From Octopus vulgaris (lineage: Eukaryota): DNA of 64,000 nt. The notes beneath the pieces were generated by a model. The model saw only the letters and a list, made by a program, of their open reading frames with translations. It had not been told where the DNA came from and did no database searches. Shown here piece after piece: positions 1 through 64,000 of the stretch. A program made the position numbers and the translations under genes. Within the stretch, counting starts at the first letter, position 1; each line of letters opens with the position of its first letter. Location of the stretch: positions 1,240,001 to 1,304,000 of the forward strand of contig OX597831.1 of assembly GCA_951406725.2 (NCBI GenBank), given 5' to 3'.

Positions 1-121
1 ATGCAGTAATTAGTTATGTCCCTTTTAATTCTGAGTTCAAATCGTGCTGAGGTGAATTTTCCTATTCATCTTTCCAAAGTTGAAAAAATATAGTGTCAGT
101 AGTAGACTCTAATTCATTTAA

Positions 122-341
122 CCCTTTTGTTACCATATTTCTGTTGAGATGCTCTGTGTTTCTTTCAATTAATTTTAAATATAACAAAGAATTTAATAAA
201 ATAACTTAGTAACCATTAAGCTACTGTTAGGAACATAAATTGTGACTAAGGTTTGGCGAAAGATTTTAATTTAGAGCTTTTGAAAACAAGACATTTGTAC
301 TAGAGCCAGAAGCGGTTTCAGGCAGGCTGGTATCAAAAGGG
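122..341. mobile_element. piggyBac-like non-autonomous MITE, inserted into a SINE
   Basis: TTAA at 118-121 and 342-345. Termini CCCTTTTGTTACCA and revcomp CCCTTTTGATACCA match at 13/14. SINE-A sequence continues on both sides. Confidence 0.85.
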
Positions 342-406
342 TTAATTAACTGCACTTCCTCCAAAATTTGTGAATGTATGTCAATATTAGAAGGGTAGTG
401 GTAGTG

Positions 407-619
407 GGTGGTGAACTGGCAGAATCATTAGCACACTGGGCAAAATGTTCAGTGGCATTTTGTCCATCTTGATATTCTGAGTTCAAATTCTATTGAGGTC
501 AACTTTGCCTTCCATCCTTTCAGGATTGATAAAATAAGTACCAGTTAAGCACCGGGATTGATGTAATCAATGTACCCCTCCCCTCGAAATGACTGGCCTT
601 GTACCAAAATTTGAAACCA
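407..619 (+). mobile_element. SINE family A (tRNA-derived head, Meta-like central domain)
   Basis: Head GGTGAACTGGCAGAATCATTAGC, B-box-like GAGTTCAAATTC, central GCCTTCCATCCTTTCAGGATTGATAAAATAAGTACCAG. More than 15 related copies occur in the window. The Meta-domain assignment is from recall. Confidence 0.8.
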
Positions 620-727
620 GAAGGCAAAGTCAACCTTGGCATAATTTGAACTCAGAATGTGAAGACAGATGAAATGCCACTAAGCATTTTACCCAGTGTG
701 CTAACAGTTCTGCCAGCTTGTCACCTT
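620..727 (-). mobile_element. SINE family A, 5' half, inverted relative to the adjacent copy
   Basis: Reverse complement of the head plus central domain of 407-510. Confidence 0.8.
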
Positions 728-2473
728 TCATTGTTAGAAATCAATATCGATAAAATACATGTCCAATAATGGAGCTGATGTAATCCACATACACTTCTCC
801 ACAAACTTGTGGTCAAAAACCATCATGATCATCATTATTAATATTATCAAATATTTAATAATCAACTGCTTTAATATGAAGAAGTAAATCAATAGCTAGT
901 TAAAGCTTTCATGTTCAGTGATCTCCAGCAACTGATAAAGTCTTCTTGACTTCAATAAGACAGTGATGGAAGATGTGATATCTTGGTTTCTTCTTAAAAT
1001 ATTAAGGCTATATATAAAATGAGTAAGCAACAACTGGGAATTGAAACCAGGTTGTATATATTTTGTTTTACCTGGAAGCTTTGTCTTATATTAATCATGA
1101 TACATGCATACACATACATACATTTAGTGAGTGCATCATGTACACAACTCTGCATTTATAAAGGGTGGTGTGATGCTTCTACTGCAGCAGTAGCTAAGAA
1201 CAAAGCTTTTTCCACCTACTTGCAACCCTCTTATACACAGCTTACTGTCACTAGTTAGCCTCTATAGTGGACCAGGGAGAGAGCAAGTTAGCTTTTTCCC
1301 AACCAGTACACACACACACATAAAGGAATATTAGAGCATTTGTTTAATAGCTGCATACTCTGCAAGGATCAAACAGCCAAGAAAGCTAAAATTGCTGCAT
1401 TCTTTGAAACAAATAGAATAATGTATGTTGTGCCGAAGAGCATAAAACAACACCTCAAGCAAGATTTAAATCACCTCCATATTATTAAATCAGCCAGTTG
1501 TCCCATCACACAAACCTTTGAAAAAAATCTTTATGTTTCCATGCTTCTCTCAGAAAAAAAAAAAAAAATAATAATAAAAGATCAGATTTATTTTAGTGAT
1601 AGGTTATTTCTAGTTAGGTCAGATTCTGAAAAGCTTATTCAAGAGTGATGCCCAATGGCAGTTGAGACATTTAAGAAGCTATTCTACAGACCACATGGTA
1701 ATGATATCAAACCCCTTACTACTGCTGCTGCTGCTTTTGCTCCTCCTCCTACTACTACTACAACCACCACCGCTAACTACAACAACAACACTACTACCTC
1801 ACTACCATTGTGATGGTGATACCTCTAAGACAGACATAACTATACATGGGTTACTCTTCCTGGTTAAACTAATTCCCAGGTACTATTGCCAGTGCTATTT
1901 TACAGTAAAGTAATTAACAGTAGCAAGGGTCAGACATCTTGATTATTGGCATGGTGGGAGAAAGGGGCTAAAAAAAAAAATGCAATTACTTCAACAATAT
2001 ACAACTGTCCAGATTTGCATAAACCATCACCACCCATGCTCGCATGATGTATACAAAGACATAAAAATAGGAGTGAAAAAAAAAATGAAATCACTGATTG
2101 ATTAAATTCAAAACAATTTATGAACAAGAAAGAAAGAAGGAAAGTTATGAAATTAAATTGAAAAATGATTAAATCTGGCTCCTCAACATAGCATAAAATA
2201 AAATCAATGAAATAGTGAAAAAAAATAAAAATGGGTAAATCGATGGTTAAAACATTAAAATTTTTGTCATATTTAAGTGGAGTTCAATACTGGACAGAAT
2301 TCTATACCATCATCATCAACAACAATTAAATTTTTCTATACTGCCAGAAGCTGAGTAGGTTGTTAGGGTGCTGGCTTTTAACAACAAAAGGGTCAATAAA
2401 TTCAATTCTATCATTGCTGTTGTGTGGTATTAGTGGCAGGGATACTTAACTGTCACATGACCAAGTCAGTTTT

Positions 2474-2679
2474 TTTCTTTTAGCTTGTTTTAATCATTGG
2501 ACTGCAGCCATGGTGGAGCACCACCATGAAGAGTTTTCAGTTGAACAAACTGATGCCAGTACTCATTTTTTTTTTAAGCCTGGTACTTATTCTATTGGCC
2601 TCTAATGCTGAATTGCTAGGTCACAGGTGACATAATCAAACCAACACTTGTTGTCAGGTAGTGAGAAGGGAACAAACTT

Positions 2680-2712
<33 letters not shown>

Positions 2713-2865
2713 ATAGGCTTCCACACAGTTTCTGTGTGTCTACCAAATTCAATCACAAGGCATTAGTCAGTCTGAAGCTGTAATAGAAGCCGAAGGTGCC
2801 ACGCAGTAGGACTGAACCTGAAACCATATAATTGCAAAGTGGGCTTCTCAACCACACTGGCATAC
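2474..2865 (-). mobile_element. SINE family B (CORE-like, internal CA repeat)
   Basis: The minus strand reads GGTTTCAGGTTCAGTCCTACTGCGTGGCACC. Related copies lie at ~11715-12055, 15525-15665, 34810-34960, 38690-38920 (+), 39405-39760, 42620-43000 and 43385-43530. The 42.9 kb copy keeps CACCTTGGGCAAGTGTCTT, which resembles the CORE domain. Confidence 0.75.
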
Positions 2866-4242
2866 CTACGCTTATAACACAGCCATGCCTGCAGCTATGA
2901 TACAGCCATGCCTGTTCCAATGTTAACAAGCCATGCCATCTCTCACCTAATATAGCATTTGGTAATCAGATGGTATTTTGTAATGTTCATTTTGTTTAAC
3001 TGTACTTTGTTAATAGGAATACATTTGTGCATCAGGTCAGATACTTTATTGCCTGAATATATGTATTTTGTATATGAATAGACAAGTCCCCTAGCTTCTA
3101 TTTTATTGTGCTAAATAGATTTAAGTATGAGATATTTTATACATATATATCAATACATTGAAATAGATATAGTTTTTTGTCTATTTTTATTAACTTCTCT
3201 GAAACCTTTTACACAAGAAGTATTTTCTTGTTATGAGAAATATTTTTTCAACATTAATATGTCATATGCATTTCACAAGTTGGCCTTGGGATATTTGTTT
3301 ACTGCCAATTTGCAAAATTTGTGTTCCCTTTGTAAAGAGTGTAGCAGAGAAAGAGCATATATATATATATATTACTTAGTTGAGGGAGTGGAAAGAAAAA
3401 AATTAGAGGGTAATAAAAAGAATCACTCTGGAAGAGAGAAAGTAAGAGAAATAGATTGGGAAAATAAAAGGAGTATGAAGAGGTTGAGGTTGTGCTTCTT
3501 TCCAAGAGTCAGTACTGCTACAGTTAATAACTAATAGTCAAAACTTACCATGAGAATAAAGGGAACAAGTGTTTTATTTCTTCCCATTCCATAGAAGTTC
3601 ATATCCTTTCTCCTTCACAAAAATTCAGTTTTAATCCCCAATGGCACCACCTATAAAAATTTAGACTCCACTAATAGCTCATTTACAAAAAGATGGTTTT
3701 CAGAGATCCTTTTTCAACTTCCTAAATATTCTAGAAATGACAAATACAGAACATTTTTTTTTTTTTAACCTCTTAAAGTTATTGCAATGGCAAGATCATT
3801 GTAGAATGGAGAAATTCAAAAGGAAACAACATCAGGATACAGGTGAAGGTAAAAAACAAAGGAAGACCCATCTAGCAGCAAACATAAACTGTACGACTGC
3901 TGCTTGATTAAAAGACTATGAAGAGGGAAAACAAACATCCATCTGACAGCGAATAAAAACTATAGAACTGATACCTGATTAAATCAAAGAGAAGAAAGGA
4001 GGGCTTGTCTAGAAGATGACAGAATGGTAACAATGCTCAAGCTAGCTTTCATAAAACTTTGAAAGAAAAGAATCATGTTGTTAACTTGAATTAAGCTTCC
4101 TTCCAAGAATCAGTACTGCCACTGTCAATAACTTACAGTACAAAGCCAGGACTTTTCAAAGAGAATAACAAGGACAAGTGCACAGCTTTTGCAATCCACA
4201 AAGTGAAATATCAAACCCACTGTTGTACTAACGCTAATGCTG

Positions 4243-4450
4243 ATTTCAAATTTTGGCACAAGGCCAGCAAGTTTGGGGGAGGGGTTAATCGATAACGTCC
4301 ACTCCAGTACTCAGTTGGTACTTAATTTATCGACTCTGAAAGGATGAAAGGCAAAGTCCACCTTGGTAAAATTTGAACTCAGAACATAAAGAAGGATGGG
4401 ATACTGCTAAGCATATTGTCTGTTATGCTAAAGATTCGGCCAGCTTGTAC
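4243..4450 (-). mobile_element. SINE family A
   Basis: GGATGAAAGGCAAAGTCCACCTTGGTAAAATTTGAACTCAGAAC motif in reverse orientation. Confidence 0.8.
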
Positions 4451-6626
4451 TAAAGGTAATATTAAATTCATCCCTCCAGATGGATTCATTTCCTTGACAA
4501 AATCATGATACAACAACCCCATGGCTTCTCTTGGTTATCAGGAAACAACACTATCAGGTTACAGTCAAACTCATTGCATCAAAATGTCACTTATTCCATG
4601 TGAAAATATGTGACTAAAGATTGCACAGATTTTTTTTTTTACAACATATAATGAACTGATGAAAAAAATCCAACAATGAACTTTGATGTGATAGTTAAGT
4701 TGCAAGATACCTTAAATTGAACCAAATCATGTACGAGATATTTCAAGTTTGCTATTGAGATCACCAGAAGAGAAGAGATTAAAGTAGTACTGAAAACAAG
4801 AAGTCAAAATGGTGACCATAAGGTGCAATATTTCATGCCCAACACAAAGTGGTTGCTCTGCTATTCAGTGAAGCAATGGAAAGTCTGGATGTAGTAGTAC
4901 ATAAATACAGAAGCAGCTTGTAATATAAATGGAATACATCAAAGTTATAATGTCCTTCACATCAGGTTTTCAGGTTTCCTTTTGCTAGTGATTTATATGT
5001 TAAGGGTATCAGAAATATTAACCAGATTTCTTCCATACTGTACAACTACTACAGATTGTATGTACACTCTCAAAAAAAATTTCAATGTAATTTTGAGATT
5101 GTGAAAACTTCCAGCAATATGCAATTGATGACTTTATTAAGATAATAAAGCAAAGATTAAAGTGGTATAATTATAACAAAAAAAAAATCAATTTGTGCAG
5201 ACAAATACAAAAGACTTGTGGAAGACTGTGTGTACAAAAGACTGTGTGAAGAGAGTCAATTAAATCAGAGTGAGGAAACAAAATCATATTACCAGAAAGT
5301 TTGTATGAATCACCAAGGTGGTATGCAGAAGCATTTCAAGATTTCAAGAGTATCATCAGATACTATGATAAGCCAGATTTCTTCATTACTTTTATAACAA
5401 ATCCAAATTGGAATAAGATTTAAGCCAACCCTTTTACCAGGTTTAAAACCCAAATGATCAACCAGATAATAGGGTAACATTGTTTCCACAAAATCTGAAA
5501 TAGCTTTTCATGATTTACTTGAAGATGATTACCTGGGAAAAGTAATTGCTTTATATATGTATGAAAGAGGACCTGAAGGGAGGACTGCCATGCTCAAATT
5601 CTTTTTATCTTCACACAAGGAAATAAACCCCATATTGGCTTATATTGATTGATTTGTTTGTGCTGAGATTCCAGATAAAGAAAGGCATTCTTTGTTGTTT
5701 GATGAAGTTAAAAAGAATATGATCCATAGTCTAGTAGAAATACTAGTTTTAATAATCTGTGTATGTCTGGTGAAAGGGTGAAGGAACAGATTATAAATGT
5801 GAAAAAGGATTCTAAAACAATTTTCAAGTCAGACTGTAGACTGAAAATTCCAAGCCTTCTTATAGAAGTGTAACAGAAGAACATAAATGTGCATCTTTCA
5901 TTGTGCAAACCTGCAAAGTTCATTTGTAAGGTCGTATTGTATAACCTTACACTCAAAACAAAGTATGAAGAGCATAAAGGCAGCGAAGAACTTCTACAAG
6001 CGTGTTACCAAAGGATTGGTTCATGTCCTAGTTCAAAAGTCAAGGGGAGAGCAGGCTTTAGGTGAGATTCAAACACATGATATATCAGAATCACAATCAT
6101 TTATGAGAGACTCAATGAAATTTCCCATATAACAATTGATATTCTCCTATACAAAAGCTTCCAGTGCATCTACAGTATGATCAAATTGTTCTTCTTGAAC
6201 ATAATGAAGCAAATGATGTGGTGAACTGCAGGCTAGTGGTGACTACGTTGAGTGGATTCTTTGAACTTAATGTTGCTGCTCTAAAAGCAAATAACATACT
6301 TTATTTAGATATCTTCCAGTATTACAGATGCTTCAATGAAAAGTTTGCAAGAAAATATGAACTAATTATGAGAAAGAGATTTGGGGATGTAGTGGAAAGT
6401 GACAGACTGAATAATATGACTGGCAGGATTCCTGTCATCAATCTGAAACCTCATCAGGTAGAGCTCAACTTCATGAGAATGCTACTATACCATAAACCAA
6501 GACTGTATGACTGCATGACATACCAGCATGGCCGCAGCTCTGAGCTGAAACTAGGAAAAAAAAAAACCAAGACCAACAAGTTTTAAGAACGATAGATGTA
6601 ATAATGTCATCTATAATTATGTAATT

Positions 6627-6950
6627 ATGTCATCTTTTATGTGCCGGTGGCACGTAAAAGCACCATCCGTTTGTGTCCATTGCCAGCCTCGCCTGGCCCC
6701 CGTGCTGGTGGCACGTAAAAGTACCATCCATTCGTGGCCATTTGCCAGCTCCGTCTGGCACCTGTGCAGGTGGCACGTAAAAAGCACCCACTACACTCGC
6801 GGAGTGGTTGGCGTTAGAAAGGGCATCCAGCCGTAGAAACACTGCCAGATCAGACTGGGCCTGATGCAGCCTTCTGGCTTCACAGACCCCAGTTGAACTG
6901 TCCAACCCATGCTAGCATGGAAAACGGACACTAAATGATGATGATGATTA
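6627..6950 (+). mobile_element. 5'-truncated RTE 3'-end copy inserted in the Helitron
   Basis: Matches the 3' UTR of the full RTE (29370-29697): GTGCCGGTGGCAC modules, CACCCACTACACTC..GGGCATCCAGCCGTAGAAAC..CCAACCCATGCTAGCATGG and a (GAT)n tail. Confidence 0.9.
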
Positions 6951-7676
6951 TTAAGAAGCTTGCAAAAAATGGGACTAATGGTGTAATAAGTCATAACATG
7001 ATTGAAGAAAGAGCCAATGTGTCTGTTGGAGAGGCATGTCACTAGGTGTTTGCAACAATCCTTTTATATATATAAGACGATCCAATCCCATAACTGTCTA
7101 GAACTATCACTCCTATACTTTAGGTGAAGACACGACACATTATGTTAAAGTAGAACCAATAGACAGGATTCTTAGCAAAATGCTTTGGGAAACTATGAAA
7201 ATACAATTTAATTATCTGCCCTGATCTTAGCACAGTTGGACCATACCATAGAAGAGTTAGAATATAATACAGAACAGCTAAAACAGATAATGGACACCAG
7301 CATTCCTGTACTGAATACAGAACAGCAACCTGTTTATAAATGCATTATCACATCAGTTAAGGAAGTATGAGGACAATTTATTGACTTGATGTTCTAGAAA
7401 GAAACAACAAAAGCGTCTTGTTCTTAACACTATTTGCCAGAATGCAATATGAAAATAAAATTGCTCTTGCAACAGCAACACCAGAAATTGCTGCAACACC
7501 TAATGGTTAAACTATACATTCTCACTTCAAAGTGCCTTTAAAGATAACTGGGCATTCAAATTGTGATATATCATAAAGGAGCGCAACTGCCAAGCTAATC
7601 AGCCGAACAAGTTTAGTCAGCATAGATGAAGTAACTACAGTTAAAAGAAAGCATTTGAGGTAATGGATCACAAATT

Positions 7677-7874
7677 ATTTTCTACTCTATGCACAAGGCC
7701 TGAAATTTTTGGTGGAGGGGGCCAGTTGATTAGATCAACCCCAGTATGCAACTGGTACTTAATTTATCAACCCCAAAAGGATGAAAGGCAAAGTCGACCT
7801 CAGTAGAATTTGAACTCAGAACATAAAGATAAACGAAATACTGATAAGAATTTCGCCCGGCGTGCTAACATTTC
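7677..7874 (-). mobile_element. SINE family A with 13-bp TSD, inserted in the Helitron helicase
   Basis: TGGATCACAAATT is duplicated at 7664-7676 and 7875-7887. Confidence 0.9.
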
Positions 7875-9580
7875 TGGATCACAAATTTTATGATATCCAT
7901 GAAACTGATAGACATTTTGAGAGAATTATAATGGTGTTTTCTGGTGACTGGTACTAAATTCTTCCAGTTGCACCACATGAAGATCATGCAGAAGTAATGA
8001 ATAAATGCTTCAAGAGCTCTTTGCTTTAGGAAGAACTTCAGATGATGCAACTCACCTTAAATATGGATAGGTAAAAGTTGAGAACACTTTACAAGAGCCA
8101 AACTAGCAAGGTCAATTGAAGATACAAATTTCAGGTAATCTTGTTTCCTGTGCAATTTCAAAGATATTTTGGCAACTATATAGTTTTGCAAACCTCCAGT
8201 AAAACTAAACCCGTGGACAAGATCTGTGAGCATGCAGTTCCTTGTCAAACTAACAACAGCATTACAAAAGTTAATGACATTTTGATAGACAGATTTACAT
8301 ATCAGATAAAAACATATTTAAGCAATGAAACAACATTCAATAGTAATAAGGTAAATCTTTACTCAATTGAAATTTTAAACACAAATTGCTTGAGTGGAAT
8401 GATTTAACACAAATTGTTTTTTAAAGGATGTACTCCCAGTGCACTTCTCCAAAATGTTTATGCAGCTAATGACCATGGCAATGGAACCTGAACAGTTTTG
8501 TTGAGCATTTTAACAAAATAGTTATTTATGCTGTTATTGCTTCTGGTATCCATAAAGGGAAATATTTACATGTTTCCCTTTATGAGCATCAGATTACAGA
8601 AATACAGGTTATCATGTGCTGACATTCCAAATACAAAAGCATTAATTTCTTCTTGAAAGTTCAAAATACAATTCTTTTGAAGGTCAGCATCCACCTCAGA
8701 AAAAATAAATGCTTCTCTCAGAAAATTCAAGTGGATTTAGTTATGGCAAAAACAAAGAATGAACATTACTCTTTTGCAGAGAATATTGATTGGCACTTTT
8801 TTTTTTTTTACTCCTTTTGTTTTTATGCTTTTTTCTTTTCTATACTAGCATGGGTTAGATGATTGTATTATTGAGCTGTTATTTTACAGTTGGATGGCCT
8901 TCCTGTTGTCAATCCCCAACCTGTTTTCAAGTAAGGGAGCTCTTATTGCATACATTTTCAAAGTTGCAAAACCAGTGGACAATTTCTTAACAGGAGAAAT
9001 GACAACAATGTCACAGCTTCTATCTTGGTGATTTTCAAAAGTGTAAATGTTAACAAACACAAACACACAAATGTGCATTCAACACACACACATACACATA
9101 GATGTGCATTTATATACATATATGATGGACTCTTTTCAGTTTCTATCAACTAAATCCCCTCATAAGGCTGTGGTCAACCTCATGCTATAATAGAAGACAC
9201 TTCCAAAGGTACCATACAATGAACCTTAACCACAAAGCCATGCTCATGCTTAAAAGTTGTAACATCACCTGCAGTTGTAACATCACACTGCATCTGCTGT
9301 AAGCTACTACACTAACCTAACATTAAGAATACTGCATAGTAAATATTTGTTCTTGAATAGTTTAGTTCTTATATACTACAATGTTCATACAAAAGTCAGT
9401 GACACTTAAAATGTTTCAAGCCATTTTAATCATGGGGCTGTTGTAGACTGTTCATGCAGCTGAAATCGTTTGAATATCCTATTAAGACATGAAAAAGAAA
9501 TTTCAGTTCATATTTAACTTTTCTGCCCATATGGTGGGTATTAGGCTAGTGTATTGTATGTGTGGGGAGGTCTCTCTCTT

Positions 9581-9616
<36 letters not shown>

Positions 9617-10745
9617 GGGAGAGAGAGGGTAGAGGAGGGAGAGAGAGATGGATAGATAAAGGGATAGATAAACAGACAGATAGAGTTCACTGATGTGCAC
9701 ACAGTGTTATATTTGTTCAATTGAAGATAAAAATTTCAGGTAATCGTGTTTCTTGCTCAAAGCTCAAAGCTTCCAGTAGACAAAGTCCACACAGGAAGAG
9801 AAACCCAACACCACCACCATCACCACTTCCACCACTGTAGCAGCAGCAGCAGCAACAGCAGAAATGTGTTTTCTTAACATTTCCAATAGTAACAGATATG
9901 ACCTATCTATCACATCTTCTCCCACTTCTGCCATTGCCACTTTAGAAAATAATCCCAAGAAAACATGGAATTCCACAGATCTTATTACAAGAATAATATA
10001 GTGGCAACAGCCAGATGGGACGTAGATTACAAACATAATAACAAGCATCAGTATGAAGAAAGTTCATGTCCACTTACAGACACTCATATACATAAACACA
10101 CTTACACATATATACATAAACACTCAAACACTAAGACGTGTAAGTTGAAGTTTAATATGATAACTGATTGAAATCTGTTGGGTGGCTTCTGAGAATCAAA
10201 GAGTTCAACTACATTAAAATCTAATTAAAAATTCAGTACTTTAAATGCTATACATATATCTGGAATGATATCCTCAAAACAAGTATTTAAATATATTCTG
10301 ACCACGGCTAAATGCAAAAATATCTATCCATCTGATATACAGCTTTCACTCAGCTACTGTTACAACCTTTGATCTATTGAGCCAATGACAGAGGGAAGGG
10401 GAGAGAGAGGGAGTGAGAGAGGGGGAGAGAGAGAGAGCTTTTATATGGCCACTTAAGTTGCTACAAATATCAATGTACATATGGATGACAAAAACTGAAG
10501 GCTATTAAGTCTGAGTAAAGCACAGGTTGCTCATAACTGCAATATCTTTGATCAGAGGTTCCCTCAATCAGTACTTAGAGCAAAACAACAATCTTTGACC
10601 TGCTAATGTTCTTTTTCTAATTTCTCTATTACCACTGTTGCAATGGTTCCAACTCATATGAACTTGATGCCTAAAGACTCATTCAGTTCAAATATAATTG
10701 ATGCCTTGAGTTAAAAATTGTTCTTGTTTACCTTTTCTTTCTCTA

Positions 10746-10787
<42 letters not shown>

Positions 10788-10789
<2 letters not shown>

Positions 10790-10999
10790 AGGTTGGCTAA
10801 AAGTCACAAGACAATAAATCAAAACCATTTCATTCCAAGACTTATTTATGTTTACCAACTGAATGAATTTAATAAAAGCATCTAAATATGAAACATCATG
10901 AAAATAGTTCAAACTGAAGTCCTTCTTGAGTGACACATTTTTCGATTTGAGTCAATACAGAATTTTGATTTACTGTTGGGTGACTTTTGGCCAACTCTG
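10788..10999. mobile_element. Tc1/mariner-like MITE
   Basis: TIRs CAAGGTTGGCTAAAAGTCAC and revcomp CAGAGTTGGCCAAAAGTCAC match at 17/20. Flanked by TA/CA microsatellite. Confidence 0.7.
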
Positions 11000-12894
11000 T
11001 GTGTGTATACAAACACACACATATATATACATAGAGAGAGAGAGAGAAGCATAAATTTCACAGATATAACATGATTTAATTACTTTCAACAGCTGTTTCA
11101 TTTAGAATGAGCATAATTAATTCCATAATTAGCTAGTTGAGATACATAATTGATAAACATTAATTTGAATTAAATTAATTTAAAGCAATACTCATCTAAA
11201 ATCATCTGGCGTATTACCAGTTATTGTTCTGATAATGCTACTGAGCTGGGTAGTGGGCTTTGTTGGTTAAAGATAAACTCTAGAAGAACAGCAGCACTGC
11301 AAACCATGTTTATTTGGGATACACACAAAATGATGAAACTACTTGGCATGTTCAGTGTTCAGTATCCAAGCATTGTTGATCTGTGTTGTTTTGTGAAATG
11401 GTTACCGGCTGTCCTCAACACTATGATCAACCAACTGCCTTTCTTTGGCTACAAAAAGCAGGTAGTTTTTCTCTGACGGATGTATATGGCAAGAGAGTGT
11501 GGTAGATGCAAATGAAAAGTCTTTGGACAGATGCTTTCTAAGCTTTTATAAATTTTTCCATGTTCCATGTGCATACTCGGATACATTCATCTTGCTTGGT
11601 TTGATGAAATATATATCAGTAATATACTGCTGTCATTTAAATCCACAAACGCAATTTTGAGAAATTGTTAGAAAGCCTTATTACAAAGAACAGTTGTTTT
11701 TCGTAGTATATTTGCTTGTAGTGGTTGGACAGCAGTCATGCTGGGGCCACTGCCTTGAAGGGTTTTAGTCAAATGAGTTGGCTCAAGTACTTATATATTT
11801 TTAAGCATGGTACTGCTAATTTACAGGAACATAAGCAAACCAACCCCAGTTATCAAATGGTGATGGGGGACAAACACAAAGATACAAACACAGATATAAG
11901 CATACATGTGTAAAGGGCTTCTTTCAGTTTCAGTCAATCAAATCCACTTACAAGGTTTTGGTTGACTCAGAGCTGTAGTAGAAGATACTTTGCCTGGGTG
12001 GCTCGCAATTGACTGAACTTAGAACTATGAAGTTGGGAAGCAAACTTCTTACCACACAAAATATGCTGTTACAGAATTTAGTTATGTCTACACATGTTCC
12101 AAGTAGAAATCTTATCAGACTTATAAGTACCAGTAATACACTGGGTTGATTCAATCAACTCCTGCCCTTCTACTATACAATTGTAGTCTCGTGTCACTGC
12201 GAGAAATCATTATTATTGTCATTAATCATTATTTTTTTTTAAAGAAATCATTTTGTGCAAGAAATCATTCTCAACAGCCTTATAAATTTATTATTATTAT
12301 TATTATTATTACTATTATTATTATTTAATCCTTTTATCTCCTGGAACCAGCAAAATAAACCAAAAACAAATGTCTTCTATGAATAATAAATATTTCAAAC
12401 AAATTTTTTTTCCATCTTTAAAGAAATTTTTACAAAAAATAAAAAAAAAAATTCTTAGTTTGTAATGTTTTCCCCCTTTTGGTTAGTTTTTTTTTTTAAA
12501 TTACATAAATAAATAAATACTTTAAAAAAAAAGACAAAGAAACAAACTACAAAATTCAAATAAAAAAAAAAACCCTTATATGTCGATGCCATTTTAAAAA
12601 ATTTTAATGTTTTTCATGATTAAATAATTATGTTGAAAACAGAAGTTGCTAAAGAGAAAATAACAGCAAAAAAGGAAAAAGAAAGAAAAGAAAGTGAGAA
12701 AGAGAGAAAAAAACAATTCAATTCTTTGAAATTTGCCAGAAGGTTTGGATGCTGGAATAAGATGAGGAAAGAAATAAAGAAATTTAATGAGAAATATCAG
12801 TGAATCTTCCCCTTTGGTTTATATATATGTTTTTATTTTTTATATTTCATGTAAAACAAAAATGTTATTCCAGAGAAAATTTGACATGCTTCTT

Positions 12895-12989
12895 CATTAT
12901 CATCTTCATTATCATTATTGTTGTGATTACTACTACTACTATTATTATTATCATTATTATTATTATCATTGTTGTTATTATTATTATCA

Positions 12990-13021
<32 letters not shown>

Positions 13022-13040
13022 GTTGTTATTATTATTATCA

Positions 13041-13087
<47 letters not shown>

Positions 13088-13106
13088 GTTGTTATTATTA
13101 TTATCA

Positions 13107-13160
<54 letters not shown>
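12895..13160. repeat. Compound (TTA)n/(TCA)/(TTG) trinucleotide microsatellite
   Basis: Read directly. It explains the poly-Y/I/N/L ORFs here. Confidence 0.97.
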
Positions 13161-13644
13161 CAATGAAAGAAATCACTATTATTACAAAAGGATGAAATAC
13201 ATGTCCTTTGTGTCACTTTGTTTTCACTTTTGTTACATATTCAATTGGTGCCCTGACAGTAAATAAAAGAATTATCATTATTATTATTATTGTTATTACC
13301 CTTGTGGTTAATAGAGAAACCACTATTATTATCATTATGATTGGCATAGGCAGAGACAATATAGTGCCAGACTAAAAGCCTTACAGTATTTAGCTTCATG
13401 TTTCTAAGCTCAGAATTTAAAAATACATACAGCTGAGATTGATTTTTGCCTTTCAACTATCCAGTTTTGCTGAAGTAAAAGTACTGCACATGTACTAAGG
13501 TCATTTCAATTAACTGAGTCCCTTCTATTACAAATTTCTAGCCTGCTGGGCTATGTAATGAATTGTTATTATTATTTCTATTTATAATCACATGTGTTTA
13601 TGTAGAGTAATTGTAAGAGTAGTTGAATCATTGTGATCTGTAAC

Positions 13645-13845
13645 TGTTGTTTTGATCCAGGTAAGTCTTGATCAAGCAGATCTATATAGCCAGAGGCATT
13701 CCAGCTGTGACTGACCATCCTGCTTTTTCCCCCCCTATACAAAATGTAACCAGAAATACATTATCCAAATTGCCCTTCCATTTATTCAAACAACAGGGAA
13801 TAATTTGAGAGTGATTAATCTTATTTCTAGCAAGGTCAAGGAGAT
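13645..13845 (+). mobile_element. Dispersed repeat family C (SINE-like)
   Basis: Shared motifs GATCAAGCAGATCTAT..GGCATTCCAGC and ..TATTTCTAGCA. Other copies at ~10440-10590(-), 22120-22630, 31730-31880(-), 36390-36600, 37640-37790, 39820-40020, 53205-53385, 55000-55215(-) and 57935-58115. Confidence 0.7.
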
Positions 13846-14630
13846 TTTGTTGTCTTAAATTGTTTGTAATTTATAGGGTTTGGCATGTGTGACATTTATT
13901 TATTCATTTTAGAAAGAATAAAGAGGTCTTTTTTCCCCTCAGCAAGGGGGAGAAGATATGAAGAAATAAATACAATATTGTTTCTTGTTGCTATAAATAC
14001 AATATTTGTTATTGATTACAAAAAGAGAACAGCAAATTGTATCATGACACAATACAATTACATCTATTCACTGTCCATTTCAGTGATTTTCAAATAATGT
14101 ACTGCAGATTTTGAAAAATGTATAATTTAAGGCTTTAGAAAATCCATAATAATACTTGAGTGTCTTGAAAAACATTTTATTATACACAAGGATAATTAAT
14201 AAACAACCCAAGCAATAATTTTCCACAGATGTAAAAAAAATTTTACTTAAAACAGTTTTTTTAATAACTTTATATTTGAAGTATGCAAGTAAATTTTTTT
14301 TTTTACATTTAATCTCCAATGTGTTACAAAATCAAAAAGATTACGAATCACTGGTCTATTCAACTACTACTAGAAGCAACCTCTACTGAACAAACTAGTT
14401 GCATTCTACCACCACTTACACCCATCTGACACACTCGTCCCTTCATATCTCGGACCTAGTAATAACCACTGAAATCCATATTAATTGAACCTAGTATTAA
14501 GCACTGGAATCCATATTAATCAGTTGGACACCTAACAAACCAGTAGCCTGTAAATATAACAGAAATGTTTGTCTTACAGCAGTGGTTCCCAAGGGGGTTT
14601 GACACTGCCCGATCCCTTACGATATATTAA

Positions 14631-14814
14631 CCCACATATTCTACCTGTTTTTGTTCAAACTAGTCAAATCTGGCCTCTCACACATATCCCACAATGTCAT
14701 TCTAAAAATAACCAATTATATCATTGAAATTTTGAAGCTATGAGATAAGTGATGATTAATTCAAAACAGTGTATATAAATAAGCATTACATTGGACAATC
14801 TCATTGTGATTGGG
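14631..14814. mobile_element. Degenerate piggyBac-like MITE
   Basis: TTAA-CCC ... GGG-TTAA boundaries (14627-14630 and 14815-14818). The TIR beyond CCCA is poor. Confidence 0.5.
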
Positions 14815-15679
14815 TTAAGAACTATGAAGTTGGCAGTGAGTAATACATAAGTTTAAATTTAATTACAGTCAATAGCTGTAATACATAAGATTATAAAGAT
14901 TAAATATTTACAAGACAGGTTGTTTGTGACTGAATAAGAGGTTTTTGGTCTTCCTAATAATCCCCAGGTTCCCCCACTGATTTGTATATATTTACATCTA
15001 TTCTTAGTCTGACTGCCAATCTGCAGCTGGCTCCTGATGAAGTTGCTTATAAAAAGGGTTTTGCTAATACATTAACATTAGAAATAGGCAGAAATAATGC
15101 CTGGCTCATAAACATCTTAATTTGGTTAGGTAATGAGCTTTATTAATGTGCTAAATAGATTTGAGCATCACATATCATATAAATAAAATAGTTATTAATC
15201 CATGCAAGTAGTTGTATAAAGGAAATAAAGGAAGCTGAAAATTTACAGAGAGTGTTTAAGAAGAATCATGGATATTAAATATCAGTATGCTTAACTGGTT
15301 TCACATTTGTTTGATTTTCAAAAGCCTAAGATTTAAGGGACATAGAGATATGTCACAAACTGTATTGTTTACAGCTCCATGTCTCTCAAAACTGACACCT
15401 TTGAAAATCATGCAAATGTGAAAGCAATTAAGTGTATCAATATTAATATAAATAAATCTTCTTATACATTCTCTGTGCATTTTCAACATCTATTTCCTAT
15501 ATATGTATATAGTATGTAAACAATCAGACTTCTGCACCGTTTCTGTCTATCAAATTCCACTCACTAGTTATTGGTCAGCCTAAGGCACTGGCCTAAGTGT
15601 CACATAGTTGGATCAACCTAGAACAACATGGTGATAAAATGATCTTCATAACCAAAAATAGCCACATAAATATACATAC

Positions 15680-15735
<56 letters not shown>

Positions 15736-15795
15736 GTAGGCATACACTTATATACACATATGGCTATTTTTGTAATTATGCATTAATATCCATGC

Positions 15796-16103
15796 ATCAT
15801 CATCATCATCGTTTAGCGTCCACTTTCCATGCTAGCATGAGTTGGACGGTTCAACTGGGGTCTGGGAAGCCAGAAGGCTGCACCAGGCCCAGTTTGTTCT
15901 GGCAATGTTTCTACGGCTGGATGCCCTTCCTAACGCCAACCATACCATGAGTGTAGTGGGTGCTTTTTACGTGCCAGACGAGTCTGGTAAACGGCCATGA
16001 TCGGATGGTGCTTTTTATGTGCCACCGGCACGGGGGCCAGGCGAGGCTGGCAATGGCCACGAATGGATGGTGCTTTTTACGTGCCACCGGCACGGGGGCC
16101 AGC
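15796..16103 (-). mobile_element. RTE 3'-end copy
   Basis: (CAT)n followed by the reverse complement of the RTE 3' UTR. Confidence 0.9.
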
Positions 16104-16340
16104 ACAAGTTCCACTGGGGTGGACATGTCACAAGGTTCACAGACAACAGATGGATCCATGCACTTGTTGAGTGGTATCCAAGAGATCAGAAAAGCCACTC
16201 AGAAGGCCTCAATCATGATGGGAAGTTGATTTAGTTAAACAATTTGGGAAGAGATAGAAAAGAAGAGCAATACCATACCATCAAAGAATTGATAGCACAT
16301 TCTGACCAGCAATGAATAACTGATCTCATTGATACAGTGA
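16104..16340 (+). mobile_element. Fragment of a different RTE-clade LINE (C-terminus)
   Basis: Translates KFHWGGHVTRFTDNRWIHALVEWYPRDQK, matching the W.GHV.R..D.RW....W.PR pattern of RTE C-termini. Confidence 0.8.
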
Positions 16341-16444
16341 TATAGTATGTTTATGTAAATATATTAACTGCATATACATTGTTGCTTGAAAGTATACTTA
16401 GATTAGTATGTATGTGTGTGTGTGTGGTGTATGTGTGTGAATAT

Positions 16445-16650
16445 AGGGACACAATGGAGATGGAGAAAGACAACTTGGTAAAGAAGTGCCAAATAAGTCA
16501 AGTGAAAGGAACCTCTAGAAGAAGGAAACTGAAGAAAACATGGGAAGAAGCACAGGGAAGCTGAATCTCACAAAAGAGATTTCAAAGGACTGTAACTGGT
16601 GGCAAGACATTATGGTAGGAAAAAAAACCTATCCAACCCAAGCAAAAACT
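16445..16650 (+). mobile_element. Old RTE C-terminal fragment
   Basis: MEKDNLVKKCQISQVKGTSRRRKLKKTWEE aligns with MDEDSCVKKCHTLAVEGTCGRGRPRKTWDE of the full RTE. Confidence 0.75.
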
Positions 16651-16695
16651 ATGTTGCTGATACATGTATATACACACATGCATATGTATATATAC

Positions 16696-17264
16696 AAATT
16701 TTTGGTAGTAATGACTTATGTCCCTCTTAGTGTGAGGCTTTTATGTGTAATAATGCCCTCTATATAATATAAATTAATATGTTCAAAAGAAAAAAAAAAA
16801 TTATTTTCGAATTTTTCTCTTATGAGGTTTTTCACGTTAACTACCTGATAATTTCTTGTTAAGATTCCTTATTAAGAAGTTATCCTTAATTGTTAAATTT
16901 ATTCCGAAAAAACTTTTCCTACCCGAAATGCAGTTCGAAAAAGCCCGCCATTTACCGATTATATGATTTATAAACATCTCCATGTGCTTCGTCGGAGAGA
17001 GCAGTTGCCTGTTCGACTTCGACGGTGTTGGTCGTTTACTTATGGTGTGTTCAGAATCAGTTCTACCGATGAGCATAGACGCATTTTTTATGCGGTAAGT
17101 GCGAAATCACAGGTGATATAGGACTAAATTTATTTTTTAAATGTCTTGCTTTGAAAAACTGCATTGGGTATGATTAGTGAAATTTTTGGTAGTAATGACT
17201 TATGTCCCTCTTATTGTGAGGCATTTATGTGTAATAATGCCCTCTATATAATATAAATTAATAT
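16696..17264 (+). mobile_element. Retrozyme-like element: 484-bp unit with 85-bp terminal direct repeat
   Basis: 16696-16780 and 17180-17264 are identical except for 2 bases. The interior is CpG-rich, contains a hammerhead fold and has no meaningful ORF. Confidence 0.7.
17059..17125 (+). ncRNA. Type I hammerhead ribozyme (U4C core variant)
   Basis: Stem I AGTTCTA/TAGGACT; core CCGATGA; stem II GCAT/GTGC capped by CGCAT-TTTTT-ATGCG; GAAA; stem III TCA-CAGG-TGA; TA, with predicted cleavage after 17118. Confidence 0.75.
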
Positions 17265-17339
17265 ATATATTGGGTCATCCCATAAATAATAATGCGATTT
17301 TTTTCAATCACACTAACTAAAAGTTGGAGGTGAACTATT

Positions 17340-17498
17340 GGCGATTTTTTCTTCCATCTTCCTTTTCTATCGGACTTTCCTCTGCTCGAAACATTAAACC
17401 AGCTTTTTTTCCTTCCCTGAGCGTTTGCTAATACTTTACATGTACCACGTCCTCAAGTTTTCTCTTTTGTGTTTGTTCTTCGTTTTTTTTTTTTTATT

Positions 17499-17502
<4 letters not shown>
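17340..17502 (+). mobile_element. Penelope-pLTR-like short repeat (deleted relative of 34365-34526)
   Basis: Shares GCTCGAAAC.TTAAACC..CCTGAGCGT..AATACT..CCACGTCCTC with 34419-34485 and ends in (TA)n. Confidence 0.6.
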
Positions 17503-17530
<28 letters not shown>

Positions 17531-17534
<4 letters not shown>

Positions 17535-19620
17535 TTCTGGTTTCGTTGTGGAAAGATGTGCTTTTTGTGCTCCAGAAACAACCAAGAGGGATTCCCTAAT
17601 ATACTACATGAAAGTCAGTGATGCAAGCCAGAGTTATCCTCAAAGAAAGCACATGGTGATAAATCATACTTTCATTTGTAACCGCGTGTAAGAAGAAAAA
17701 AAATTTCTTTTCAGAAAGAAAACTTCTCTGTACAAGAACAAGGATTGGAATTTTACCTCTTGCGAATAAATATCCTACTCATTTTGTTTATTTTCTTTTA
17801 TCTTTGGTAATACTGGAAGAAAATTTGAGTTGAAACTTATTGCTTGTTTACATTCTGAGAATTTACGGTTGCGAATTCGTTACGAAACTTTTTTTCTCTA
17901 TCACTATAGTTTTTCATTCAACTTTTCTTACAGTGACCTCTTTGTTTTACATTTTATTTGAAAACTAGAATTCATTACGAAACCCCTTTCTTTTCACTAT
18001 CCGTTTTTTCACTTTATCCTTTTTACAGCACCCGTCCAGATTAATAAATTTTGTTTTTCATTACCTGTTCCCCCTCTCACTTTCATACCTACCTCTTCCT
18101 CTCTCCTTCCCTTACATATCTTCCTCCCTTTCTCGTTTCTTTCTCCTTCCCTTTATCTCTCTTTACACCTACCTCTCTCCCTCTCTCTTCCATATGTTCC
18201 TCGTTTTCTCAACACTCTCCTTCATTCTGTCTCTCCTTCCCTTTCATATCTTCCTCCTTTCGCTTTCCCTTCCTTTGTCTCTCTCTACATCTACCTCTCC
18301 TTCTCACCCTCTCCCTCATATATTTCTCATTCCATCTCTCCCTTTCCCCTCCTCTACCTCCCTCTGTCTTGCTATCACCCACACACTCTTTCACTTTCTT
18401 CATATCACCCACTCTCTTTCCTTCATATCTCCCACTCTCTTTCCCTGTCCCCCCTGGCTTCCTTCTTCTCTACCTCCCTCTGTCTCTCTCACTTCCTCTC
18501 TATCCTCTCCTCCTCCTCTGGGCTTAAAAAACAAAGATGGCACCAAAGTGGGAGAGCAAAAAATTGAATCTTTTGTTGCAAGCATGGACGATTGCTTGCG
18601 CGAACTGCTAAATAATATCATTACTGCTGCACTGAAGAACAATGGCTTCTGTAGAACCATTGATCAGATTGAGCAGAAGAAAAATGAATTCACCTGATCC
18701 TATGCCCTTATCAGACCACACAATGACACTCTTGATGTCATCGTGGAAAACTACTGTGGCAAGGCCGACAAGGATAGGGAAAACGAAACAAAAACCAAAA
18801 GTCTCTTTGATCCAGTGGTTCTTCAAAAGAATGGATCCCCCCACCGCTGTGAATGACCAGGTTGATAAGGATAGGGAAGCTAAGGAAGCAGCAACCAGAA
18901 GCTCCTCTGTGCCAGTGGTCCTACACAGGAATGGACTCCTCACCCCATTGGACAACCAGAGGAATGCAAATGCTACCAGAAGAAAAGGAAGGACAGAACA
19001 GGAGCACAATCATAAAGAAGGGGAGAAAAAGGAAAATGAAATAAGTAAAGCCGAAACCCCAAATCACCAAACAAAAAACAGAAAACTCAAGTATGGAGGC
19101 TCCAATGGAATCCAAAACCCTAGAAGAGAAAAGAAATTTGGAGTGGCCTCAAAGACCTGCAAATTTTACCTGCAAGGGAAGACAGCAAAAACTGCTGGTT
19201 TGCTCACCTGAGACCCCGCCAAAACTACAGGGGCCTTAAGGAGAAAAATTTGCCTGAGAAAAGACAAAAATCATCCCAAAGGAAAAAATATAGAAAAGAA
19301 GTGCGCTTTTCAAAGGTTATGCACAAGGCAGCTGGCACAAACAAGGAACCTTGTCCACCACTGTGCAAGATCACCACAGTCAACAGACACGGGATGGCCT
19401 CCCCTAATACCTGCTCAGTTGTCATGCCAATATTTTTACTAAATATTGGGGGCCTGTTGCATCATAACAAAAGCAAATTTTTTTTTTTCCTGAGAGACCT
19501 TGCTGCATGCAATCAAGCCCTATGCATAGCACTCATGGAAACTCACCTCAGCTCTGATATAGAGGATGCAGAAGTACAGGTACCAAAATATGCCATACTG
19601 CAAAAAGAAAAGAGATAGAG
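17531..19620 (+). mobile_element. 5' part of a CR1/jockey-group LINE (5' UTR, broken ORF1, start of APE)
   Basis: Pyrimidine-rich leader, then ORF1-like coding from ~18537 with a CCCH-like remnant TCKFYLQGK. Then LLNIGGL..K..L..IALMETHLSSDIEDAEVQVPKY (19423-19618), the APE N-terminal motifs. The 5' boundary is uncertain. Confidence 0.7.
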
Positions 19621-20050
19621 ACTGAGAGAGAGGTACAAGAGAGCGGCCAGAAACAAGTGTGTTGATGTAAAGGTGATGCTTGGTTACCTAGTCAGAGGTA
19701 AAACAAGAGAAGGAGAAAGAGCGAGTGACCAAAGGGAAAGAGAGAGAGAGGAAGAGAGTAGGAAATAGCAAAAGTTGAAGAGAGAACAGAAGAGAGATGA
19801 TGTAGTGCTAAGGTATACTCATAAGTAACAAAAATATGAGCATAGAACCTGGTTGGAAAAATAGGGTGTGGATGTGGATGTTGGGGGTGTAGGGAGCAGT
19901 GATACAGTGAGCACAGCAGTGAGTGCAAGAAATAATTTTATGAAGAGGAAATGTGAGTAAGAGAAAAATGCAGTTGGAAGAGGAGTTGTAGTTCGATTTC
20001 TTGGAGAGGAGAGGGTGAAAAGTGTGTTGTTATATGTAGGTGGGACACAA

Positions 20051-20090
<40 letters not shown>

Positions 20091-20355
20091 TTAAATGCAT
20101 GCAGGTGTGTGTTTCACTGAAATTCAATATTGCATGCATATATACATATCTTAATATTTGAATACAAGGGTCCATATGGACAGATGTGTGTATATGTATG
20201 CAGATGCATGTGTGCACATGAGTTACATGCATTCAAAGAGTATATTATAATCATTCTTTCATGTTCATTTTCCCATGCTATCATACATATATATATATAT
20301 CCGTGTGTGTGTGTGTGTGTAAATTGTTTATATTGCACATTTATACATGTGCATG

Positions 20356-20398
<43 letters not shown>

Positions 20399-20810
20399 TT
20401 ATATTATACACACCTACAACCACTCACACATGCTGCTGCATATGCACAACCACATATATATAAAAGTGTATCAATACATCCATCCACACACACACACATG
20501 ATTGCATGTGTATAAGCTTGTATTTAAGAACAATAGTAAATTTGATTAAGTTGAAAAACATTAAAAGAATTTCCATTAATTTCCAAAAGATTTCAGAAAC
20601 TGAAGTAGAACAAAAACAAAATAATATAAAATATATATATATATAAAAAAGATAAATCGCTTCTAATGGAAGAAAATAAAACACAAATCCAGTTTTCAGT
20701 TTATTGGAAATGGCAGAAGACAAAAACAAATGTTTTATAAGTAGAAAAAAAATAGAAAAGAAACGGAAAAAAGATCTAACTAAACAATCAGTGATTAGCA
20801 ATGAATGGGT

Positions 20811-20844
20811 TTGCTTTATTTTTCAACTGTTCCTTTAGGTAAGT
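20811..20844 (+). promoter_or_regulatory. Candidate recursive splice site (acceptor abutting donor)
   Basis: TTGCTTTATTTTTCAACTGTTCCTTTAG|GTAAGT in unique sequence. Confidence 0.5.
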
Positions 20845-21188
20845 CAGTTAAAACAATGGTCATTCATTATATGTATACATTATGGTTAATAGGTAAATAT
20901 TATGAATGCTGGGATGAAATATTATGAATGCTGGGATGTATTTTGTCATGCCTGTGTGTGTGCACATATGAAGATATAGGCATATACGGCATTGTGAGGT
21001 AAAAGTAAATATGATATTTTGGTGAGGTATGTAAGAGACAATGTGGGCAAATATAAATGCAATTTATGTCACATACAAATATAAAATGATGGTATATTCA
21101 TTAAGAGGTGACATAATAACATTTGGTCTGTTCATTCATTCATTTTTATATCAATTTTCCCATGTTTGCATGAGTTAGAAGATATTGG

Positions 21189-21412
21189 GTTCAGATTTTG
21201 ACACAAGGCCAGCAGTTTCAGGGGGAGGGGTTTAGTTGATTAAAAGTGGTACTCATTTTACCAACCCTGACCTCAGAGGAATTTGAACTCAGAACATAAG
21301 GATAGACAAAATGCTGACCTCAGAGGAATTTGAACTCAGAACATAAGGATAGACAAAATGCCATTAAGCATTTTTTCCAGTGTGCTAACGATTCTGCCAG
21401 CTTGCTGCCTTA
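21189..21412 (-). mobile_element. SINE family A with an internal ~47-bp tandem duplication
   Basis: CTGACCTCAGAGGAATTTGAACTCAGAACATAAGGATAGACAAAATG occurs twice in tandem. Confidence 0.8.
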
Positions 21413-22197
21413 GAGTTAGATGAAGATATTATTGAGGCTTTGTTTTACAACTGAATGTGCTTTCTGTCACTAACCTTTACTTGTTTAGATATTACAGGCA
21501 AAAATACAATGTTGGTGCATCTGGAGAGAAAGTAGGCAATATTGATGAGATATCAATGTATTACAGGCAAATATAGCATGCTGGTGTATGCATAAAGAAA
21601 GTGGGCAATAAAGTGGGATGATGTAGAGACTGCTAGCGAATATGACATGGAGGTAGATTAGATATTGTGGATAAATATTAAAGGATTTGTGAAACAAAGA
21701 CATTTCTTGTATGATTGTCTCAACATTTTTCAATCACAGTGTACAAAGGACAACATAATTCAATGTAGCCATTCTTTTTTAAGATTGTAAAGGTGAGATT
21801 TGTAAGTGATAGAGACCTTTCTTGTTGATTCAGATATAGCATATTTCACCACTGTAAGCACTGGAGAATCATCAAGTGATCTGTTGACTTGAATGATTTT
21901 AAATTATTTGTGTGTGTTTATTTGTTTGTGTAACCATGCATGCCTGAGTAGTGTGCATATACAAAAATTTGTGTATACAGAGGTGTGTGAAATAAACTAG
22001 CATTATGTCAAAAAGGCAGGTTTATTTCATGGTCACTTTGTGACTAGAATAGCATGCATGACAAACCTTGCAATTGAGAAGAGGTTATGTTCTTACTTAG
22101 CACAGAAATAACTTATGGTTTGTTGTTGTTGAAACCTCAGCATTCCAGACATAATCCACTTGTCTTTTTACTTATCCAAAGTAACATTGTCCAATGT

Positions 22198-22515
22198 AGT
22201 TCTATATTTAAGAGATGATGAATTATGTACATCATTTACACTATGTCATATGCCTTGGACATATGGTGTAGAGGTTAAGAGCGCGGGCTACTAACCCTAA
22301 GATTCCGAGTTCGATTCCAAGTAGTGACCTGAACAACAACAATAATAATAATTATTATTATTATAACAACAACATAAAAAAATACCTTAGGAATGAGAAC
22401 CCAAGTTCAAAATTTCCCCAAGACACCTGATGAAGGCTGGAGGGCATATCAGCCAAAACGTTGTGTTTAACAACAAACAAGATGAGGACGAATATCCATC
22501 AAATGTAAATAACGT
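22198..22515 (+). mobile_element. tRNA-headed non-autonomous element with a hammerhead-like motif and 12-bp TSD
   Basis: TSD ATTGTCCAATGT at 22186-22197 and 22516-22527. A box TGGTGTAGAGGTT (22264), B box GTTCGATTCC (22309), (AAC/AAT)n spacer, hammerhead-like motif at 22422-22467. Confidence 0.8.
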
Positions 22516-23438
22516 ATTGTCCAATGTGTTTTTACCTTATTTTAAAAAAATAGGGAGTGATGTGAGGGAGATTTGGCTGTATTTTCTAGCAGGTTTAACA
22601 ACAGCACAGAAGCTTACTTTTTGGCTTGTGGTTATGAAGGAAAGGGTGAAAAACTTTTCGATTACATTGATTACAACCTCCTTTTAAGAGAAAGAAATAC
22701 CAAAATATTAATAAGAAAAACTTACAAAAATATTTCTCTGCTAAATCAATTCCTCTTCCTACCACCATGCCCCCCATACATACCTTGAACGCAAAATCAG
22801 ACACCCATTCACTATACATTATACACACTCATTACACCCACATGAATTCAATTAAACAAACTATTCAGTTAAAAACTCTCGAAAAATCACCCAATCTTCC
22901 AATCAATTGTAAAACAACAGTGGATCAAATAGAATCGAAATTAATATTTTTGTTTGTGGATTATAGAAAGTTCTGAACTATAAACAGAAAGATGGAACAC
23001 CAAAATTAGAACACATAAAATCTTTAATCCTCCATGAAGTTAATGCAATGTTCTTGGTGTTTCATTAGGAGACGTGCTGTTGAGATGACGTAGAGGCATA
23101 GGTATAGGGGAAGAGATGTATGACATGGCGTGTCTGTGTAAAAGCATGTATGCTTATGCCTATGTGTCCACAGGTGAGTGAATTATAGATGCAGGTGCAT
23201 GTACAAGTAAGGCTAAGTCTAGTTGTATATACATGTTTCATGGTGTGTATTTGTGAATGTGAGTTTCATGTATATTGCAAATGAGCATGCCTATATAAAT
23301 CTGTGCATAGACAAGTGAGTTTATATATATATGTGTGAGAGGGGTTGTATGTAGAGTACTTTTCTATGTATAAGAGTAATATCAAATGTAATTATCTCTG
23401 AGGACAGGTGCATGTACAGGTGTATAAATATGATTAAG

Positions 23439-23472
<34 letters not shown>

Positions 23473-23527
23473 CATACATATATAGGTAAATATTTATGTG
23501 TTGGGTATGTTCGTTGCAGTAGGCCAA

Positions 23528-23725
23528 TGAAGCACATTCACTGCCTATGGCTACCTGATATCATCCAAGATATTTATATAATTGTCACTGATTCTACCTT
23601 GGGAATTCTTCAGTGTACGTTGAGCATATAACAAATGACAGAGACGGCAAAGGGAAAACATGAGAAACGTTGTGAGCAATAAAGTTTCTCGTATATTCCA
23701 TTTTCCATCTCTATCATTTGTTATA
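23528..23725. mobile_element. Partial fold-back (inverted pLTR-like) repeat, same family as 30860-31118
   Basis: 23528-23668 is a diverged reverse complement of 30975-31118. 23676-23725 is a direct match to 30969-31020. Confidence 0.7.
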
Positions 23726-23739
23726 TATATATATATGAA

Positions 23740-23993
23740 TAGCCTCGCCTGGCCCCCGTGCCGGTGGCACATAAAAAGCACCATCCGATCGTGGCCATTT
23801 GCCAGACTCGTCTGGCACGTAAAAAGCACCCACTACACTCATGGAGTGGTTGGCGTTAGGAAGGGCATCCAGCCATAGAAACATTGCCAGATCAGACTGG
23901 GCCTGGTGCAGCCTTCTGGCTTCCCAGACCCCAGTTGAACCATCCAACCCATGCTAGCATGGAAAGCGGATGCTAAACGATGATGATGATGAT
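23740..23993 (+). mobile_element. RTE 3'-end copy inserted in a TA microsatellite
   Basis: Near-identical to the RTE 3' UTR, with a (GAT)n tail. Confidence 0.9.
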
Positions 23994-24256
23994 ATGTATG
24001 TATATATATGTATATATATATATATGTATATATATGTGTATATATATATGTGTGTGTGTATATATATCTATATACATGCATACATACATATATATACATA
24101 TAAAGCTGCAAAAACATCACCAAAATATCACAGAAAATGCTACTCAGAGTTTCATGCTCCCATTCGTTGGACAGTCGTGATTAAGAATGGGACAAGAATT
24201 AAGATTATATATATAAATATACGACTACCTTCTTTCTCTACGACTACCTTCTTTCT

Positions 24257-25747
24257 CTACGACTACCTTCTTTCTTGCACTTATCCTTACTCTTTCTCTA
24301 TTCTTCAATTTCCATCTCATTGTATTGTCCCTCATTCTTTCAGTATTCCCTCATTACCCTGTCTAGCTCAAACATTTTTTTCGTTTAGACTTGTCTCCAG
24401 GTTCATAGCCACTCTGATTTTTCAATTTTTCAATTTTTCGTTTAGTATTGTCTCCCGATTCATACTAACCCATTTGCTAGCTCACGATTAACAGAACCTC
24501 TTTACTCAGCTACGGTGTTATATTAGCTATCAATAATGATATTCCCTCTGATTTTTCTGATTTTCAAACCTATTTATCTAATGTTTATTTATCGACAATG
24601 CCGTCCCCAGTCAAATTCCCTCACACCGCTTATTGTCACGTGTCCCTTGACCTCTCTCTCTAACTAACCCTATCTCTCTCTCGCTATGTTCCCCCCTTCC
24701 CATAACCATCATCGCCATGGTCCTCTATGCCCCCCCCCCACTCCCCAAAACCATCATCGCCATACATAAAAGAGCGATCGCATTTATCGTTAACCCCACT
24801 CGCTTCAAAATATCTAAAGAATACGCACAGATCATGAATGGCTAAAAGTTAAGTGAATCGTTCAACCTCGCTACGACTACCTTCTTTCTTGCACTTATCC
24901 TTACTCTTTCTCTATTCTTCAATTTCCATCTCATTGTATTGTCCCTCATTCTTTCAGTATTCCCTCATTACCCTGTCTAGCTCAAACATTTTTTTTTTCG
25001 TTTAGACTTGTCTCCAGGTTCATAGCCACTCTGATTTTTCAATTTTCAATTTTTCGTTTAGTATTGTCTCCCGATTCATACTAACCCATTTGCTAGCTCA
25101 CGATTAACAGAACCTCTTTACTCAGCTACGGTGTTATATTAGCTATCAATAATGATATTCCCTCTGATTTTTCTGATTTTCAAACCTATTTATCTAATGT
25201 TTATTTATCGACAATGCCGTCCCCAGTCAAATTCCCTCACACCGCTTATTGTCACGTGTCCCTTGACCTCTCTCTCTAACTAACCCTATCTCTCTCTCGC
25301 TATGTTCCCCCCTTCCCATAACCATCATCGCCATGGTCCTCTATGCCCCCCCCCCACTCCCCAAAACCATCATCGCCATACATAAAAGAGCGATCGCATT
25401 TATCGTTAACCCCACTCGCTTCAAAATATCTAAAGAATACGCACAGATCATGAATGGCTAAAAGTTAAGTGAATCGTTCAACCTCGCTACGACTACCTTC
25501 TTTCTTGCACTTATCCTTACTCTTTCTCTATTCTTCAATTTCCATCTCATTGTATTGTCCCTCATTCTTTCAGTATTCCCTCATTACCCTGTCTAGCTCA
25601 AACATTTTTTTCGTTTAGACTTGTCTCCAGGTTCATAGCCACTCTGATTTTTCAATTTTTCAATTTTTCGTTTAGTATTGTCTCCCGATTCATACTAACC
25701 CATTTGCTAGCTCACGATTAACAGAACCTCTTTACTCAGCTACGGTG
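24257..25747 (+). repeat. 2.4 near-identical tandem copies of a ~615-bp monomer at the RTE 5' end
   Basis: Units 24257-24870, 24871-25486 and partial 25487-25747. The differences seen are homopolymer lengths. Preceded by 19-bp repeats TACGACTACCTTCTTTCTC. Confidence 0.95.
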
Positions 25748-25919
25748 CACCCGCCCTCCCACCCCCACCACGCATGCCGGAAGTTCCTATTCTCTTCCAT
25801 TCCGGGGTTGCTTCCCATGAAGACTGCAAATGCTCTCACCATCCCTACCCCTCCCTACCCCTAGTCTCGACCTATGTAAGGTAATGTTCATACAGTGCAA
25901 AATATGAAAGGCTAGCGTT

Positions 25920-27248
25920 ATGCAGGTTGTACTGAAGGCTACTTTACTACTTCATTTTTTGCACATGAATTCTGCCAAATGCGAGCTTTCTTTTCAGGTA
26001 CACGAAGCTACTGTCCACCGTCCCAGGGTCTCTAGAGCCCATGCCTTCCACACCCTCAGGGTTGGCACCCTCAACGTTGGCACTCTGAAAGGTAGGTCTG
26101 GTGAGATAGTCGAGATGCTTGAACGGAGATGTGTGGATATATGTTGCATGCAAGAAATAAGGTGGAGAGGAGGATCAGCTAGGTTCCTCACAGGCAAGGA
26201 ACGCAGGTACAAGATTTTCTGGGCAGGGAATACTGACGGGGTTGGTGGCGTGGGTATACTTATCGCTGAGAAATGGGTAGATAAAGTAATTGAGGTAATC
26301 AGAGTAAGTGACAGAATACTTAAGATTAGATTAGTGCTTCATCATAGTTTAGCAACCATTATATCAGCCTATGCTCCTCAGTCGGGGCTACCCGATGGAC
26401 AGAAAGACCGATTCTATGACACTCTACTGCAGACTACCTCATTGACGAACGACAGAGACCTTATCTTTGTGGCTGGTGACTTCAATGGTCACGTTGGACG
26501 ACATGCTGGGGGCTTCCATGGCGTACATGGAGGCTACGGCTATGGCTCCCGCAACGAGGAGGGAACCAGGCTGCTGGAGTTCTGCGATGCAAATAATCTT
26601 ATGATTTGCAACACTAACTTCAGGAAACCTACCAGCCACCTAGTCACTTACCAATCGGGCCAACATACCAGCCAAATTGACTACATCCTTACAAGGCAAA
26701 GGGAGAGATGGCTGCTTATAAATGCCAAAACCTTCCCAGGTGAAGAATGTACCCCACAACATAGACTGGTAGTTAGTGACTTTAGGATCAGGACTAGGAG
26801 GACAACCAGAAGACGACAAATATGGAGAAGAAGGATCTGGAAGCTTAAAGATCCTGCAAATGGACAGAGATTTAGGGACATATTACTTGAAGCCTCTGAC
26901 GAAGTAGAAGGGGATAGAGCATCACAGGGGGTAGAAGACAGCTGGACGTTTCTAAGGGACAACCTGCTGAGAGCCACTGACCAGATCTGTGGCTGGTGCA
27001 AAGTCCCCTCTCGACCTAGAATAACGTGGTGGTGGAACAATATTGTAGACAGGGCTATTAGAGAAAAGAGACAGGCTTGGAAGGTCTGGAAAAATGGGGG
27101 TAGCAGGGAATTGTATCAGACTGCCAAAAGAGAAGCTAGGAGACAGGTTTATTTAGCCAGAGGGGAAGCAGATAAGAAAAATTTGCCAATGTTCTGCGCC
27201 GTGAGGACCAAAGACTGGAGGTGTTTCGTGTTGCAAGACAGTGTGTGA
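25920..27248 (+). CDS. RTE ORF, N-terminal part: AP endonuclease (APE/EEP)
   Basis: Motifs GTLNVGTL, CMQEIRW, SAYAPQ, VAGDFNGH, SQIDYIL, PQHRLVV. The frame is lost at the A-run 27177-27181. Confidence 0.93.
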   Translation: MQVVLKATLLLHFLHMNSAKCELSFQVHEATVHRPRVSRAHAFHTLRVGTLNVGTLKGRSGEIVEMLERRCVDICCMQEIRWRGGSARFLTGKERRYKIFWAGNTDGVGGVGILIAEKWVDKVIEVIRVSDRILKIRLVLHHSLATIISAYAPQSGLPDGQKDRFYDTLLQTTSLTNDRDLIFVAGDFNGHVGRHAGGFHGVHGGYGYGSRNEEGTRLLEFCDANNLMICNTNFRKPTSHLVTYQSGQHTSQIDYILTRQRERWLLINAKTFPGEECTPQHRLVVSDFRIRTRRTTRRRQIWRRRIWKLKDPANGQRFRDILLEASDEVEGDRASQGVEDSWTFLRDNLLRATDQICGWCKVPSRPRITWWWNNIVDRAIREKRQAWKVWKNGGSRELYQTAKREARRQVYLARGEADKKNLPMFCAVRTKDWRCFVLQDSV

Positions 27249-29086
27249 GAGAGAATCGTGATGTGGTAGGAGAGAAGTGTGTTCGCATGGAAGATGGTTC
27301 ACTTGCGCTAAATGAGGATGCAAAGAGAGAGGTTTGGAGATGCCACTATGAAAGGTTGCTGAATGAAGAAAATGAATGGGATAAAGAGAGTCTGCCGAAT
27401 GTTGACCCAACAGAGGGACCAGCTATCCGAGTTGATAGTTCTGTGGTAGCTAAGGCAATTAGAAGCATGAAGACAGGGAAAGCCCCAGGCCCATCAGGAA
27501 TCACTGCAGAGATGCTCAAAATGTCTGGTAGTGTCGGCTATAGCCTAGTCACCCATATAGTTAATCAGGTGATACACAAAGGGGTCATACCCAATGACTG
27601 GTGTAGCAGTATAATAGTCAACTGCTACAAAGGTAAAGGTGATGCCCTAGATACAAACAACTACAGAGGTATCAAGCTGTTGGACCAGGTGATGAAGGTT
27701 ACGGAGAGGGTCATAGCCCAACTAATTAGAGAGAGAGTTAGTTTAGATGAGATGCAGTTTGGGTTTGTGCCAGGGAAAAGTACTACTGATGCTATATTCC
27801 TGGTAAGGCAGCTGCAGGAGAAATACCTAGCCAAAGATAAGCCCCTGTACCTGGCTTTTGTTGACATGGAGAAAGCCTTCGACAGGGTCCCCCGATCCCT
27901 TATCTGGTGGGCAATGAGAAAACTAGGGATAGATGAATGGTTAGTGAGAGCTGTGCGGGCCATGTATAGGGACGCCGCTAGTAGGGTGAGGGTTGGAAAT
28001 GAGTACAGTGAAGAATTCCGGGTAGAGGTAGGGGTCCACCAAGGCTCAGTACTCAGCCCCCTCCTATTTATCATAGTTTTCCAGGCAATAACGGAGGAAT
28101 TCAAGACAGGATGCCCTTGGGAGCTCCTCTATGCTGATGACCTTGCTCTAATTGCTGAGTCGCTATCAGAACTGGAGGAGAAGTTTCAGGTGTGGAAACA
28201 AGGATTAGAATCGAAGGGCCTCAGAGTCAATCTAGCTAAAACCAAAGTCGTAATCAGTAGGAAGGTAGACAAATCACAAACACCTTCAGGTAGATGGCCC
28301 TGCTCGATCTGTAGAAAAGGTGTAGGTAGAAACTCTATAAGATGCACCAAGTGTAAGCTATGGACACATAAGAGATGCAGCAATGTCAAAGGAAGGCTAA
28401 CTAGGAAGATGGTTTTTGTATGTGGCAGATGCTCAGGAACAATAAACACTGAAAATGCTCTGAGACCAACTTCTGTCACTTTCCAGGGAGAAAAACTAGA
28501 AATAGTTGATAGTTTCCGTTACCTAGGTGACCAAGTCAGCAGCGGAGGCGGGTGTGCTGAAAGTGTAACTGCTAGAGTAAGAATAGCTTGGGCAAAGTTC
28601 AGAGAGCTCTTACCTCTGCTGGTGACAAAAGGCCTCTCGCACAGAGTGAAAGGCAGACTGTATGATGCGTGTGTACGAACAGCCATGCTACATGGCAGTG
28701 AAACATGGGCCGTGACTGCTGAGGATATGCGTAAGCTCGCTAGAAATGAAGCCAGTATGCTCCGATGGATGTGTAATGCCAGTACTCACACTCGGCAGAG
28801 TGTAAGTACCTTGAGAGAAAAGCTGGACCTAAGAAGCATCAGTTGTGGTGTGCAAGAGAGACGTTTGCGCTGGTATGGTCATGTGGCGAGAATGGATGAA
28901 GATAGTTGTGTGAAAAAGTGCCACACCCTAGCGGTTGAGGGAACCTGTGGAAGAGGCAGACCCAGGAAAACCTGGGACGAGGTGGTGAAGCACGACCTTC
29001 GAACTTTAGGTCTCACCGAGGAAATGACTAGAGACCGAGACCTCTGGAAGTGTGCTGTGCGCGAGAAGACCCGGCAGGACAAGTGA
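27221..29086 (+). CDS. RTE ORF, C-terminal part: non-LTR reverse transcriptase + PHD-like finger
   Basis: Motifs KAPGPSG, NYRGIKLL, QFGF, AFVDMEKAFDRV, GVHQGSVLSPLLF, LLYADDL, FRYLG, LRWYGHVARM, GRPRKTW, plus CSIC..CTKC...H..C..CGRC. Confidence 0.96.
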   Translation: MFRVARQCVRENRDVVGEKCVRMEDGSLALNEDAKREVWRCHYERLLNEENEWDKESLPNVDPTEGPAIRVDSSVVAKAIRSMKTGKAPGPSGITAEMLKMSGSVGYSLVTHIVNQVIHKGVIPNDWCSSIIVNCYKGKGDALDTNNYRGIKLLDQVMKVTERVIAQLIRERVSLDEMQFGFVPGKSTTDAIFLVRQLQEKYLAKDKPLYLAFVDMEKAFDRVPRSLIWWAMRKLGIDEWLVRAVRAMYRDAASRVRVGNEYSEEFRVEVGVHQGSVLSPLLFIIVFQAITEEFKTGCPWELLYADDLALIAESLSELEEKFQVWKQGLESKGLRVNLAKTKVVISRKVDKSQTPSGRWPCSICRKGVGRNSIRCTKCKLWTHKRCSNVKGRLTRKMVFVCGRCSGTINTENALRPTSVTFQGEKLEIVDSFRYLGDQVSSGGGCAESVTARVRIAWAKFRELLPLLVTKGLSHRVKGRLYDACVRTAMLHGSETWAVTAEDMRKLARNEASMLRWMCNASTHTRQSVSTLREKLDLRSISCGVQERRLRWYGHVARMDEDSCVKKCHTLAVEGTCGRGRPRKTWDEVVKHDLRTLGLTEEMTRDRDLWKCAVREKTRQDK

Positions 29087-30203
29087 GTCCACAACCCGTG
29101 GCCTTCTACATGGGATGGAGCCAGCCTACGTATGCATACCTTCCCTTCTTGGGACACAAAACTCTACTTGTGAAGACGTGTTGAGGCAAGTGAGGATCAG
29201 AATCGAAATCGATCAATGGAAATTGCGGATGTGCTACCAGTGCCGGTGGCATGTCGAAACTCTGCTTGTGAAGACCCATTGAGGCAAGTGAGGATCAGAA
29301 TCGAAATCGATCAATGGAAATCGATCAATGGAAATTGCAGATGTGTTACCAGTGCCGGTGGCATGTAAGAGAACCTTCCGTTTCGCGACCGTTGCCAGCA
29401 CCGCCCCGTTTCGTGTTCGTTGCCAGCCTCGCCTGGCCCTCGTGCCGGTGGCACATAAAAAACACCATCCGTTCGTGGCCGTTTGCCAGCTCTGGCTGGC
29501 ACCAGTGCGGGTGGCACGTAAAAAGCACCCACTACACTCACGGAGTGGTTGGCGTTAGGAAGGGCATCCAGCCGTAGAAACACTGCCAGATTTGACTGGG
29601 CCTGATGAAGCCTTCTGGCTTCACAGACCCCAGCAGAACCGTCCAACCCATGCTAGCATGGAAAACGGACGCTAAATGATGATGATGATGATGATGATTG
29701 TACAATTTATGTTGACTAATACACATTTGAATTTGCTTTCATTTTACTGGTGGTTTCAACTAAAGGATTTTTTTAGGAAAAGGTGAATTAAATATCATAC
29801 TGTGTAAAATTGAAAAAACCTTAAATCAAAAGTAAATTTTAGTTTAGAAGGAAACACATACATGCTCAGAGCAAATTAATTAATGTTAAAATAAGTTTAA
29901 TTAAAATTAATTAAAATACATTAAAATTAATTAATGTTAAAAGAAATTTAATTAAAATGTACTCTGGGCATGTACGTTTTTCCTTCTAAAGTAAAATTTA
30001 TTTTTGATTTAAGGTTTTCTTTGATTTTACACAATACGATATTTAATTTTTTATATCATCGTTTCTGAAAAAAAAAAAAAAAAACTCCGTTAGTTGAAAT
30101 GACCAATGAAATGAAACCAAATTCAAATGTGTATCTGTCGATGTATATTATACATTATATTTATACATATAACCTTAATTTGTGTCCCATTTTTAATCAC
30201 AAT

Positions 30204-30239
30204 TGTCAGACGAATGTAAACATGAAACTCTGAGTAGCA
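30204..30239 (+). ncRNA. Minimal type I hammerhead-like motif in the fold-back right arm (mirror copy on the - strand at 24138-24173)
   Basis: TGT-CAGACGA-ATG(TAAA)CAT-GAAA-CTC(T)GAG-TA-GCA. The left arm on the minus strand reads TGT-CCAACGA-ATG(GGAG)CAT-GAAA-CTCTGAG-TA-GCA. Confidence 0.6.
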
Positions 30240-30357
30240 TTTTCTGTGATATTTAGTTGATGTTTTTGCAGCTTAAGCATATTACTCTACCTCCGGTATT
30301 CAAGTACTATTTTTCCCCACCTTGTCTCACATGTATGTGCTTATTTTGGTGTCTATG

Positions 30358-30399
<42 letters not shown>

Positions 30400-30859
30400 T
30401 ATGAATGTAGTTGTATTACTTGTATGTATAAACAAATCTATGTGAGGCCATTGACTTGTAGGTATATATACAGAGGAATAAACATGTGTATACATATAAG
30501 ATACCAGGTATATGCTGATATCTGCATATATGTAGGTATATGTGCATGATATATATATTAAACAAGACTAGTGATTGTATATTATATATGAGAATGGTAG
30601 GTGTATGTGCATGATATGTGTATATACAAGAGTACTGGTTGAGTACCCAATTATCGCAAAGTGTCCCAAGTGTACTAGCTAAATACCTGCTTGGCATATT
30701 GAGAGTATACATACATGTACAAACACACCATATATACTTTATTACTTTCTTGTAGTGAATGATATATGCGTATACATATATCTTCTGCCTAGCCAGCTTC
30801 AGTCAAACTATCCAACTCATGCCAGTGTGGAAGGCGGACATTAAATGATGATGATGATG

Positions 30860-31118
30860 TAAAAATCACCTGCCGTGACACTTCTGCACTAGGGATGCTC
30901 CGCAACCAGTTGTACAATATCCTGCCCATGAGGGATCGATGCATGATGGGTCAAAACGATTGCTGCGAGCAATAAAGTTTCACGTATATCCCATTTTCTG
31001 TATCTATCATTCGTTATATATTCACCAAACACCAAGGAATTCCTGAGGTAGATCCAAGTGACAGTTGTAAAAACACCATGGATGATGTCAAGTAGCAATA
31101 ATCAGTGAATATACTTCA
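30860..31118 (+). mobile_element. Penelope-pLTR-like repeat with a decayed hammerhead-like motif and AATAAA
   Basis: CCCATGA-GGGATCGATGCATGATGGGTC-AAAACGATT..GCAATAAAG. Homologous to 23528-23725. Confidence 0.55.
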
Positions 31119-31464
31119 CTAGTTAAGTACCAGGGACATACCCAATGCTTAAATAATCAGCTGCATTGTAAATCTGATAAGTTATTCATTGGCTTGCATT
31201 ACTGAATTCATTTCTTCATGCAGAAAAGTTACTTGTAACAGACTGGTGCTTTAGCCAGGAGGAATTTTATCTCTTATCTAATTAACACCACAAGGAAACA
31301 GAATTAAGCACAGTGTTAGAAAACTGTAGGCAGCCCTGACAGACAGACTAGTCTTATGAAATTTTTATTTGGGACTTTGCACCATGAGGTAAATGCTAAT
31401 GCATCTATTTAGTGTATAATCCAGCAAGATAACAAATTTTGGGTCAATAAGAGAACATTTAAGC

Positions 31465-31717
31465 CAGTGTTTCTCAATCAGTTTTTACCTGTGGACCCCT
31501 TTGATTTCTATTTTACTTGGATGGACCCTCCTAGCCATTAGATGTTTAAAAACAAATACTCTATTTTTGTAATTAAATATCATTAGGAATTGTATAAAAA
31601 ATTGCTAAAAGATTTTGTGAATTGTAGAAATATAACAAATTTATTTCAGATAAATTTTAACAAAGAATCTTATATGAACCCTCAAGGACCAAAATGAACC
31701 CCGGTTGAGAACAACTG
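31465..31717. mobile_element. hAT-like MITE
   Basis: TIR CAGTGTTTCTCAA versus revcomp CAGTTGTTCTCAA. The 8-bp flanks ATTTAAGC/CTTAAAGC match at 6/8. Confidence 0.75.
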
Positions 31718-33243
31718 CTTAAAGCAGTTGTTCATCCTGCTAGAAAGAGCAGCCAAATATCTCTCTTAAAAAGGAAGGTCATTGATAATGCAGTCATGAA
31801 TATATAAAAGGATAGAATGATCACACCTAGAAAGCTTTTGGTTTGTTAGATCAGTGGTAAACTGGAGATAAACAATCACTAGATGTTGGATCTTCTGAGA
31901 AAGTTATCTGAAAAAAGTGTGACATTCTATCCAAGAGGAGATTAATCAATCTTATGTCAAGAAACTGAATCAAGACACCACCTCCTATCAGTCACATGGG
32001 GTTCCAAGCTGTCTTAAATTTTCACCTATCTCTCATTGCCAATATATATCTGCATGTGTTCCATGAATATGCATTTTGGCAAAATTATGGTTTAGTAAAG
32101 AGTGAATGCATCCAGAATGTAATTAAAATGAGACAGCTTTTTAAAACATCTTTCACTTGAAATGCACAGTGAAGCGTAGAAAAACTTCCCATCTTCCCAT
32201 CAGTGGATGACTCACTTATTCCATCATTCTATTATTTCATTATTCTTGTTCAACACACCTACTACCAAAGCAAAAACAGGAAACAAGCTGAAGATATTTC
32301 ATTGTCTGCAAGATAAGAGATATTGCTGTATCCATTGCATCGCCCAGACATCTGTCTTTAAAGCACTTAATTACCAACATCATCAAACCCCCTGCTCACT
32401 CTCGTCTATAGCCTGCAGGTCATGTGACCTTAGTTTTTGCCATCTTCCTCTCTTGCATGACAGGAATGAGATGAGCTGTGCGTTGTAGTGATTTTGTGAC
32501 CAAGCATTCTTCAGATGACCGGCGACAATCTATCATGACATAGGTAGTAGCATGGGTGCTGTTAGAGAAGTCAGTAAAATAAACAAAATCACAAATAAAT
32601 AAAAAAAATGAAAAATAAATAACATTAACAGAACACAAACAAAAAACAAAACTGTGTTTGTTGTTATAATGGACTTTAAGGTTTAAGGAAATCTTCTGGG
32701 GGATAAAAGACTGAGCAGGGACATTGAAGAAAACAGGAAGACTGAAGAATAGAAGACAGAATGAAGGAAGAAAAAACCAGAAATCTTCTCCACTAACTGA
32801 CACAAATAATAAAGGAATTATATAAAATTCTTCACTAACGAACTTCTCCCAGAGAATTGTTCATTTGCTTGAATCTAATTAAACTTATGAAAACTGATTA
32901 CTAAAATGAAATGAAATTAACTAACCAATCAACACAAGCACATGGAGGTGCACGTACATACTAACATTAGCATACACACATACAGACAAACAGTAATATG
33001 CGTATAAACATATACAAATATAACATAACAGTGACATATATACACACATTTGCATACATGTTTACACACAAATGCCAATATATGCAGACAGCAGCACAAA
33101 CACATAAGTAAATATGCAGATAACAGAATTTCAACATTCACACATACTCAAATGTACATTTGCAGCCTTATGCACACACACACACATACGAGCACACACA
33201 CACACACACACAAACACACACATGCGTGCGCAAAATATACAAA

Positions 33244-33910
33244 CACAATTTTTCACATACAGATCAACAGAAACACATTTATACATATGCAGACCAACAT
33301 GAGCATACACATGTAGACATATAAGGCTAAGACATACACACACACACAATATACATACACAAATTTTCACATACAGATCAATAGAAACACATTTATACAT
33401 ATGCAGACCAACATGAGCATACACATGTAGACATATAAGGCTAAGACATACACACACACACAATATACATACACAAATTTTCACACACAGATCAATAGAA
33501 ACACACATTTATACATATGCAGACCAACATGAGCATACACATGTAGACACATAAGGCTAAGACATATACACACACACAATATACATACACAAATTTTCAC
33601 ACACAGATCAATAGAAACACACATTTATACATATGCAGACCAACATGAGCATACACATGTAGACACATAAGGCTAAGACATACACACACACACACAATAT
33701 ACATACACAAATTTTCACACACAGATCAATAGAAACACACATTTATACATATGCAGACCAACATAAGCATACACATGTAGACACATAAGGCTAAGACATA
33801 TACACACACAACATACATACACAAATTTTCACATACAGATCAATAGAAACACACATTTATACATATGCAGACCAACATAAGCATACACTTGCAGACACAT
33901 TAAGGCTAAC
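33244..33910. repeat. Minisatellite, ~5.8 copies of a 114-118-bp unit
   Basis: Repeated CAGATCAATAGAAACACACATTTATACATATGCAGACCAACATGAGCATACACATGTAGAC..TAAGGCTAAGAC. Confidence 0.95.
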
Positions 33911-34364
33911 ACGCATATACGCATACACATGAACAGACTAAGATAAACAGACACAAATATACACATTGCACCAACACACATAGCAACACATACATACATG
34001 CCAATATACATATATGCTCACTCACCAATTGCTGTTGAGACATATAAACTAATATATCATTGCAATACACAATAAAGATAATTATACAGAGCAACGTACA
34101 CACACAACAACAACAACAACAAATAAAACACTAATACACCCAAAACATCAATGTACACAATGGAATACAGATCAGCACACGTATATACACAAGACAATAC
34201 GACACAAATGTATACTCCAACAAATACATACACCAATATATATATATATATATATGTACCAACAAATATATGCATACAGACACAAAGAGCTAAACCACAG
34301 ACACGCAGACCATAATATCTTAATATACAATTACCAACAGATCATACACAGACCAAATATATAT

Positions 34365-34521
34365 ATGTCTTCCCTTCTCTGGATCTTTACTTCTCCTATG
34401 TTTCTGACAAAGAGCTCCGCTCGAAACGTTAAACCTTCCTTCTTTCCTGAGCGTCCAATAATACTATATTTGTTCCACGTCCTCGCGTTGTTGTGTTTTT
34501 TGTGCTTTCTTGTTTGGATTA

Positions 34522-34526
<5 letters not shown>
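34365..34526 (+). mobile_element. Penelope-pLTR-like short repeat with a minimal hammerhead-like motif (34400-34434)
   Basis: GTTT-CTGACAA-A-GAGC(TCC)GCTC-GAAA-CG-TT-AAAC, bounded by (TA)n. Confidence 0.6.
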
Positions 34527-34552
<26 letters not shown>

Positions 34553-36194
34553 CATCATAATCTCTGTTTTAACTTACACTTTTCCATGCTCGCATGGAAA
34601 AGTGGACATTAAAACGATGATGTAGGACAGAGTTTATTGAGCCAGATTTTCTACAGCTGGATGCCTTTCCTGTTGTCCACTTTCACTTGCTTCCAAGTAA
34701 GGTGATGTTTCCCCATGCCCAGACATGCTTTTCACAGAAGACTGGACACATGATGTCAAAACAAGGAGACATGGATAACACACATACCTGCACTTACATA
34801 TTCAAATATTTATACCTATACATGATTGGCTTCTTTCAGTTTCCATATACCAAATCCACTTATAAGGCTTTGATCAATCTGGGGGCTATAGTAGATGTGC
34901 CACAGAGTGGAACTGAACAAGAAAATCTGTGACTGAGAAGCAAACTTCTCGACCACAAGGTTCTAACACATTAATATTTAAAATACACAAAGTAAATATA
35001 TAATATGCAAGAAATCTGTGTGTGTGCACACGTGTACACACACACACACACACACACATATAGTGTAGACTGCCAGAGGTGTAACAAACAAAAATACACT
35101 CTGGAATTCGGTTTCATTCTGTTGACATTCTCTTGTGCCCTGGCTGATCTTGCTGATTCAATAAAATAAGTATGAAACAAAAGTACTGGGATTAATAAAA
35201 TGCCTAAAAAAAAACCTTGGGAAAAAATATAAACCATTTGTCTTATTTTCCATTATTATATAAGCTGTTTAGGTGCAGTTTAGTTGTGGTGGGCATACTT
35301 TATTTGTGGTCACCACAGTTTAACCGCATGAGAAAAAAAAAAAAGATGAAAAGAGGGAAAAGGATCAGCATAGCAGGACAGAAAGTAAAAAGAAATAAAG
35401 AAGATGGTAAAAAAGTAGAGAGGCTGAAAATGGGAAAGAATGAGCAACAGAAAGAAGGAAATAGAAGAACTAATAGGATTGAGAGAAAGGTGAGAAATAC
35501 CGCTTGTATTCACTCCCTCACTCATACGCATATAAATGCACAAACACATACACAAACATACTCATACACGCAGACACATTCAAACACATTTGCCAGTGTA
35601 CTTGTAGATACACAGATATGTAGACACAAACACTTACACATATGCAGAAACTCTCTTGTAGACACAGTCACATACATGCAGACACATAAAACACACATAC
35701 AGGAACGACAAAACACATATACAGCTCTATGGATGCATTCACATTTGCAAACATACACATAAACAACACAAAGACACATGTGTCGCTATGCAGACACTCA
35801 CAAATACACACGCAAACAAACTCCATCACACACACACGCACACATACACAGACAAACAAACTCCATCACACACACACGCACACACATCCCAGACTAACAA
35901 TAGCAAAAAGTGTAAAATGACAGTTTTTGGAATATTGAAATTAAAATTGTAAAATTAATCAAACAATTTAGATTAATTTTAACTAAGATAATTAAACATT
36001 TATTATTATCATTTTTTTCGTCATTAAATTTTTACTGAAATTATATTCCATGTTTAACTAGTGTTGTTGTTGTTGTTGTTGTTAATGTTGTTGTTATGGC
36101 TGCTGTTATTGCTTGCTTTTCTTTTATGACTTAAACAGAGGTTGAAGGGCACTGCATGGGTTGTTGATGTAAGAGGAGTGGGGCACCCATCAAA

Positions 36195-36332
36195 ATGTCA
36201 CGTTATTTATCCCCAGACTGGAGACCTGGCCTTAATGCTTGCAACAGAGGTGATTCTGCTAAGAGAAACCAAGAGCCAGATGGTGCTAGCGGCGGGGGTG
36301 GCAGCAGTGATGGTAGTAAAACAAAGCACCAG
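36195..36332 (+). CDS. Probable first coding exon of an unidentified host gene (exon 36139-36332)
   Basis: Polypyrimidine tract plus AAACAG acceptor (36138) and CAG|GTAAGG donor (36333). ATCAAAATG start context with an upstream in-frame stop. Encodes MSRYLSPDWRPGLNACNRGDSAKRNQEPDGASGGGGSSDGSKTKHQ, phase 0. GC-richer than its flanks. Confidence 0.65.
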
Positions 36333-36889
36333 GTAAGGTCATAGTTATTATGAGTTCCTGAGGTGGCTGAGTCAATAGTGCTAATAATGTTGTCGTTCAA
36401 TCCCAGGTCAACCTGTATTTTGCAGACGGACCTATGATCAAAGGAATCCCAACCTTGACCATCCCATTTATTCGTATGCACATTAGAGACTCTGCATTGT
36501 ACAATGAATTCTTCTTCATTGAAAATAGTAGAGTGTAATTGGAGGGAGATTTGACTGCTACTTCAAACAGGTTGAGCAACTATGCAGAGGCATTTTCATT
36601 GATTTGTCAATAGAGTTTATTAGATAAATAGCTGAGCGTCAGGGAATGGAGGGGCGTTAATAACTCAAATCATGCTGCTAGCACTGAATTACAACCTTGG
36701 CCAAGATGTCTCCAAATTCATGGCCTTGTACTGATGGAAGAGATCATTATTAATTTCTCCTACCACTCATTCACTCCATTCATTTTACCTCTCAATATCT
36801 CACTCCTACCCCATATTTTCTGATGTTGTCCTTTCTTGACTGTCTTTCCTCCTATTTTCTCATATATATATATATATATATACATATAA

Positions 36890-36956
<67 letters not shown>

Positions 36957-37317
36957 ATATCTCCACCTGCCTCTTCTCTTTCTTTCCAATGAGAATCCAT
37001 AATTGAAGCTCTGTATATTGAAACAGAAATAGAAGAAATAAGTAGTATAATTTAGAGACATTGTGTTGTTGTTGTTGTTGTTGTGGTGGTGGTTGATGAT
37101 GGTGGTGATGGTCATGGTGATGATGATTGCTGTCATCATTGTCATTGCTATTATTATCAAGACTGTTGTTTTCCTATTTACTTTTACCTTTCTTTTTACA
37201 ACAACTCAACTCAAGAACTCAATCAATTGAAGAGCTTCAAGGAAGAAGTCTATCAGCACTGGAAAAAAAAAGAATCATTTAGCTAAGAGCCAGTATGTAT
37301 GTGTGTGTGCATGCGTG

Positions 37318-37353
<36 letters not shown>

Positions 37354-40319
37354 GGTATGTACATATTAATGAACCCAAGAGAGTGAATTCATTGCAAAAG
37401 CCTGACAAGCCTGACTGAGCAAATATCTATTTAGTCAAAGCAATTGCCAAAGGCAACATCTATGACAGTTATTAAGCAGTCGGTATGGAAGGAACATTGC
37501 AGTAACTTAGAACTGGTTGTAGAGGTGAAATGGTCAAGTGGATAAAGGCGATAACAAAATGGCATAGTAACAAAAAGTAGGTAGGTTCAATTCTGCCATT
37601 GTGCTTTCTCCTCATATTTCTGTTTGTTGTTGGCAGTGAGTGATTAGCCCCAGATCATCTTAGATAAAGCAAATATGATCAAAAGCATTCCAGCTAAGAC
37701 CTTCCTTCTTTTTAAAGAATAAGGTTTTATTATTTAATGTATCTCCCTTTTTCAAGATACTGAGGTGTGGTTTAAGGGATATTTAGCCCATTAGAAACTT
37801 ATAAGCAATGGCATAAATATCATAAATAAGGAGACATTGGCGTCATGTTTTCACTGTCTATAAGTTAAACAGTTTTGTGTATATCTATGAAAGTAGCTCT
37901 GTTGTGTCTGAGGAAGAGTCATTTTCTTTTTGTGCCTTATAATGTAACATGCTCAACGGTAAAATTTCCACTTATTTCTTATTTTTACTTTCCTAAAATT
38001 TTCGTTATGTTGTGCAACCTTTTCAATAGTCTTGACTGCTTATTAAAGTAGCATTCTATGAAATATACCATAGCTTATTACACAGTGATGCTCCTGCCAT
38101 TGCCACCACTATAATCTTCTTCAACTATCTCAACCAAACAGCACCGGCTGAAAGTTCCACCCATGTCCTTATTCTTTCAATCTTCTTACTTGTTCTTCTC
38201 TCAGCAATTTGGTCAACTCCCATTTTTGATAATGACTTGAAAGGATTTCATTATTAAATGTAGATATGCATGTTTACTGTGTATGCTTGTTCATTTTTCA
38301 GCAATGAGATCTGCTCTCTCTCTCTCTGTCTTTTGACAACAACTACAATGAACTTAGGTGTTACATATATATATACAAATGTTTCCTCTCTATTACTGTT
38401 CATCTCTCACTAATGTGCTCCACTTCCTTCTTCAGCTATGTCTAGAAAGAGCCTAATTGTTAAATATGTTTTCTCATATGGTCTGTGTATATTTGTTCAT
38501 TTTCCAGCAATGGAGTTTGCATTCAGCTTCTTCAAAGATGTCCATCAAATATCAGACTGCTTGAGAAAGCAAGAGAGAGAGAGAGAGTGTGTGTGTGTGT
38601 GTGTGAGAGAGTGTGTGTGTGTGTGTGTGTGTGAGTGTGTGTGTGTGTGTACGTACGTATGCGTGCATACAAGTGTTTTCTACTATAACCCTTGTGAGTG
38701 GATTTGGCTGATGGAAAATGGAAGAAGCCTGTTGTGTGTGTATGTGTGTATGTCTTAGTGTATGTGTTTGTCCCCAGCTACTAGCAACTGATGTTGGTTT
38801 GTTTATGTCCCAATAACTTAGCAGTTCAGCATAAGTGACTGATGGGATTGATTCATTCAACTAAAACCCTTCAAGGCAGTGCCAATGCATGGCTAGTCCA
38901 ATGACTGGAACAAAATAAAAATATAATACCTAAATATCACTGCAAGATGTCTGTTTCTTTGCCCCTACTTATACTCCTCTCATCTGGCACAGAGCCACCT
39001 TACTCAATACTAATCCCTCCTTCAGTTGAGGGGTCTTGTTTTGTAATCTCACTTGTTTAGTGATCTCACTGCTGCTGGTGCCATGTAAAAAGCATGTAGT
39101 CCATGCTGTAAAGTAGTTGGCATCAGGAAGGGCAACCACCAGTAAAAGCCATACCAGAACAGACATTAGAGCTTGGCATTAGAGACTTCTGACTTGCCAA
39201 CTCCTGTCAAACTGTCCAACCCATGCCAGCCTAGAAAGTGGATGTTAAATGATGATGATATATATATATATGCAAATGTCTGCATCAATGAATATACAAT
39301 CTTATAATACGCTGACTTCATAGCGCAATTATACCTAAATAATATTTTAATGATCCAGTATTAATTTAACTCTAACCTCACTCTTGAAATAAAGATGTTT
39401 GTTATTCTTTTATTCTTTTACTGGTTTCAGTCATTGAACTGTGGCCATGCTGGAGCAGCAGCTTGAATGGTTTTAGGCAATCATATCACCTCCGGTTCTT
39501 ATTTCAGTCTCACACCTACTTTATTTGATTTCAATTCATCAAACAGCTAACTTCTGCTCTTTGATGCAACACCAGTTTATATACAGTAAACATATACATA
39601 TATATATATACACAAAGGGTCTATGAACAGTTTGGGATTATCAAATTATAATCAAACAGCATTGATCAATCCAAAACTGCAGTAAAAGGCCCTTATGGGA
39701 TTAACCCAGAACCACATAGTTGTAAAGTGAACTTCTGAATTACATGACTATATTTGCAACCATTGTAACTGTTTTTATTTTTCTTGTCCACAGCCTAAAC
39801 ACTTAGTTTTCAAAGGTTGTTGTTGTTTAACCACAGATCAGCCTTGGTTGAGCAGATCTATGATCAAAGGCATTTCAGCCATGACCACCCCATCTTTTTG
39901 TATATCCAGGACTACATTGGTCAACATGTTATTCCCATTTTAAAACAGTGTGGAGTGATTTGAGGATATCTGGTTGCTATTTTTAGCAGGTCAAATGATC
40001 ACATAGAGTCTCACCTTATTGATTTGAAGTAGATACTGTAGATGCTATAATTTAGAGTTAAAAAACTGAGAAGTATCTTGTTAGCCTGTAATGTTAAGTT
40101 CAGTTCTTATAGGAAACGTGTCCTGTGACAAACTGACACCCTATCCAAGAGATAATTATCTCTTATTGACATGAAACTAGGGATAATTATAGATCTTTGT
40201 AATCTTTGAAAATATTATCGAACACACACTTTAAACATGAGAGCAAGACAAACTACATTACTGGTAAGAGATCTAACATAAAGCTCTACAGTTTAAATAT
40301 GGAGCATTTATGTTGTTGT

Positions 40320-40600
40320 TAAGATTAATCTTGGCAGTTCTGCTTTAGTAAACTTTAAAGATGACAGGATAACCATGGACAGTTCTGCTTCACCTAACTC
40401 TAATGAGCTAGTAATTGTTGATAGTTCTGCTTCAATAGACCCTAAAAATGATGCAAGTTGTTGATCTTAAGCAACCCTGGATGTTCTGCTTCAGTAAACC
40501 CTAAAGTTTGATGTTGTTAAACAGCTTTGGACAGTTCCAAAGATGTTACTAGTTGGTGTGGTTGCTAGAAAGCTCCGGACAATCTTGGATCAATAAACTG
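40320..40600. repeat. Degenerate tandem repeat (GACAGTTCTGCTTCAGTAAACCCTAAAGATG-like)
   Basis: GTTCTGCTT recurs at ~40337, 40382, 40424 and 40482, with further decayed copies. Confidence 0.6.
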
Positions 40601-40687
40601 TAATGATGATAGTTCATATCATTTCAGGTAATCCAGGATAGTCCCTATTCAGCACATTCCCAGATGTTTCGAGTTTTAAATTTAGGG

Positions 40688-40900
40688 TTCAAATTTTAGC
40701 ACAAGGCCAGCAATTTCGGAGACAGGGTGTAAATTGATTACTGGAATTATTGAATTATTGAAACTGGAACTTATTTTATCAACCTCGAATGAATGAAAGG
40801 CAAAGCTGACTTCAGCGGAATTTGAACTCTGAACATAAAGACAAACAAAATGCTACTAAGCATTTGCCAGGTGTGCTATCAGTTCTACTAGCTCGCCATC
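40688..40900 (-). mobile_element. SINE family A
   Basis: Diagnostic GAAAGGCAAAGCTGACTTCAGCGGAATTTGAACTC. Followed by decayed + strand copies at 40925-41140. Confidence 0.8.
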
Positions 40901-41762
40901 CTATTCAAGTATTAAATATTAAGACAACAAACTGGCAGAATTGTTACCAAATCAATTAAAGTGCCTCTTGATATTTGTGCTGACTCTTTGCACTCTGAGA
41001 TCAAATCCTGACAAGGTCAACTCAGAGTCAATGAAAATAGTTACCATTGAGAGTAATGGATTAGTGGAACTGCAAGAATGTCAGACAGGATGCTTTGTTC
41101 CAACTCTTTGCATTTTAAATTCAAATAATGCCATGGCCTAACTGAGTGGCAAAGTTAATCAGTTGACCAATTTGACACCACAACCTGACACTCTAAATAT
41201 TTTTAATATTAGGGCCAGAACATACCTGGCCCTAATGCCAGATATGTTACCAGGATACCTTCCTTCCTTCCTCTCACCATTCTTGGAGACCTTGTAAAGT
41301 GTCATGGGCTCTGCCTTTCTGACAAAAATATTTTTTTTAAAAATAGCCGTAGTGATAAGAAGTTGATGGTCAGAAATATAAAGCAGATGCTTGATTTTAT
41401 TGGCTTCTATTATGTGATATTTTTATCTTGAAATTTCTTGCCTGTACTGCCATATTTCATACCTGAAACAAGGTTATTGTTTAAAAGATGGCAGTTTAGT
41501 AGATCTGGCCATTATATTGATCAAGTCAAGCAGTAAGGAAATTTCTTAGCTGAAAAGAAAAGTGTAGCACTGTTGATGTTTAACCTCAGCTCAGCTGTTA
41601 TCCAGCAGAATTATGATCAAAAGATGTTCAAGTAATGACTTCCCATATACTCTTTAAAACATATCTAGTATGGCATACTCAGTGTGGTATAACAGCAGTA
41701 TGATGCTTAATAAGACTGAACATTTGAAAACAGAAATCATTTAATGTATGTGATCTAAATTT

Positions 41763-42214
41763 CACTAAAACCAAATGACCACTGTACTGCTTTATAATGA
41801 AGGAATATGCAGGCCTTTTTTGTCAAGACCTCCACACTCCCTCTTAAGAAGCATGCAGGCTTCAAGTGGCCACGATAAGATGTGTTTCACAGTGCTACAC
41901 CATTAGCTTTGGTAGGTATTGAATTTTATGCTGTGAATCTCTTTGCCCTGTTTAGAGTGCAGAATCTCCACAAAATAGCACTAAAACCAAATGACCCCAA
42001 TACTGCTTTATCATGAAGGAAAAAATGCAGGCCTTTTTTGTCAAGACCTCCACACTCCCTCTTAAGAAGCATGCAGGCTTCAAGTGGCCACGATAAGATG
42101 TGTTTCACAGTGCTACACCAGAGATCTGTCTGCCATTAGCTTTGGTAGGTATTGAATTTTATGCTGTGAATCTCTGCATCCTGTATCAAGGTGCAGAATC
42201 TCCACAAAATAGCA
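41763..42214. repeat. Local tandem duplication, ~216 bp + ~234 bp
   Basis: 41763-41978 versus 41979-42214. The second copy has an extra GAGATCTGTCTGCCA. Confidence 0.9.
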
Positions 42215-44976
42215 TGGCCTGTTGCTCAGCATAATGGGAATGGCATAAATAGTAATATGACAGTCTTTAGTTTCATTTCAATTTGATCTGACTTCAAATT
42301 CATCAGAGTTAACTCAGGTTTACCTTTCTTTCCTTCACATAATCAATAAAATAACTATCAATCATACAGTTTAGAGGAGACTCAGTAATCAATCAACCAG
42401 TCACTGTTTTACTCTTTTATTTGTTTCATAATTGGACTACAGCCATGCTGGGGTACTATTTGCAATGATGTTTAGTCAATTATATCACCTGACCCCATCT
42501 CCAGTGCTTGCTTTATTAAGCTTATAAGGTAGGACAACAAAACTGATGTAACCAAAACAATCACAGAGCATTTTTGTTTGATACACTAATGCTGCCTTCC
42601 AGCCCATGACTACAGCTTTTATCTTGTGTATTTTACTTGTTTCAGTCTTTGTACAGTGGCCATGATGTGGCACCACACTGAAAGGTTTTAGTCAAGCAAA
42701 TCAACTGCAGTGTGTACTTTTTAAAGCCTGGTGCATATTCTATCAGTCTCTTTTGCTGAACATCTAAGTTATGGGGACATAAACAAACCAGCACAGGTTG
42801 TCAAATGGGTTGTGGACGGACTCAGAGACACACACACACACACATATATATGAAGGGCTTCTTTCAGTTTCCATCTATCAGATACACTCACAACGCTTTG
42901 GTCAGCTCAAGGCTATAGCAGAAGACACTTGCCCAAGGTGCCATGCAATGTGACTGAACCAAGAACCATGTGATAGGAAGCCAACTTCTTGCCATTCAGC
43001 AATGCCTGGACCCATATATGTCACAAACAAAGATATGTGTATGTATATGTGTGTGTGTGTGTGTGTATTATGTATGTATGTATACACACACATACACATA
43101 TCTCTTTATTTGCAACAACGACATGGCTACATTTCTCATGGAGTCATAAAAAGTGCACCCATCATAATCTATTCTGTAAAGTAGTTGCAGTTAAGAAAGA
43201 CATCCAGCCGTAAAAGCCAAGCAATAATGAAATGAGAACAAGGTGACTAAGCCTGCCCAATACCAATCCATCTTAAAGGTCCTGTCTAACTCATGACAAC
43301 ACAGACAGTGAATGTAAAACAATGATGACTATACATACATTTATAAAGATATGCACATGTGTATATATGTGTATACACACACTGTATCTATCTACCAGAT
43401 TTTGCACACTAGTCTTTAATTGAACCAATACTACAGTAGAAAACACTTGCCCAAAATGCTATGCAATGATTTGAAGCCCAGACCCATGTGATTGTGAAGC
43501 AATCTTCTTAACTTCATAGCTATGCCTACACCTATACATACCTATACATACCTTCTATAAATGTATGACCCTTGTGCTACAGTAAGAGATCAATAGTCAA
43601 TGCGATCAATGAAGCATAAAATATATTTTGGTTATGTTGCTGCCATATTCAGCTCTAACCTAACACCCAATGCCCTCTCTTCACCACTCATCTACTCCTC
43701 TGCTGTGCCAGCCATCTAGGACTTCTGTGAAATTCTTTGTGTTTAGAATTGTAAGCTGACCTTTCAGTGGAAAAGCTGACTTTGACAAACAACATCTACA
43801 AGGCAAGCAAGATTAAGAAAAGAAAGGAAGTATTATTATTATTATTATTATTCCACGCTGCAATTGTTTATTATTATTATTATTATTATCATTTTCTTAG
43901 TAGTAATAGTTTTAATAGTATAGAAGCTAGGAAGTAGTAAATGATAGTAATGTATGACAGTGATAGTCCTGAGTGGGGCAATGGTGGTCTGGGTGTGTAT
44001 GCATGCTTCCTTGGGTGTGTGTGTGTGTGTGTGCACGAGTGTGTATGCATGTAAGCTTGCTGGTGCTGTTGTTGTGGTAATGGTGGTTATAGTCATGGAA
44101 GCAATAGAAGTATTTCAGTTCACAAGCTTTAAATGAAAACCCAGGAACTGCCATCATCAAATTCCAACATGAAGATGAAATATATATATATATATATTCA
44201 TTATATATTCAGTGTTAACATATTTTACACACATTCTCACTCTAACTCATATGTCTTGTCTTTTGTTTTAATGTTTAAATTGGAAACATTCTGAAATTTG
44301 GAATATTTTTTTAGATGGATTTTTAATACCAACGTTAAGTTGTTTTAAGAAACAGACAACAGATAGAAAAGAGAGTGGTGAGAGAATGGGGGAGAGGTGA
44401 GAAAAAGAGAGAGATAGAGAGAGAGAAAGGGCCGAGAGCTAGATATACAAAGGCAGACAAGATACAGACAGGCAGATAGGTAGGTAAGTGTTGTAATAAA
44501 GAGAGAGATATAGATAGATATAAACAAAAAATAAGATCTATAAGCTTAAATATAAGACAGATCTGTATGCAATATAGGTAGAGTGACAGAAAAACAAAGA
44601 GGTGAAATTCAAAAAGTGAGAGAGAAAAACAAAGAGAGACAGATAGATAGACAGACAGCCAGATGGCATTCAGGTAGCCGGCTAGACTGACATATGTAAA
44701 TACATAGATATGTTATATGTCATAACTAGTTCAATTGAGACACAAGTTCATCAAGCAGTAAATGCCAACTACACAATGTTGAATGGCAGTATGACAAAGA
44801 TCGGGTTGGACAAAAAAAGCTATGATAAAGAAATGGATGGCATGGAAACGAGCCTTATTGACATTTTCATCAAAACCAAGCAATGACCGATCGATAGATT
44901 TGGATACAAATCCTAACTAATAGAAATTAATTTGTATTGACAAACAAATACGATGAGTTATTGAGAAACTCTTATG

Positions 44977-45009
<33 letters not shown>

Positions 45010-45055
45010 TGAAGAGTAGCAAAATCACAAAATTCAAACATTAACAACTACAGCA

Positions 45056-45088
45056 ATAATAATAATAATAATAAGAAGAAGAAGAATG

Positions 45089-45123
<35 letters not shown>

Positions 45124-45290
45124 ATGAAGAAGAAGAAGAAGAATGATAATAATAATAATAAGAAGAAGAAGAAGAAGGATGATAATAATAATAATAATAA
45201 TAATGAGATGAAGAAGAAGAAGAAGAATGATAATAATAAGAAGAAGAAGAAGAAGAAGAAGAATGATAATAATAATAATAATAGAGATGA
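45056..45290. repeat. Higher-order (AAT)n(AAG)n compound microsatellite
   Basis: Alternating AAT and AAG blocks joined by AATGAT/GAGATG. Confidence 0.95.
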
Positions 45291-45910
45291 AAATAAACAG
45301 AAGGAAGAAAAAAAAAAGACTGACTTGAATTGTAATAAAAATGAAGAATAGTAAAAAGAAGAGCTCTCTGCTGAAGGAGATAAAAATTCTCCAGTCATGT
45401 TTCTATTGAGATTTATGAAAGCAGTTTTCTACACAGCCTGTTGCAATACTTGCAATAGATGAATATTTTAGACGCTGTATTGACTGAGTGGTAAAACAGC
45501 AAGTTTACACCAACAATGTCAGCAACAGCTGGCTACCAAACTAATTAAACTGCATGGTCAATACACAACAGAAATAAGACACATGATGTACATGAATATG
45601 TATACGGAATAATGAGTTTGATTCTTTATTATTAACTCTGGATACATGGGTCGGTTTTGTTACTGTTGTTGTCGATGTATTTCGAGATTGGATATCATTA
45701 TTATTAATGCTGCTGTTTCACTGAAAACTGAGTCTTTGACTTTTCTGCTGTAACATCAGCTTCATCAACATCATTGCCATTTTTCATTTCCTTTTTCTCA
45801 TTCTTGTATGGATTGGATGGGTCTCAAGGTTTTAACTTGTTGTTCACTTTGTCATCTAGCACACAGACACTTGTACTTACACAGACACTCATACATATAC
45901 GCATATGCAT

Positions 45911-45964
<54 letters not shown>

Positions 45965-46059
45965 GTGGCAGTAGAGTATGCTGCAATTTTTTTTTTTTTG
46001 CAAGATGTTTACAGCTGGAAGTCTTTAACAAAATGCAACCACTTTTTAGCATGAACTTT

Positions 46060-46520
46060 TTTCCTGAACCTTTGCAAGTCAACCAACACCTTCATGTATA
46101 TGAGCAAGGAGGAAATTTCAGAAGGTTGACATTCTAGAAAGGAAGGAATGGGCACAATGATTAGTTTGGAGCTTGGGGTATTGGACACAATAACAGTGAA
46201 GAAAAGTAGAGGAGAGTTGAGTAAGACAAGAATTTCTGAATGACAATGGCACTCGTCCAGCCACTCAATGGAGCAGAAGCCATTATAGTAGTGGTAGAAA
46301 AGGTAGAGGGAGTAGACAGTGCACCTGTGAGCCAAAGACTGGAGTGTGTCTGTGAGTGGCTTTATGCCAGTCAGATAGGTGGCACTTTTCTGGATGCAAT
46401 CTAAAATGTTTGTGCATGTCGCAGCACCATCCCAGATGTGAAAGCAATACTCAACTGTGGCATCAGCTTTGCATTGTAGAATATCAATAATTGTTGGGAT
46501 CTGAAGTATCTTCAGTTTGT
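46060..46520 (-). mobile_element. Decayed jockey/CR1-group LINE, RT C-terminal fragment
   Basis: The minus strand gives EYCFHIWDGA..LDCIQK..LQSLAHRCTVYSLYLFYHYYNGFCSIE, matching the EYC.H.W / L.HRR.V.SL..FY.YY.G.CS pattern. Confidence 0.8.
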
Positions 46521-46740
46521 CAAGTGAATAAGTAGAAATTTCCTCGTTAGTTCAAATGCCATGAATGTGAAGGTGTTGGAAACAAAAGGTGTCGGTTGTG
46601 TTAAAAAAAAACAACAACACAGAAATCACTTGTGAGACAACTAAAACCCACCAACTTCATTTCACATCTTACGCCCCCTTCATCATCCACTTTTTCTGGT
46701 CCTTCAGTAATTAGGGATGGATTATCTCCTTTATACTATT

Positions 46741-46953
46741 GGTTTCAAATTTTAGCACAAGGCCAGAAATTTTGAGGGAGGGATTTGGTTGAGTATATCA
46801 ACTCTGGTGCTCAACTGGTACTTATTTTATTGAGACTGAAAGGATGAAAGGCAAAGTCAACCTTAGTTGAATATGAACTCAGAATGTAAGGAGGGATGAA
46901 ATGCTGCTAAGCATTTTACCCAGTGTGCTAATGATTCTGCTAACTCGCCACCT
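46741..46953 (-). mobile_element. SINE family A, full length
   Basis: Complete head-to-tail match to the other copies. Confidence 0.85.
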
Positions 46954-49339
46954 TAAATCTCCCTTGTACTATTAACAAGTAGTTTCAACCAAATAGGCAA
47001 AAGCTGGTATAAATAAATGAATTGTCTATAATTCCAATGTATAAGCATGAGATAGTAAAGTGAGTTCTTCCATCTTTAACCCTGCATATAATAGTAGATG
47101 TAATTGCATTACAAAAACAAAAATAAGAAAAGAGAAAAAGAAAAACCCATGAGTTCAATCCTTACAACCAAGAATTGTGTGGTGATCCTTGACAAGATAA
47201 CTTACAACAATTTCTTTAATTTACCACAAAGGAATCAGTTACCTTTCTGCTTTTCATGTTTAAATGGTTCGTGATAAGAAGAGCTTTGAGCTGCAAAATC
47301 CCACAGCCTTCCCTAATTCGTATGCAAACATCCAAACATGGGTAATTACCAATATAAGAAATCATCCTATGGAAAAAGAACAGGCAGATTGGCAAGATCA
47401 ATGGAGCGAGGAATAAAATGCCAAGCAATTTTTACCTTTCATCCTTCCATGGTTGGTCTTAATAGAGTGTTTTTTCACACCTCATTCCACCAAATTATGT
47501 GACCTTGTGCCTATGTTAGAAAACAGTAGCCAATGGTAGAGAAAGAGTGTGAGTAAGGCACTATAGTAAATGGCTTTATAGGTTCAAACCTAATGAGGGT
47601 CCACTTTGCCATTCAAAGTATCAAACTTCTCCCTACAAATATTTACTTTCTACAAATTAACTCATAAACATGCCAAAAATTTCACTCTAGATTATTCTTC
47701 CTTCCTTTCTCAAGACCTGACAGTACCACAAGCATGCCATTATAACATATGGTATATCTCGGACATCAAAGCCTGACATAGCCTAACCCTCTCCAAGTTT
47801 GAACACATCTAATTTTTTTCCAGAGAGAAGGGGAGAAAGTGAGAAAGAAGAAGAATCAGCCCTAATATTGGAATGGTTCTTTATTGACCTTAGAAGGTTA
47901 AAGTTGACCCAGATGGGACTGGAACTCAGAGTTCATGAAACTAGAAAACAAGACAGTTTTATGCTGTAATGACTCAGCCTTCTATTCTAAATTATCTATT
48001 GCAACCACAGTAGCATCTAATCTGCATGCATGTGCAACTGTGCAGTGGCTGTCACATGTCCATGTAAGTAACTCAGACCCTCACTCACTCCCAATTTCAC
48101 AACACTAATGAAGTGGTTGTTTTTTTCCTTTTCATTTTTGTCATATCAACACTGAATGAAGTAGAGTAGTTGTGAGTGTATGGATTTTTTAAAAGCTGAC
48201 AAATATAGAATATCTTAATAGGATTATAATTTTTCTGGCTATTGACTGTGTCATTAAATATTAATAATTTTAGTAATTACATGTGTACTATGCTTTGACA
48301 GGTTACTGATACAGATATATTCATCAGTGGCCTAGTGGAGAAGAAAGTCATCACTCTTCGTATAAAAATAAAGGTTCTTTGTATACAACCAAGAACAAGA
48401 CATTTGATGATGTGTTTGGACATCTGACTGGAAACAAATGAGGATGTAAAATAAAAAGTAAAAGACTATTTTATCTCTAAGAATGAGTTTTATAGATTTA
48501 AAAATGATAATCTTATTAACAACATCACATCTCGGACATCTAGACATTTAGTAAAATATATTATTTAGTCCCTACCCACCAAATTATTCTATAGTTTGAT
48601 CCTGTGTTTTCTGGTCCAATTCAACTGCTGTACATCTTCACCCTTTGCTTAAAGAGGAGCATTAAATAAAAACCAGAATCCAAAAAGCTAGTGAAGGTCT
48701 CTGTCAACAAAAGTTCACAAATTTGGAATATTACTTCAAAAGTTTGTTGTATCAAAGAAGGGATTTGCTTGAAATCTCAGTATTCACCAGGTCTTATCCA
48801 AATTTGTAAACTTTATCATTGGTAATATGTAGTAATAAGAATCACAAAGACACTGTTTGAAAGGATACAAATAGTCTAGTTAGCAGAGATTCAAAGTTAG
48901 TCAGACACCTTTATTCTGAGATGGAGCCCTAAATGCAAGGTGTTGTTCTACTGTGGTCACAGTCATTTCATCATTTCATAGTGCTTGAGTAAAATAATAC
49001 ACATCACTGAAATAAAATACAGATCTAATAGAAATATTAAATTACCTAGCACACTTTTACTTCATTCCTTTATTTTGTTGTAGGAATGTAAATGACATAC
49101 TTAGGAAGAAATTTACTTGTTATGTCCTCAGTTAATGTTCTTAGCATCAACAATAAATCTCTCATCTATATTCTGCTAAAACATTTACACGCACACGCTC
49201 TCACAGACATACACATTTATATAATATACATGGACATTATGTGTCTACATGTGCATGTATGTGCGTGTATATATATATATATACATACACACACACACAT
49301 ATATACATATACACATACATATATATATTAATATATATA

Positions 49340-49374
<35 letters not shown>

Positions 49375-50822
49375 GACACACACGCACACAAAGGTGTATG
49401 TATGCATACACATGCACATACATACATTAAAAGGTAAGGAAGGTGTGTGAGAAAGAAGGAGAGAGAAGGAGAAAGAGAGGTGGGTGTGGAATGATTTAGT
49501 ATAATGTCAATGCTGACAATGTTAGGTGGTAAATTATTGGAATAGCATTATCTAAGGAAGAATTGGTAAATTGAAATAATTCAATTTCTACTCGAAAAAC
49601 TAAAGGACTAAGTAAAAGCTATAATAAGAGGAAATAACCTCAGATAATGGCTTATGGCTGCAAATCTCAAAAGTCCATCTTCTCTTCAGTTCTATCTGCA
49701 ATATATACATTGGCAACATCTGAAAGATGACTGGCTGACATTTCGATGATAATAATAACCCTGTGATGCAGATGAGAGATTCGTCAAATCAGTAGAACCG
49801 AAAGAGATAATAGACAATTATAGTGGCCAGATTTGGCTGAAAGATTATGCTTAGCAAAACTGTATCAATGAGCAGATGAAAAAGGGTCAGTCAGCAGACC
49901 ATGCTCTGATGATACGAGCAGAGAAGAGCAGAGTTTTCCTCCACTCCCTCGCCCACTGTCAACCCACAATAGTTCAATAGTTGATGGTGTTTCTGTTATT
50001 GCTGTTGTTGGTTCTACTGTTGCTGACCTTCTCCTCCCTTACTCCGTTCCCCATCACCACCACCCCTGCTACTACTGCAACATCTTGCAATATAAAGCCT
50101 GAAGGGACAAAAGAAGATGAGAGCTGTTAATCATGTCTGTATCACACACATACGCACAAGCTGGTCACAAATCAATGGTGCACTATACAAAGGCAGCTAC
50201 AATGGCCGTTATATTAATGAATAGCGAGATTTCAACAACTAAAAAGACATGAACAATAAGGTTAGCTCTCACATCTTTTTGACTGGATTCAGTCATCATA
50301 AAATATAAATAAACATTTTCTTCGACGAATGGATTTATGTGAATGTGTATGGGTAAGTATGAGAGGGTGAGTGGGAATTTCCATTTCTTTAAAACTGATT
50401 CAATATATTTTTTCTCTCATTTCTTTTTGCATTTGATGTTGGAACCTTAGTGAAGTGGAATAAATATTTCTGTGAACATTTAGAAGAGAATTCCAACAGC
50501 CACACACCAGCCATCAAATGAAGCCAGCATAAAAAGGTATCTTACCCAAGGTGTCTTACCACAAAACTTATGAAGTAATACTCTTGTGATAAGCAGCCCA
50601 GCATGGAGGCCTCATTGGTTAGTGCTGATGTAACAAGAAAGTTTTATAGGTTTTATATGAGATTAGAGGGCATGAATGACTGGACAGGGATGTCAGGACT
50701 ATCAAACAAAGCTGTCACTGGTTCATATTTTAACATCATCACAGCAATGTATTTATAGACAAAGCATTTGATTTTTAATTGTCTAATAAAATATCTTAAT
50801 GCATAGACAGTTGGATGATAAC

Positions 50823-50856
<34 letters not shown>

Positions 50857-50863
50857 TGATGAT

Positions 50864-52260
50864 GGTTTCAAATTTTGGTACAGGTGAGGGGTAAGTCGGT
50901 TACGACAACCCCATTTTCAACTGGTACTTATTTTATCGACCCCAAAGAGATGAAAAGCAAAGCCAGCCTTGGCAGAATTTGAATTCCAAACATGAAGATG
51001 GACAGAATGCTGCTAAGCATTTTACCCGACATGCTAACAATTCTGCTAGCTCACCACATTAAATAACAACAGTAACTCTTTTTACTATAGGGACAAGGCC
51101 TGAAATTTGAGGGGAGGAGACTAGTCAATTACATCACCCCAAGTACAAGACCAGTAATTATTTTATTGACCTTTAAAGGATGAAAGGCAAAGTTGGTCCC
51201 TGTGGATTTTGGACTCAGAATGTAAAGCCAGAAGAAATGTTGATATGCATTTTGTGAGGCTGTTAATGATTCTACCAGTCCTACAACAGCAACAGCAACA
51301 AATAGGAAGAATTTGGAGCGTGCAAACAGTAAAGGTCGTGCCCATAATAATTGGTGTGTTGGGAACAGTAAGCCAGAATATAGACAAATGGCTGAAAGAG
51401 ATTGAAATAGAATGCCCAGTAGAGCTCCTACAGAAAGTTTGTCTCTTAGTGACAATAAGGATTATCAGGAAGGTTCTAAGCACTTGAAAGACTACTGAAA
51501 ATGTGTGGATACCTAAGGTTACAAGTAGTAACCTGCTACCCACATAAATCCTACCAGGAATCAGACCAAACCTGAGCTTTGTTCCTCTAATAATAATATT
51601 TTCTAATTAAGGCACAAGGCTTGCAAACTTGGTGGAAAAGGTTAATTGATTACAATGACCCCAGTTTGAACTCAGAACAGATAGAATTGGCTTAAATGTC
51701 ACTAAGAATTACTTCCAAAGCTCATATGATTCTGCCAATCCACTGCTCTCTAAAATTACAGACCCTGCGCCTAAATTAGAAACAATCAGGGGACAATGGA
51801 TATGACTCCAGTGCTTAACTGATACTTTATTTTAATCCTCCATTCTACCCAAGGATGAAAGGATGGAAGTTTACCTCAGCAGGATTTGAACTCAGAATGT
51901 AAAGAGCTAGAAAAAATATCACAAGGGATTTTGCTAATCCACTAACCCAATAATAATAGTTTCTGTATAGACACAAAACCTGAAATTTAGGGGAGGGATT
52001 GGTCAACTAAATTAATCCTAGTATTTCACAGGTACTTTATTTTACTAACCCCAGAAGGATGAAAGGCAAAACTGACCAAAGCTTGATTTGAACTCAATTT
52101 ATTGAGGGCTTGTGCATCTGGTCATTTAAACCAATGCAGTACTTTATGGCATATTGTATTATCAACCTTAGAAGGATAAAAGATGCGATTTGAACTCAGA
52201 ATTTAAATAGCCATAATAAATACCTAAAAGTGTTTTGTCAAATGTCCCGATTCTGCCGTA
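50864..52260 (-). mobile_element. Cluster of ~6 same-orientation SINE family A copies
   Basis: Repeated GGATGAAAGGCAAA..TTTGAACTCAG-like motifs at ~50950, 51180, 51665, 51855, 52060 and 52175. Confidence 0.75.
51300..51598 (+). mobile_element. R4/Dong-like LINE 3' fragment (end of the restriction-like endonuclease domain)
   Basis: IGRIWSVQTVKVVPIIIGVLGTV...LLQKVCLLVTIRIIRKVL*, then a short 3' UTR and (TAA)n. Confidence 0.8.
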
Positions 52261-55200
52261 AACAGCAGTGGTGGTGGTGGTGGTGGTATGATGATAATGA
52301 CAATGATGTTCTTAATAATCATATTTTTAAACACAACTAAAAATATAGAAAAAAAATTGGAAAGTCACTTCTCTTCTATTTTGATTTTCTTTCTCATTTC
52401 CCATTTGTCTGAGTAAAATTTGTTTTCATTTTAGATATGTGAATATATTCTTCTAACAATCTGAGCTCATTAGTAAATTAAGTTGCTTTTTTACATTGCT
52501 TTTTTTTTTTTTTTTGGTCATTTGATGGTTGTTTAGGTAAACCCCAAATCATATAAGAATTACCAAATGATTCTTTACACAGAATGGCTGTCTGCTGCTG
52601 CCTCTGTCTTTACACTAGCAGCACTTAGTTTTGAATCAACTGTTTCTTTTACTTTGTCACCCCTGTTAACACCACTACTTGACCCTTGGGGCCAGAGTCC
52701 TTTAGTATGACATACCCAATAAGTGTCATCTACCAAACCCTATCAGTGACATAAGACAAAACCTGTAAAGCTCCTTTGGTTGGACTGTGTCTGTTCTTAA
52801 GTGGTAGACTTAATTCATCACCAAGTCTAACACTACGGCCTGACCTGACCTGACCTGGTCTTTGGGTACCTTTAGAGTTAGAGTGCCTTTAGTGGAGTTC
52901 ATATAGTTGAAGATATATGAACCAGATCCCCAAAAGTCATGGGTTGAAGATATACGAACCAGATCCCCAAAAGCCATGACTTTTAGGTCCCTTCCCACCC
53001 CCATCAATCTTGGTGACCCTGCATAATCAAAAGCACTGTCCTCCCTTCTTTGACTAAGTCATGCAAAATTTTTTTTAAAAACACTAACCATGAAATGCTG
53101 GTAATTATTTCAGAAACATGATTGTAGTAATGTGGGGCTACTAATTAGTAGGGATATTGGTGATAATAATGATGATGGTAATAGTGGTGGTATTAACTAC
53201 AGTGATGTTGTTGAGATTTAACCCTAAGTCAACCCTGTTCAAGTTGGCCTATGATCAAAGTATTTTCTTTTCAAATTTATGATTACATGGTCCACTTCTT
53301 TTCTAATTTGGTAGGTTGTGATTTGAGAGAATTTGGTTGCTATTTCTAGCAATGTTAAGCAACTCTGTAAAAGTTAGTTCCCTCTGTAATGGTGATGATG
53401 GTAGTGGTGAAGATAATTTGTAATAATGGGGGTGGATTAATGATAGTCACTGATGATGATGATGGTGGTGGTGGTTGGTTGTACTGATAACAGTAGTGGT
53501 GGTATTGGTACTGATGATAGTGGTTGTGATTGCAGTTGTGGTAGGAGTAGTTATGATAGTTTGAATAAAGAATATTGATGATATGGATGTTGATAGTGAT
53601 GGTGATGCTGATGAGGATAGCTGCTGTTATTATTATTGTAATAATAATGATAAACTTGCTGAGAAAGAAAATTATAATGATGTGGTGATTGTGGTATTGT
53701 TGTTGATCATCATCATCATCATTGTTATGATGATGATGATGATTATGACTCAGTTTTTCCTCAAGACCACACCTCATAAGTGCTAAGACAGCTATTACAG
53801 AGTCAGCCATTTAATAATTCCGGTTACCAAGCGACCCTTTCTCTCACCTGAACTCACTAGCATGAATCATCATATACACACCTGTTGAATGTGATCAATA
53901 AACTTTAAAGAGGGGCCCAACCAGCTATAGAACACAAAGTCATCTCCCCATCCTTAGCAACTGATTGAAGAATTTTCTTGGCAACAACTCACAATAGAGA
54001 TAAAAAAAGAAGTGAAATAAATAAGTCAAAACAAGCTTTCGGCTATGAAAATCTCAGCTCAATATGGCACCAGCAAACTTACTCATAATAATACCTCAAT
54101 CACCATGATTCTATAACTTATTTTAATCCATAAGGTAAACTGTAAAATCTATAAAATCTGGTGGTAGTCTGTGTCAGCAAAAGTTAATCCATAAAAGTTC
54201 ATATATATATATATATATAAATAAATTAGAGTGAGATAATTTGCTATAAGGAATGAAAAACTCCAGTGTTTCAGATACTTTCTTATTCTTCTTTGGAGAG
54301 TAAAACAAAAATTAAAGAGACTAACACCAAGGTTGCTAAGAAGCAATCCTATTGATGCAGTCACTCAAGTTAATCATGAATAACTGCAACATTAATAACT
54401 ATACTATTATTTTTAAAAATCTACCGGGAGCATACAGGTCCATTAAGCTGGAGTTTATCTAAGTTTCTGTGGCATTTAAATAATTGAGAATTGAAGACAC
54501 CCCACTAACAGGACACCAGTCTGTGACAGAGTTAACCTCTGGATTGCTGCTAATCTAATCTTAACTTAGAAATGAAGAAAGACATAGTGGTAGGTATAAA
54601 AAAATAAACTATTTGGGGATAGAAATATTGTGGAAAAATGTGAGGCATTCTTTCATTAGAAGCAGTAGACTTGCTTACTGTTAAATTATCCATGCACATA
54701 TAAGTCTGCGGTCTGCACTACGTCTCTTAGTTTCTTTTATACATGTGTCTTATGCAAAATCTGTGATGAGCCCGAGTGACGCTGATGACCTGGAGTCGCC
54801 CAAGCAAGGTAGAGAACCTCTATACCAGTGTTTCCCAAACAGGGGTAATAACATTTCTTAAAGAGCATTATACAAATGATAGGGAAGAGAGCAATAAAAA
54901 TACCAAAACCATTACACCTGTAATGCATACTATAAGTGTGATGCAGTACTGAGTTGAGAGGTGTTTATGATTTTAAAAGACAAAAAGACATTTCATTAAA
55001 AATGGTTGAGAGCCACATGGTTATTCAGTCTACAAGAAATAGTGGCAAAATCTCCCTCAATTCATACTCTACTGTCTTCGAAGGAGAAGGATACATTGAA
55101 TAATGTTGTCCTAGTTTCATATGGATTGTAAAATGTAAAAGGTGATGGCCATGACTTGAAAGCGTTTTTCATTATAGATTTGTTTGATCAGAGCTGATAT

Positions 55201-55410
55201 AGATTAAGAAACACTAAGACATACACAGAGAGAGAAGCATAAATGAATGTAATAGGTTGATCCTCTTTCATGATGAAAGTTCTTGAAAGCAAATATATAG
55301 GAAGTTAAGAGAAATTCCAATGACCGGAAATTTAGTTTAAATGCCTGTCAATTCAAACTGTCAGATTCAGTTCCTTGATAAAGAAATGGCTGCAAATACA
55401 TATATTATAT

Positions 55411-55448
<38 letters not shown>

Positions 55449-56149
55449 ACTCACAGAGTAACATTAGTTATTCTGTGAAAAATACACATTGTGGATAAAC
55501 CAGGTTTTAGTCTCTGTAGTCAGGAAAAAAAAATCGATCTCCACCTCACCTAGTTTTAGAATTTATTAACACTTCGTCAGGGATTGGTTGCACTTTTTCT
55601 AACCACAGAGGGAATATCAGTTCATAGATATTTATAACATGCAAATTCAGAATTAAATTGGTCTGTCTCATTTCCATGACACTGCTACTATTGGCAACAG
55701 AAATTCATTGATTAATGGTTTCTAATTTAGATACAAGACCTGCAATTTTCATGATTGGGTGGGATTACCCTAATATTTGTTTTATTGAACCTGAAGGAAG
55801 GATGAAAGGCAAAACTGACTTCAGTAGGATTTGAACTTAGAACATTGAGAGCTGGGACAAATATTCTTTTATTCTTTTACTTGCCTCAGTCATTTGGCTG
55901 CGGCTATGTTGAAAAGCACCACCTTAAAAGTGGACTCCATCAGCTTGCCACTCTGAACCCATTAATTAATAGAAGTTCTACACAACAATAAAATAAGTAG
56001 ACATATTTTCTTAAAGTCTGTTCTTACAGATGTTGTTTATGTAGGGATTTGGAATGGGGTTCAGGTGGTCAAGTGTCAAAAATTTTATCAGAATTGTGGA
56101 GGACTTAAACATCTAATTAAATCTACATAATAATAATAATAATAATAAT

Positions 56150-56362
56150 CCTTTCTGCTATAGGCACAAAGCCTGAAATTTTGGGGGAAGGGGACAAGTC
56201 AATTACATCGACCCCAGTGTTTCATTGGTACTTAATTTATAATTCCAAAAGGATGAAAGGCAAAGTCTACCTCAGCGGAATTAGAACTCAGAAGGCAGAG
56301 ACAGGTGTAATACTGCTAAGCATTTCATCTATCATACTAACAATCCTGCCAGCTCACCACCA
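56150..56362 (-). mobile_element. SINE family A with (AAT)n tail
   Basis: Full match to the family, flanked by AAT repeats. Confidence 0.85.
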
Positions 56363-56372
56363 GATGATGATA

Positions 56373-56409
<37 letters not shown>

Positions 56410-58333
56410 GAGCACTCAGATGTCCTCTCGACGATTAGCCGCAGATGATTTTTTAAATGAGAATATCTGAAATAAACTCGACTGCTCTCACAAACAAGAA
56501 TGCTAAAAATGAACCCAACCACTCTCAAAAATTAAGTAAAAAACGGAAAAATAATCCAGAATCCTTGTCCAGTACCTGATTGATCCCAATGGTATATATA
56601 TATATACACACACACGTGATACACAGCTGCATGCATACAAAGTTACATAAATGTGCATACATGCATATGTAGCTATATGCTATATGGACATGTATATACA
56701 AATGTACACTCATACATTTCTCCAACACACACACACACACACACACGTACTCTCTCTCTCTCTCATATTCACTCACTTTTATAAATAAAATATACATTTT
56801 CGTTTAAAGGTTAGTCAGGAGACGAAAAAAAAAAGAGAAGGGGCAGAGCCATGTTCTTACCATAGGTCAACATTCACTGACAGACAGGGATAATTGAGTG
56901 AGGTGGATATCAGGTTACTATGCCCCCAACATTTACATATTCACTTAGGAAGGGACATAACTGAGTGAAGTTAATGTATATGCTTAAATCGTTACTTGAA
57001 AGAACAGAGACAGGGTCCACAATCATTTTGAAGCCTGCCAATTATTAATTCAATAAAGCTGAAGAAGGAAATGTCTAGTTTGAATTGTTGAAAGTTCATG
57101 GTACCCACACATGCATGAGCATATATATATAAAGATAGATAGATAGATACATACATACATACACATATACATACATACACACATTGCATACAAATAAATC
57201 TATACGTACATTGTCTTATATGCGAATATTCAAATGTATGTTTGTATGTATGTATGTACGTATGTATAGATACACACAAGCACAGACCTACATACATTTT
57301 TGTTTGCACATGCACATATATAAACTAAATATGTCTACATCTGGACAGATATATTATACTTACACATTTTACTCACACACACACACACACACATAAACTA
57401 AGATTAAACACACTAAGATTAAATGGAGAAGATAAGTTAATCTTAAGCCTATGAAGTTCATATAGAAATAATCCATTGCTGATCCATCAATATTGAGAAT
57501 GACAAAAATAAATTTAATAAATTAATAATTTCATAAATGTATTTAATGGATCAGTAATTTGTGATCTGAAGTGCATGATGTTATTGCTATTGTTGTTGTT
57601 GCTGAGCTGCCCTTCTAAACTCTTCTCAGATAACTCCAAGCTATGAAGGTCATTAATCATTTCTTTAAGATTAACAGTGTAGTGTGTCACATCAACTACC
57701 ACAAAGTTGAAGTCAGGAGCCATCATACTTCGTGTAGTGGGCAAAGAAATTTCAATTAGTTAATATTGCACCTGTTAAAACTCATTGAGTAAATGATTGA
57801 CGCTGGTAAAGAAAAGCAGGGGAGACGACTCACAAAATTTTAATTAAAAATAGAATGTGGACATGTAGTGGAGAGCGAGTCTGTTCTGGTAATTGTGGTG
57901 ACCACTTCTGAAATGACTTGCATGTGTTGACATGCTGTTTAGCCAAGGATCAGACCCAAGATCAATCTAAGATAATCCAACCATGATCATCACATCTTTT
58001 GTTTTTAGATATAATATATCAAGAACAATATCAGCCAATGTGTTCTTGATAAGAGGGAGACTTGGTTGCTATTTCTAGTTGGTCGTGCAACTACACAAAA
58101 GTCCTTCAATAGCTTGACCATTCAGTGTTGAGTGTATGTGGAGGAGCAACACAAGAATGATATAATGTTTATAATATAACAACATGGACTTGTTCAGGCA
58201 AAATGAGATGTTGAATGGCTGTCTTTTCATGTGTGAAACGTAGCAAAATATGCTGCATAGAATACAGTGTGGTATTCATATAATAAGTGGATGTACCTAT
58301 GTATATATGTGTGCGTGTGCATGCACATGTGTT

Positions 58334-58390
<57 letters not shown>

Positions 58391-58395
58391 GTATG

Positions 58396-58452
<57 letters not shown>

Positions 58453-58870
58453 GCCAGAACTTCAAAGTTATTGTCATCCTGCTTCTCATAAAAGTTTAAT
58501 AAACATGTACTCTACAATAAAGCAGAGTAATTATTCAGCTTAATGTTAAATTGTTTTTATTATAACTTGACATAAAAACAAGCAACAATATATATTGCAT
58601 GTATGCTGGCAGAATCATTACTGTGCCGAAAAAATGTTAACCGGCATTTCTTCCAACTCTAGGTTCTGAGTTCAAATTTGGGCTGACAAGATAAGTACCA
58701 GTTGAGTACTGGGGGTAGGGTAATTGGCTTCTCCAAAAATTGCTGGCCTTGTGTCAAAATTTGAAAGCAGTATATATTACATATGTGTGTGTGTGTGCAT
58801 GTAGAGGTAGAGAGAGAGTGAGCTATCCTAGGAATTCACAATAACAGATTTATATTTGTGGGTATTATTA

Positions 58871-59511
58871 CAGCCTCGTCTGGCACCTGTGTCGGTGGCA
58901 CATAAAAACACCATCCGAGCGTGGTCGTCTGCTAGCCTTGTCTGGCACCTGTGTCGGTGGCACATAAAAAAACACCATCCGAGCGTGGTCGTCTGCTAGC
59001 CTTGTCTGGCACCTGTGTCGGTGGCACATAAAAACACCATCCGAGCGTGGCCGTTCGCCAGCCTCGTCTGGCACCTGTGTCGGTGGCACATAAAAACACC
59101 ATCCGAGCGTGGTCGTCTGCCAGCCTTGTCTGGCACCTGTGTCGGTGGCACATAAAAACACCATCCGAGCGTGGCCGTTCGCCAGCCTCGTCTGGCACCT
59201 GTGTCGGTGGCACATAAAAAACACCATCCGAGCGTGGTCGTCTGCCAGCCTTGTCTGGCACCTGTGTCGGTGGCACATAAAAACACCATCCGAGCGTGGC
59301 CGTTCGCCAGCCTCGTCTGGCACCTGTGTCGGTGGCACATAAAATCACCCACTACACTCTCGGAGTGGTTGGCGTTAGGAAGGGCATCCAGCTGTAGAAA
59401 CACTGCCAGATCTGACTGGCCTGGTGCAGCCTTCGGGCTCCCCAGACACCAGTTGAACCGTCCAACCCATGCTAGCATGGAGAGCGGACGTTAAATGATG
59501 ATGATGATGAT
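58871..59511 (+). mobile_element. RTE 3'-end copy with 8 tandem ~62-bp modules
   Basis: TCTGGCACCTGTGTCGGTGGCACATA at ~58879, 58941, 59005, 59067, 59129, 59191, 59254 and 59316, then the standard RTE tail and (GAT)n. Confidence 0.92.
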
Positions 59512-59603
59512 GAGAGATAGAGCAATACAAAAGTATAGTTACTTCGAAAGAGATTCTTTTTTCAATACATTGTGCATTATCATTCTGTCAATCCTCATCT
59601 TAA

Positions 59604-59768
59604 CCCTTTCGTTACCAAACCGCCCGAAGCCGCCCGAAAAAAATTTTGGTTCATGTGACCAAGCCGCCCAAACCCGCCCGTATTTACCTATTCATATTTA
59701 AATGAGAATATCAGAGCAAATCTCTTTAGTACCAAGGTATTTTGGTCAGAAATATAGTAACGAAAGGG
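59604..59768. mobile_element. piggyBac-like MITE related to 122-341, opposite orientation
   Basis: TTAA at 59600-59603 and 59769-59772. TIRs CCCTTTCGTTACCA and CCCTTTCGTTACTA. Confidence 0.85.
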
Positions 59769-60444
59769 TTAATTACTTCATCCATTACCAAATCGTGTTT
59801 TTCATCATAATTTCATTCACATCTAGGATACTTTATAAGGATCGACCCAAGTACTTGATTGGTACTTTATTTTACTGACCACAGATTGATGAAACCTAAA
59901 GTTCATGTTGGCAGGATTTGAACCCAAAACATAATGGAGCATAACTAAACAGTGTAGATATTTTTTTTTCCGACACTCTACCGATTCTGCCAATGCACTG
60001 TTAATCTCTCTATCTGTTTGTTTGTCTCTGTTTAACAGTCTATCTATCTGTCTGTCTGTCTGTCTATGTCAATATATCATTCAACCAACCTTTGCATCTG
60101 TCTGTCAATGTATTTAGTAATCCCTCTTACTATTTATTTATCAATCACAGGCAAGCTAAAACATTAAGACAAACCAACTGTGCTGTGTAAGTTCTATAAA
60201 TAATCTGATAAGAGTTGCATTCACAGTCAACCAAGTGGAAATAAAAAACCAGTAGGGAGTAAGGAAAAACATACCTTTTGAAAATGTTGTCACTGAGATT
60301 TGATAATTCCTTTCAATGTCTTATTTATTGTTTAAAGTTTTGAATGTCACAGCTGATCAACAAAAGAACTTCTCTTTAGTTTGTAGTATATGGGTTAAGT
60401 GAATAAAGTATAAGGATCCAATAAGAGCTCAAAGCATATATGTA

Positions 60445-60477
<33 letters not shown>

Positions 60478-60699
60478 TCACAAACTGACAATCCAGCAGT
60501 GGCAATCAACATTGATGCTACTAAATATTATCTGGGTTCTTTGTAGCCCACATGGTAGCAGGCTTTTTCTTTTTAACCTTTGTCATCCAGGCAACCATCA
60601 GCTAAACCAGAGACAGCTGCAAACACTCAAACCACATAGAAATTATTTCATTTCACTACTTGTTGGTGATTTGTTCTTCACTTCCCCCTTTGATCTTTC

Positions 60700-61075
60700 A
60701 CTCACACACCTCAACCATCCATATCCATGAACAAGCTTTTGTGGCTTCCTTCCACAGTTTAGTAATCACTCCTCTGCTGTCCTTCCTGTGTTCAATGCCA
60801 GCCAAGTAGAAAAATGTGGATCTGGTTACAAACCCATAAAATCCTACCACCTCTGGAAGTATCATATATTGCTACATACAATACCATAAAATCCTCGAAA
60901 TGTAGAAAGGATCATCCTCTTGAGTGCCAACTCCATATTGCATTCCCAAAGTATCAGTAACTCAACAATCAGTGACTTTTTGTGAAGTCAACCAAGTTAT
61001 AGGGTTGGGGTATTCATTATTGCAATATGCTTTGGATTTCTTTCAAATCTACATGCCAGAAGTCTGGATTGCAGT
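60700..61075 (-). mobile_element. Decayed RLE-type LINE (NeSL/HERO-like) endonuclease fragment
   Basis: Minus-strand remnants IVEL..WE.N.E.A, PEVVG..GFV..S and EATKACSWIW resemble ELTVPWE / PVEVG.RGF / AE.AS.WLW. Confidence 0.6.
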
Positions 61076-61899
61076 TTCCTTTGCCATACACACATACACA
61101 CAAATGAGCACGAGTGCAAAACAAGATAGTAAAAATAGTACTCAAATACCAAAGTAGAGTAATATGCTTTTATTAAAACTCCAAAATTATTACTCAGTTT
61201 TCATCACACAGGAATGTGAAACTCAGAGTAACAGTTTTGTGATAATTTGAAGCTTTGGGGAGGAAGGGAGAGAGAAAGAGAGGAGGGGGAGAGAGAGAGA
61301 GATGTCATAAAATCAGTGTTCCATCCTCTGATCAATGTTGAAAAAAAAATCAGAAGCTATTGCATGGTACATAATCATTCAAACAAACATGGCAAAGTGA
61401 TGAAAACGCTTAACTTGCAAGAAATTTTTTTTTAAATCACAGAACAATCAACTGTTGCAATCTACTGGGTCTCTTCTCCTGCATGTACATTGTGCCTTAA
61501 GCAATAATAGATTTCACAGCTAAGCTGATCTATCTTCTAGAGACAACACAACCAAGTTGTTGAAAATCATGCCACGCTTTATATATCACATGTACCCACT
61601 ATAGTAGTTGTTGTTCTTGGTCTCTGGTGAGCCTTGTCAAACACACCTAAGTTTAATGACAAAACTATTAGGGATAATGTGTAGCTTTTCCACATCATTA
61701 ACTACATACATAGAAAACATAGTGAAAGAAACAATATGACACACAAAAATACTTAGAGTAATCATTGGTGCCATATTTAGTGAATGGAAAGAAACAACAA
61801 CTGCAGAGTACAAACAATACATTAAATCCAATATAGATTATGCCAATTCTACCTGAGTCTCCAATATCCCCACAACAATGTAAAAAAAAAAATACAGAT

Positions 61900-62470
61900 C
61901 AATACCCTGATGCTCTGTACAGGAAACACCAACATACCATTTGCTCTATGAAATAAAAGTACTAAAAATGAAAGACCAGCTGAACATGTGAGGAGTTTGC
62001 TCCTTCAGTCATTGTTTCTACATGAAAAACTATCACCAAATACTCAGATACATATATTCCACCCCAGAGCACCATGTGACAGCATCCTAAAAATGCTAAC
62101 TCTTCCGAGCAGCCCAGATAAACATATAAAAAAAGCTACATGCAAAGTTGCAATATCAATGGTTTCCATGATTGCAAATACTTTGTTGAGATGCAGCACA
62201 GCACCATCAATAAAGTACACCACAGCAGTAACTATCTCACTCTAATTGAGTTCACCTTGCTTGCCTCAGCTTTGACAAACATCAGAATCAACAAGTGTAC
62301 AGAAATAGATTGGATCGAGGTGAGAGTGTAAATATGTCCAGATTGTGGTATTGCAACTCTATGATTCATCAATGCAAGTCAGAGTGTGCATTATGGTCCT
62401 CAGTTAAATGGGGGTGTGGTATAGCTGGAAATATCAATCTGTGAGTCCTGCCTTGCCATTTGGTTTGCAT
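61900..62470 (+). mobile_element. Highly decayed LINE C-terminal fragment (jockey/I group)
   Basis: Remnants CTG..T....YEIKVLKMKDQLNM and a terminal CPDCG zinc-knuckle-like motif. Confidence 0.45.
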
Positions 62471-62584
62471 GCCATAAGGTTGCTCAATCAATTTGACTGG
62501 GGTTTCACAACAACCTATCTTCAGAGTCAGCATTCCCTGCCACTTTCTCAATATCACTCTATATACTTCCAACACTCAGATTTT

Positions 62585-62920
62585 CACTCACTCACTCTCT
62601 CTCTCTCACTCCTCCTGTCTCTCACTCCCTCTCTCCCTCTCTCTCTCTCACTCCTTCTCTCTCTCAATCCCCGTCTCTCACTCTCTCTCAATCCCCGTCT
62701 CTCACTCTCTCTCTCTCTCTCACTCCCCCTGTCACTCACTCCCTCTCTCTCTCAATCCCCGTCTTTCACTCTCTCTCACTCCCCCTGTCTCTCACTCCCT
62801 CTCTCTCTCAATCCCCGTCTCTCACTCTCTCTCTCTCTCAATCCCCGTCTCTCACTCTCTCTCTCTCTCAATCCCCGCCTCTCACTCTCTCTCTCTCTCT
62901 CTCTCTCACTCTCTCTCTAC
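62585..62920. repeat. (CT)n-based minisatellite with CAATCCCCGTCTCTCACT units
   Basis: Read directly. Confidence 0.9.
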
Positions 62921-63416
62921 CTACTTCCAACACTCACATTATGACTCTCTCTTTCAATACACTATCTATCTACTTAACACACACTCATATTCTCTCTCTC
63001 TCTTTCTCTCTTTCTGTCCTCCTCTCTTTCTCCAGCTACGTCTTACACTCACATTTTTCACTCTTTCAAAATCACTCTCCAACAGCTTCTTACACACATA
63101 CACATTCTCCTGCTCACTCTCTCTCTACTACTTCCATCACTCACATTCTCCTCAACCCATTCCCACCATACACACACACACACACATACACACACATATA
63201 TATATATACACACACACATACATGTGAGTATAGATACATAAACACATGCATGCCCCACACAACAGATCAGATAACTTTTCTTCACCAATGCTCACTCATC
63301 TGCAGGTGGTTAATGTTCTGGTTGAATCACAAGCAACAAATAGAAAGACAGCCAACAAAAAGCCAGTTACAAAGAGTGGAATTTCAATAATGAAGTTGTG
63401 CCATATTGAGAGAGGG

Positions 63417-63460
<44 letters not shown>

Positions 63461-64000: not shown

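Follow-up and report, generated by a model that had tools for sequence, protein, structure and literature searches.

The window analyzed here comprises 64,000 nucleotides of contig OX597831.1 of Octopus vulgaris, and at positions 16696 to 17264 it harbors a short element consisting of 1.18 head-to-tail monomers of 484 nt. Positions 16696-16780 and 17180-17264 form an 85-nt direct repeat with 98% identity and a spacing of 484 nt, as had been claimed in a preliminary description of this DNA (85-bp repeat with 2 mismatches, about 1.2 copies of a 484-bp unit). The unit had also been called non-coding, which agrees with the finding that no open reading frame of at least 100 amino acids overlaps it; a tRNA and a bacterial-type promoter signal were looked for in the unit and neither was found. 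It had further been called CpG-rich, which is correct for the CpG observed/expected ratio (1.29, vs. 0.29 for the window) but not for the base composition, as the unit is AT-rich with a GC content of 33%. The features assigned to the locus are the following:

16660..16695 (no strand): upstream flank, degenerate TA-rich microsatellite (target)
16696..17264 (+): entire single-arm insertion, 1.18 monomers, with a variable 5' end and a 3' end at family site 1
16696..16780 (+): redundancy copy 1, 85 nt, attributed to a second copying round
16781..16902 (+): equivalent of the Penelope 'tail' (~120 nt, site 1 to site 2), internal in this copy and with a hairpin
near 16893-16902 (+): position of site 2 in the window copy
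16922..16935 (+): conserved long-range helix closing the hammerhead domain, 5' strand
17059..17125 (+): predicted type I hammerhead fold with U4C core, extended stem II and 4-5-bp stem III
17157..17168 (+): same helix, 3' strand; 5' ends of the family accumulate around monomer positions 445-482
17180..17264 (+): redundancy copy 2, terminating at site 1 (about 17250-17264)
17265..17269 (no strand): downstream flank, short (TA)n (target)

A truncation of the window copy at 17265 by a DNA transposon was considered and rejected because this end is the commonest end of the family; the first 65 nt downstream of 17264 gave no other match. Further downstream, at 17330-17500, there is an older repeat (~80% identity, 3418 candidates in the genome) that terminates in (TA)n and shows likeness to the 3' end of another Penelope-like family. 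Elsewhere in the window, a nearly whole LINE occupies 25908-29086 (+), with an endonuclease frame followed by an overlapping reverse transcriptase (RT) frame that carries a PHD-like finger, and we take this LINE to be of the RTE type. Short tandem GC-rich units of about 50-60 nt are found at 15960-16102, 29230-29650 and 58870-59490, and such units recur beside the ends of LINE-like pieces.

All the hammerhead elements that the preliminary description had placed in order at 17059-17125 were located, and they match a type I descriptor, with which both window strands gave this single hit and 100 shuffled windows gave none. Stem I (7 bp, including two G-U pairs) is formed by 17059-17065 with 17119-17125, the core CCGAUGA occupies 17066-17072, stem II pairs 17073-17076 with 17099-17102 and is prolonged by a 5-bp extension (17080-17084 with 17090-17094), GAAA is located at 17103-17106, stem III amounts to 4-5 bp, and the cut is predicted after A17118. 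Core position 4 is a C where the canonical residue is U (U4C), a change that is reported to reduce in vitro activity considerably and yet to leave enough of it for a viroid in vivo (PMC3088659). A search with the Rfam hammerhead models, as proposed in the preliminary description, returned no match for the window copy or for four loci of its family and sister families, and the weak Rfam hits are AT-repeat noise. The lowest-energy fold of the isolated motif (-17.5 kcal/mol) is other than the hammerhead fold (-14.2 kcal/mol).

Searches of the genome (2.8 Gb) with three parts of the unit yielded 2353, 1832 and 1434 first-look candidates, totals that are not copy numbers; 40 candidates per search were scored. 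The 40 scored of the 2353 candidates gave 85 matches, 86-95% identical over the unit, and the copies are dispersed over many chromosome-sized contigs. Relatives had thus been rightly expected, and they include copies longer than one monomer. Two sister families show about 68-80% identity to the unit family and have monomers of about 500 and 486 nt (1616 and 2231 candidates, respectively). All family samples consist of best hits and are therefore biased to long copies near the query. For this family in octopus or other cephalopods we found no description in the hammerhead, retrozyme and Penelope literature; it may be catalogued in Repbase, Dfam or supplements, which lie outside this comparison.

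Pairing in the hammerhead is maintained throughout the family. In an alignment of 25 distinct rows chosen from 70 hammerhead rows, 97.6% of the cells are paired, and both partners have changed in 5 of 20 pairs, three of which belong to stem I; the covariation score was reached by 0 of 500 shuffles, a control that is inflated by related rows. In the sister families the letters of stems I and II differ and the pairing is kept, and an alignment of all three families shows changes on both sides in 17 of 53 predicted pairs, including the helices that close the hammerhead domain. The stem covariation expected in the preliminary description was thereby borne out for stems I and II, by compensatory changes across three families, but not for stem III, which is nearly invariant and so shows no covariation, and which is not formed in the consensus of the three-family alignment. 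Folded as a circle, the monomer is more stable than all 60 shuffled versions (z = -4.05). These data support the existence of a fairly young, dispersed, non-coding family of the retrozyme type with a putative type I hammerhead that covaries.

A remnant of a local tandem duplication or satellite with a hammerhead-like motif arising by chance would account for the absent Rfam match and for the hammerhead not being the minimum-energy fold. The copies, however, are dispersed over many contigs and have fixed ends, their stems covary, and the descriptor found nothing in shuffled windows, and we consider this reading refuted by the dispersed family and its probability negligible.

Of 61 arms sampled, with near relatives over-represented, 31 had the U4C core, and lineages with U4C have therefore continued to spread. 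U4C as the mark of a youngest subfamily was not borne out, as the nearest-neighbor distances of the two classes are equal (2.2% and 2.1%); on a tree, U4C requires 3-4 changes, whose weakly supported order would point to a change from U to C and a return to U. Two complete hammerheads mark an 'active' element according to Li et al. 2026 (bioRxiv 10.64898/2026.07.22.740005), and the window copy contains one. As its 85-bp redundancy excludes the hammerhead, it cannot release a monomer by double cleavage, and a copy with one hammerhead and a U4C core would be a product unable to make a circle itself, and in all likelihood a dead end. At 5 of 62 loci a pair of complete hammerheads is present, spaced 476-488 nt and with canonical cores throughout; these loci could be sources.

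For the analysis of insertion ends, the loci were reduced to 62 distinct places with 94 arms. Arm lengths range from 33 to 922 nt, and (TA)n stands at the end of 91 of the 94 arms. Their 3' ends lie at site 1 in 55 cases, at site 2, about 120 nt beyond it, in 32 cases, and elsewhere in 7 cases, whereas the 5' ends are variable. The free permutation of ends that the preliminary description implied is therefore not supported, as variation is confined to the 5' side and the 3' end has two fixed positions. The family thus shows two features of Penelope-type insertions, variable truncation at the 5' end and partial tandems. An inverted second arm, placed head to head, occurs at 32 of the 62 loci, mostly with 1-6 nt of overlap at the joint. 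Of the 32 two-armed loci, 25 have one end at each site and 7 carry a single odd end, and no locus uses one site for both arms. After removal of two duplicated loci the rule of one site per arm holds in 24 of 24 cases (P about 6e-8). The same rule holds in 12 of 12 two-armed loci of one sister family (27 loci, three duplicates removed) and, for the other, in 12 of 12 classifiable cases among 14 loci, where the query itself required site 2. The tail is accordingly on one arm only, in 24/24 cases in the family and in 12/12 in each sister family. At single-arm loci a TA repeat lies on the 5' side in 24 of 30 cases, and in most of them both flanks are TA; in animal non-LTR retrozymes, target-site duplications, where they occur, exceed 4 bp.

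Among the shorter arms, 12 of 30, starting from both sites, stop at monomer positions 445-482, where the closing helix has its 3' strand (P about 0.003 after correction for scanning, with a rough null). This clustering suggests a folded RNA as template.

The template was approached through the 29 arms that are longer than one monomer. Successive rounds within them differ at 66 of 3376 positions (2.0%), as compared to 6.9% between insertions, they share 127 non-majority letters, and recurring differences specific to one round were not found among these arms. Similarly, the inverted arms of one insertion differ from each other by 2.0% and from other loci by 6.1% (27 pairs). Every insertion was therefore copied from one monomer sequence that was read repeatedly. 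The predicted cut is crossed by 71 of 94 arms, in 8 of them twice, and 3 of 90 5' ends lie within 5 nt of it. There is no pile-up at the cut and hence no genomic sign of cleavage; as most arms cross the cut and few start there, the template was either uncut or re-ligated at this point. The preliminary description had proposed slightly more than one round of copying around a circular RNA of about 484 nt. Copies exceeding one monomer with homogenized repeats are in agreement with this proposal, but the 3' end is not free, as the proposal would have it. Homogenized repeats that run through the predicted cut fit a circular template without proving one, and a circle would be the simplest explanation for homogenized repeats, crossing of the cut and stops taken together, an explanation that we favor moderately. 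Contigs from four sequencing runs, three of them guessed to be RNA, reach every one of the 29 bins and contain head-to-tail joints; genomic copies have these joints too, and contigs can show neither circles nor levels.

Alternatively, Penelope enzymes might mobilize the family without any circle, by using a linear multimer, read-through RNA or template jumping on a linear monomer, with a slow or dispensable hammerhead. The lack of a 5' pile-up at the cut and the continued amplification of U4C lineages would be in line with this alternative, as would be the lizard element whose main substrate is uncleaved RNA (PMC11167929) and a sister locus with ~2.3 tandem units in which the first unit is set apart from the other two by a deletion. 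However, the repeats are homogenized in several subfamilies without recurring differences between first and second rounds, which requires that the element be returned to a single monomer at some step; also, compensatory changes hold stems I and II in three families, which suggests selection on the ribozyme fold. We judge the alternative without a circle to be rather unlikely, while still giving it weight, and keep the circular template as the preferred reading. A separate observation concerns the sister family sampled at L106-L135, where 7 of 14 partner arms start between ~10 nt before and 17 nt after the predicted cut; these starts may hint at cleavage in that family, for which the query favored such copies.

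As to the enzyme, GIY-YIG matches were found in the genome (148 of 150 scored), and RT-endonuclease frames of 781 and 775 amino acids are present. The 775-residue family is very young (L159:1275-8957, G000 C3; further loci L138-L157 and L229-L258): it comprises a short upstream frame and the RT/GIY-YIG frame in a 4270-bp tandem unit with dozens of identical copies, and 76 of 76 scored matches are 100% identical over 573-574 amino acids. It also has two (TA)n end sites, here about 30 nt apart (its tail), a hammerhead-like motif whose core has C at position 4, and a distance of about 140 nt from cut to site 1 that is the same in the retrozyme-type unit. The rule of one site per arm holds in 4 of 4 inverted pairs of this family, a control in which 3 of the pairs were picked as adjacent hits on opposite strands. 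Both the 781- and the 775-residue frame show a cysteine motif ahead of the nuclease, of a kind ascribed to the Neptune and Nematis clades (PMC8557442). The 781-residue frame belongs to a second intact Penelope-like family, in which it is accompanied by an upstream frame (L091:1744-6100), and at least 4 further, more divergent Penelope-like families were noted whose 3' ends likewise run into (TA)n.

Mobilization by a Penelope-like enzyme, as suggested in the preliminary description, is thus strengthened by the insertion signature and by a rule of one site per arm that is matched by an autonomous element resident in the same genome. We regard Penelope-driven mobilization of this non-coding family with its predicted hammerhead as highly probable. 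Neither a profile over 45 Penelope-like loci nor a comparison of six 3' regions with shuffles revealed sequence shared between the unit and autonomous elements; the 3' region of one old family scored 30 against a best of 28 in 100 shuffles and was not counted. The assignment of the partner therefore relies on the insertion signature and not on homology.

Alternatively, an autonomous Penelope-like element may have escaped detection, of which the unit would be just the pseudo-LTR end and the copies 5'-truncated stubs. Such an architecture is usual for Penelope (PMC8557442, PMC3846280), frog retrozymes have been likened to pseudo-LTRs (bioRxiv 10.64898/2026.07.22.740005), and the partner search was limited to the Penelope families sampled, in which pseudo-LTR similarity to a resident element was not detected. 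Upstream of the hammerhead, however, every long arm (up to 922 nt) continues into the monomer again. Also, no reading frame leads into the unit: six Penelope-like proteins compared in translation with 150 family loci gave no sense RT/GIY-YIG frame in the unit or upstream of its copies, and the few translated hits near copies are separate neighbors or lie on the opposite strand. A pseudo-LTR origin therefore appears quite improbable, and we return to an element mobilized in trans. Two apparent chimeras were rejected. At L180 a short TA tract separates element and Penelope insertion, which thus shared a target, and at L158 the Penelope neighbor is 1.2 kb away with unrelated DNA between. At L130/L136 (L136:1740-4420), a sister copy is placed head to head with a truncated and broken old Penelope-like element, with neither a TA tract nor shared sequence at the junction; this single case is possibly an insertion from mixed templates.

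Taken together, the family RNA is likely reverse-transcribed in trans into (TA)n by a resident Penelope-like enzyme, and its template is probably a circular RNA of 484 nt. In the mechanism that we propose, rare source loci with two complete hammerheads would be transcribed, and the RNA would be cut and ligated into monomer circles. An RT/GIY-YIG protein, probably dimeric, would nick (TA)n and prime internally at an AU-rich site. Whenever priming takes place on both target strands, one would start from site 1 and the other from site 2 of a single RNA sequence, and the resulting cDNAs would be joined head to head via a few bases of microhomology. Copying would pass through the hammerhead junction, could exceed one full round and would often halt at the closing helix; the window copy would have been primed at site 1 and extended by 569 nt. 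There is precedent for parts of this scheme in the lizard element, whose tail is flanked by two internal RT start sites, with extension of both strands and a predicted dimer (PMC11167929). Counting against the scheme, insertion of the lizard element in vitro had no need for hammerhead cleavage (PMC11167929), and only 1 of 9 frog retrozyme dimers was cleaved in vitro (bioRxiv 10.64898/2026.07.22.740005). A more far-reaching version, which we put forward tentatively and hold to be doubtful, would have the circular hammerhead RNA recognized by its shape without likeness to the helper, a dimer priming both (TA)n strands from two sites ~120 nt apart on one ring, twin priming of this kind explaining all inverted arms and one-sided tails of Penelope, and the slow U4C core serving as an adaptation that keeps the template intact. 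A U4C-type core is common to the window copy and the youngest autonomous element of the genome.

Animal non-LTR retrozymes (Cervera & de la Pena 2020, PMC7229834; Li, Clavereau & Pollet 2026, bioRxiv 10.64898/2026.07.22.740005) are the closest known systems in the comparison made here. The family resembles them in its non-coding, AT-rich monomer of a few hundred nt, its type I hammerhead and head-to-tail redundancy, as well as in its many copies, its strongly folded monomer and the presence of Penelope-like elements in the same genome. Judged by these sequence traits, the family is similar to an animal non-LTR retrozyme, displays the testable features of one at the family level, and is not autonomous. 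The monomer of 484 nt is above the range of 150-450 nt given in PMC7229834 and inside that of 51-972 nt given in the bioRxiv preprint. Unlike animal non-LTR retrozymes, the family occurs mostly as dispersed 0.1-1.9-mers and not in arrays, and part of it has a U4C core; its stem III of 4-5 bp and extended stem II contrast with the 1-2-bp stem III of most animal hammerheads (PMC4209133), and no pseudo-LTR homology was found here, unlike in many frog retrozyme families. A search of the main texts of PMC7229834 and the preprint found no description of two fixed (TA)n 3' ends, inverted arms and a one-sided tail. Circles have been shown for retrozymes of coral, mussel and axolotl (PMC7229834).

For Penelope-like elements, a 5'-truncated copy in inverted orientation has been described, along with a tail of 30-40 bp that is often confined to one end (PMC8557442, PMC3846280). 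The family shares with the endonuclease-containing (EN+) elements Neptune and Nematis (Craig et al. 2021, PMC8557442; Arkhipova et al. 2013, PMC3846280; Frangieh et al. 2024, PMC11167929) the 5' truncation, partial tandems, adjacent inverted copy and tail on one arm, as well as the microsatellite or AT-rich target, a hammerhead near the 3' end and two start sites. It differs from them in that the unit has no reading frame, that the tail is about 100-120 nt long instead of 30-40, and that the hammerhead is full, with a closed stem III, instead of minimal. Plant LTR retrozymes (PMC4918200) are likewise non-autonomous hammerhead elements for which movement via circular RNA has been proposed, but they have a type III hammerhead, LTRs, a primer site, 4-bp duplications and a Gypsy partner.

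Animal retrozymes have already been argued to be non-autonomous Penelope derivatives (bioRxiv 10.64898/2026.07.22.740005), and the case for their mobilization by Penelope has so far been built on co-occurrence, hammerheads in common and similarity to pseudo-LTRs. The window locus alone is an ordinary dead-end copy; its family adds a complete Penelope insertion signature on a retrozyme-type element, matched by an autonomous element in the same genome, and evidence for such mobilization is here unusually direct. It also contributes a tail of 100-120 nt, a strict pairing of the two end positions and a young candidate helper that is present in dozens of identical copies. The rule of one site per arm and the long tail constrain how strands may be primed and whether a hammerhead or a circle is needed, and a direct in vitro test can now draw on a small substrate RNA and on a candidate enzyme.

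Other short hammerhead repeats were encountered in the loci inspected. One, seen at L065 near 190 and at L128:1790-1830, has a CCGACGA core, that is with C at position 4, and adjoins (TA)n, and two more unrelated short repeats with canonical-looking type I cores are located at L091 near 6240 and at L093 near 4044, both on the minus strand. The genome therefore seems to hold several short repeat families that bear hammerheads.

Follow-up and report, generated by a model that had tools for sequence, protein, structure and literature searches.

The hairpin at 24104-30273 of the window (the whole 64,000-nt stretch of Octopus vulgaris DNA analyzed here) is most probably a head-to-head pair of 5'-truncated 3' ends of a Penelope-like element (PLE), carrying dead ribozymes. 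This reading draws on two loci, both within the 64-kb window. A preliminary description had proposed an RNA-mobilized, ribozyme-terminated element. Its first half is supported, as the Hydra-type layout of the hammerheads, the tail at one end, the (TA)n flanks and the shorter second copy all point to a PLE- and RNA-derived origin, whereas the ends are not those of a ribozyme. The element reveals neither a new ribozyme nor a new element class.

Architecture of the fold-back element

Excision of the insert at 24222-29697 restores an element of 694 bp (24104-24221 joined to 29698-30273). The ~700-bp hairpin noticed previously is thus real, although the excision had been set to begin at 24221. Its arms are 86% identical overall (252/294 columns) and surround an AT-rich centre, which contains a 35-bp direct duplication (33/35 identical) and five TTAATTAA palindromic words (Table 1). 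With the polarity taken from the hammerhead motif, the arms form an inverted, 5'-truncated copy with outward-facing 3' ends. Such copies are a PLE hallmark, as is a tail confined to one end. The restored element has no ORF longer than 54 codons, its three short frames gave no Pfam match, and the arms showed no remains of RT or GIY-YIG. As the lack of an RT+GIY-YIG ORF is expected of 3'-end fragments, it bars an autonomous member but not derivation from one. The similarity of other palindromes and of a 484-bp unit to the element did not exceed short AT-rich words.

The preliminary description attributed the split of the left arm to an RTE alone, but the insert also holds tandem 614-bp units located 5' of the LINE. 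The LINE (25748-29697) is presumably RTE-type by its layout, a clade name taken from the preliminary description. Its 3' end is common to a SINE family and has an (ATG)n tail, and the best homologues of its RT reach 57-59% (74% over 70% of the length).

Table 1. Features of the fold-back element, its insert, its flanks and the second copy (window positions).
Feature	Position	Strand	Basis or remark
(TA)n-type microsatellite, left flank, probable target	23992-24102		TRF, period 2, 55.5 copies
Left arm, outer part	24104-24221	-	104/118 identical to the reverse complement of 30156-30273
3' end, without tail, of the inverted copy (left arm, outer part)	24104	-	
Degenerate type I hammerhead, left	24138-24173	-	box CCAACGA, 2 mismatches
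Tandem 614-bp unit, ~2.5 copies, 5' side of insert	24222-25747	+	units 1 and 2 identical in 613/613 columns
Younger LINE	25748-29697	+	ORFs, Pfam
LINE endonuclease frame	25908-27248	+	Pfam PF14529/PF03372 (APE endonuclease)
LINE RT+PHD frame, frameshifted	27176-29086	+	Pfam PF00078, weak PF00628
Left arm, inner part	29698-29873	-	148/176 ungapped columns match the reverse complement of 29960-30155
AT-rich centre, probable head-to-head junction	29873-29959		87 bp
Right arm	29960-30273	+	pairs with left arm
Possible distal helix I, right hammerhead	30196-30201 with 30245-30250	+	
Degenerate type I hammerhead, right	30204-30239	+	box CAGACGA, 1 mismatch
One-sided tail, ~73 nt	30274-30346	+	opens with TAA; matches 61169-61131
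(TA)n microsatellite, right flank	30354-30397		TRF and sequence; degenerate from ~30347
Miniature copy of the same family	61100-61255		flanked by (CA)n-like and (GA)n-like tracts
Tail of the 61-kb copy	61100-61169	-	followed by short minus arm
Short plus arm of the 61-kb copy	~61215-61255	+	

Hammerhead-like motifs in the arms

The outward-facing motif described previously is present in both arms, with a stem III of ACTC-T-GAGT and a cut site after UA. Its core, on the other hand, is canonical (CUGAnGA) in neither: U4 is changed in the right arm, and both U4 and G5 are changed in the left. Position 4 departs from U in two different ways, and a canonical ancestor requires three changes at two adjacent sites. 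The GAAA, the A15.1-U16.1 pair, the NUH triplet and the three helices are present in both arms, though energetically unfavoured. Stem II comprises 3 bp with an A-U closing pair, and the consensus of minimal metazoan PLE hammerheads (Cervera and de la Pena 2014, PMC4209133: G10.1-C11.1, an extra base 9-10.1 and a helix II of 6-8 bp) does not describe the motif. Folding into the hammerhead is unfavourable when taken alone (+4.1 and +3.0 kcal/mol); with the distal helix it reaches -2.1 and -3.1 kcal/mol, versus ~ -8 kcal/mol for the free MFE. Among natural hammerheads, U4C is known as a variant of weak activity; U4A and G5A are absent from the text of the same paper. The catalytic boxes of both arms are mutated, and the ribozymes are very probably inactive.

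The preliminary description also stressed that the stem II loop varies while the stem is kept. Loop II indeed reads TAAA in one arm and GGAG in the other with 18/18 identical stem positions, but this is weak as evidence. The absence of changes over 18 stem positions has P = 0.08, and three changes have P = 0.005 in that fixed loop but P = 0.34 in any 4-nt window. The left arm contains an 8-bp local inverted repeat (24158-24165 with 24185-24192) that is completed by two of the three loop changes. In the two-arm comparison, the core is conserved no better than the rest of the arm (2/9 changed, P = 0.29).

Rfam scans gave 93, 9 and 3 weak matches, none of them to a hammerhead family, and a generic hammerhead descriptor had no exact match anywhere in the 64-kb window. 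By chance, this descriptor matches 301/2389 windows (13%) at ≤ 1 mismatch, 33/2389 if limited to ≤ 40 nt, and 1636/2389 at ≤ 2 mismatches. The 13% rate, the broken boxes and the unfavourable fold would suit a PIF/Harbinger-type or other DNA MITE at 24104-30273, with very long TIRs, a TAA duplication and a chance hammerhead look-alike. Elsewhere in the window, a better-formed hammerhead (17059-17125) also carries C4.

Resemblance to Hydra-clade hammerheads

The published table of 25 Hydra families (supplement of PMC8557442) was used as reference, and its features were counted in this analysis. Stem III starts with AC and ends with GT in 25/25 families, spans 9 nt in 19/25 and reads ACTC-N-GAGT in 5/25. 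A U precedes GAA in 17/25, loop II has 4 nt in 17/25, stem I has 3-4 bp in 13/25 and the cut follows an A in 11/25. The octopus arm motif shows all of these features, and the stem II of the table's Octopus bimaculoides entry is likewise closed by A-U. In the real window, a descriptor derived from the table had no matches besides the two arms. In shuffled sequence it matched 2/3503 windows at ≤ 1 box mismatch, 27/3503 at ≤ 2 and 0/3503 when ACTC.GAGT was required, rates that are optimistic because the descriptor was chosen after the resemblance had been noticed. This fit, far beyond chance, argues against a look-alike in a DNA MITE.

The distance from cut site to 3' end, given for 24 consensi, is 29-47 nt in 10 and 87-152 nt in 11; the octopus ends, at 37 and ~110 nt, fall one in each range. 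(TA)n is the listed target in 26/27 Hydra families (PMC8557442 supplement), and the octopus element has (TA)n on both sides. Against the Hydra assignment, CUGAnGA is present in 25/25 families and broken in both arms here, and a stem II of 3 bp occurs in 2/25 families only. The element motif itself was absent from the PMC8557442 supplement in a text search of one strand.

A second copy in the window

A miniature copy of the same family lies at ~61 kb. In a scan of 47,750 pre-filtered windows, positions 61217-61255 gave, self-matches aside, the best match to the arm end (34/39 identical; two gaps, of 12 nt and 1 nt), and they end at the equivalent AGCTT. A profile built from the two arms alone retrieves this plus arm (E 4.4e-4), and the sequence adjoining it independently matches the right flank of the hairpin. 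The minus arm aligns weakly (score 23). Arm lengths differ between the two loci (~300 nt versus ~40-60 nt, n = 2). In the 61-kb copy a loop III base differs while the stem is kept; the arm stems are identical, among few copies. Two other candidate copies, at 47920 and 33133, were rejected on inspection.

Ends, tail and target site

The right end had been placed at 30276, but the element runs on to 30346. Its tail aligns with the 61-kb copy at 35/40 identical positions (E 3.6e-8) and at 54/68 over the tail length. No copy of the tail was found to the left, in 23400-24103. The tail thus occurs at one end only, as in PLEs, though with ~73 nt rather than 30-40 nt. The 8-10 bp target duplications of PLEs are absent, which counts against the PLE reading.

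An exact TAA flanks the inverted part on both sides, and its ends read AG...CT (chance ~0.002 by composition). These features resemble a DNA MITE: PIF/Harbinger elements duplicate TWA at the target, and their TIRs measure 5-1042 bp and begin with A or G (PMC4482050). The right TAA, however, opens the 73-nt tail found again next to the related end at 61 kb and is not unique flank, so that the apparent target duplication is probably incidental. Neighbouring offsets show three further exact 'duplications' of 2-4 nt, and there is an additional 3-mer, so that such matches come cheap here. Furthermore, the 61-kb copy lacks a TAA duplication and has far shorter arms. The initial reading, a Harbinger MITE whose hammerhead motif had arisen by chance, was dropped in view of the Hydra table and the 61-kb copy; a DNA MITE of any type is now considered unlikely. 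Target duplications of TA and TTAA were discarded as well, as each requires a mismatch.

The TAA and the AG...CT ends could be reconciled with the hammerhead layout if an inverted PLE end-pair had later been mobilized as a MITE by a DNA transposase, or the source may have been another PLE clade with a similar hammerhead (Neptune, Nematis or Penelope/Poseidon), as the Hydra assignment is based on one table, of Hydra hammerheads. The one-sided tail and the (TA)n flanks, however, require no transposase step, and no fixed-length copies were seen in the window. This pair of options is quite improbable.

Proposed origin of the hairpin

We favour a single old insertion of a PLE bearing a Hydra-clade-type hammerhead. 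The RT/GIY-YIG protein of the PLE would have cut a (TA)n site and reverse-transcribed an RNA that had not been cleaved, starting at two internal points 37 and ~110 nt 3' of the hammerhead cut site. Both arms continue for ~250-300 nt through the cut site, which implies that the template was uncleaved and contradicts the notion of ribozyme-made termini. Both cDNAs may then have stopped early and been joined in the AT-rich centre, either through priming from both cut strands or through fold-back self-priming. The copy would subsequently have decayed, each arm by ~7% assuming that the two did not differ at the time of insertion, and the LINE would have inserted later into the left arm. The PLE enzyme of anole cleaves both strands and extends them, initiates at two internal sites and requires no ribozyme cleavage (PMC11167929). 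The end positions of the two octopus copies fit such a two-start-site mechanism, which has been demonstrated in vitro for one PLE.

Alternatively, a fixed palindromic, non-autonomous element could move as a unit via RNA, its ends being cut by active dimeric hammerheads. The near-palindromic stem III can pair in trans (-7.9 kcal/mol, computed), the motifs face outward near both ends, and non-autonomous PLE derivatives (retrozymes) have been described. The ends, however, lie past the cut site by the distances given above, and the motifs, lying on opposite strands, cannot be part of one transcript and hence form no cis dimer. The full RNA fold pairs the sense motif into the arm duplex, both boxes are mutated and the second copy differs in arm length. 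The working dimer of the preliminary description is thus not upheld, and such an element is very improbable.

Wider searches and implications

Copies were also sought through spurious antisense-frame ORFs, which yielded no candidate at 21-86 aa and no significant one at 87-2000 aa. A borderline repetitive protein from the 1.84-billion search was not a copy of the element. An exact 32-nt scan of bacterial and archaeal genomes gave 0 matches, and two short element motifs had no match in a full-text literature search. No publication on octopus ribozymes was recognized by title among the matches listed. Novelty of the inverted-hammerhead layout cannot be claimed, as the arrangement has already been published (PMC4209133, PMC8557442, PMC3846280).

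If the PLE reading is right, the element is a clean case of a retroelement fragment mimicking a DNA MITE, including a spurious 3-bp target duplication. Such mimicry matters for repeat annotation wherever PLEs and unknown repeats abound, and in the Octopus vulgaris genome PLEs make up 6.8% and unknown repeats 15%. It is conceivable, albeit rather doubtful, that the host carries abundant ORF-less derivatives of Hydra-type PLEs, namely head-to-head hairpin insertions misfiled as MITEs or 'unknown', with a tail that, at ~70-75 nt, exceeds that of textbook PLEs and a hammerhead with a non-canonical position 4. The many short copies of such a family would map RT starts and junctions in vivo and thereby test two-ended priming.

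Comparison with known systems

The closest relatives are Hydra-clade PLEs (PMC8557442; Hydra-2_aMil, Hydra-2_aJap, Penelope-3_HM, Hydra-1_oBim). These share U-GAA-ACTC-N-GAGT-H, a 4-nt loop II, short stems, a distance of 37 or ~110 nt from the 3' end, a (TA)n target and an outward-facing inverted pair. Penelope-13_HM provides a 5'-truncated inverted copy with hammerheads on both strands (PMC8557442). The octopus element differs from this clade in its mutated box, its stem II of only 3 bp and the lack of any remaining ORF. The protein motifs of the Hydra clade (RWK, DKT, a CxCX5C linker and no CCHH) belong to coding sequence, of which the element retains none. It does not belong to the same family as Hydra-1_oBim, as stems and 3' end differ by eye.

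Schistosoma mansoni PLEs likewise display dual minimal hammerheads on opposite strands, ~100-700 bp apart compared with ~620 bp here (insert removed), and these were ascribed to truncated PLEs (PMC4209133). The Schistosoma mansoni hammerheads have a helix II of 7-8 bp, the extra base 9-10.1 and G10.1-C11.1, none of which is found here. Anolis Poseidon PAc (PMC11167929) and Adineta Penelope (PMC3846280) resemble the octopus element in having two internal RT starts that define an optional tail, in the cutting and extension of both strands, and in head-to-head inverted pLTRs with palindromic junctions. They differ in their tail of 30-40 nt and TSD of 8-10 bp. The PAc ORF starts in stem II (PMC11167929), whereas in each octopus arm a stop codon lies within four codons of the corresponding ATG.

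Non-LTR retrozymes (PMC7229834; bioRxiv 10.64898/2026.07.22.740005) are also short, ORF-less and AT-rich, with a type I hammerhead and a probable PLE origin, but they are direct tandem repeats with intact ribozymes, in contrast to the inverted pair of mutated ones in octopus. PIF/Harbinger (Tourist-like) MITEs (PMC4482050) share TIRs starting with A and TAA flanks; the octopus element departs from them in that its right TAA is internal to a recurring tail and its copies vary in length.

Structure and boundaries of the fold-back element

Joining 24104-24221 with 29698-30273 restores a 694-bp fold-back within AT-rich, microsatellite- and SINE-laden animal DNA, the SINEs resembling octopus ones. 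Its arms are identical at 252 of 294 ungapped columns, and its AT-rich centre of 87 bp contains a 35-bp direct duplication and is abundant in TTAATTAA words. The preliminary description was largely correct about the fold-back and the coordinates of its hammerhead-like motif, but its right boundary was wrong and the broken core of the motif went unmentioned. The insert splitting the left arm consists of ~2.5 identical 614-bp units and the LINE, an endonuclease/RT element that is frameshifted and has an (ATG)n tail. There is no clear target duplication at the site of the insert. The units, which are pyrimidine-rich, come after a 19-bp triplication and lie 5' of the LINE; they may represent 5' monomers, an independent insertion or a repeat arising from the assembly.

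The signature word has one further exact occurrence in the window (61217-61230), and a profile built from the two arms alone detects this 61-kb locus at E 4.4e-4. Aligned to the arm end, it is identical at 34/39 positions with gaps of 12 nt and 1 nt, ranks above all other non-self windows and ends at the equivalent AGCTT. Positions 61100-61169 match, in inverted orientation, the tail adjoining the right arm (35/40, E 3.6e-8; 54/68 overall). As both the arm end and the adjoining tail are shared, the 61-kb locus is a miniature of the same design, ordered as tail, short arm, short arm between simple-repeat flanks; a TAA duplication is absent there. In the fold-back, exact TAA stands on both sides of the AGCT...AGCT ends, and the tail (~73 nt) is present on one side only. 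Because this apparent flank recurs beside the 61-kb copy, the element extends from (TA)n to (TA)n and the right-hand TAA probably lies inside it. The arm end carries a degenerate 12-nt repeat, with one unit fewer in the 61-kb copy, which suggests two putative subfamilies.

Coordinates of the features in the window
Feature	Position	Strand
Left arm	24104-24221 + 29698-29873	-
Right arm	29960-30273	+
Motif, left arm	24138-24173	-
Motif, right arm	30204-30239	+
8-bp inverted repeat	24158-24192	
12-nt repeat, arm end	30237-30273	
Tail	30274-30346	
Left flank (TA)n	23992-24102	
Right flank (TA)n	from ~30347	
Insert	24222-29697	
614-bp units	24222-25747	
LINE	25748-29697	
61-kb copy	~61100-61255	
Second hammerhead (within 16696-17264)	17059-17125	+
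Palindromic repeat, two parts	23475-23726, 30964-31170	
Whole-element palindrome	15215-15503	
(ATG)n-ending SINE/LINE 3' ends	29406-29692, 23741-23993, 6640-6951, 15749-16102, 58871-59512	
Second ~200-bp family	406-727, 4240-4448, 7679-7876, 21267-21412, 40685-40901, 46740-46958, 50863-51279, 56135-56361	

The hammerhead-like motif

The motif is present in both arms, with identical stems and different loops II. Its box reads CAGACGA in the right arm and CCAACGA in the left; the parent's box may or may not have been canonical (CUGAnGA), U4 being the least parsimonious ancestral state on two arms (three changes versus two). Neither half of the previously noted pattern, a varying loop on a kept stem, is significant after allowing for the choice of window, and the core is not better conserved than the rest of the arm when the two arms are compared. 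The motif was not called as a hammerhead in an Rfam scan, and folding into a hammerhead is predicted to be energetically disfavoured, at +4.1 and +3.0 kcal/mol in the two arms. A generic type I descriptor, run on block-shuffled windows (n=2389), found chance matches in 301 with ≤1 box mismatch (33 if ≤40 nt) and in 1636 with ≤2, and on shuffles of the arm itself in 0/1500 and 18/1500, respectively. The left arm alone also holds an inverted repeat (8 bp, loop of 19 nt) that competes with the hammerhead fold; it may have arisen by template switching or may represent the ancestral state.

A table in the supplement of PMC8557442 lists hammerheads from 25 families of Hydra, a clade of Penelope-like elements (PLEs). 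By our count of that table, stem III starts with AC and ends with GT in all 25, is 9 nt long in 19 and reads ACTC-N-GAGT in five; U precedes GAA in 17, loop II has 4 nt in 17, stem I has 3-4 bp in 13 and cleavage occurs after A in 11. The motif shows each of these traits, whereas the box, canonical in 25/25 families, is mutated in both arms, and its 3-bp stem II occurs in just two families. A descriptor drawn from the table matches only the two arms in the real window and, among 3503 shuffled windows, two (≤1 mismatch), 27 (≤2) or none (with ACTC.GAGT), rates that are flattering because the descriptor was picked after the likeness had been noticed.

The ends were previously suggested to be ribozyme-made, which is not so: they lie 37 and ~110 nt past the cut site. 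In 24 Hydra consensi (one was omitted, its row being at the 5' end), 10 have distances of 29-47 nt and 11 of 87-152 nt (PMC8557442); as the pattern is drawn from different curated families, we can only infer that the two classes are tail-less and tailed ends. The listed target is (TA)n for 26 of 27 Hydra families (PMC8557442).

A PIF/Harbinger-like MITE with a chance motif was our first reading, favoured because of the chance rates, the unfavourable fold and the TAA with AGCT ends, features described as typical of PIF/Harbinger (PMC4482050). It was dropped after the likeness to the Hydra table and the 61-kb copy had been seen.

Other hammerhead, palindromes and repeats

A second type I hammerhead in the window is better formed than the arm motifs, with a stem I of 7 bp, box CCGAUGA (U4C), G10.1-C11.1, an extended stem II, a near-palindromic stem III and a cut site that follows UA. 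Both stem I and stem II have high predicted probability, and comparable matches occur in 0-2/2389 shuffled windows; an Rfam scan of the site gave no match. It is part of a 484-bp unit whose direct terminal repeat spans 85 bp (83/85 identical); the unit reads as a putative young partial-tandem PLE or retrozyme-like insertion.

Two parts of another palindromic repeat lie on either side of the fold-back, the first comprising a long left arm and centre, the second the centre and a long right arm. Their arms are 72% identical, with a 58-bp direct overlap at 88%, and they are possibly an older fold-back broken up by later insertions. The whole-element palindrome (~290 bp, arm identity 78%) gave no match to the hammerhead descriptor. 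The 3' end of the LINE is common to an abundant SINE family with an (ATG)n end, one copy of which (58871-59349) comprises ~eight tandem 62-bp units. The second dispersed family (at least 10 copies, 70-85% alike) is presumably SINE-like; its pair at 406-727 is an incidental inverted repeat.

Origin and comparison with known systems

The fold-back is quite likely PLE-derived and built like known inverted PLE pairs; the RNA-mobilised, Penelope-like origin proposed earlier was probably right, given the Hydra-type layout and the tailed 61-kb copy. The proposed function as a hammerhead dimer does not hold, with the motifs on opposite strands, the sense motif of a read-through RNA paired within the duplex of the arms, and the box mutated. 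Changes at U4 and G5 count against activity in hammerhead mutagenesis, and with such changes in the arms, present ribozyme activity is unlikely. U4C alone is a natural, weakly active variant (PMC3088659).

PLE insertions frequently show an inverted 5'-truncated copy and a one-ended tail (PMC8557442), and head-to-head junctions have been put down to self-priming (PMC3846280). The anole PLE enzyme is described as cutting and extending both strands at AT-rich DNA, from two internal RNA start sites whose spacing corresponds to the tail, with the template RNA uncleaved (PMC11167929). Copying of the fold-back may have started at two sites, 37 and ~110 nt beyond the hammerhead, and extended ~300-400 nt through the uncleaved motif, after which both products would have joined within the AT-rich centre.

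As no protein remnant is left in it, the element does not qualify as an autonomous PLE or Hydra member; it does not qualify as a functional hammerhead either. Among the papers listed by a thin literature search, which does not prove absence, none deals by title or abstract with a palindromic non-autonomous family. In Schistosoma, pairs of minimal hammerheads on opposite strands, 100-700 bp apart, have been attributed to truncated PLEs (PMC4209133), and in Penelope-13_HM, which has an inverted copy, both strands carry hammerheads (PMC8557442). The fold-back works like both, and is a further instance of an architecture already known.
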